This document shows, one piece after another, positions 1-19,640 of a stretch of 19,640 bases of DNA. The stretch's first letter is position 1. Each line of letters starts with the position of its first letter. The DNA lies in the NCBI GenBank assembly GCA_030765365.1, contig JAVCCS010000026.1, positions 1 through 19,640 of the forward strand. The letters run 5' to 3'. Source of the DNA: Candidatus Theseobacter exili (GTDB lineage Bacteria; Auribacterota; JACPWU01; Theseobacterales; Theseobacteraceae). Both the position numbers and the translations under genes were made by a program. Below the pieces are notes generated by a model. The model worked only from the letters and a program-made list of their open reading frames with translations, made no database searches and had not been told where the DNA came from.

Positions 1-1
1 A

Positions 2-232
2 CATTATTCTTTGGCAAAAGAAGGAATAAAAACGCTTCTTCAGGAAGAGGATCCAAAGATAGACAAAAATTTAATTAAGCAGATTGCTGACGAAGTAGCC
101 AGAGAAATCAGCGGCGAGCTAAAAAAGACAGTAAAGGGTTTGAAGATACCCGTTAGAGAAATAAGGGCGGTACAGGGAAAGAGGGACGAAGAGACGCGGG
201 AAGCGGTTAAAATAAAGACAGATTTTGAATAA
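2..232 (+). CDS. Hypothetical protein, 5' end probably truncated by the window edge; may be the 3' end of an upstream gvp-operon gene
   Basis: Frame is open from position 2; the ORF track begins at TTG 11. Stop TAA 230-232 sits 15 nt before the GvpF/L start, with the SD AAGGAG for the next gene in between. No family recognised. Confidence 0.35.
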   Translation, partial: HYSLAKEGIKTLLQEEDPKIDKNLIKQIADEVAREISGELKKTVKGLKIPVREIRAVQGKRDEETREAVKIKTDFE

Positions 233-247
233 AGGAGAAGGTGCGGG

Positions 248-1027
248 GTGGAAACATCTGTGAAAGAAGGTAAATATATTTATTGTATAATGGCGGCCGC
301 GGATTTGCCGGGCGGAACAAAAACTTTCAAATCGCTTGGAATCGGCGGGAGAGATGATGAGATATATGCTGTCGTTTATAGCGATATCGCCGCTGTAGTA
401 AGCAATTCGCCCATTGTGGCTTATTCCGTATCCAGAGAAAATATGATCGCTCATGAAAAGGCGATCGAAGAAGTGATGAAAGAGTATACGATTTTACCTG
501 TGAGATTTTGTACAATCGCCAAAGACGAAAAGACAGTGAAAACCATTTTAGAAAAGGGATATGGTAAATTCAAGGATATGCTGACGAAAATAGAGGGTAA
601 AAAAGAACTCGGTCTAAAAGCAGTATTTAACGCGGATGCCGTTTATGGCGATATTGTAGAAAAACATAAAGATATAAAAAGATTAAAAGAGAAGCTTAAA
701 GATCTGCCTGCCGATAAGACATATTACGAACGTGTAGAGATAGGCAGAATGGTGGAAAATGCTTTAGGAGAAGAAAGGGAGATCTATAAGGATGATATCT
801 TAAGCGCTCTTTCTCCGTTGGCAATAGAAACCAAGACCAATAATACGTATGGCGAAAAAATGATTGTCAATGCCGCCTTTTTGGTGGAGAAACAGAGAGA
901 AACAGAATTTGACCAAAAGGTTGATGAGCTTGGCGCAAAATACGGTGATACACTAAAATTTAAGTATGTAGGAACATTGCCGCCGTTTAATTTTGTTAAT
1001 CTAATAATTGAAACAGGAGGATACTAA
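248..1027 (+). CDS. gvpF: Gas vesicle protein GvpF/GvpL family
   Basis: GTG start with AAGGAG 10 nt upstream. The N-terminal GKYIYCIM..., ...AHEKAIEEVM...ILPVRFCT and C-terminal PPFNF are the conserved pattern of the GvpL_GvpF family. Confidence 0.8.
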   Translation: METSVKEGKYIYCIMAAADLPGGTKTFKSLGIGGRDDEIYAVVYSDIAAVVSNSPIVAYSVSRENMIAHEKAIEEVMKEYTILPVRFCTIAKDEKTVKTILEKGYGKFKDMLTKIEGKKELGLKAVFNADAVYGDIVEKHKDIKRLKEKLKDLPADKTYYERVEIGRMVENALGEEREIYKDDILSALSPLAIETKTNNTYGEKMIVNAAFLVEKQRETEFDQKVDELGAKYGDTLKFKYVGTLPPFNFVNLIIETGGY

Positions 1028-1276
1028 ATGTTCTTAATTGACAATATATTGCTTGCGCCATTAAATGGTGTAATTTGGGTAGGCAAAAAGATTAATGAGG
1101 TTATAGAAAAGGAGTTTTCTGATGAAGGACTAATAAAAGAAAAACTCATGCAATTACAGATGCGCTTTGAGATGGATGAAATAACTGAAAAAGAATATAA
1201 CACTCAGGAAAAAGAACTTTTAGACCGGTTAGACGATATTAAAAAAGCAAAAGAAAAGGGGTATGAATATGACTGA
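1028..1276 (+). CDS. gvpG: Gas vesicle protein GvpG
   Basis: ATG lies immediately after the gvpF stop and is preceded by AGGAGGA. The N-terminus MFLIDNILLAPLNGVIWVGKKI matches the hydrophobic GvpG signature. About 80 aa, as expected for GvpG. Confidence 0.75.
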   Translation: MFLIDNILLAPLNGVIWVGKKINEVIEKEFSDEGLIKEKLMQLQMRFEMDEITEKEYNTQEKELLDRLDDIKKAKEKGYEYD

Positions 1277-1532
1277 TATAACCCACGTTGGAAAAACTGT
1301 AAGCGATTTTTTAAAAGCCACACTTAATGTAAAAGAGGTAAAGGTTACTAAGGTGACCAAGGCCGATGAAAGTTGGGATACTGAGGCAGAGGTTTATGAA
1401 GCGAGTTCTTTCATAAAAGCTCTTGGGCTAAACACTAAAGTGCAGGATAGGAATTTCTATGAGGTTAAATTGAATAACAAGCTGGAAGTTGAATCTTATG
1501 GACGAAAAGACCAGCTGGGACAGAGTGAATAA
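1263..1532 (+). CDS. gvpO: GvpO-like gas vesicle accessory protein (tentative)
   Basis: Overlaps the gvpG end and the next start (TAATG). The ESWDTEAEVYE...RNFYEVKLNNKLEVESY pattern resembles the GvpO W...EVVE / YEI.LD..GEV motifs. Assignment from memory only. Confidence 0.5.
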   Translation: MNMTDITHVGKTVSDFLKATLNVKEVKVTKVTKADESWDTEAEVYEASSFIKALGLNTKVQDRNFYEVKLNNKLEVESYGRKDQLGQSE

Positions 1533-2326
1533 TGGACCTTATTTATTTGTATTATGTCACAAGGACAAAACCAAACCGCAGTAACCTTGAAGATATAGGC
1601 GCCGAAATCTGCCCAATTTATTTTCAAGATACCTATGCGGTTGTTAGTAAAGTGTCCAAAGATGAGTTTAGTGAAGATAATCTAAAGAAGAACTTGGCTA
1701 ATATGGAATGGGTAGAAAAAAGAATCCGACTGCATGAGAGGATAATCGAAGAAATTATGGAGAAGACAACAGTCCTGCCTTTTAAATTTGGGACAATTTT
1801 TGAATCCGGAGAGAATGTAGAAAAATTACTTAAAGAGCATAACGAAGAATATAAAAAAATAATTGCGAATTTAGAAGGAAAAGAGGAGTGGGGTATTAAG
1901 ATTTACTGCGATATAGAAAAATTAAAGGGATCTCTAACGTTAGAAAATGATGAGATTTCCAAGATAGATAAAGAGATCAGCTCTTCTTCTCCGGGTAAGG
2001 CGCATCTTTTAAAGAAGAAAAAAAATGAGCTTATAAAAAATGTTATAAATGAAGTAATTTCTGGATATACACAAGATAGTTTTGAGCAATTTATAAAAAT
2101 AAGTCTAGAAACAAAGATTAATAAAATATTACCCAAAGAGGTAACTGAGAGGAAGGACAGTATGGTTTTAAACGCCGCCTTTCTAATAAATAAAGAGAGG
2201 GTAAAAGAATGCGGCGGCATATTAGGATATCTAAAAACTAAGTATGCTTCCAAAGGGTTCGTATTTGATTGGACCGGCCCATGGCCGCCATATAATTTTT
2301 GTGATTTACCAAAGGAACAGGTATAA
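1532..2326 (+). CDS. gvpL: Gas vesicle protein GvpL/GvpF family (second paralog)
   Basis: N-terminal LIYLYYV, ...LHERIIEEIMEKTTVLPFKFGT and C-terminal WPPYNF: the same family signature as 248-1027. Confidence 0.8.
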   Translation: MDLIYLYYVTRTKPNRSNLEDIGAEICPIYFQDTYAVVSKVSKDEFSEDNLKKNLANMEWVEKRIRLHERIIEEIMEKTTVLPFKFGTIFESGENVEKLLKEHNEEYKKIIANLEGKEEWGIKIYCDIEKLKGSLTLENDEISKIDKEISSSSPGKAHLLKKKKNELIKNVINEVISGYTQDSFEQFIKISLETKINKILPKEVTERKDSMVLNAAFLINKERVKECGGILGYLKTKYASKGFVFDWTGPWPPYNFCDLPKEQV

Positions 2327-2327
2327 A

Positions 2328-2543
2328 ATGGATAATATAGTTACAAAATCAAAAGATGTGACTCTTTTAGAAATTTTAGACAGGGTTCTGGATAAGGGAG
2401 TGGTTATATCAGGTGATATAGTCATTTCCGTAGCCGACGTGGATCTCATATATATAGGCTTAAAAGTTATGCTTAGTTCGGTGGAAACCATGGAGCGCTT
2501 AAGAGGAGCGCCTATTGAAGGACCTATGCAGGAGCCAACATGA
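2328..2543 (+). CDS. gvpJ: Gas vesicle shell protein family GvpA/GvpJ/GvpM (GvpJ-like)
   Basis: The internal ATG at 2328 follows AAAGGAACAGG. TLLEILDRVLDKGVVISGDIVISVADVDLIYIGLKVMLSSVETM is the canonical GvpA-family core. The 28-codon ORF extension upstream overlaps gvpL and is not coding. Confidence 0.8.
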   Translation: MDNIVTKSKDVTLLEILDRVLDKGVVISGDIVISVADVDLIYIGLKVMLSSVETMERLRGAPIEGPMQEPT

Positions 2544-2863
2544 ATAAACCGTCCGTAGTCATAACAGTTAAAGAGCTAGAGGAAGTTAAAAATGCCAATC
2601 CCGAAAAGATCAATATTGACCCTAAAAATGTGGAGAAAGGGTTGGCAAAACTTGTTCTCACACTTGTAGAGTTGATTAGAAAACTTTTGGAAAAACAGGC
2701 GATAAAAAGGGTAGACGGAGGTTCTCTTTCGGATGAAGAAATAGAAAAAATCGGTGAAACTCTAATGAATCTGGAGAAAAAGATGAAGGAATTAAAAGAA
2801 ATTTTCGGTCTTAAAGACGAAGAGTTGAATATAAATTTAGGTCCTTTGGGAGATTTGCTATGA
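2540..2863 (+). CDS. gvpK: Gas vesicle protein GvpK
   Basis: ATGA overlap with gvpJ. LAKLVLTLVELIRKLLEKQAIKRV...NINLGPLGDLL matches the GvpK family pattern. Confidence 0.75.
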   Translation: MNKPSVVITVKELEEVKNANPEKINIDPKNVEKGLAKLVLTLVELIRKLLEKQAIKRVDGGSLSDEEIEKIGETLMNLEKKMKELKEIFGLKDEELNINLGPLGDLL

Positions 2864-2875
2864 GGGAGGGAAAAT

Positions 2876-3145
2876 ATGCATGAACATGAAGGAGAAGCAA
2901 AAATAAATTGTCCAACATTTCAGAAACAAGAACCAATAATGAAGGGACTTACAAATAAAATTAATACAAATAAAGAGATACAGGAGAAAGCAAAATTTGC
3001 TGAAGAGCTCCAAAAAGAAGTAGCGGTTCTGCTTTCTTGCCCGGATCATAAGAGCGAAAATTTAGACTGTAAGAATTGCCATTTCATTGCAATGTTACGC
3101 AAGAAGGCCGCGGATTTAATAATAAAGGCCAAAAAACTGGTATAA
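2876..3145 (+). CDS. Small Cys/His-rich hypothetical protein, last gene of the gvp operon
   Basis: Strong SD GAGGGAGGG precedes the ATG. It has 4 Cys (CPTF, CPDH, CKNC) and several His, and is followed by a hairpin. No family recognised. Confidence 0.5.
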   Translation: MHEHEGEAKINCPTFQKQEPIMKGLTNKINTNKEIQEKAKFAEELQKEVAVLLSCPDHKSENLDCKNCHFIAMLRKKAADLIIKAKKLV

Positions 3146-3152
3146 AAAAGTA

Positions 3153-3186
3153 ACACCCCGCACTTATAAGGAATTGTGCGGGTGTG
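3153..3186 (+). terminator. Candidate stem-loop downstream of the gvp operon (weak intrinsic terminator)
   Basis: ACACCCCGCAC...GTGCGGGTGTG near-perfect inverted repeat with a 12-nt loop. No clean U-tract follows, so efficiency is uncertain. Confidence 0.3.
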
Positions 3187-3447
3187 CCCCTTGTGGGCGA
3201 AGCTGGCTCAATAAAAAACGAACCAAACTGGAAAGCCCAATCTAGTTCGTTAAATATTTTTGGCTCCCGTATTGGACGACTTTCGCAACTGGTTGGTGAC
3301 TGAGTCGGATGCTTTTCTGTTGTTGAAAGAGAAGTTGTAAAAAAATACTACATAGCTATCTGCTTGGCATTAGATGTCTTTTTAGATAATAATACCCACC
3401 AAAATAAGTATTGAATTGTTGTTTTGGATGCCCAATAATATACATTC

Positions 3448-3816
3448 ATGAGTAAGATGGGGAAAATAGAAAAAGAAAATAAATTAAGGTTGTTTATGAA
3501 ACAGAATTCTTCTAAAAAATGGGATGAGTGTGAAAACCCGGAACCAGAGGATACTCCAGAAAGCCAAAAAACGGAAGGTTTTGTTCCTTTTTATGACGCT
3601 CTACGCCAAGTAGGAGTGAATGAAATTAAAATTGTTACAAAATTACCTTGGTATAAAGTTCTTTTATATAAAATAACTGGAAGAGAAATTCCTCTCCCGA
3701 TTGAAGAGGGCTGGGTTGATCAAATGGAGAAGCAGGAAAAAGAGTTCATAGAAGAACAGAAAAAACCAAAAGAACCTATCCCTGGTTGGAATAAGATAGA
3801 TCATATTGATGGATAA
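3448..3816 (+). CDS. Hypothetical acidic protein (start ambiguous: ATG 3448, 3457 or 3496)
   Basis: ORF of 122 aa. There is no SD before 3448, but a -35 TTGAAT/-10 AATAAT pair ends about 8 nt upstream, so it may be leaderless. Alternative ATG 3496 has AAGG upstream. No family recognised. Confidence 0.45.
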   Translation: MSKMGKIEKENKLRLFMKQNSSKKWDECENPEPEDTPESQKTEGFVPFYDALRQVGVNEIKIVTKLPWYKVLLYKITGREIPLPIEEGWVDQMEKQEKEFIEEQKKPKEPIPGWNKIDHIDG

Positions 3817-3957
3817 AAGACTTTTGAAGTTATCATTGTTCAAAATTTGATTTATGAATTTTCTTAGAAAAAATTAATGTGGTTCATTGTTGCATAAAAT
3901 GAGTTGAATAATAAATTAGTAGTTTATTAAGTTCCTTTGACTCGAGGAGTGCTTACT

Positions 3958-4329
3958 ATGAAATTGTTTATTTATCTTGAAAAGACAATTGCTGTAGCAT
4001 TTGGTATCGTACTATTTTTGATAACACTAAGAGGTTCTAATGATTTATTTGGTATTTCAAAATTTGCAGATAAAATCTATTTTACTGATGAGTTGAATTT
4101 TAAAAGAAATATTCTTGCACCTACATACAAGTGTGGCGAAATAGATGTTGACGATGCAAAAGAAATTCTTGCAGATTATCAACAAGAGCATTGGTTTAGA
4201 CACAGTATTGCTGTAGTTATCATTCTTTTAAACGGAATTTGCTCTCTTGCCCTTTCAATATTTACAATAATGCAGCTTTATGAGAAATATAGACTGTTGA
4301 GATTTAGAGAACGATTATTTGTCGAATGA
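3958..4329 (+). CDS. Small membrane protein with two predicted TM helices (alternative start 3937)
   Basis: Hydrophobic segments TIAVAFGIVLFLITL and HSIAVVIILLNGICSLALSIFTIM flank a soluble region of about 70 aa. GGAG lies upstream of ATG 3958. Confidence 0.5.
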   Translation: MKLFIYLEKTIAVAFGIVLFLITLRGSNDLFGISKFADKIYFTDELNFKRNILAPTYKCGEIDVDDAKEILADYQQEHWFRHSIAVVIILLNGICSLALSIFTIMQLYEKYRLLRFRERLFVE

Positions 4330-4400
4330 TTTCTTCTTAAGCCGTTAAAAGGAATCAAAAATTCAAGCAATAATAACCTGGTAGTTAATGGAATTTGATT

Positions 4401-5120
4401 ATGGAGGGGTTAACAAAAAGGAAATTTTGGCTAATAAATGTTTATTTCGATAAGCCATATTCTTTTAAGAAATCACATTACATTAGTACTATTGCGCTTG
4501 ATATGCTTAAGTTGCATTGTAGCGATGCTAAACAAATGGTTTCTTCTTTGATCTCGAAAAATATCCTTAGTCAGTCGCCTGATGGAAATAAAGTAAAGTT
4601 TACCGAATACGGTGTGGAATCTTATTTATCAATGAAAAATGCTCAAAAAGAATGGGAAAACCAGCCTATTATAAGGACTGCCACTATTGATCAAAAACAA
4701 ATAATTATTAATGCGGATGAAAAGTACAAAGCTGATCGTATACTTCGGGACATAGTTCAGGAGGCAAGGACAGAACTTTGCATTATTGATGCCTACTTAG
4801 GGTGTAATATTTTTGACTTGATAGTAGACTTGACTCCTTGTATTAAAGCACGTTTGATTTCTTCCAACAAAACATCAAAAACAGTTTTTACTACATATAA
4901 GGCAATTCGAGAGAAGAATCCGGGCATTGAGCTTCGGATTACGGACGAGGGGAAGATTCATGATCGGTACATATTATTGGATGGAAATAAAGCTTATCAT
5001 TTCGGTCATTCATTCAAGGATCTTGGTAGTAAGGATACACAGATTAATAGTGTTAATGATATTATATTACAGTATGATAATTTTGAGAAAAGGTGGGCAA
5101 AATCTACAAAAGTTGAATAA
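4401..5120 (+). CDS. Winged-helix N-terminal domain fused to a divergent PLD-like (H-x-R-x4-D) domain; possible nuclease (ORF also open from TTG 4395)
   Basis: The N-terminus is wHTH-like (ALDMLKLHCSDAKQMVSSLISKNIL...DGNKVKFTEYG). The C-terminus has ELCIIDAYLG...IFDLIVDL...ARLISS then KIHDRYILLDGNKAYHFGHS, resembling the PLD HxKx4Dx6GS motif with K replaced by R. A PD-(D/E)xK fold cannot be excluded. Confidence 0.5.
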   Translation: MEGLTKRKFWLINVYFDKPYSFKKSHYISTIALDMLKLHCSDAKQMVSSLISKNILSQSPDGNKVKFTEYGVESYLSMKNAQKEWENQPIIRTATIDQKQIIINADEKYKADRILRDIVQEARTELCIIDAYLGCNIFDLIVDLTPCIKARLISSNKTSKTVFTTYKAIREKNPGIELRITDEGKIHDRYILLDGNKAYHFGHSFKDLGSKDTQINSVNDIILQYDNFEKRWAKSTKVE

Positions 5121-5154
5121 TAACTGTCCTGTTTAACACTAATAGATTAGTAAT

Positions 5155-6102
5155 ATGAATATAATATCCATGAGTTACAAAGAGTTAAGACTTAGAGATG
5201 CAGTTTTAACCGCAATAAATAAAATACCAAATAGATATTTGGGATATACTTTTTGGGATTTTTCCAAAATGACAACTGTTCCAGATGAGTTAGTAAATTA
5301 TCATCCTCAAAGTATTCGACATATATTTCATGAACTTGAAAAAGATGGAATAATTGTTGCTTATAACTCTGAGCAAAATACACAAAAGAGACAGCATGTA
5401 TTAACATTTGAGGTGAAGGATTGTTTTGAAAATATATATTTTGCTTGGTGTCGTCAAAAAGAGATTTGTTTTGATGATTTGAGTTTTATGAAAAGGGAGG
5501 TCATTCATGATTTCCTTAAAGAAATATATTGTGAATTTGAGCTTTCATCAAATACAAAAATGAAATTTAAAGCTCCAGAAGATATCAATATTTTATTTTA
5601 CCTATTGCATAATCACGTTTTTGAATCATTTGTACATAACTATGACTACATACCTGAACCGTGTGTAGATATTGAGATAAATGCAAAAATCTTTCTAAAT
5701 TTTCTTCTTGAAATAGAGAAACAAAATAGTAATACAGATACAAGCAATAAGATTCAGTTTCCAATACAATGCAGTTGGGAGGATATTGCTATTAATTTTT
5801 TAGATGGCCATTATGTAAAGATTTCAGCTGCTGATTATAAAGATAGATTTAATTTTGTAGAAATGGGTTTTGAAAACAAGAATACTCGTCTACCTAACAA
5901 GCAATGGTTGTTATTAGAGTTATTAGCCAATAGTAACGGTTGTATTGATTGGGAAGATACTGAAGCCAACTCAAAACTCAAAAAGCAAAAGCAGTTACTT
6001 TCAAAGAAACTGCAGTTGTTTTTTAATATTCATTCAGATCCTTTTTATCCTTATCATAAAGAAAAATCTTACCGCATTAAAATCAAACTTATACCGTATT
6101 GA
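5155..6102 (+). CDS. Hypothetical 315-aa protein with two winged-helix-like segments (RepA-like architecture?)
   Basis: N-terminal SIRHIFHELEKDGIIVAYNSEQNTQKRQHVLTFE and C-terminal QWLLLELLANSNGCIDWED...KLKKQKQLLSKKLQ both look wHTH-like. Starts 34 nt after the previous gene. No confident family. Confidence 0.45.
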   Translation: MNIISMSYKELRLRDAVLTAINKIPNRYLGYTFWDFSKMTTVPDELVNYHPQSIRHIFHELEKDGIIVAYNSEQNTQKRQHVLTFEVKDCFENIYFAWCRQKEICFDDLSFMKREVIHDFLKEIYCEFELSSNTKMKFKAPEDINILFYLLHNHVFESFVHNYDYIPEPCVDIEINAKIFLNFLLEIEKQNSNTDTSNKIQFPIQCSWEDIAINFLDGHYVKISAADYKDRFNFVEMGFENKNTRLPNKQWLLLELLANSNGCIDWEDTEANSKLKKQKQLLSKKLQLFFNIHSDPFYPYHKEKSYRIKIKLIPY

Positions 6103-6115
6103 TAATTCTCTAACC

Positions 6116-6136
6116 GGGAAAACAACCTTTTCCCGT
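6116..6136 (+). terminator. Hairpin downstream of the 315-aa gene
   Basis: CGGGAAAA-CAACC-TTTTCCCG, a perfect 8-bp stem, followed by a T-rich stretch. Confidence 0.35.
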
Positions 6137-6246
6137 GAATTTCGTTGTCTTATTAAAAAAAAATCTGATTTTTTTTGGTTCATATTTCCGTACAAATCCA
6201 CAATTTAGTGAAATTTCGCCATTTTAGGGTAAAAGGACATTTAATA

Positions 6247-6414
6247 ATGGCGAAGTTTTCAGACAAATATCTCAAACAAACTATTGAAGTATGGAAACCA
6301 TACTATCCAGAGGTTCTTACTTTCGAAGATGCTCGTGAAATAGCTGAAAACACCATTGGTCTGTATAAACTCATTATGGAATTGGAAGGACATGAAGATC
6401 AGGCGAAAGTTTAA
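6247..6414 (+). CDS. Small hypothetical protein (55 aa)
   Basis: ATG 6247 has AAAGGAC upstream. Overlaps the next gene by 23 nt in another frame. The longer ORF from 6175 is unlikely because it spans the A9/T8 tracts. Confidence 0.35.
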   Translation: MAKFSDKYLKQTIEVWKPYYPEVLTFEDAREIAENTIGLYKLIMELEGHEDQAKV

Positions 6415-6814
6415 TGTTGGACTAATTAAGAAAACATTGTGTTACTCCACAAATGAAATAGCTGAATTGTTTTCTATACATAAAAGAACTGTTCAAACGT
6501 TGTACAAAGAAGGTCTTATGAAAATTGATGATAGAAAACCTTTTTTGGTAAAAGGGGCTGATTTGGTGGCCTTTATTAAAACTCGCCAGAAACAACATAA
6601 GAAGAAATGCGAGCAAACTGAAATGTATTGCTGTAAATGTCATTTGCCCAGGAAACCATTATCTGGAACTGTTGAATTAATTTTTATCAATAAAAGACAG
6701 ATTCAGTTACAAGCTTTTTGTTCGATATGTAAGACAAAAATCTTTAAGTTTATTAAGCCTGCGAAGTTAGAAGAGTATAAAAAAATATTTATGGTGAATA
6801 AGAGGCAATATTAA
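6392..6814 (+). CDS. Putative DNA-binding protein: HTH plus Cys-rich zinc-ribbon-like region
   Basis: GGAAGGA SD before ATG 6392. HTH-like STNEIAELFSIHKRTVQTLYKEGL. CCKCH...CSICK cysteine pairs. Confidence 0.45.
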   Translation: MKIRRKFNVGLIKKTLCYSTNEIAELFSIHKRTVQTLYKEGLMKIDDRKPFLVKGADLVAFIKTRQKQHKKKCEQTEMYCCKCHLPRKPLSGTVELIFINKRQIQLQAFCSICKTKIFKFIKPAKLEEYKKIFMVNKRQY

Positions 6815-6874
6815 GACTTATCTTAGTCTGTTGATTGTCTCGTAAACACTGACAAGAAGTAGAGGTGAAAAGAT

Positions 6875-7963
6875 ATGATTAAATACAACGCAAAAAATGA
6901 AAGAATAAAAAGAGAATATTTTGAATATCAAAGAGAAGCACGGCAGAAAAGTATTGCTACAGTAGACAATATAAGAAAGGCAATAGACCGGTATGAGAAA
7001 TATACTGATTATAAAGATTTTAAGACATTTAACAAGCGTCAGGCCGTTGGATTTAAAAAAAGCTTTTCTCAAACAAAAGGTGTTGCTTCGAAAGATTATT
7101 TGAGTAAATCAACCTTGTTATCAACAGTAAGAAACTTAAAAGATTTTTTTGGATGGGTGGCATATCAGCCCGGATATAAGAATATCGATATTAGGGATAT
7201 TGAATATTTGAATCTTTCTGAGAAGGATACCAGGATTGCTAAATCAAAAAAACAGCCTAAGGTTCCTACAATAGATCAAATAAGAAAAGTACTCAACTGC
7301 ATGCCTTATAAAACAGATATTGAAAAGCGGAATAGGGCTCTTATAGCATTTACTATTCTAACTGGAGTAAGGGATGGTGCTATTGCTTCATTAAAAATCA
7401 AGCATATTGATGTTGAGGAGAAGATTGTTAAGCAAATGCCGGATCAGGTTAAAACTAAGTTTAGTAAAACTATTTATACTTATTTCTTCCCTGTGGGGGG
7501 TGATATTGAACAAATAGTTGTAGATTGGATATTGTATTTAAAAAAAGAATTGTTTTTTGATGAAGAGGCACCACTTTTTCCCAGGACAAGACTAACTGTA
7601 TCAAGTGAAAACTGTTTTACGGCTTCAGGTTTAGAGCCTGTTCATTGGCAATCGGCCAATCAGATCAGAAAAATATTTAAAGTAGAATTTATAAATGCAG
7701 GGCTTTCTTACTATAGCCCGCATTGCTTTAGAAATACCATAACACGCTTAGGGGAGAGACTTTGCAAATCGGCTGAGGATTTTAAAGCCTGGAGTCAGAA
7801 TTTAGGGCATGAGTCTCCTTCAACTACTTTTACCAGTTATGGATATATAGAAACACACACTCAAGGTAAAATTATTAAGGAAATTGGAACAAGTGAAAAG
7901 AAAAGTACAGATGAAAAACTCGAAGAAATATTGGCTCGCCTTCCAAAACAGGAATTACTTTAA
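6875..7963 (+). CDS. Tyrosine site-specific recombinase / phage-type integrase
   Basis: GAGGTG SD. Catalytic-domain motifs RNRALIAFTILTGVRDGAIASL, HCFRNT (H-x-x-R) and LGHES...TSYGYI (catalytic Tyr). Confidence 0.85.
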   Translation: MIKYNAKNERIKREYFEYQREARQKSIATVDNIRKAIDRYEKYTDYKDFKTFNKRQAVGFKKSFSQTKGVASKDYLSKSTLLSTVRNLKDFFGWVAYQPGYKNIDIRDIEYLNLSEKDTRIAKSKKQPKVPTIDQIRKVLNCMPYKTDIEKRNRALIAFTILTGVRDGAIASLKIKHIDVEEKIVKQMPDQVKTKFSKTIYTYFFPVGGDIEQIVVDWILYLKKELFFDEEAPLFPRTRLTVSSENCFTASGLEPVHWQSANQIRKIFKVEFINAGLSYYSPHCFRNTITRLGERLCKSAEDFKAWSQNLGHESPSTTFTSYGYIETHTQGKIIKEIGTSEKKSTDEKLEEILARLPKQELL

Positions 7964-7985
7964 TAAGACTTGAAATAAACATAAA

Positions 7986-8005
7986 ATGTTATATTATGTT
8001 ATATT
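7986..8005 (+). repeat. Tandem 10-bp direct repeat ATGTTATATT x2 abutting the XRE start codon
   Basis: 7986-7995 and 7996-8005 are identical. The third unit starts with the ATG of the XRE ORF at 8006. Confidence 0.5.
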
Positions 8006-8191
8006 ATGAATATATTGGAAAGACTTGAACTATATCGTTTGGAAAATCGAGTTTCACAGAAAAAACTTGCGGGAATGCTTGGTGTGTCTTTTGCAACAGT
8101 TAATCGTTGGTTTAACGGCAGAACAAAACCTAATAAAATTCAGACATTTCATATTGAGAAACTTCTAAAGGAGCATGCCTTTGATGAATAA
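8006..8191 (+). CDS. XRE-family helix-turn-helix protein (possible Xis/RDF or element repressor)
   Basis: SQKKLAGMLGVSFATVNRWFNG is a classic HTH_XRE. It overlaps the recombinase start by 8 nt. Confidence 0.7.
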   Translation: MNILERLELYRLENRVSQKKLAGMLGVSFATVNRWFNGRTKPNKIQTFHIEKLLKEHAFDE

Positions 8192-9644
8192 GGCCATACT
8201 TTATACGCGTGTATCGAGTAAAGCACAAGAGCAGGACGGTTATTCTCTGGATGCGCAGGAGAAACTTGGCTATGAGTATGCGTTAAAAAAGGGTTTTGCT
8301 ATTTGCAAATCCTGGAAGGTTTCTGAATCTGCATGGAAACAGGACAGGGAAGCTTTTTCAGAAATGCTTGAATATGCGAAGCGTAATGAAAAAGTAAAAC
8401 ATATTATTTTTGATGTTACTGACCGTATGACGCGTAATGATTATGATAAGATAAGAATTTATACTTTGATTAGGGAGTATAATAAAACAATACATTTTTC
8501 GCGCAATAATAAAATCATAGATAAAGCCTCCGGTTCTGATGATGAATTTATGCTTGATATTGAGGTTGCAGTTGCTAAAAAGATGTCTAATGATATTTCA
8601 AAGAAAACAAGCATGGGGTTACTTGAAAAGGCTGAACAGGGTTTTTATCCTTCATTTGCGCCTATTGGATATATTAATAACAAGGTTACAAAGTTAATAG
8701 ATTTAGATCACGAAACTGCACATCTAATTAGGCAATGCTTTGAACTTTATGCGACCGGTAACTATTCTTTAGAGTCTTTACGGCACGAGATGCGGCATAG
8801 AGGCTTAGAAAGTTCTTCCAAGAGTAAGATTGCACATGTTTTGCATAATCCCTTTTATTATGGAGGTTTTATCTGGTTGGGAAAACTTTACATGGGGTCA
8901 CATAAACCAATTATATCCAAAGAGCTTTTTGATAAGGTACAACAGCTGTTAACAGGCAAACCATTAATACATAAACAGAAACATCTTTTTCACTTCAACA
9001 ATTTAATTACTTGCGGTGAATGTGGGTGCAAGGTAATTGGTGAACGTAAAACAAAGACAAGCGGTAAAGTATATGATTATTATCATTGTACTTTTTCAAA
9101 AGGAAGACATGGTTCAAATAAGTATTACAAGAACAGTTATATCGAAAAGCAATTTGAAAATATTGTTGAATCCGTGACTCTACCTGAAGATATGGCTGAT
9201 TGGATTGCCCAGGGAATAAAAGAAATAAGCAAGGACAGGTTCAGGGTGCAGGAAGTCAAAATAAAGCGTTTAAAAGGCGAATTAGCCCTTCTTAATGCAA
9301 GGTTAAGCAAGTTATATGATATGAAGTTAGACGGTGAAATTGAAGATGGTATGTTTAAATCAAAAGAAGCTGAGTTTAAAAGTACTATTGCTGAACTTAC
9401 TATAGCGGTTTCTTATGCTGAAAAAGAAAATCGTGATTACTTTGAAACTGGAAGGCAAACCCTCGAACTCTCTAAACGCTTACATAAACAGTATGTTAGG
9501 GCAGATGGTATTAATAAGGCAATAATCTTACGTTTTATAGCTTCGAACTACACTCTAAATGACGCAAGTCTTTCTCCTGCAATGAGAAAGCCCTTCAGCA
9601 TCTTTGCTAAAGGGCTATCCCGTACAATTTGGCTCCTCGGGTAA
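8184..9644 (+). CDS. Large serine recombinase (resolvase N-domain + recombinase domain + zinc ribbon)
   Basis: AILYTRVSSKAQEQDGYSLDAQ catalytic-Ser motif. CGECGC...YYHC zinc ribbon. C-terminal coiled-coil. The last 5 codons and the stop lie inside tRNA-Asn. Confidence 0.85.
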   Translation: MNKAILYTRVSSKAQEQDGYSLDAQEKLGYEYALKKGFAICKSWKVSESAWKQDREAFSEMLEYAKRNEKVKHIIFDVTDRMTRNDYDKIRIYTLIREYNKTIHFSRNNKIIDKASGSDDEFMLDIEVAVAKKMSNDISKKTSMGLLEKAEQGFYPSFAPIGYINNKVTKLIDLDHETAHLIRQCFELYATGNYSLESLRHEMRHRGLESSSKSKIAHVLHNPFYYGGFIWLGKLYMGSHKPIISKELFDKVQQLLTGKPLIHKQKHLFHFNNLITCGECGCKVIGERKTKTSGKVYDYYHCTFSKGRHGSNKYYKNSYIEKQFENIVESVTLPEDMADWIAQGIKEISKDRFRVQEVKIKRLKGELALLNARLSKLYDMKLDGEIEDGMFKSKEAEFKSTIAELTIAVSYAEKENRDYFETGRQTLELSKRLHKQYVRADGINKAIILRFIASNYTLNDASLSPAMRKPFSIFAKGLSRTIWLLG

Positions 9645-9704
9645 GACTCGAACTTACAACCTAGTGGTTAACAGCCACCCGCTCTACCATTGAGCTACCG
9701 AGGA
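9630..9704 (-). tRNA. tRNA-Asn (anticodon GUU)
   Basis: The reverse complement folds as a canonical cloverleaf: acceptor UCCUCGG/CCGAGGA, anticodon loop CUGUUAA, T-loop UUCGAGU, G73, encoded CCA. Confidence 0.85.
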
Positions 9705-9720
9705 GCCTTTAATCTATATT

Positions 9721-9942
9721 CTAATGTATTTTGTTACTGTGTTCTCTTATAAATGATGTATTAGCATTTGTGTGTCCGAACTCATCTATGGCATGGTCCT
9801 GTGATGTTAACAGGACTATCATGTTTTTTATTTTGTTTAACGCTGATTCCATCGTTGTTCCATTTGCGAAAAGACCTAATTCAGGACATTTAGCGCTGCA
9901 GGAACCGTTGTCGGTTTCAGTGATTTCTATGATGAATTCCAT
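9721..9942 (-). CDS. HicB-like / UPF0150 family protein (putative orphan antitoxin)
   Basis: MEFIIEITETDNGSCSAKCPELGLFANGTTMESALNKIKNMI fits the UPF0150/HicB N-domain pattern. AAGGAAAT SD. No hicA partner seen. Confidence 0.55.
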   Translation of the reverse strand: MEFIIEITETDNGSCSAKCPELGLFANGTTMESALNKIKNMIVLLTSQDHAIDEFGHTNANTSFIREHSNKIH

Positions 9943-9998
9943 ATTTCCTTTTCCGTTTTTGCAGGGGGAAAACTATCACCAGTTTTTTTTTTTGTCAA
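9943..9998 (-). promoter_or_regulatory. Candidate sigma70-type promoter of the hicB-like gene with an A11 homopolymer in the spacer
   Basis: Minus strand reads TTGACA-A10-CTGGTGA-TAGTTT (17-nt spacer; TGaTAGTTT is extended -10-like). The -35 overlaps the tilS stop. Confidence 0.3.
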
Positions 9999-11452
9999 TG
10001 GAAAAAACGGACCTTGATTCGTAATACCCGTTTTGATGTTTCAAGGATTTTAAAATATTCAGAAATACGATATCCTACTATCCATGCAATTTCGTTTGCT
10101 GTTGTCAAGATGGGGATGGTTTCTCTGAATCTTGGAGATATTTTTTCATCTATCAAGATGTCTTTTATTTTTTTGCTTCCTTCAAAACCTATAGGCGTGA
10201 ATCTGTCACCTTTACTACGTGAACGGAAGAATATTATTTCCCCAATACGGTCTGCGTCAAAGAATTCTTCAAATTCACTTATGCCGTTGTGATTTGGGTC
10301 ATTCCATGTTCTTGATAATTTGCCTGCATGTTTAGCAAGTTTTGATATTTCAATTGTTTCGGTTGTTAATATTTCAGTAATTACTTCCATTCTTGGTATG
10401 TCAAATTTTGTTGTACCTGGTATTTCAACAGGACCGCCTTCAACTACAGGTTTTGAATATTCTCCGCGTGAAAGAAGAATCAGATTATATTCTTTTACAG
10501 CTGTTATATCATCTGGAAGATGTATTTGGCGTCCTGATGGTTTAAGAAAGATTAAATCCATTAAGTCTTCTATGTGATTGTAGGTTATTCCAAGCAGGTT
10601 GCCTTTTGTGTCCATTATCATTCTGCGCAGGATAGATCTTTGAAGTGCTTCGTGAATAGCTTTAAACTCAGAAATATTCAGGGTGTAGTGTCGTTGGCGC
10701 TTTTCAACCATTTGCTTGTAGATAGGCTGTAGTGTTTGTTCAAAGAAATCTGTTTCTGAATCAAGTATTTTTGATAGGTTTATAAGAACTTCCCGCGCTT
10801 TAGGATTGAAATCATTTTCAAGGAACGGCAGAAGATCATTTCGTATACGGTTTCTTAAGAAACGATTGTCAAGGTTAGACGTATCAACCCTGTATGGAAT
10901 CTTATGATTATCCAGGTAATTCATTATATCTTTGCGCGTTAGTTCAATGAGAGGACGTATTATTGTCAGTTTGTTTTGGCTTCTTACCGGCGGAATTCCA
11001 AGCAAACCTATCGTACCGCATCCGCGAAGTAAGCGCATTATTATGGTTTCGGCCAGATCATCTCTGGTGTGTCCTGTTGCAATAATTTTTATGTTTTCTT
11101 TTATTGCTGTTTTTTCAAGAAACAGGTATCGTGCTTTTCTCCCGGCTTCTTCAATGGAAAGCCTGTTTTTTTCAGCGAGTTTTTTAACGTCAGTTTCATC
11201 GGTGATAACTTTAATTCCTAATTGTTTTCCCTGTTCTACAACAAAAAGGGCATCTCCATCGGCTTCCTGACCGCGCAATTGATGGTTTAAGTGTGCAACT
11301 ACTAACTTTAGATCGAGAGCCTGTGAAATTTCTTTGAGAAGGTACATCATTGCTATAGAATCAGGTCCGCCAGAAACAGAAAGCAGAACAGGACTTCCTT
11401 TGTCCAGCATGGAATAGCGTTTAATGCTGTTTAGAATAATATCTTTTATCAT
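9995..11452 (-). CDS. tilS: tRNA(Ile)-lysidine synthetase
   Basis: PP-loop SVSGGPDSIAMMYLL near the N-terminus. Length and C-terminal domain are typical of TilS. Confidence 0.85.
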   Translation of the reverse strand: MIKDIILNSIKRYSMLDKGSPVLLSVSGGPDSIAMMYLLKEISQALDLKLVVAHLNHQLRGQEADGDALFVVEQGKQLGIKVITDETDVKKLAEKNRLSIEEAGRKARYLFLEKTAIKENIKIIATGHTRDDLAETIIMRLLRGCGTIGLLGIPPVRSQNKLTIIRPLIELTRKDIMNYLDNHKIPYRVDTSNLDNRFLRNRIRNDLLPFLENDFNPKAREVLINLSKILDSETDFFEQTLQPIYKQMVEKRQRHYTLNISEFKAIHEALQRSILRRMIMDTKGNLLGITYNHIEDLMDLIFLKPSGRQIHLPDDITAVKEYNLILLSRGEYSKPVVEGGPVEIPGTTKFDIPRMEVITEILTTETIEISKLAKHAGKLSRTWNDPNHNGISEFEEFFDADRIGEIIFFRSRSKGDRFTPIGFEGSKKIKDILIDEKISPRFRETIPILTTANEIAWIVGYRISEYFKILETSKRVLRIKVRFFH

Positions 11453-11566
11453 CTTTTTGGTTTGTCGATTTTAATTTGGTTTCAATGATTTTATCAATTA
11501 TAGTCATTTCTGGTGTGCTTTTGCAAATAATACATTGTATTTTTGTTGTCATTATTAAAATTTTGG

Positions 11567-11598
11567 TCTTGACAGTATGCGTTGCTCTCTTTAGCATA
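11567..11598 (+). promoter_or_regulatory. Possible promoter for the tRNA pair
   Basis: TTGACA at 11567-11572. The best -10-like hexamer TAGCAT is 20 nt downstream, so the spacer is non-optimal. Weak call. Confidence 0.2.
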
Positions 11599-11625
11599 AG
11601 AAAAATTTTGAATAATCTATATGGA

Positions 11626-11702
<77 letters not shown>

Positions 11703-11707
11703 ATTTA

Positions 11708-11784
11708 GGCGGATTAGCTCAGTTGGTTAGAGCAGGGGAATCATAATCCTCGTGTCCGGGGTTCGAATCCCTGATCCGCTACCA
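11708..11784 (+). tRNA. CAU-anticodon tRNA (elongator Met, or tRNA-Ile2 lysidine substrate)
   Basis: GGCGGAUUAGCUCAGUUGGUUAGAGC...AUCAUAA...GGUUCGAAUCC...AUCCGCUACCA. Anticodon CAU. Identity as Met versus Ile2 cannot be decided by eye. Confidence 0.8.
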
Positions 11785-11791
11785 TTTTATA

Positions 11792-11826
11792 AGCCGACTG
11801 TAGCTGCAGTCGGTTTTTTTTATTTT
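11792..11826 (+). terminator. Rho-independent terminator after the tRNA pair
   Basis: CCGACTG-TAGCTG-CAGTCGG hairpin followed by TTTTTTTTTATTTTT. Confidence 0.7.
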
Positions 11827-11905
11827 TAGAGCAATTTTTATATTTTTTAGTAAACTCATAAGTATTGAGGGTTAGTAATTAAATTATTAAAGAAAGGGGT
11901 GTGTG

Positions 11906-12382
11906 ATGAAAATGATGAAAGGTTTTTTGGTTGTGTTAGCTGTCATGCTATTTTGTTCAGTTTCATTAGCTGAACCGCACGGGAAGAGTGACAAAGAAGA
12001 TTTTAGATCTAAGGTTATTGGTAAAGCGCATTTGATGTTGATTAATCAGGAAGAACTTGGACTTTCTGAAGAACAAATCAAGCAGATTAAGGATATTAAA
12101 ATTAATTTGAAAAAAGACATGATTCAACAGGGAGCTCAGATTGAGATTTTAGCAGTTGATATTATGGCAGCACTTTGGGCCGATAAGGTTGATAAAGAAG
12201 CAGTTGATAAGCTGATTGATAATAAATATGATCTGAAAAAAGCTAGGGCCAAAGAGCTTGTAACTGCGTATGTTAAGCTAAATGAGGTTTTAAATGAAGA
12301 TCAGGCGAAAGAAATGAAAAGTCTTTGTATGAAAATGAAACAGCATAAACAAGGATGGTCCGGTAGAAAAAGCGGGAAATAG
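11906..12382 (+). CDS. Secreted periplasmic protein, CpxP/Spy/ZraP-like (LTxxQ-type) family, tentative
   Basis: Signal peptide MKMMKGFLVVLAVMLFCSVSLA-EP. Helical charged repeats with LSEEQIKQIKD. Start ambiguous (GTG 11903, ATG 11906 or 11912). Confidence 0.5.
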   Translation: MKMMKGFLVVLAVMLFCSVSLAEPHGKSDKEDFRSKVIGKAHLMLINQEELGLSEEQIKQIKDIKINLKKDMIQQGAQIEILAVDIMAALWADKVDKEAVDKLIDNKYDLKKARAKELVTAYVKLNEVLNEDQAKEMKSLCMKMKQHKQGWSGRKSGK

Positions 12383-12392
12383 TTTTTTTAGT

Positions 12393-13163
12393 CTATAGGA
12401 GTTTTTTATAGGCGATACAACCAATAGCTCCTATATGCATTGTGCGGGCAGGTACGATTATTCTGCATTGCAGTTTTTCTTTAAACATGTGAATTATTGC
12501 CTGATTTTTCGCGCAGCCTCCGGTAATTACAACCGGGAGGTTGTCTTTAAGAAAAGGTTCTATATAAGGCAGGGTTTTTTGTACCAAGCTTAAGTTTACT
12601 CCGGCAGCTATTCTTTCCCGGGGCATTCCCCGGGAAAGAAGGGCTACCAGTTCTGATTCAGCAAATACTGCACAAGTACTTGATATCGGAATAGGATTTT
12701 TCCAGTATTGACCAAGTTTTTTTATGGAGATCTCAAGTATTCTTGCCATATTTTCCAAAAATCTTCCGCTGGAAGCTGCACAACGAGGGTTTGTCTGCAT
12801 GTCAGCAGGCAGCCCGTCTTTTACCAGCACAACCTTGAAGTCTTGTCCTCCCATATCAAGGTTTATGAAGTTTTCCATTTTTGTTTGTTTTGCAGTTCCA
12901 AGCGAGTGAGCAATTAGTTCAGATATTGTTTGTCCTCCTTGAACGTTTATTCGGTTTTTCCCGTATCCTGTGCTAATTATTTGCATTGGTGATGTTTCAG
13001 GAATTTTCATACGGGTAAAACTCAAAACCAGGTTGTTCTCATGCTGTTCTATGTAGTTACGGTAAAATGAGATTGTGCTGTATGTTCTATAATGTGTTTT
13101 TCCCTTTGCATCAAGAAATACAATTTTTACGTTTCTGCTTCCGAAGTCTATTCCAATTATCAT
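12393..13163 (-). CDS. CoA-substrate-specific enzyme activase (HgdC/BcrAD, BadF/BadG family ATPase)
   Basis: IGIDFGSRNVKIV, DMGGQDFKVV, CAASSGRFLE and VITGGCAKNQ match the acetate/sugar-kinase-fold activase family. Confidence 0.8.
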   Translation of the reverse strand: MIIGIDFGSRNVKIVFLDAKGKTHYRTYSTISFYRNYIEQHENNLVLSFTRMKIPETSPMQIISTGYGKNRINVQGGQTISELIAHSLGTAKQTKMENFINLDMGGQDFKVVLVKDGLPADMQTNPRCAASSGRFLENMARILEISIKKLGQYWKNPIPISSTCAVFAESELVALLSRGMPRERIAAGVNLSLVQKTLPYIEPFLKDNLPVVITGGCAKNQAIIHMFKEKLQCRIIVPARTMHIGAIGCIAYKKLL

Positions 13164-14218
13164 TTTGTGTTTCTTTTTCTTAGGCTTAGCATTTGTATAA
13201 AACCTTCCAGGCGTATTTGTGTTCTATCATCAACAGGACCAGGATTTCCGCCTTCAATTTCTATTGAAGGGATAGCCAGTTTACGCCTGAAGTATGTGTT
13301 TTGTATATTTTTATAACAAAAGTTTTCCACATACAGGATTAATCCGTCAAGATTCCGTCTTTTTGTTTCTGTTCTTATTGTTTGCAGTCTGAATTGTGTA
13401 TCGTAAGGATAAGTGTATTTCAGATAAGGATCAACAAGGTCATCTGTAAGTTCCGGTAATGTAAATTGATGTGCTACTTCGTTATAAACTATTTTTGCTC
13501 CCAGTTGACTGACCTTTTTGTGAAGGTCTGTCATTATTGTGGGAACTCCAATTAATCCAAGTCTTGGTTTTTTGTTTTCCTGTGGCGTTCTTTCAGAAAC
13601 TTTTTTTAGAAATGCATCAAGTGCTTTTTCAAATTTTCCGGGATTGCCGTTAAAGTCGGAACTGTTCAGAAGCCAAATGTGATTTTCTTCACCGGATACT
13701 TTTGATTCCTGCCATGTAAGCCTGTCTATTTCGTGAAGCTTTCGCCTGATAGGATCAAGTAATAAACGAGATTTCTTTACTTCATTCCAGTCTGTTCCGA
13801 AATGTTTTATTAATCGTTCCATAGAAATTTTGAGTTCGTTGCGGGTTCTTTGATGTGGATAATCAAAGAATATGACAGGTACTTTTTCATCTTTCCACAG
13901 ATCTGCCAGTGCAACCATATTTGAACAATCGCCTGCAGCGATTACAACAATTTCATCAACTTTGTTTGACAAAGGATAAAGTCCTCTTATCCAGCCACAA
14001 AGGTTTCGGGAAAGACCGCTGTGTTCTGCCTGGCGAATTAGTTCCATGGGATTTTGCGATGTAATGAAAGCGTTGTTCAAATCCATGGGACGGTTCCCCG
14101 AAGCATAGATTATTTCAACAGGTATTGTGCTTGTTATTCCTATTGTTTTCAAAGTTTTGTTCCTGATTGAATATTTGTTTAAGGTTGACAAATGTATTTT
14201 TTTTAAGGTTAATCTCAT
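13160..14218 (-). CDS. 2-hydroxyacyl-CoA dehydratase family subunit (HgdB/D-component-like)
   Basis: Overlaps the activase by 4 nt (translational coupling). Size and the VIAAGDCSNM-type motif are consistent with the HGD-D family. By memory only. Confidence 0.6.
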   Translation of the reverse strand: MRLTLKKIHLSTLNKYSIRNKTLKTIGITSTIPVEIIYASGNRPMDLNNAFITSQNPMELIRQAEHSGLSRNLCGWIRGLYPLSNKVDEIVVIAAGDCSNMVALADLWKDEKVPVIFFDYPHQRTRNELKISMERLIKHFGTDWNEVKKSRLLLDPIRRKLHEIDRLTWQESKVSGEENHIWLLNSSDFNGNPGKFEKALDAFLKKVSERTPQENKKPRLGLIGVPTIMTDLHKKVSQLGAKIVYNEVAHQFTLPELTDDLVDPYLKYTYPYDTQFRLQTIRTETKRRNLDGLILYVENFCYKNIQNTYFRRKLAIPSIEIEGGNPGPVDDRTQIRLEGFIQMLSLRKRNTK

Positions 14219-14322
14219 TTTTCATATATTAATTTGAAATGATTATATAATGTATTTCATTATAGTGTGAAAAAACCTTTGTGATGGTTATAGTATTTTG
14301 TTGTTCTAAATAAGGATTAGCT

Positions 14323-15417
14323 GTGAAGGTATTGCTTTTAGCGTCTCATTTTGAAATAGGAGGAATTACTTCTTATGTTTTGTCTTTGGCAAAGGGTTTG
14401 ATTGCAAATGGAATAGAAGTTGGTGTTGCTTCAGCTCCAGGAAGAGGTATTAAACAGCTTGGAGATATTCCATTTTTTGATATTGGTCCGAGAACAAAAT
14501 GTGAAATAGGTCCAAGATCGGTTAGGTCAGCTTTGAAAGTATCAAGGATTGTGCGAGAACACGGTTTTGATATTCTTCACGCCCAGACCCGTGTTGCTTC
14601 TTTTATAAGTTTTTGGGTGTCGAAAAGTACGGGTACTCCTTTTATTAGTACTGCGCATGGTCATTATAATTCGCATTTGGGAAGAAGACTTTTCCCTTGC
14701 TGGGGTAAGCTTGTTATTGCGATTAGTCAACATGTAAGGCAGCATCTTTTGTATGATTTCAATCTTAATGAGAAGTATTTAAGACTTATTTATAACGGAA
14801 CGGATTTGGATAGGTTTCCTGATAAGATTTCTGCTGTTGAAAAGAAGAAGATCCGTATCAACTTTGGGTTGGATCCGGACCTTCCAACACTTGGTATTGT
14901 TGCGAGGCTTTCTCCTGTAAAGGGACATGAATATTTTTTCAAGGCATTAGCGAGGATTAAGGACAATTATGATTTTCAGGTTGTGATTGTAGGAGAAGGT
15001 CCAGAAAAAAATAGTCTTCAGGATTTGGTTAGTTACTTAAAACTTGATGATAATGTAAAGTTCTTTGGGTCTATGGAGAATACTATTCCGGTTTTAAAGG
15101 CTATGGATATTTTTGTCTTGCCATCGCTGCAGGAAGGCCTGAGTCTTTCGATTCTTGAAGCTCAAGCATGCGGGTTACCTGTTGTTGCAACAAACGTTGG
15201 CGGTATTTCAGAAATTGTGGAAAATGAAAGAACAGGTATTTTGACGCAACCCAGGGATGATGAATCATTAGGAGAAGCTATAAAGCGTTTTCTGGATGAT
15301 CCTGATGCTGCCAGAAGGATGGGCTGGGAAGGAAGAGTTTTAGTAAATAAGCAGTTCAGCCTGGAAGAGATGGTAAAAAAGGTTATTAGTGTTTATAATG
15401 AAGTTTTAACAGGATAG
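14323..15417 (+). CDS. Glycosyltransferase family 4 (GT-B)
   Basis: GTG start with AAGGA upstream. C-terminal EGLSLSILEAQACGLPVVATNVGGISEIV is the GT4/Glycos_transf_1 E-x7-E region. Confidence 0.85.
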   Translation: MKVLLLASHFEIGGITSYVLSLAKGLIANGIEVGVASAPGRGIKQLGDIPFFDIGPRTKCEIGPRSVRSALKVSRIVREHGFDILHAQTRVASFISFWVSKSTGTPFISTAHGHYNSHLGRRLFPCWGKLVIAISQHVRQHLLYDFNLNEKYLRLIYNGTDLDRFPDKISAVEKKKIRINFGLDPDLPTLGIVARLSPVKGHEYFFKALARIKDNYDFQVVIVGEGPEKNSLQDLVSYLKLDDNVKFFGSMENTIPVLKAMDIFVLPSLQEGLSLSILEAQACGLPVVATNVGGISEIVENERTGILTQPRDDESLGEAIKRFLDDPDAARRMGWEGRVLVNKQFSLEEMVKKVISVYNEVLTG

Positions 15418-15482
15418 TTTTATTCCTGATTCAAATGAAAATGTATTTGTAATTCGCATGTGTTGGGAAGGAGACGGAGCTT

Positions 15483-16298
15483 ATGTTCAGATTTACCATG
15501 TATTTGGTGTTTTTCATCGCTCTTGTGTTTTCTGGTTTCTTTGCTTTGGTGGATTTTGGTCCTCAGGAGATGGTGCCTATTATTATGTACAACCATATTG
15601 GTGAAGAAGTAGATACAGAAAATATCAATTACACTCACTCACGGCGTTTTCAGAAGCATATGAAATTTTTACGCGATTCCGGATTCAATGTTATTTCACT
15701 TGAAGATGTTGCCAATATTTACAAGAGGAAAGAAAAGGTACCTCGTAAAACAGTTGCTATTACTTTTGAACATGGATATAAGGATTTCTACGATATTGCT
15801 TTTCCTATCCTTAGAAAACATCATTTTCCTGCCACAGTTTTTGTGAGTTCTTCCTATGTCGACAGAGGAGGTTATATTAATCGAGAGCAGCTTCAGAGGA
15901 TTGCAGATTCGAATACTGTAAAAATAGGAAGCATGGGTATTCACGACAATAGTCTTCAAGGACTTCAGCCGCAGGAACAAACTATGGAAATATTTAATTC
16001 GAAAGCAAATTTGCAGAAAATGGCTGGAATTGATGTGAATTTTTTCTCATTTCCGGAAGGGTATTCTACTAAACAGCTTCGCTATAAGGTTAAGGAATCG
16101 GGTTACAAGGGTGCAGTAATTCTTCAAGCAGGGAAAAGAATTTCTTATAGAAACCGTTATGCTATGAGAAGAAATTGGGTTTATACAAAGGATAATTATT
16201 GGTCTTTCAGGTTGAAACTTTGGGGGAACTTTCCATTTATTGAACCCTTGTGGGAGAAAACCAGAAAATTTCTCAATAAATTATGGAGAAAACGTTGA
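15483..16298 (+). CDS. Polysaccharide deacetylase (NodB homology domain) with N-terminal TM anchor
   Basis: VAITFEHGYKDFYDIAFPILRKHHFPATVFV NodB motif. N-terminal hydrophobic helix. Confidence 0.8.
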   Translation: MFRFTMYLVFFIALVFSGFFALVDFGPQEMVPIIMYNHIGEEVDTENINYTHSRRFQKHMKFLRDSGFNVISLEDVANIYKRKEKVPRKTVAITFEHGYKDFYDIAFPILRKHHFPATVFVSSSYVDRGGYINREQLQRIADSNTVKIGSMGIHDNSLQGLQPQEQTMEIFNSKANLQKMAGIDVNFFSFPEGYSTKQLRYKVKESGYKGAVILQAGKRISYRNRYAMRRNWVYTKDNYWSFRLKLWGNFPFIEPLWEKTRKFLNKLWRKR

Positions 16299-17065
16299 GA
16301 AGAATTATTTTAGAAATATATCAACGGCGCGAGCTTTTAAAGGGTCTTGTGGTCAGGAACCTGAAAATCAGATATAAAGGATCTGTTCTCGGTTTTTTCT
16401 GGTCTTTACTGGATCCCCTTTTTATGATGTTTATTTATCTTCTTTTTATTCGTATTATGCGGTTCAGTATTGATTTGCCGTATTTATTATCCGGCATCAT
16501 TGTATGGCAGTTTTTTGTTATGTGCGTAAATGATTCACTTGGAGCTATTTCGGGAAATACCAATTTGGTTAAGAAGATATATTTTCCCAGGGTTATTTTG
16601 CCTTTATCACAGGTTTTAGCGAATCTTGTTAATTTTCTTTTATCTTTAGCTGTTTTGTTTGTGTTTCTTCTGTTTATCCGTACTGATATTCAAGTAGCAG
16701 GGCTTCTTATTCTACCTGTTATTGTTTTTCTTGAGGCAATTTTTTGTCTGGGGCTGGCGTTAGCTGTTTCATCAATATCAGTGTACTTTCGAGATGCATA
16801 TCATATTGTCGGAGTGCTTTTAATGGCCTGGTTTTTTATGACTCCGATCATTTATCCTACAAGCCTGGTTCCGGAAAGATTTTTCAGTCTTTATCTGCTT
16901 AATCCTTTAAGCTCTATTTTGATTGTTTTTAGAGGAATCCTTTTTGGAACAGCTATGCCGGGAGGCCCCTTGTTATTTGTTTCTCTGGGGTTTTGTGTAG
17001 TTCTTTTTGCAGTAGGGATTGTTATTTTTGCAAAACTTGAACCTTATTTTGCGGATGTATTATGA
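16283..17065 (+). CDS. wzm: ABC-2 type polysaccharide export permease (Wzm/TagG-like)
   Basis: About 6 TM helices. RNLKIRYKGSVLGFFWSLLDP is the ABC-2 permease N-motif. Overlaps its neighbours. Confidence 0.8.
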   Translation: MEKTLRRIILEIYQRRELLKGLVVRNLKIRYKGSVLGFFWSLLDPLFMMFIYLLFIRIMRFSIDLPYLLSGIIVWQFFVMCVNDSLGAISGNTNLVKKIYFPRVILPLSQVLANLVNFLLSLAVLFVFLLFIRTDIQVAGLLILPVIVFLEAIFCLGLALAVSSISVYFRDAYHIVGVLLMAWFFMTPIIYPTSLVPERFFSLYLLNPLSSILIVFRGILFGTAMPGGPLLFVSLGFCVVLFAVGIVIFAKLEPYFADVL

Positions 17066-18237
17066 GTGCTATAACGGTTGAAAATCTCGGTAAAAGATTT
17101 TTTTTGAAACATGAAGTGCAGCGGTCTTTAAAATCTACTATTCTGAACATTTTTCGGGGACGCACCTTGAAGGAAGAGTTTTGGGCCTTAAGAGGTGTTA
17201 ATTTTACTGTCGAAAAAGGTCAGACATTGGGTGTCATAGGTGCGAATGGGGCAGGGAAAAGCATCCTTCTTTCGCTTTTGGCCGGGACAATGAAAGCCAC
17301 AGAAGGTTCTGTTCGAGTTGAAGGCAAGGTCTCAAGTTTGCTTGAGTTAGGTGCAGGTTTTCATCCGGATTTAACAGGTAGAGAAAATATATATTTAAAT
17401 GGAGCAATTTTAGGGCTTTCGAAGAATGAGATAGCAAAACGTTTTGACAGTATAGTGGCTTTTGCAGAGCTGGAAGAGTTTATTGATACTCCCGTCAAAC
17501 ACTATTCTTCAGGGATGTATGTTAGATTAGGGTTTGCTGTTGCTGTAGAAGTTGATCCCGATGTTCTTCTTATTGATGAGGTTTTAGCTGTTGGAGACGA
17601 GACTTTTCGTAAGAAATGCCTGGCAAAGATTGATTCGCTTCAAAAACAGGGAAAAACTCTTCTTATTGTTTCGCATGATTTGGAAACCGTAAAGAAGATT
17701 AGCGAGCAGGCCTTGCTTTTGGATGAGGGAAGTCTTCTTGAAATAGGCCAACCCCGCAATGTGGTTGATAAATATATTGATCTTGGAATCCATAAGCAGG
17801 AGGATCTCGAAGTAAAGGAATGGGGAAACAGGGACGCTGAGATAAAAGATATTGTTCTTATGAACAGGCATGGAGAGGAAAAGCAGCGGTTTAAAAATGG
17901 TGAAGCAATACAGATAAAGATCAATTATGACGCGCATGAAAGGATAGATAACCCTATTTTTGGGTATTCGATAGCAGACAATGATGGCAAGCTGATTTTT
18001 GGAACTAATACTCAGATAGCCGGTGTGGATATTGATTTTATTGAAGGCAAAGGGAGTATAATTCTTATGCTTGATCCGAATATTCTTATTCGCGGAAAAT
18101 TCTATTTTTCGTTTTCTCTTCATTCATCAGATCATATTACGAACTATCATCGCAAGGAAAACTGGGTGTATTTCTGGATGGAAGCTGATAATGAAGAAAT
18201 TGGATTTGTAAAATTTCCTGCAAAATGGAAATTCTAA
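17062..18237 (+). CDS. wzt: Polysaccharide ABC transporter ATP-binding protein with C-terminal glycan-binding domain (Wzt/TagH-like)
   Basis: Walker A GANGAGKS, signature YSSGM, Walker B LLIDEVLAVGD. About 150 aa of C-terminal beta-rich extension typical of Wzt_C. Confidence 0.85.
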   Translation: MSAITVENLGKRFFLKHEVQRSLKSTILNIFRGRTLKEEFWALRGVNFTVEKGQTLGVIGANGAGKSILLSLLAGTMKATEGSVRVEGKVSSLLELGAGFHPDLTGRENIYLNGAILGLSKNEIAKRFDSIVAFAELEEFIDTPVKHYSSGMYVRLGFAVAVEVDPDVLLIDEVLAVGDETFRKKCLAKIDSLQKQGKTLLIVSHDLETVKKISEQALLLDEGSLLEIGQPRNVVDKYIDLGIHKQEDLEVKEWGNRDAEIKDIVLMNRHGEEKQRFKNGEAIQIKINYDAHERIDNPIFGYSIADNDGKLIFGTNTQIAGVDIDFIEGKGSIILMLDPNILIRGKFYFSFSLHSSDHITNYHRKENWVYFWMEADNEEIGFVKFPAKWKF

Positions 18238-18308
18238 AGTGTACATTTTTGTTTGTAACCTGCTGATTTCCGTGTTGAGTTAGTGTCTAATTTGGAAGGA
18301 TTTGGTCA

Positions 18309-18794
18309 ATGACAAATGATTTTGATTTTGAGTCAAAAGGGATAGATGTTGAGGCTCTGATGAAAAGGTTAAGAGTACGTGTGGATGAGAAACGCAAGGC
18401 CGGTGTTTATGAAAAGTATAACCTTGATAATCTTACTGCGCTTGAGTTTGAGTCGCTCGAAGATGAAAAAGAATTTTTACGTTACTATTTGCGCTTGATT
18501 CAAAGTACCTGTGATATCAATATTGGGGATTTTGAAATTGTAAATAAAGGCGGATTGTTTGGCCGTCCTGTAATTTTATTAAAAAAGGTTATTTGGAAGC
18601 TTCTGAAATTCTATACTTACCGTTTATTTAGCCAACAAAAAGAATTCAACTGTCAAACTGTTAATACTATTATGAGCCTTCAAAACAAGCTTGAAAAAGA
18701 TCTTGAGGAAATTAGATTGCGTTTGAACAGGCTTGAAGGAAAAAGCTCTGGTGAAAAAGAGAAAAATACGTCTGTAGCTGGAAAGGTTTCCTGA
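18309..18794 (+). CDS. Hypothetical protein with C-terminal coiled-coil
   Basis: GGAAGGA SD. No family recognised. Stop overlaps the next start (ATGA). Confidence 0.45.
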   Translation: MTNDFDFESKGIDVEALMKRLRVRVDEKRKAGVYEKYNLDNLTALEFESLEDEKEFLRYYLRLIQSTCDINIGDFEIVNKGGLFGRPVILLKKVIWKLLKFYTYRLFSQQKEFNCQTVNTIMSLQNKLEKDLEEIRLRLNRLEGKSSGEKEKNTSVAGKVS

Positions 18795-19640
18795 TGAGCA
18801 AGGTTCGCAGACTAGCTTTTGTTGTTCCGCGTTTTGAGCCTGTTTCAGCAGGGGGAGCTGAAGTTCTTACAAGAGAGTTTGCCAGACGTTTGATCGCAAA
18901 AGGCAATGAAGTCGAGATTTTCACTACATGTGCACGAAATCATTTTACCTGGCAGAATTATTATGAAGAAGGAAGGCATTCTTCGGACGGTTTAGTTATT
19001 AACAGGTTTCGAGTAAAAGATGGCAGAAATGTTGATTTATTTCTTAAGCTTCAAAGCCTTATAGACAGGGGAATCCAATTAAGTACCAGTGAAGAAAAGC
19101 AGTGGATTTCTGAAAGTGTTACCAGTCCTGATCTTGTGAATTATTTGGAATCAAATAAAAATAATTTTGATGTTTTTTTTCTTATTCCATATCTTTTTGG
19201 ATTAACTTATTTTACCAGCTTTTTTGCCCCTGAAAAAACAGTGTTAATTCCCTGTCTTCACGATGAAGGGTTTGCTCGTCTTGGTATTTTTCGTGATATG
19301 TTTAATCGTGTTAAAGGGGTTATGTTTAATGCTTATCCTGAACAGGTTCTTGCTGAGAAACTAATGGGGCTTCCTGCCGAAAAGGGTCGTGTTGCAGGTT
19401 TGGGTTTTGAACCGGGAGCGGGATATAACAGCAGCTTGTTCCAGAACAAGTTTGGTATTGAAGAACCTTTTATTCTATTTGCAGGCAGACGTGAGCGGGG
19501 AAAAAACATTCATGTCTTAATAGAGTATTTTAATTGCTATAAGTTAAACAATCCCGGAGATTTGAAGCTTGTTTTACTTGGAACCGGGGAAGTGGATTTG
19601 CCTGCCGGAACAAAAGATATTATTGATTTAGGGTACATTG
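18794..19640 (+). CDS. Glycosyltransferase family 4, 3' end beyond the window
   Basis: Open frame to the window end, translated manually with no stop. N-terminal GT4 fold motifs (VPRFEPVSAGGAEV) and the beginning of the Glycos_transf_1 domain (PFILFAGRRERGKNIHVL). Confidence 0.75.
   Translation, partial: MSKVRRLAFVVPRFEPVSAGGAEVLTREFARRLIAKGNEVEIFTTCARNHFTWQNYYEEGRHSSDGLVINRFRVKDGRNVDLFLKLQSLIDRGIQLSTSEEKQWISESVTSPDLVNYLESNKNNFDVFFLIPYLFGLTYFTSFFAPEKTVLIPCLHDEGFARLGIFRDMFNRVKGVMFNAYPEQVLAEKLMGLPAEKGRVAGLGFEPGAGYNSSLFQNKFGIEEPFILFAGRRERGKNIHVLIEYFNCYKLNNPGDLKLVLLGTGEVDLPAGTKDIIDLGYI

Follow-up and report, generated by a model that had tools for sequence, protein, structure and literature searches.

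What defines PDC systems is that they lie embedded in loci of BREX, DISARM or type I RM (bioRxiv 10.1101/2024.01.29.577857), and a PDC-S05 representative from a cold-seep MAG lowered T7 and T5 plating ∼1000-fold in E. coli (10.1101/2024.09.26.614923). The tested representative is a RhuM-domain protein, different from the PDC-S05 relative described here (gene C), and the two may not share the same domain. Gene C is the third of four plus-strand ORFs (A–D) that make up the left end of a ∼6.4-kb element (about 3259–9636), inserted at the 3′ end of a tRNA-Asn gene between a gas-vesicle operon and tilS. The window, i.e. the whole stretch of DNA analysed, is an entire 19.6-kb contig (19,640 nt) from the MAG of ‘Candidatus Theseobacter exili’ (Auribacterota).

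Two GvpL/F genes, GvpG, a Gas_vesicle protein and GvpK lie upstream of A, while a tyrosine recombinase, an HTH_3 protein and a large serine recombinase lie downstream of D (Table 1). The preliminary description had placed four co-directional ORFs with 34–120 nt gaps beside a tRNA on a small integrative element, between the gvp operon and an integrase module, and the position, the element and the ORFs are all borne out. As uninterrupted frames B and C extend over 3937–4329 and 4395–5120, respectively, and the gaps are 120–141 nt (A–B), 65–71 nt (B–C) and 34 nt (C–D). In all four, codon usage scores above zero in the annotated frame and below zero in both shifted ones, and the minus-strand ORFs beneath them are short with poor codon scores.

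We read this block, with a probability of about 0.6, as the cargo end and first backbone gene of a tRNA-Asn integrative element whose cargo genes are independent of one another. Integration would occur at the tRNA-Asn 3′ end, most likely via the large serine recombinase, and the conserved backbone would consist of D, E and F, the tyrosine recombinase, the HTH_3 regulator and the serine recombinase. D would be a DNA-binding protein, its N-terminal winged helices variable and its C-terminal domain conserved, at the head of a maintenance operon, whereas A, B and C would be passengers acquired independently in a variable slot that extends from the left end to D. Among these passengers B would be a separate small membrane protein, and only C has an assignable role, as a putative stand-alone member of the PDC-S05/RhuM-C-terminal-domain family.

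Table 1. Coordinates of genes and sites of the element and its target, numbered from the first nucleotide of the window.
Feature	Position	Strand	Evidence
Hairpin with T-runs on both sides	3217–3251		Terminator-like, 16-bp stem and inverted repeat
Candidate left attachment core TTTGGCTCC	3259–3267	+	9-mer, exactly two copies in the window
Promoter-like site upstream of A (TTGGCA, 18 nt, AATAAT)	3364–3393	+	10/12 consensus match; consensus match only
A, 122-aa orphan protein, cargo	3448–3816	+	ORF call; in-frame codon bias
B, 123-aa two-TM protein, independent cargo	3958–4329	+	Hydrophobic segments; homologues
C, predicted PLD-fold protein with wHTH and coiled coil; HKD motif in HxR form	4401–5120	+	PADLOC, motif, model
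D, 315-aa multi-winged-helix protein, element backbone gene	5155–6102	+	Homologues, synteny, folds
E, 55-aa protein	6247–6414	+	tblastn, 55% (L016) and 51% (L020) identity, both directly after a D homologue
F, HTH_17/excisionase-like, Cys-rich C-terminus	6356–6814	+	Pfam HTH_17, E 9e-6, below gathering score
Tyrosine recombinase	6875–7963	+	Pfam Phage_integrase, E 1e-11; phrog_1; 36% full-length identity to the syntenic L016 gene
Small HTH_3 (Cro/CI-type) regulator	8006–8191	+	Pfam HTH_3, E 9e-9
Large serine recombinase	8175–9644	+	Resolvase, Recombinase and Zn_ribbon_recom domains; phrog_95, E 1e-67
Candidate right attachment core TTTGGCTCC	9628–9636	+	Second copy of the 9-mer
tRNA-Asn (GTT), integration target	9630–9704	−	ARAGORN; Rfam tRNA, 71.5 bits

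Gene C and its relatives

Homologue alignments place the start of C at ATG 4401, giving a protein of 239 aa and leaving the 205-aa NCBI call N-terminally short. The protein matches the PADLOC PDC-S05 model PDLC04869 with an E value of 9e-23 (residues 46–223, profile positions 125–292 of 306) and a second PDC-S05 model, PDLC04879, with 1.7e-18, both matches being taken on profile significance alone, PADLOC coverage rules aside. An hhalign comparison (probability 98.7) matches its C-terminal domain to that end of a B. thetaiotaomicron RhuM-family protein, in which the motif HDR...G.S.KDLG.K is kept, and the motif H187-D-R189-x4-D194-x7-G202-H-S204-x-K206-D-L-G is invariant in the family. The relatives of C form a stand-alone gene in all contexts; some adjoin toxin-antitoxin pairs, HEPN_AbiU2, bAvd, a type II REase or an AAA ATPase with a retron-type HNH endonuclease, and other neighbourhoods are not defence-like, consisting of metabolic, transport or unrelated genes. 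On sequence grounds C joins a known family of defence candidates as a new member, and is a single-gene candidate.

The AlphaFold2 model of C (pLDDT 84.5) consists of a wHTH and a PLD-like domain, as the preliminary description had proposed. When this model was searched with Foldseek the best PDB match was TrmBL2 (5bpi, E 3e-11), with Nuc (1byr, E 1.7e-7, TM 0.72), NucT, Zucchini and PLD3 among the further matches, so that on the model C has the PLD fold. The search of C against Pfam returned no TrmB, Regulator_TrmB or PLDc match at E ≤ 1 and no Virulence_RhuM match, and PDB sequence searches with C, D and profiles A1, A2 and A3 gave weak matches only (PadR, E 0.2; MITD1, E 0.2). The best of these for C, at a non-significant E of 0.2, is MITD1, a non-enzymatic, membrane-binding PLD fold that also carries IHDR. 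The catalytic HxK(x)4D...GSxN motif is altered in C, with Arg in place of Lys. Since the pocket has HxR rather than HxK, and the nearest matches are the non-enzymatic MITD1 and the regulator TrmBL2, nuclease activity of C is doubtful. We infer that C would dimerise through its long helix, with the wHTH binding DNA and the PLD-fold pocket (invariant HxR...D...GHSxKD) binding or cleaving a phosphodiester substrate; the expected effect would be a block to invading DNA and a putative anti-phage role.

It is possible, if unlikely, that C is instead a TrmB-like transcription factor of the element or the host, with a non-catalytic, ligand-sensing PLD-like domain and no effector function in defence. 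A regulator of this kind would fit with TrmBL2/TrmB ranking first among the full-length fold matches and sharing the three-part architecture, with the HxR in place of the catalytic HxK and with the occurrence of some homologues among metabolic or transport genes. However, the Pfam TrmB families are not matched by C even at E ≤ 1, whereas the PADLOC PDC-S05 models are. The C-terminal domain also ends some RhuM-family-annotated, ORF6N and NYN-fused proteins, joined to an NYN nuclease, ORF6N or RhuM-N and not solely to the HTH domains of regulators. Defence genes typically show the scattered, stand-alone distribution close to TA, Abi and RM genes that is seen in this family.

Gene D, the element backbone and its boundaries

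Homologues of D number 33, most of them alike only in the C-terminal third, where a conserved, unannotated domain of ∼110 aa is found (about residues 203–315). Searches of D against Pfam, NCBIfam, PHROGs, PADLOC and the PDB gave no significant match, and ten of the homologues likewise lack a Pfam, NCBIfam or PHROG match. Fold matches of full-length models are to wHTH folds only; of the double-wHTH protein first described, the 315-aa length and the winged helices stand, and we describe it as a multi-winged-helix protein. The family occurs in Patescibacteria, Saccharibacteria, Omnitrophota, Auribacterota and Magnetococcales, among others. It had no match in the phage and plasmid collections searched, and a single contig in IMG/VR carries it.

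In 14 of 18 distinct loci the D family is linked to a large serine recombinase (L010, L012, L013, L015, L016, L017, L019, L020, L021, L022, L024, L025, L109 and L120), and some relatives sit directly upstream of replication-type genes (DUF3854; DnaB with HTH_36; GpA_ATPase/DEAD). A literature search found no report of DUF3854 together with serine recombinase elements. The closest view of the backbone is offered by an Omnitrophota MAG contig (JAUSCU010000077), in which D, E, F, the tyrosine recombinase (36% identical), the HTH gene, the serine recombinase (52% identical) and tRNA-Asn are syntenic; A, B and C are absent, and a methylase and GmrSD form the cargo in another slot. The synteny of D is with L016/L107, and the related element in L016 lies at tRNA-Asn with the same geometry. 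F is 34% identical to its syntenic counterpart in L016, has a weak match to the TIGR01764 excisionase and probably starts at ATG 6392; the serine recombinase is 52% identical to that of L016 and 72% to the one in L020. In L016 and L010, the genes that precede the recombinase are 50–53% identical to the HTH_3 regulator. The last 15 nt of the serine recombinase gene overlap the 3′ end of tRNA-Asn, and the recombinase/tRNA geometry is equal in L016 and L010; with Resolvase, Recombinase and zinc-ribbon domains, and a place at the element end beside its target, the enzyme is that of a large-serine-recombinase element.

Synteny, the linkage to serine recombinases and the position upstream of replication genes in some relatives together indicate that D belongs to the backbone of this family of elements and not to its cargo. 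From its position and predicted fold, D is probably an element regulator, or an origin or recombination accessory factor. We considered D as an iteron-type Rep protein (Rep_3-like double winged helix) and rejected this, there being no Rep family match and no iterons; no tandem or dispersed repeats were found in the intergenic regions. A sequence pattern had also suggested an OmpR/PhoB-type winged helix for the C-terminal domain, which is rejected at the sequence level because hhalign against PhoB gave a probability of 0.06; Pfam gave no match. A more far-reaching proposal, which we consider distinctly unlikely, is that the D family is a dedicated partner of the large serine recombinase (directionality, regulatory or origin-binding), marking undescribed miniature tRNA-targeting elements that would shuttle defence genes among uncultivated phyla, with A and B included as candidate new defence genes.

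At the right end, the candidate attachment core takes in the CCA of tRNA-Asn together with the discriminator base and 3 nt of acceptor stem. The same 9-mer is found elsewhere in the window only at 3259, and at least two matches were obtained in 6 of 200 shuffles. The arms flanking the two copies show no further similarity, and in the Omnitrophota relative the search for att repeats gave chance-level matches only. The degenerate tRNA 3′ half initially suspected at 3259–3290 is not supported, since Rfam and ARAGORN found no tRNA remnant at the left end and the arms are dissimilar. The hairpin directly left of the 9-mer probably serves the host as terminator of the gvp operon, and would be the last host sequence before the element. 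We regard the 3259 repeat, with moderate confidence, as the candidate left attachment core; the candidate left boundary rests on this 9-nt repeat, GC content and logic.

Alternatively, A, B and C could be host chromosomal genes and the element begin only at D, a reading in keeping with the start of synteny to the Omnitrophota element at D and with the 9-mer as the only att evidence at 3259. Several observations make it improbable. The C–D gap is just 34 nt and holds no sequence resembling a tRNA end, and the GC content of the A–C segment (0.323) is element-like (backbone, 0.29–0.34), below that of every host window of equal length (0.35–0.385). The 9-mer lies right beside the gvp terminator, an arrangement to be expected of the original tRNA flank, and B and C are patchily distributed in the manner of mobile genes.

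Genes A and B and the four-gene block

A matched only itself among 1.84 billion representative proteins, and nothing significant in Pfam, NCBIfam, PHROGs or PADLOC. Its codon score is +0.27 in frame, as against −0.28 and −0.38 in the shifted frames, and the acidic protein first described proves just mildly so (pI 5.4, 24 D/E and 21 K/R), its length being as given. B is, as described, a two-TM membrane protein with hydrophobic segments at about residues 1–28 and 79–108. A start at ATG 3958 gives the same length as the NCBI call, the alternative being the upstream TTG 3937; the homologues are N-terminally longer and align across ATG 3958, giving no choice between the two. B belongs to a small conserved family (nine homologues, 57–66% identity) found in three other contexts, each without A, C and D, and had no significant match in Pfam, NCBIfam, PHROGs or PADLOC and no match in IMG/VR. 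By these comparisons neither A nor B has a conserved partner.

The 65–71 nt that separate B from C would allow a lineage-specific two-gene system of a small membrane protein with a PLD-fold protein, for instance a membrane-binding one such as MITD1, whose fold type is the closest sequence-level PDB relative of C. In other contigs B homologues do adjoin nuclease-type genes (PDDEXK_4/PDC-S26, REase-ARP, DUF4145), but these neighbours are of unrelated families and lie on either side of B, and in the loci examined no B homologue has a C-like neighbour nor any C homologue a B-like one. We therefore consider this pairing highly improbable.

A search by tblastn of A–D against 120 fetched loci found none with two of the four genes; covered were relatives of C (9 context loci and 80 metagenome loci, many on short contigs), 18 distinct D-family loci and 8 with B homologues. 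Terminator prediction found no plus-strand terminator between the four genes, which may be co-transcribed here. That A–D form one novel defence or abortive-infection system of membrane effector, nuclease and DNA-binding partners, as the co-directional, closely spaced genes with one promoter-like site on a mobile element and a defence candidate in C might suggest, is extremely improbable given that no pair recurs, A is an orphan and D is syntenic backbone in elements without A–C.

The four genes are not one defence system; the comparative context supports instead three unrelated passengers (A, B and C) and an element core gene (D). The four-gene module of the preliminary description is accordingly not conserved, because no pair co-occurs in any other fetched locus; conserved co-occurrence elsewhere was the check which that description had proposed, and its absence counts against the module on the description's own terms. 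Other parts survive in reduced form. A, B and C are cargo as supposed, but D is not. Phage-defence cargo holds for C, as a listed PDC-S05 candidate, but not for a four-gene system, and while A, B and D remain without a family match, C, also thought unplaceable, is recognised by the PADLOC models. In line with a setting of defence cargo, the slot just upstream of D holds the defence-like genes AbiJ_NTD4, GmrSD/HNH or AbiV with AAA_15 in related elements.

The main value of the analysis is a false lead averted, in that tight co-directional spacing on a mobile element mimicked a four-gene abortive-infection system. Two further results are of use. C offers a wHTH-fused variant of the PDC-S05/RhuM-C-terminal PLD-fold family, with a defined invariant HxR pocket open to mutagenesis. 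The unannotated D family is a reliable marker of small serine-recombinase elements in phyla that have received little study, and could be of help in metagenomes for delimiting these elements and the defence cargo they carry.

Comparison with known systems

C resembles PDC-S05 in its matches to two models, the shared C-terminal domain and its occurrence as a stand-alone gene, in some contexts near defence genes. It differs from PDC-S05, RhuM and ORF6N proteins at the N-terminus, where a predicted wHTH and long helix replace RhuM-N, ORF6N or NYN. The predicted order of wHTH, coiled coil and PLD-like C-terminal domain is that of the archaeal regulators TrmB and TrmBL2, although identity in the top TrmBL2 fold matches is 12–16%, Pfam TrmB is not matched, and C has an invariant HKD-like pocket and the distribution of a mobile accessory gene. 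With the single-HKD nucleases (Nuc, NucT, Zucchini/PLD6) C shares the predicted PLD fold and a motif spacing, H-x-[KR]-x4-D-x7-G-x-S, that fits a single HKD unit and would need a dimer; it differs in the Arg for the catalytic Lys, in GHSxK for GSxN and in having no PLDc_2 sequence match.

The element itself is like other small elements and prophage-like islands that large serine recombinases mobilise (phiC31/Bxb1-type integrases, SCCmec Ccr, XisF) in its recombinase domains and in the position of the recombinase at the element end by the target, and its relatives carry variable defence cargo. Unlike phiC31/Bxb1, SCCmec Ccr and XisF, it targets a tRNA 3′ end with a recombinase ORF that crosses the junction, and adds a tyrosine recombinase and an unannotated D-family gene.

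Conservation and coding status of the four ORFs

The four forward-strand ORFs A–D were present as the preliminary description had placed them, and its wider interpretation survives in part: defence-type cargo on an integrative element stands, while the proposed four-gene novel abortive-infection module is wrong, as the partners are absent from loci carrying homologues of C or B, and D belongs to the element backbone. Lack of a conserved gene neighbourhood had been named in advance as grounds for giving up the module, and no such conservation was found. Relatives of C have no homologue of A, B or D nearby in four unrelated close-homologue contexts (L001, L002–4, L005 and L007–9) or across 80 loci from metagenomes, often on short contigs, and A, C or D never lies beside B homologues in three unrelated contexts. 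Overall, the locus adds a member to known kinds and does not amount to a new system.

Scored against a training set of the contig's other genes, the codon usage of each of the four ORFs, the orphan A among them, gives a positive value in the annotated frame and negative values in the shifted ones. Homologues set the start of C (P9M03_01050) at ATG 4401, giving 239 aa; the NCBI start lies 34 residues late (205 aa), with loss of helix 1 of the winged helix. For D (P9M03_01055) the NCBI start is Met6. From ATG 3958, B has 123 aa, as in the NCBI call; its homologues extend further N-terminally, and the start could be this ATG or the upstream TTG 3937. The labels assigned by eye were borne out by two hydrophobic helices in B, a winged helix, long helix and PLD fold in C (predicted structure and fold matches) and winged-helix folds in D; A is acidic, if only mildly so (pI 5.4).

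The window is a complete contig from a lineage (Auribacterota) of the PVC group. The genes around the four ORFs were also correctly recognised: a gas-vesicle operon upstream (two GvpL/F, GvpG, GvpA/J-type and GvpK), and downstream a tyrosine recombinase, an HTH_3 protein and a large serine recombinase, followed by tRNA-Asn (minus strand) and tilS. An 89-aa ORF with CxxC/CxxCH-like cysteines closes the gvp operon; its magnetochrome (MCR) match is very weak (E 0.11) and it matches no gvp family. Downstream of tilS lie two tandem tRNA-Met (CAT) genes, 5 nt apart, one of which may be a tRNA-Ile2 precursor, as tilS is found here together with tRNAs of CAT anticodon.

Features of the window and of comparison loci
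Locus	Feature	Coordinates	Remarks
Window	89-aa ORF	2876-3145	
Window	9-mer TTTGGCTCC, two copies	3259-3267; 9628-9636	
Window	A	3448-3816	122 aa
Window	B	3958-4329	
Window	C	4401-5120	
Window	D	5155-6102	315 aa
Window	D C-terminal domain, ~110 aa	5761-6102	D residues 203-315; also in L010-L026, L109, L120
Window	E	6247-6414	55 aa
Window	Tyrosine recombinase	6875-7963	
Window	Tandem 10-mer	7986-8008	
Window	Serine recombinase	8175-9644	
Window	Recombinase end/tRNA-Asn	9627-9644	15 nt overlap
Window	tRNA-Met (CAT), two	11626-11702; 11708-11784	
L016	E homologue	10657-10833	
L016	Tyrosine recombinase	11313-12407	
L016	17-nt string	11984-12000	
L016	Serine recombinase	14781-16313	
L016	Junction 9-mers	16251-16280	
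L016	Recombinase end/tRNA-Asn	16272-16313	42 nt overlap
L010	Recombinase end/tRNA-His	13592-13603	12 nt overlap
L020	E homologue	3211-3432	
L114	B homologue, PDC-S26/PDDEXK_4	2507-3715	
L110	B homologue, REase-ARP nuclease	2161-3153	
L116	B homologue, DUF4145	3621-4463	

The integrative element and its backbone

The serine recombinase ORF stops within the 3′ end of tRNA-Asn, an arrangement shared with two relatives, an Omnitrophota MAG (L016/L107) and L010. The 9-mer TTTGGCTCC occurs just twice in the window, once spanning the tRNA CCA end and once directly after the terminator hairpin of the gvp operon, with no similarity between the sequences flanking the two copies. The GC content of the A–C segment (32.3%) is below that of every host window of equal length (35.0–38.5%) and falls among the values for the recombinase module and D (28.9–34%), and the 34-nt gap between C and D contains no tRNA-like sequence. 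From the repeat, the low GC and this gap, we infer that A–C lie within an element of ~6.4 kb (3259–9636). Were crossover to take place in the 9-mer, the recombinase encoded by the excised circle would have a different C-terminal tail, 8 aa longer and ending in ...IWLPYWTTFATGW instead of ...IWLLG, a possible integration-state switch.

Both recombinase types occur in this one 6.4-kb element and the pair is kept in L016 (36% identity for the tyrosine, 52% for the serine enzyme); multimer resolution and a second integration system are candidate roles for the former. Just 5′ of the HTH_3 gene, a perfect tandem 10-mer (ATGTTATATT, 2.3 copies) overlaps promoter-like hexamers and may be an operator. 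Within the L016 tyrosine recombinase gene, the 17-nt GAAGGGCTTGGCTCCC(C) equals both 9-mers of that contig's recombinase-end/tRNA junction (GAAGGGCTT...TTGGCTCCC) with the intervening 12 nt missing, and may be a coincidence or a secondary site.

D has 33 homologues, most of the aligned ones sharing just the last ~110 aa, with variable N-termini. This C-terminal domain (consensus W..I.I.F.DGH.V.I...Y.EMGFED.R..LPNKQW.LL..LA..NGE.SW...KKQKQLLS..LK.YF.I..DPFYPY...K.YRIKI.L.PE; invariant W208, F215, G238-F239, P247, Q250-W251, K279, P296-F297 and Y306) has no Pfam or PDB match, and ranges over MAGs of Patescibacteria, Saccharibacteria, Omnitrophota, Fischerbacteria, Armatimonadota, Magnetococcales and Gammaproteobacteria. 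Of 18 distinct D-family loci, 14 have a large serine recombinase no more than a few kb away, mostly downstream on the same strand. The Omnitrophota contig has complete synteny, from homologues of D, E and the excisionase-like F through both recombinases and HTH_3 (50%) to tRNA-Asn, and lacks A–C; its own cargo consists of an EcoRI-type methylase plus GmrSD/HNH and occupies another slot. In other relatives D-headed operons run on into replication-type genes: DUF5659 and DUF3854; a ParB-methylase, then GpA_ATPase/DEAD; DUF5659, then a 453-aa protein; or, in a Fischerbacteria MAG with a recombinase 72% identical to the one in the window, an E homologue, an HTH_36 protein and DnaB.

Judged from this linkage, synteny and operon content, D is element backbone and not cargo. 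It had been counted as defence cargo, with the proviso that replication or other element functions would speak against this, and its backbone status is of that kind in spirit. By position and linkage, D most likely serves the element as a DNA-binding regulator, or as an accessory factor at its origin or in recombination. E is kept directly downstream of a D homologue in two other elements (51–55% identity), so that D–E looks like a conserved pair. We consider it improbable that D-family proteins are partners dedicated to serine recombinases and the hallmark of a so far undescribed class of mini-elements among uncultivated phyla.

Cargo genes A, B and C

Among 1.84 billion representative proteins A matches just itself, bar one borderline match (E 7e-4) to a 1771-aa protein, and is a lineage-specific orphan. 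B is genuinely conserved, a two-TM protein that occurs apart from the other three. Its nine homologues (57–66% identity; column identity averages 68%) are spread over three unrelated contexts, beside PDDEXK_4/PDC-S26, REase-ARP or DUF4145 genes, and B itself may be a gene of defence islands. A and B occupy the slot upstream of D, which in four annotated relatives holds AbiJ_NTD4, GmrSD/HNH, HEPN_AbiV with AAA_15, or a Schlafen-like helicase, on the opposite strand. By analogy with these defence-like genes, a defence or anti-defence role for A and B is a reasonable guess.

C has nine close homologues (42–53% identity), and its C-terminal domain hundreds of more distant relatives, in neighbourhoods that are often, not always, defence-like. 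This domain also ends RhuM-family- or ORF6N-annotated proteins (tblastn; hhalign probability 98.7, E 2e-16) and is found in NYN-domain fusions. C matches the PADLOC PDC-S05 models (E 9e-23 and 2e-18). PDC systems are untested candidates, picked out because the genes lie inside BREX, DISARM or type I RM loci (10.1101/2024.01.29.577857); one PDC-S05 representative, described with a RhuM domain and perhaps not sharing the C-terminal domain of C, cut T7 and T5 plating ~1000-fold in E. coli (10.1101/2024.09.26.614923).

The AF2 model of C (pLDDT 84.5) matches TrmBL2/TrmB over its full length (E 3e-11) and also the single-HKD PLD proteins Nuc (TM 0.72), NucT, Zucchini, PLD3, FAM83 and MITD1. As for mechanism, C would act as a dimer that binds DNA through its winged helix, with a PLD-fold pocket working on a phosphodiester or phosphate ligand. 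The family-invariant motif is HKD-like (H187-D-R189-x4-D194-x7-G202-H-S204-x-K206-D-L-G) with Arg in place of Lys; this HxR differs from the canonical catalytic form, and the nearest structure by sequence, at a non-significant E of 0.2, is the non-enzymatic PLD fold of MITD1, likewise IHDR. A role for C in sensing or binding, or as a TrmB-like regulator, is therefore a real rival to this mechanism.

Comparison with known systems

Set against other large-serine-recombinase integrative elements, the element in the window is ordinary overall; uncommon are the added tyrosine recombinase, a recombinase ORF crossing the att junction and the unannotated D family. C is the sole assignable gene, and the closest known entity to it is the group of PDC-S05 and RhuM-C-terminal-domain proteins, whose profile it matches with a different N-terminal module. 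It departs from the PLD nucleases in the strict HKD motif and from TrmB in sequence.

Follow-up and report, generated by a model that had tools for sequence, protein, structure and literature searches.

A winged-helix protein with an H-D-R-type PLD domain on an apparent integrative island of Candidatus Theseobacter exili

Does a PLD-like half-site in which the canonical lysine has become an arginine still cut nucleic acids, and what would such a site do behind a winged helix in one small protein? The question is raised by a gene in a metagenome-assembled genome (MAG) of Candidatus Theseobacter exili (Auribacterota, PVC group), which a sequence-only reading had taken for a winged helix (wHTH) fused to a divergent PLD-like domain. 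The domain concerned, called HDR here after its H-D-R motif, is widespread: it occurs in Menshen (matched here), in BREX and Druantia by published reports, and in the single-gene defence candidate PDC-S05. On its chemistry, 2026 preprints on the Druantia protein DruE reach opposite conclusions. A small two-domain protein without partner genes lends itself well to testing nucleic-acid cleavage by H-D-R PLD domains, and the answer would also have a bearing on a possible enzymatic ancestry of human MITD1. To defence-systems specialists the protein itself will come as no surprise, the family being already catalogued as candidate anti-phage genes. Below, the window means the whole stretch of DNA analysed, which is the entire 19,640-bp contig.

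Gene, fold and the H-D-R half-site

The program-made list of open reading frames contains a real plus-strand frame at 4395..5120, within which the coding sequence at 4401..5120 is complete, as supported by that list, by full-length homologues and by a PADLOC match. Eight homologues (42-53% identity, 236-242 aa) align to the ATG at 4401 from their own first residues, and we therefore take the protein to be 239 aa long. The deposited NCBI gene call starts at 4503 (MLKLHC..., 205 aa) and so lacks 34 N-terminal residues that belong to the winged helix and are conserved among homologues; judged from these alignments, the deposited start is probably 34 codons too late. The gain for annotation is a start moved 34 codons upstream and a product name, wHTH / PLD-like (MIT_C-like, PDC-S05) protein. 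The single-chain AlphaFold2 model, built from a 12-sequence alignment, has a mean pLDDT of 84.5, with values of 85-94 across most of the C-terminal half. The gene and its parts are as follows:

4401..5120, plus strand: complete coding sequence, 239 aa and stop
4401..4601, plus strand: N-terminal wHTH, aa 1-67 (helices 6-16, 28-37 and 43-52; wing strands 56-58 and 64-67)
4605..4661, plus strand: long connecting helix, aa 69-87 (AlphaFold2 model)
4689..5108, plus strand: PLD-fold domain of the MIT_C-like HDR clade, aa 97-236
4788..4796, plus strand: D130-A-Y132 motif directly after strand beta2 (translation; family consensus D-P-Y)
4959..5027, plus strand: core half-site H187-D188-R189-x4-D194-x7-G202-H203-S204-x-K206-D207-x-G209 (translation, conservation counts)

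In the model, the long helix is followed by a floppy, low-confidence linker (aa 89-95) and then by a domain of topology beta-alpha-beta-alpha-beta-alpha-beta-beta-beta-beta-alpha (aa 97-236), whose mixed beta-sheet, flanking helices and hairpin-borne motif are those of the PLD superfamily alpha/beta fold. All strong structural matches to this C-terminal half are PLD folds, with the following scores:

FAM83A, 17.3
Nuc, 16.9
FAM83B, 16.9
NucT, 16.6
Zucchini, 14.7-14.9
Vaccinia F13, 14.5
SauUSI, 14.4
TrmBL2, 14.4
BfiI, 11.1
MITD1, 9.9

The highest sequence identity among them belongs to MITD1 (21%), and a structure search of BFVD returned poxvirus F13-type PLDs alone. The proposed fusion of a winged helix to a PLD-superfamily domain is thus borne out by the model and its structural matches, and a different fold such as PD-(D/E)xK, named beforehand as the outcome that would overturn it, did not appear.

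Over the full length, the best Foldseek matches are TrmBL2 (5bpi, E 3.4e-11) and also TrmB (3qph). TrmB and TrmBL2 carry a wHTH, a long helix and a PLD-like domain in the same order as the target, whose long helix (aa 69-87) occupies the position of their dimerisation helix. The PLD-like domain of TrmB is part of a sugar-binding module and not an HKD-like site. This likeness introduces a possible, if on the whole unlikely, reading in which the protein works as a TrmB-like factor for transcription or chromatin: the wHTH would sit on operators, the PLD-like domain would serve as a non-catalytic dimerisation and ligand module, and a ligand, for example a phosphorylated metabolite or nucleotide, would switch DNA binding. 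Such a protein might regulate genes of the island described below. Against it, the target matches neither Pfam TrmB (PF01978) nor Regulator_TrmB (PF11495) at E<=1. The shared layout is probably a parallel or very ancient arrangement.

The half-site itself lies at 4959-5027, which translates as HDRYILLDGNKAYHFGHSFKDLG, identical to the letters quoted in the sequence-only reading. That reading had numbered its residues H189, R191 and D197; the histidine and arginine are right when counted from the TTG at 4395, but the aspartate is off by one, and counted from the ATG the motif runs H187-x-R189-x4-D194-x7-G202-H203-S204. The canonical HKD motif is HxK(x)4D(x)6G[ST]xN. Here arginine stands in for lysine, and instead of the S/N pair there is an S/K pair at a shifted position. 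Translation and alignments agree with the earlier claim of HxR for HxK and of a single half-site per chain. Two further features of the HDR clade are present in the model: an acidic residue after beta2 (strand 125-129 runs into D130-A-Y132) and an H-D-R ahead of beta5 (H187-D188-R189 directly precedes strand 190-193). Counted over 176 family members, the residues of the site are kept as follows:

R189, 176/176
H187, 175/176
D130, 174/176
G202, 174/176
D188, 172/176
G209, 171/176
S204, 169/176
T/S154, 167/176
K206, 167/176
Y132, 164/176
D207, 162/176
K/R211, 156/176
D194, 148/176

The polar set D130, Y132, H187, D188, R189, S204, K206 and D207 is near-invariant. The family consensus reads HxR(x)4D(x)6G[HA]SxKD, with the canonical x6 spacing in most members; the target, at x7, has one hairpin residue more. 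On these alignments, HxR is a clade signature rather than an isolated divergence. The inactive decoy or sensor that had been offered as the alternative to a nuclease may still apply, although the way the site is conserved makes a dead domain less likely. Conservation also weighs against the TrmB-like factor, as the HKD-like polar set is kept at 92-100% across very divergent members.

An H-D-R clade within the PLD superfamily

Taken alone, the target's C-terminal domain has no significant match in Pfam, PHROGs or NCBIfam, where single-sequence searches gave weak matches to DUF3567, VPA1262_N_dom (E 5.8e-4) and phrog_19964, and phmmer searches of PDB sequences with the target and with one relative (P0079) returned chance matches alone. 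At E<=1 the target matches neither Pfam PLDc_2 (PF13091, gathering threshold 27 bits) nor Pfam MIT_C. Among relatives, PLDc_2 matches at E<=1e-3 appear in 32 of 143 (best 3.1e-7), with three scored individually at 21.4-25.8 bits, under the 27-bit cutoff, and sub-threshold MIT_C matches appear in 9 of 21 (best E 1e-3) and 3 of 143. Taken with the profile results that follow, these sub-threshold matches of relatives to both models indicate a PLD-superfamily member, probably on the MIT_C side of the clan.

A domain-only profile of 21 diverse members (A2) found a single solved protein among PDB sequences, human MITD1 (4A5Z, E 3.8e-5; 2YMB, E 1.2e-4), and its alignment pairs the family's I-x-D-P-Y-i with IEDPYI and iHDRyi with IHDREI. 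A full-length profile of 143 sequences (A3) found nothing in the same database, because multi-domain proteins align poorly. With the MITD1 C-domain sequence verified against 2YMB_A, hhalign of the family against it gave 88.9% probability (E 2.4e-6), as opposed to 10.7% against verified human PLD6/Zucchini, an alignment that is nevertheless in register across the domain (H187 with His, R189 with Lys, D194 with Asp, G202 with Gly). MITD1, the nearest solved relative, is a membrane-binding dimer with no known catalysis. Its MIT_C domain (Pfam PF16565; PDB 2YMB, 4A5Z) shares with the family the D-P-Y after beta2, the I-H-D-R before beta5 and the glycine, but reads GRGLDY at the place of the prokaryotic GHSFKD, so the bacterial domain would be the more "complete" site. 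The single-HKD nucleases (Nuc 1BYR, NucT, Zucchini/PLD6, BfiI, SauUSI) differ from the family in having lysine in place of arginine and GSxN in place of G-[HA]-S-x-K-D, and it is the family that adds the invariant D130, Y132 and D188.

An HMM search of 1.84 billion cluster representatives recovered 5,737 proteins at E<=1e-3, of which 2,572 reach E<=1e-10. The HDR domain therefore spans at least 5,737 clusters at 50% identity, in bacteria, CPR lineages and archaea, and the H-D-R motif, as the signature of a clade of that size, does not fit the "unusual subtype" of the sequence-only reading; its term "DNA-guided" likewise found no support. A pattern scan of 185,579 species genomes gave 130 relatives, with members in Proteobacteria, Nitrospirota, Elusimicrobiota, Bacillota, Bacteroidota, CPR lineages, Chloroflexota, Thermoplasmatales and Bathyarchaeia. 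Residues 162-211 of the target also match, weakly (E 5.8e-4), positions 398-452 of the 478 in the NCBIfam model "VPA1262 family N-terminal domain", and by this alignment the uncharacterised VPA1262 family may carry the same HDR-type half-site at its C-terminal end.

What varies across the family is mainly what precedes the domain, which is C-terminal in 172 of 176 proteins. An N-terminal part of about 100 aa (75-125 aa) is the commonest size class (81/176), and the target's own wHTH type is found in 21/176. A profile search (A5) for other partners of that wHTH returned two short fragments alone. Other N-terminal partners are an NYN RNase (20/143, about 14%), ORF6N, DUF2321, TPR, EAD1 and RhuM-N. 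Five of 143 relatives match the PADLOC model of NsnC, the Menshen protein whose effector slot is otherwise filled by PIN, BECR or Toprim nucleases (PMC12065111). A module that keeps its C-terminal place while the targeting or adaptor parts before it are exchanged, and that stands in the NsnC nuclease slot, is usually the mark of an effector. That occupancy of effector slots (PMC12065111) speaks against a TrmB-like factor, as does the persistence of the polar set whatever the N-terminal partner, including the non-DNA-binding NYN, TPR and EAD1.

The NYN fusions also favour another reading, which we regard as rather improbable, in which the HDR-PLD domain does not cut but senses or regulates: it would recognise a nucleic-acid feature (a 5'-phosphate end, single-stranded DNA) or a nucleotide signal, and would govern oligomerisation or the action of a partner effector. 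NYN is a predicted RNase, beside which a second nuclease is not obviously needed, and the conserved basic and acidic pocket fits phosphate binding as well as catalysis. The difficulty for the sensor is that the target and most of the family have no other effector domain or conserved partner gene, so that a pure sensor would be left with DNA binding alone to control.

A tRNA-adjacent island and the neighbours of relatives

The gene lies in a low-GC stretch of about 3.3-9.6 kb (~3300-9704; 29-33% GC vs 35-39% in the flanks) between a gas-vesicle operon and tilS. The stretch contains, besides the target:

3448-3816, plus strand: unknown small ORF, 122 aa
3937-4329, plus strand: small ORF, 130 aa, 72 nt upstream of the target, with hydrophobic membrane-like segments by eye
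5155-6102, plus strand: 315-aa ORF, 34 nt downstream of the target
6356-6814: HTH_17/excisionase-like ORF with Cys-rich motifs
6875-7963: tyrosine integrase
8175-9644: large serine recombinase, its 3' end overlapping the tRNA-Asn gene
9630-9704, minus strand: tRNA-Asn

With two recombinases and a tRNA gene at its edge, the stretch has the appearance of an integrative island. No att direct repeat rose above chance: at the left end a repeat of the tRNA-Asn scored 15 at best in local comparison, whereas scores elsewhere in the contig reach 20, and a string resembling a tRNA 3' end, seen by eye at 3261-3300, was likewise unsupported. Scanning for promoters and terminators told us little, with 21 promoter-like sites where 18.2 were expected. 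The two small upstream ORFs have no family match beyond a weak SHOCT-like one and neither is conserved beside homologues; the 315-aa ORF has no significant match in Pfam, PHROGs, PADLOC or NCBIfam and is likewise not found beside them.

The island setting raises a further reading, very improbable in our view, in which the protein serves no defence role and is either an island maintenance protein (a replication initiator or partition-type DNA binder) or a membrane-associated, MITD1-like factor. The gene sits among integrase, serine recombinase and excisionase-like genes, and its wHTH has a weak Phage_rep_O-like match (E 7e-5); on the membrane side, the MITD1 domain binds membranes (Hadders 2012, as cited in PMC12065111), and the putative membrane ORF, read by eye, lies 72 nt upstream. 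However, close homologues stand in unrelated, non-mobile settings, for instance next to genes for an ABC transporter and an aldo-keto reductase, none of the island's genes accompanies the homologues compared below, and a tblastn search of 50,697 phage records did not find the gene.

To look for a conserved partner, we compared the window's ORFs at 3100-6900 by blastp with six loci of close homologues (L001-L006), and the target gene was the only one shared, as expected of a PDC-S05 single-gene system; a TrmB-like factor is thereby left without a conserved regulated neighbour. The neighbourhoods themselves vary. For instance, L001 holds small hypothetical ORFs, two ORFs with Peptidase_S74 domains and a faint SIR2-like match; in L002-L004 the homologue follows the ABC transporter and aldo-keto reductase genes; and in L005 it adjoins MazE/PIN, BrnT/BrnA and bAvd genes. 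Among 108 immediate neighbours of relatives, defence genes are few (Shedu SduA, PDC-S01, type II methylases, mad3) and the rest are ordinary, with Xre-type HTH_3 proteins making up 14 (PADLOC HTH_VI, RmrA, capH-like). Elsewhere in the family, many HDR-PLD genes have a small ORF touching or overlapping their start:

L017, 5198-5509
L047, 5270-5677
L048, 5549-5950
L050, 5524-5934
L055, 1346-1753
and others

This arrangement suggests a two-gene cassette of regulator and effector in those branches, the 14 Xre proteins being a count across the 108 neighbours rather than a one-to-one assignment to the small ORFs listed. The fused wHTH of the target is possibly the one-gene equivalent of such a cassette.

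The flanks of the island hold recognisable genes. A gas-vesicle cluster in this Auribacterota MAG spans 248-2863 on the plus strand, possibly extending to 3145, and tilS lies on the other side:

248-1027, plus strand: GvpL/F
1028-1276, plus strand: GvpG
1263-1532, plus strand: weak GvpO-like ORF
1532-2326, plus strand: second GvpL/F
2244-2543, plus strand: GvpA/J-type gas vesicle protein
2540-2863, plus strand: GvpK
9995-11452, minus strand: tilS
11626-11702 and 11708-11784, plus strand: tandem pair of tRNA-Met (CAT) genes separated by 5 nt, located downstream of tilS

Since TilS modifies tRNA-Ile2, which has a CAT anticodon, one of the two CAT tRNAs is perhaps tRNA-Ile2 and not tRNA-Met.

Named systems and the proposed role

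Among named systems, the closest assignment is PDC-S05, a PADLOC phage-defence candidate (Payne et al. 2024 preprint). Judged by E value, the target matches PDLC04869 over aa 46-223 (E 9e-23, 78.9 bits) and a second model, PDLC04879 (E 1.7e-18), and all 143 relatives match PDC-S05 models; like PDC-S05, the target is a single gene without a conserved partner, and it is not embedded in an RM, BREX or DISARM locus. PDC-S05 is heterogeneous, with about 40 models including RhuM/ORF6N-type proteins. In E. coli, one representative reduced the plating of T7 and T5 by a factor of about 1000 (Nat Commun 2026, PMC12881386); it is described there by its RhuM domain alone, and may lack the HDR-PLD C-terminal domain. 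A chimera of the two types exists on a Bacteroides thetaiotaomicron plasmid (NZ_CP103120.1; L007, 5488-6357), where a protein annotated "RhuM family protein" matches Pfam RhuM at positions 2-78 of 252 alone, its C-terminal half being an HDR-PLD domain that reads …SSHDRFLIIDNTEVYHIGASLKDLGKK…; the gene adjoins an AAA ATPase, a retron-type HNH pair and an N6-methylase.

What appears to be the same domain has been described under another name. PB-PLD1, the effector domain of Menshen NsnC (Zhang lab, NAR 2025, PMC12065111), has a conserved D/E after beta2, HDR before beta5 and an 89% HHsearch probability to MIT_C, and many BrxL C-termini carry the PB-PLD1 site; the authors propose that these are enzymes and predict a nuclease effector. 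Compared by that published description, the diagnostic features of PB-PLD1 and of the target family match. The settings differ: NsnC has a ParB-like N-domain and belongs to the three-gene Menshen system, and BrxL carries its HDR-type domain on an AAA+/Lon protein, whereas the target carries it on a winged helix in a stand-alone gene. The target protein is thus a new, wHTH-fused member subfamily of a known family that has been computationally described and partly tested.

The nearest domains to have been tested are those of Druantia DruE, on which reports conflict. Its C-terminal PLD1 and PLD2 are described as MITD1-like, and their pocket is said to include D, H, D-R-Y, H-x-R and S (2026 preprint); these residue types, compared by description, are those of D130, H187-D-R-Y and S204 in the target, although DruE is a helicase of >2,000 aa with two tandem PLD domains and the target is a small protein with one. 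In one DruE preprint the PLD pocket is needed for defence and D1740A abolishes degradation of single-stranded DNA, whereas in two other, independent preprints defence did not depend on the PLD domains and nuclease activity was not detected; an earlier comparative analysis of DruE had predicted only the second PLD domain to be active. Dispensability in two studies, with cross-talk between systems suggested, adds to the case for a sensor.

Weighing these lines, we give an even chance to the reading in which the target alone makes up a defence or conflict module, as a phosphodiesterase effector tethered to DNA. On this proposal it would be a stand-alone PDC-S05-family effector, carried as cargo on the small low-GC island beside tRNA-Asn, with a MarR/TrmB-like winged helix and a long helix leading into the MIT_C-like HDR PLD domain. 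Because each chain has one half-site, we infer a homodimer with a composite pocket: two chains would pair through their PLD domains, possibly with help from the long helix, and build a single phosphate-binding pocket as in Nuc, BfiI and Zucchini. The catalytic residue would be H187, as nucleophile or general acid. Phosphate would be held by R189 and K206 in place of the canonical lysine and asparagine, with D130, Y132, D188 and D207 as a shell peculiar to the clade. Through the winged helix the dimer would be anchored on DNA: either on invading DNA, its substrate, or on its own operator, which it would repress. In the latter case the winged helix would correspond, in fused form, to the Xre gene that stands apart in other branches. 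The PLD pocket would cut phosphodiester bonds and so restrict phage or plasmid DNA.

Several points hold this estimate where it is. Confidence in the effector does not rise further because no catalysis is known for MITD1, because the DruE preprints conflict on a nuclease role, and because TrmB and TrmBL2 use their PLD-like domain non-catalytically. Also counting against the effector are the departure from the canonical HKD motif (K to R, and GSxN to G-H-S-x-K), the mostly non-defence immediate neighbours of relatives, and the chance that the tested PDC-S05 representative is without the domain.

A bolder extension of the effector reading, which we hold to be doubtful, is that the HDR clade forms a catalytically distinct PLD branch with Arg/Lys phosphate ligands and an Asp/Tyr/Asp shell, possibly metal-assisted. 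If so, the 239-aa fusion would be a minimal DNA-tethered, restriction-like nuclease that needs neither methyltransferase nor ATPase, and the simplest system for deciding whether the PLD domains of DruE, BrxL, NsnC and perhaps MITD1 are enzymes.

Finally, we observed that some genomes carry the domain more than once: a 35.7-kb contig of a Staphylococcaceae MAG (CAZIQF010000018.1) holds three paralogous HDR-PLD genes (L025, L028, L037), and two further MAGs (CAKPBI... and JAFQFT...) have HDR-PLD copies on two contigs each.

What the first reader, a model, noticed from the sequence alone, without database searches (positions are those of the whole stretch)
8184..9704. Serine recombinase ORF reads into and terminates inside tRNA-Asn; tandem Tyr+Ser recombinases at one tRNA
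The last codons W-L-L-G and the stop of the large serine recombinase are encoded by the 3' acceptor/CCA end of the minus-strand tRNA-Asn (15-nt overlap, 9630-9644). This overlap is the signature of an element integrated at a tRNA 3' end. Two different recombinase classes (Tyr at 6875-7963, large Ser at 8184-9644) plus an XRE gene in tandem is unusual for a 6-kb element. It may indicate nested or composite elements, or one recombinase acting as a resolvase or invertase.
Basis: seen in the sequence. Interest (0 to 1): 0.55.

Follow-up and report, generated by a model that had tools for sequence, protein, structure and literature searches.

The report
Serine-integrase island at a tRNA end
A 6.4-kb mobile island sits at the 3' end of a tRNA-Asn gene, inserted by a serine integrase from a large family that targets tRNA ends, a habit usually credited to tyrosine integrases; it also carries a second, tyrosine recombinase that is probably not its integrase.

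Summary
The large serine recombinase (LSR) ORF (8175/8184-9644) ends W-L-L-G-stop inside the 3' end of the minus-strand tRNA-Asn (9630-9704), a 15-nt overlap.

The overlap is a family trait. In 14 of 14 related loci with an adjacent tRNA (Asn, Asp, His, Arg, Glu), the LSR ORF runs 10-42 nt into the tRNA 3' end. At least 92 of 120 homologues have tRNA-type tails.

The island spans about 3261-9636:
- Both ends carry the core TGGCTCC.
- The left end carries a 25-nt motif conserved across relatives.
- The displaced native tRNA terminator lies just outside the left end.

No empty site exists for this genome. Mobility is shown only in relatives: a circular 6.6-kb contig carrying the predicted attP, and two otherwise identical contigs that diverge exactly at a tRNA-Gln 3' end.

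The order tyrosine recombinase (YR), XRE, then LSR recurs across phyla, so it is a fixed architecture and not a nested composite. The same YR module also occurs in islands with their own P4-type integrase, so the YR is probably not the integrase. Its role is unresolved; resolving multimers of the excised circle is the best guess.

I rate this a new variant of a known kind, of moderate interest.

The parts
3217..3251 (-). Native intrinsic terminator of tRNA-Asn, now separated from the tRNA by the insertion (host DNA, B arm of the former attB).
   Evidence: 16-pair stem followed by TTTTATT on the minus strand. It ends 10 nt beyond the attL core, where a terminator would follow the tRNA in the empty site.
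3261..3267 (+). attL core TGGCTCC, the displaced original last 7 nt of tRNA-Asn (GGAGCCA read on the tRNA strand). With the two preceding T's the repeat is 9 bp (3259-3267).
   Evidence: the only other TGGCTCC to the left of the tRNA. It directly abuts the conserved P' motif.
3268..3292 (+). P' arm of the element's attachment site: CGTATTGGACGACTTTCGCAACTGG.
   Evidence: The same motif follows the tRNA-derived core at the left end of related elements and after the LSR stop region in attP-type junctions. Alignment A2 shows invariant GACGA..TT...AACTGG. blastn finds 94% identity over 34 nt to L019/L020. The motif is absent from tyrosine-recombinase islands that lack the LSR.
3448..5120 (+). Three element genes of unknown function: 122 aa (3448-3816), a 130-aa protein with a hydrophobic N-terminal stretch (3937-4329), and 241 aa (4395-5120) with a weak N-terminal Rep_O-like match.
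   Evidence: They lie inside the low-GC tract (0.28-0.35). No homologues were found in the related loci.
5155..6102 (+). 315-aa protein with a winged-helix fold. It may be a replication initiator or a regulator.
6247..6414 (+). Small conserved protein of about 55 aa, the most widely shared partner of the LSR. It is a candidate directionality factor or regulator.
   Evidence: tblastn finds 38-60% identity in L009, L011, L013, L014, L016, L017, L018 and L019. In loci without the tyrosine recombinase it lies directly upstream of the LSR.
6356..6814 (+). 152-aa excisionase-like HTH_17 protein with C-terminal CxxC pairs, the constant upstream partner of the tyrosine recombinase.
   Evidence: Pfam HTH_17, E 9e-6, just below the cut-off. 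Homologues lie upstream of the tyrosine recombinase in L002, L003, L009, L017, L018, L019, L021 and L023.
6875..7963 (+). Xer/Cre-like tyrosine recombinase (362 aa). It is an accessory enzyme and probably not the element's integrase.
   Evidence: PF00589. R166, K195/K198, H283, R286, H312 and Y322 are invariant. The two-domain model matches XerA, Brujita Int, IntI4 and Cre. It also occurs in islands that have their own P4-type integrase.
8006..8191 (+). 61-aa XRE-type HTH protein that overlaps the LSR start. It is a candidate regulator or directionality factor.
   Evidence: PF01381. Identity is 59-73% in 11 related loci, higher than for the LSR itself.
8175..9644 (+). Large serine recombinase, the integrase. 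Its last ~50 nt double as the P arm of attP, and its last 15 nt lie within tRNA-Asn.
9589..9616 (-). Terminator-like hairpin for the tRNA, embedded in the LSR coding sequence (the KPF...KGL codons), 14 nt past the tRNA 3' end.
   Evidence: 12 pairs, then TTCTCATT. (-27.5 kcal/mol, z -5.2); a 15-pair consensus stem in 10 loci, with 4 pairs kept through changes on both sides.
9630..9636 (+). attR core TGGCTCC. The predicted crossover lies within TCC (9634-9636), which corresponds to tRNA positions 70-72.
   Evidence: Direct repeat with 3261-3267. The position is inferred by intersecting the shared cores of the window with those of L019/L020, registered on the P' motif.
9630..9704 (-). tRNA-Asn(GTT), intact. 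At most its last 7 nt come from the element.

Best explanation
Window 3261-9636 is a 6.4-kb integrative element inserted at the extreme 3' end of tRNA-Asn by its own large serine recombinase (LSR).

How the overlap arises. The element's attP straddles the end of the LSR gene. The P arm is the last ~50 nt of the ORF. The crossover core is a copy of the last 7-10 nt of the tRNA. The P' arm is a conserved motif (TATTGGACGAsTTTCGCAACTGG) that partly resembles the tRNA segment on the other side of the crossover. Recombination within the core, predicted at TCC in TGGCTCC, leaves the tRNA unchanged. It places the LSR gene against the tRNA, so the ORF necessarily reads into the tRNA and stops wherever the antisense tRNA first provides a stop codon. 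The tail W-L-L-G is therefore a by-product. In the excised circle it would read W-L-P-Y-W-T-T-F-A-T-G-W.

The terminator. The insertion cuts the tRNA off from its native terminator (3217-3251). The element supplies a replacement hairpin inside the LSR coding sequence (9589-9616).

The tyrosine recombinase. Together with its HTH partner it forms a portable accessory module, not the integrase. My best guess is that it acts on the excised circle in a Xer/Cre-like way, resolving multimers or maintaining the circle.

Shown: the anatomy, the family-wide overlap, the conserved P' motif, a circular relative, and an occupied versus further-occupied pair in a relative. Inferred: the exact crossover position, current mobility of this particular copy, and the roles of the tyrosine recombinase, the XRE protein and the small protein.
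For: Domains and overlap.

Family-wide overlap of 10-42 nt in 14 of 14 loci with an adjacent tRNA, with LSR identity to the window's enzyme as low as 26% (tRNA-Asn, Asp, His, Arg, Glu).

Tails of 120 homologues: 62 read as antisense T-arm (W-L-P-x-x-D-S-N...), 30 stop within a few codons, and 6 read into the P' motif.

Left ends: tRNA-derived core plus the conserved P' motif in the window, L009, L011 and L014, and at the attP-type junctions of L017-L020.

Native terminator 10 nt outside attL, and a compensated hairpin inside the LSR ORF.

Lower GC in the element (0.28-0.35) than in the gas-vesicle and TilS flanks.

L017 is a 6649-bp contig with a 30-bp terminal overlap. It carries the tyrosine recombinase, XRE, LSR and the predicted attP.

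L019 and L020 are identical over 6943 nt, then diverge exactly after ...ACTGCCCC. One continues into the tRNA-Gln body, the other into the P' motif.

The tyrosine recombinase is not the integrase. Elements lacking it (L011, L013, L014, L016, L002b) still sit at tRNA ends or remnants of them. Islands L021 and L023 carry the same HTH plus recombinase pair (55-57% identity) but have a separate P4-type integrase (beside a tRNA-Ser in L023) and no P' motif.
Against: No empty site, excised circle or population variant could be found for this genome. Both metagenome scans and one viral-contig scan with window-specific patterns returned nothing.

The 7-9 bp repeat alone is within chance: a given 7-mer is expected about 0.6 times in 9.6 kb. 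The boundary rests on the adjoining P' motif and the terminator.

The circular contig L017 could also arise from a tandem duplication in a chromosome.

The left ends of L013 and L016 were not found.

Zn_ribbon_recom scores just below Pfam's cut-off.

No target site for the tyrosine recombinase was identified, so its proposed role is a guess.

No recombination has been shown experimentally for any member of the family.
Confidence: 0.78

Rival explanations
1. The tyrosine recombinase is a MOB_M-type relaxase (like MpsA of SGI1, TcpM of pCW3 or MobK of pIGRK). These enzymes derive from tyrosine recombinases and nick an oriT. On this reading the element is an integrative mobilizable element: the LSR integrates it and the tyrosine-recombinase-like protein mobilises it by conjugation.
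For: MOB_M relaxases keep the catalytic residues of tyrosine recombinases, are often annotated as integrases, and 96% lie near a true integrase (bioRxiv 10.64898/2026.01.13.699239; PMC6414798; PMC8152469). Here the recombinase is always an internal second gene in islands that have another terminal integrase, either the LSR or a P4-type enzyme. It always has a small DNA-binding partner. Repeated CTGAAA-type motifs lie upstream of the module in L009, L018 and L019.
Against: BLASTP against TcpM gives E = 0.5. No relaxase family appears in the NCBIfam scan; the only hits are weak Xer matches. The protein is 362 aa with a full core-binding domain and matches XerA, Cre and IntI over about 330 columns, whereas TcpM is shorter (266 aa) and SGI1 supplies the core-binding-like domain as a separate protein, MpsB. 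The published MOB_M profile could not be run. No conjugation genes are present in any locus.
Confidence: 0.2
2. The locus is a composite of two independent elements. A tyrosine-recombinase element first occupied the tRNA, and an LSR element then inserted next to it.
For: Tandem arrays do form at these sites (L002, L014, L019/L020). The tyrosine-recombinase module is portable between island types.
Against: Only 42 nt separate the recombinase stop from the XRE start, and they hold no tRNA-like or P'-like remnant. An LSR element made of XRE plus LSR alone would lack a left end. The same gene order recurs at least 9 times across phyla and in one circular contig. Nine contig lengths are shared between the top-120 LSR list and the top-120 tyrosine-recombinase list.
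Confidence: 0.07
3. The tyrosine recombinase, with its excisionase-like HTH partner, performs integration or excision at the tRNA. The LSR has another role, such as inversion or resolution.
For: Tyrosine integrases are the classical tRNA-targeting enzymes (PMC7192596). A shared core of 7-9 bp would suit a tyrosine-recombinase overlap region. An HTH_17 protein precedes the recombinase as in xis-int operons.
Against: The LSR is the gene that abuts the tRNA in every locus. Its C-terminal coding sequence forms the conserved P arm. Elements without the tyrosine recombinase have the same junctions. Islands that have the tyrosine recombinase but no LSR lack the P' motif and use a P4-type integrase.
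Confidence: 0.05
4. This copy is an immobilised relic, fixed in the species and no longer excising.
For: No empty site or attP read was found. The MAG is a single contig from one sample.
Against: All nine ORFs are intact. The catalytic residues of both recombinases are conserved. The core repeats are perfect and the P' motif matches the family consensus.
Confidence: 0.15

Closest known systems
Large serine (phage-type) integrases such as phiC31, Bxb1, TP901-1, A118 and SPbeta SprA, and the CcrAB recombinases of SCCmec
   Same: The domain set is the same: a resolvase catalytic domain with the conserved Ser, a recombinase domain and a zinc ribbon. The shared core between attL and attR is very short, and the half-sites around it form an imperfect inverted repeat. 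A small neighbouring protein could act as a directionality factor.
   Different: From general knowledge, known LSRs mostly target protein-coding genes or intergenic DNA. A 2020 survey stated that use of a tRNA gene by a serine integrase had not been reported before, and found 14 candidates among 297 serine-integrase islands (PMC7192596). One Paracoccus phage has a predicted tRNA-Met site (PMC6536676). Here a whole clade (1448 homologues) uses tRNA 3' ends, with attP inside the end of the integrase ORF.
Tyrosine-integrase islands at tRNA genes (P4, SXT and Islander-type genomic islands)
   Same: The integrase gene sits beside the tRNA. The element restores the tRNA 3' end. Tandem arrays form at one tRNA. 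Cargo includes defence genes: restriction-modification and GmrSD in relatives.
   Different: The recombinase class differs. The repeat is 7-10 bp at the extreme 3' end, not the longer tRNA 3' segments usual for tyrosine integrases (general knowledge). The integrase ORF itself overlaps the tRNA.
Elements whose attP lies inside a gene so that integration changes the product (SSV1 integrase; cluster G mycobacteriophage repressor)
   Same: The attP lies within a coding sequence, and the C-terminus differs between the integrated and excised states. This comparison is from my own knowledge.
   Different: Here only a few non-conserved terminal residues change. The reading frame through P' differs between members (the window gives YWTTFATGW, others give LDEFxNWL). 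A regulatory switch is therefore unlikely.
Two-recombinase integrative elements, for example alphaproteobacterial pipolins (LSR integrase plus a small serine resolvase) and SGI1 (Int plus MpsA)
   Same: One terminal integrase is combined with one internal second recombinase-like protein that acts on the circular form (PMC11551731; PMC6414798).
   Different: Here the second enzyme is a full Xer/Cre-like tyrosine recombinase with a dedicated HTH partner. Its function is untested.

Membership tests
Large serine recombinase / serine integrase | N-terminal resolvase catalytic domain with the conserved serine and arginine residues | tested here: met
   PF00239, E 4e-18, residues 7-156. R12, S14 and S15 are invariant in 26 homologues. 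Matches PDB entries for TP901-1 integrase and a resolvase N-domain.
Large serine recombinase / serine integrase | Recombinase domain plus a zinc-ribbon domain with Cys ligands | tested here: met
   PF07508, E 1e-14. PF13408 scores 25.0 bits against a 25.3 cut-off. C280, C283 and C305 are invariant and H304 is conserved.
Large serine recombinase / serine integrase | Coiled-coil insertion in the zinc-ribbon domain that controls directionality | not tested
   The region at about residues 340-420 looks helical and heptad-like by eye only.
Large serine recombinase / serine integrase | Recombination through a 2-bp staggered cut at a central dinucleotide, leaving attL and attR with minimal shared sequence | tested here: inconclusive
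   The shared core is only 7-10 bp. The half-sites CGTACAAT / ATTGGACG are symmetric about TGGC-T-CC. The cut site itself needs experiment.
tRNA-integrated genomic island (integrative genetic element) | Integrase gene at the boundary next to the tRNA, with the tRNA restored | tested here: met
tRNA-integrated genomic island (integrative genetic element) | attL/attR direct repeat derived from the tRNA 3' end | tested here: met
   TGGCTCC at 3261 and 9630. Analogous repeats occur in L009, L011 and L014.
tRNA-integrated genomic island (integrative genetic element) | Presence/absence polymorphism or an excised form | tested here: inconclusive
   None for the window. Met in relatives: the circular contig L017 and the L019/L020 pair.
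MOB_M relaxases related to tyrosine recombinases (TcpM / MpsA / MobK) | Detectable similarity to a known member, or a score above the cut-off of the MOB_M profile | tested here: not met
   BLASTP against TcpM gives E = 0.5. NCBIfam gives no relaxase hit. MpsA, MobK and the CONJscan profile were not available.
MOB_M relaxases related to tyrosine recombinases (TcpM / MpsA / MobK) | An oriT next to the gene, and dependence on a helper conjugation system | not testable with these tools
   Only repeated CTGAAA-type motifs upstream of the module in some relatives.
Xer/Cre-type simple tyrosine recombinase | Core-binding plus catalytic domains, no arm-binding domain, and the R-K-H-R-H-Y residues | tested here: met
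Xer/Cre-type simple tyrosine recombinase | A cognate dif/lox-like site (two 11-13-bp inverted arms around a 6-8-bp spacer) within the element | tested here: inconclusive
   No convincing conserved site was found in the intergenic regions.

The most novel reading that the evidence does not exclude
This LSR clade recognises the conserved acceptor and T-arm end of any tRNA gene through a P' arm that mimics it. Besides moving whole islands, it may build arrays of LSR-less single-gene cassettes at tRNA 3' ends. In L019/L020, cassettes of 878 and 1015 bp each start with the core plus the P' motif and end with a homologous terminator, and one sample carries one more unit than the other. If so, this is an integron-like, defence-gene-collecting platform run by a serine recombinase. 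The conserved tyrosine-recombinase module next to the variable cargo slot may take part in cargo exchange or transfer.
Probability: 0.15. Interest if true: 0.8.

Novelty: new variant of a known kind. Interest (0 to 1): 0.6.

Why it matters
tRNA genes are regarded as the territory of tyrosine integrases. A 2020 survey found only 14 candidate cases for serine integrases and asked for experimental proof (PMC7192596).

This locus belongs to a large serine-integrase clade found in Omnitrophota, Planctomycetota, Elusimicrobiota, Saccharimonadia and Legionella. Its members consistently use the extreme 3' end of tRNA genes. The att-site anatomy is readable from sequence: attP inside the integrase ORF, a conserved P' arm, and an element-borne tRNA terminator written into the coding sequence.

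Serine integrases work in one direction and, in the studied cases, need no host factors. tRNA ends are present in every genome. Enzymes with predictable tRNA-based attB sites could therefore serve as ready-made landing-pad tools.

The locus also flags a widespread, uncharacterised HTH plus tyrosine-recombinase module. It sits next to defence cargo in islands that use unrelated integrases.

Tried and rejected
- Long direct repeats of the tRNA 3' half in the window: none. This rules out an anticodon-loop or T-loop crossover for this copy.
- Exact-match scans for the predicted empty attB and for the tRNA right flank in metagenome contigs: 0 hits each. The predicted attP in viral contigs: 0 hits. 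No direct before/after pair exists for this genome.
- LSR relatives in IMG/VR, by single protein and by alignment: none confirmed. Nothing indicates a phage.
- The genome-contig scan gave only 8 loci and did not return the source genome.
- Left ends of L013 and L016: not found by core or motif search.
- An integron-like reading of the cargo slot between XRE and LSR was rejected for that slot. The genes overlap by a few nt and leave no room for recombination sites.
- A functional, state-dependent LSR tail is considered unlikely. The tail is not conserved and the frame through P' differs between members.
- TcpM comparison was negative. The pIGRK accession was not in the collection.
- A search for a dif/lox-like site for the tyrosine recombinase was inconclusive.
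- Modelling the 315-aa protein gave only a generic winged-helix fold. This does not settle whether the element replicates.
Full report
THE OBSERVATION. tRNA-Asn(GTT) lies at 9630-9704 on the minus strand (ARAGORN; Rfam 71.5 bits). The plus-strand ORF 8175-9644 ends TGG CTC CTC GGG TAA at 9630-9644. Its NCBI product starts at 8184 (P0001). The last four codons and the stop are therefore the antisense of the tRNA's CCA, discriminator and acceptor end, a 15-nt overlap. The ORF is a large serine recombinase (LSR): Pfam finds Resolvase, Recombinase and Zn_ribbon_recom, the last 0.3 bits below its cut-off, and PHROG annotates it as an integrase. Upstream lie a tyrosine recombinase at 6875-7963 (PF00589) and a 61-aa XRE HTH protein at 8006-8191. 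The window is the whole 19,640-bp contig of a MAG named Candidatus Theseobacter exili.

THE OVERLAP IS A FAMILY PROPERTY. The LSR has 1448 homologues. I fetched 20 loci carrying relatives with 26-58% identity to the window's LSR. They come from Omnitrophota, Planctomycetota, Elusimicrobiota, Endomicrobia, Saccharimonadia, Legionella and unassigned metagenomes. In every one of the 14 cases where a tRNA follows the LSR, the tRNA is on the opposite strand and the ORF runs 10-42 nt into its 3' end. The targets are tRNA-Asn, Asp, His, Arg and Glu. Protein tails tell the same story. After a conserved RKPFxxxAKGLSR motif, 62 of the 120 best homologues read W-L-P-x-x-D-S-N..., which is the antisense translation of CCA, acceptor stem and T-arm. 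Another 30 stop within a few codons, as the window does. The neighbourhoods and the tRNAs differ between loci, so this is a mobile element and not conserved synteny.

THE BOUNDARIES OF THE ISLAND.
- There is no long repeat of the tRNA. The first 7 nt of the tRNA end, TGGCTCC, recur once, at 3261.
- The copy at 3261 is followed directly by CGTATTGGACGACTTTCGCAACTGG. The same motif follows a tRNA-derived core at the left ends of L009, L011 and L014. It also follows the end of the LSR ORF in L017-L020.
- In alignment A2, GACGA..TT...AACTGG is invariant. blastn finds 94% identity over 34 nt between the window and L019/L020. This motif is the P' arm of the attachment site.
- Ten nt outside the left core, on the tRNA's strand, lies a strong intrinsic terminator at 3251-3217 (16 pairs plus TTTTATT). 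It is where the native tRNA terminator should sit in the empty site.
- Further left is a gas-vesicle gene cluster. To the right of the tRNA is tilS.
- GC is 0.28-0.35 in most of the tract, against 0.33-0.41 in the flanks.
- The reconstructed attP has inverted half-sites around the core: ...CGTACAAT T TGGCTCC CGT ATTGGACG....
- Registering the window's core (TTTGGCTCC) and the L019/L020 cores (GCCCC) on the P' motif leaves only TCC (9634-9636) as common ground. That is my predicted crossover, and it is an inference.

EVIDENCE OF MOBILITY COMES FROM RELATIVES ONLY.
- L017 is a 6649-bp contig whose first and last 30 nt are identical. From my own knowledge, that is what a circle gives in a k=31 assembly. 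It carries a small protein, an HTH protein, a tyrosine recombinase 60% identical to the window's, XRE, a 139-aa protein, the LSR, an attP of the predicted form, and three more genes. A chromosomal tandem repeat would assemble the same way.
- L019 and L020 come from two samples. They are identical for 6943 nt and part exactly after ...ACTGCCCC. One continues into the body of tRNA-Gln and the other into the P' motif and new DNA.
- For the window itself, scans for the predicted empty site, for the flank and for attP found nothing.

WHY THE ORF READS INTO THE tRNA. The P arm of attP is the end of the LSR gene. After integration the ORF therefore continues into whatever lies beyond the crossover, which is the tRNA. 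The tail is not conserved. Its frame through P' in the excised state differs between members: the window gives YWTTFATGW, others give LDEFxNWL. I read it as a by-product and not as a switch.

A second constraint is visible in the same stretch. The codons for KPF...KGL form a hairpin on the tRNA's strand, 14 nt past the tRNA end. Its folding energy is -27.5 kcal/mol with a z-score of -5.2. In 10 loci the 15-pair stem is kept, with changes on both sides at four pairs. Some of these alter the peptide, for example KGL to EWP in L017. The element thus appears to supply a replacement tRNA terminator inside its integrase gene.

THE TWO RECOMBINASES.
- The gene order small protein, HTH_17-like protein, tyrosine recombinase, XRE, optional cargo, LSR recurs in the window, L002, L003, L009, L015, L017, L018 and L019/L020. 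Legionella adelaidensis L026 has it without the XRE gene.
- In relatives the slot between XRE and the LSR holds a methylase plus helicase, or an EcoRI-type methylase plus GmrSD/HNH. In the window it is empty.
- No att remnant lies between the two recombinase genes. The composite reading therefore fails.
- Elements without the tyrosine recombinase use the same junctions (L011, L013, L014, L016 and the second element of L002).
- The HTH plus tyrosine-recombinase pair (35-37% and 55-57% identity) also sits in islands in Thalassospira (L021) and in a 2.1-Mb genome (L023). Each of those islands has its own P4-type integrase (next to a tRNA-Ser in L023), a type I restriction system directly downstream of the pair, and no P' motif.
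- The tyrosine recombinase is therefore a portable accessory and not the integrase.
- It keeps R166, K195/K198, H283, R286, H312 and Y322. Its model (pLDDT 86) matches XerA, Brujita Int, IntI4 and Cre over both domains.
- I favour a Xer/Cre-like role on the excised circle.
- The main rival is a MOB_M relaxase, a class recently reported as common next to integrases. Sequence similarity to TcpM is absent, but the published profile could not be run.

COMPARISON WITH WHAT IS KNOWN. The integrase is a standard LSR by domain content. The unusual points are its target and the layout of its site. Mageeney et al. (PMC7192596) wrote that serine integrases were not known to target tRNA genes and that their 14 candidates needed proof. 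I found only scattered single predictions since then. Two-recombinase islands with one integrase and one enzyme serving the circular form are known, for example pipolins and SGI1. I therefore class this as a new variant of a known kind.

VERDICT. The integration reading is supported and has been sharpened. The composite reading is rejected. The role of the tyrosine recombinase remains open. Interest is 0.6.

Noticed in passing
L019:7049-9045 and L020:5040-7459: Downstream of the LSR, before tRNA-Gln, lies an array of LSR-less single-gene units of 878 and 1015 bp, each encoding a different methyltransferase on the tRNA's strand. Each unit starts with CCCC plus the P' motif and ends with a homologous terminator hairpin. 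The two junctions are 84% identical over about 120 nt. One sample has an extra unit. The array looks cassette-like.
   Followed up: partly
L026 (NZ_LR134433.1:242406-261416), Legionella adelaidensis NCTC12735: A cultured type strain carries HTH protein, tyrosine recombinase and LSR, with the LSR ORF overlapping tRNA-Asn by 30 nt. This makes it a tractable system for experiments. The record is labelled a plasmid but carries uvrB and other apparently chromosomal genes.
   Followed up: partly
L021:7303-18268 and L023:7125-17698: The same HTH plus tyrosine-recombinase pair lies inside islands with a P4-type integrase, immediately upstream of a complete type I restriction-modification system. The module seems to travel with defence cargo.
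   Followed up: partly
L011:6999-8105: In one relative a 368-aa protein with a DNA-ligase/capping-enzyme domain occupies the exact position of the tyrosine recombinase, between the small protein and XRE.
   Followed up: no
window 8006-8191 and homologues: The 61-aa XRE protein is 59-73% identical across phyla. It is more conserved than the LSR it precedes (26-55%). It gives a weak NCBIfam hit to the VC1465/XafT family of Xer activation factors.
   Followed up: no
window 5155-6102: The C-terminal ~115 aa of this 315-aa protein form a domain found in 2190 representative proteins, fused to varied N-termini. Ten relatives scanned gave no Pfam family. The model has a winged-helix fold.
   Followed up: partly
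L002:10001-18573 and L014:10001-17341: Two LSR elements lie in tandem at one tRNA (His and Asn respectively). The inner LSR's tail reads into the next element's left end and not into the tRNA.
   Followed up: partly
L011:11449-11485 versus 13029-13104: The LSR tail carries a 37-nt diverged copy of the tRNA-Asn 3' part that extends to the anticodon loop. A HEPN/nucleotidyltransferase pair lies between it and the intact tRNA. This is unlike the short cores seen elsewhere.
   Followed up: no
window 11-3145: A gas-vesicle gene cluster (GvpL/F twice, GvpG, GvpA/J-like, GvpK) ends in a hairpin at 3153-3186 just left of the island.
   Followed up: partly
window 11626-11784: Two tRNA-Met(CAT) genes lie in tandem, 5 nt apart.
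   Followed up: no
L009:3685-3875, L018:2015-2170, L019:1340-1500: Repeated and inverted CTACTGAAA / TTTCAGTA motifs lie upstream of the small-protein, HTH, tyrosine-recombinase operon. They could be an operator, an origin or a recombinase site. They are not obvious in the window.
   Followed up: no
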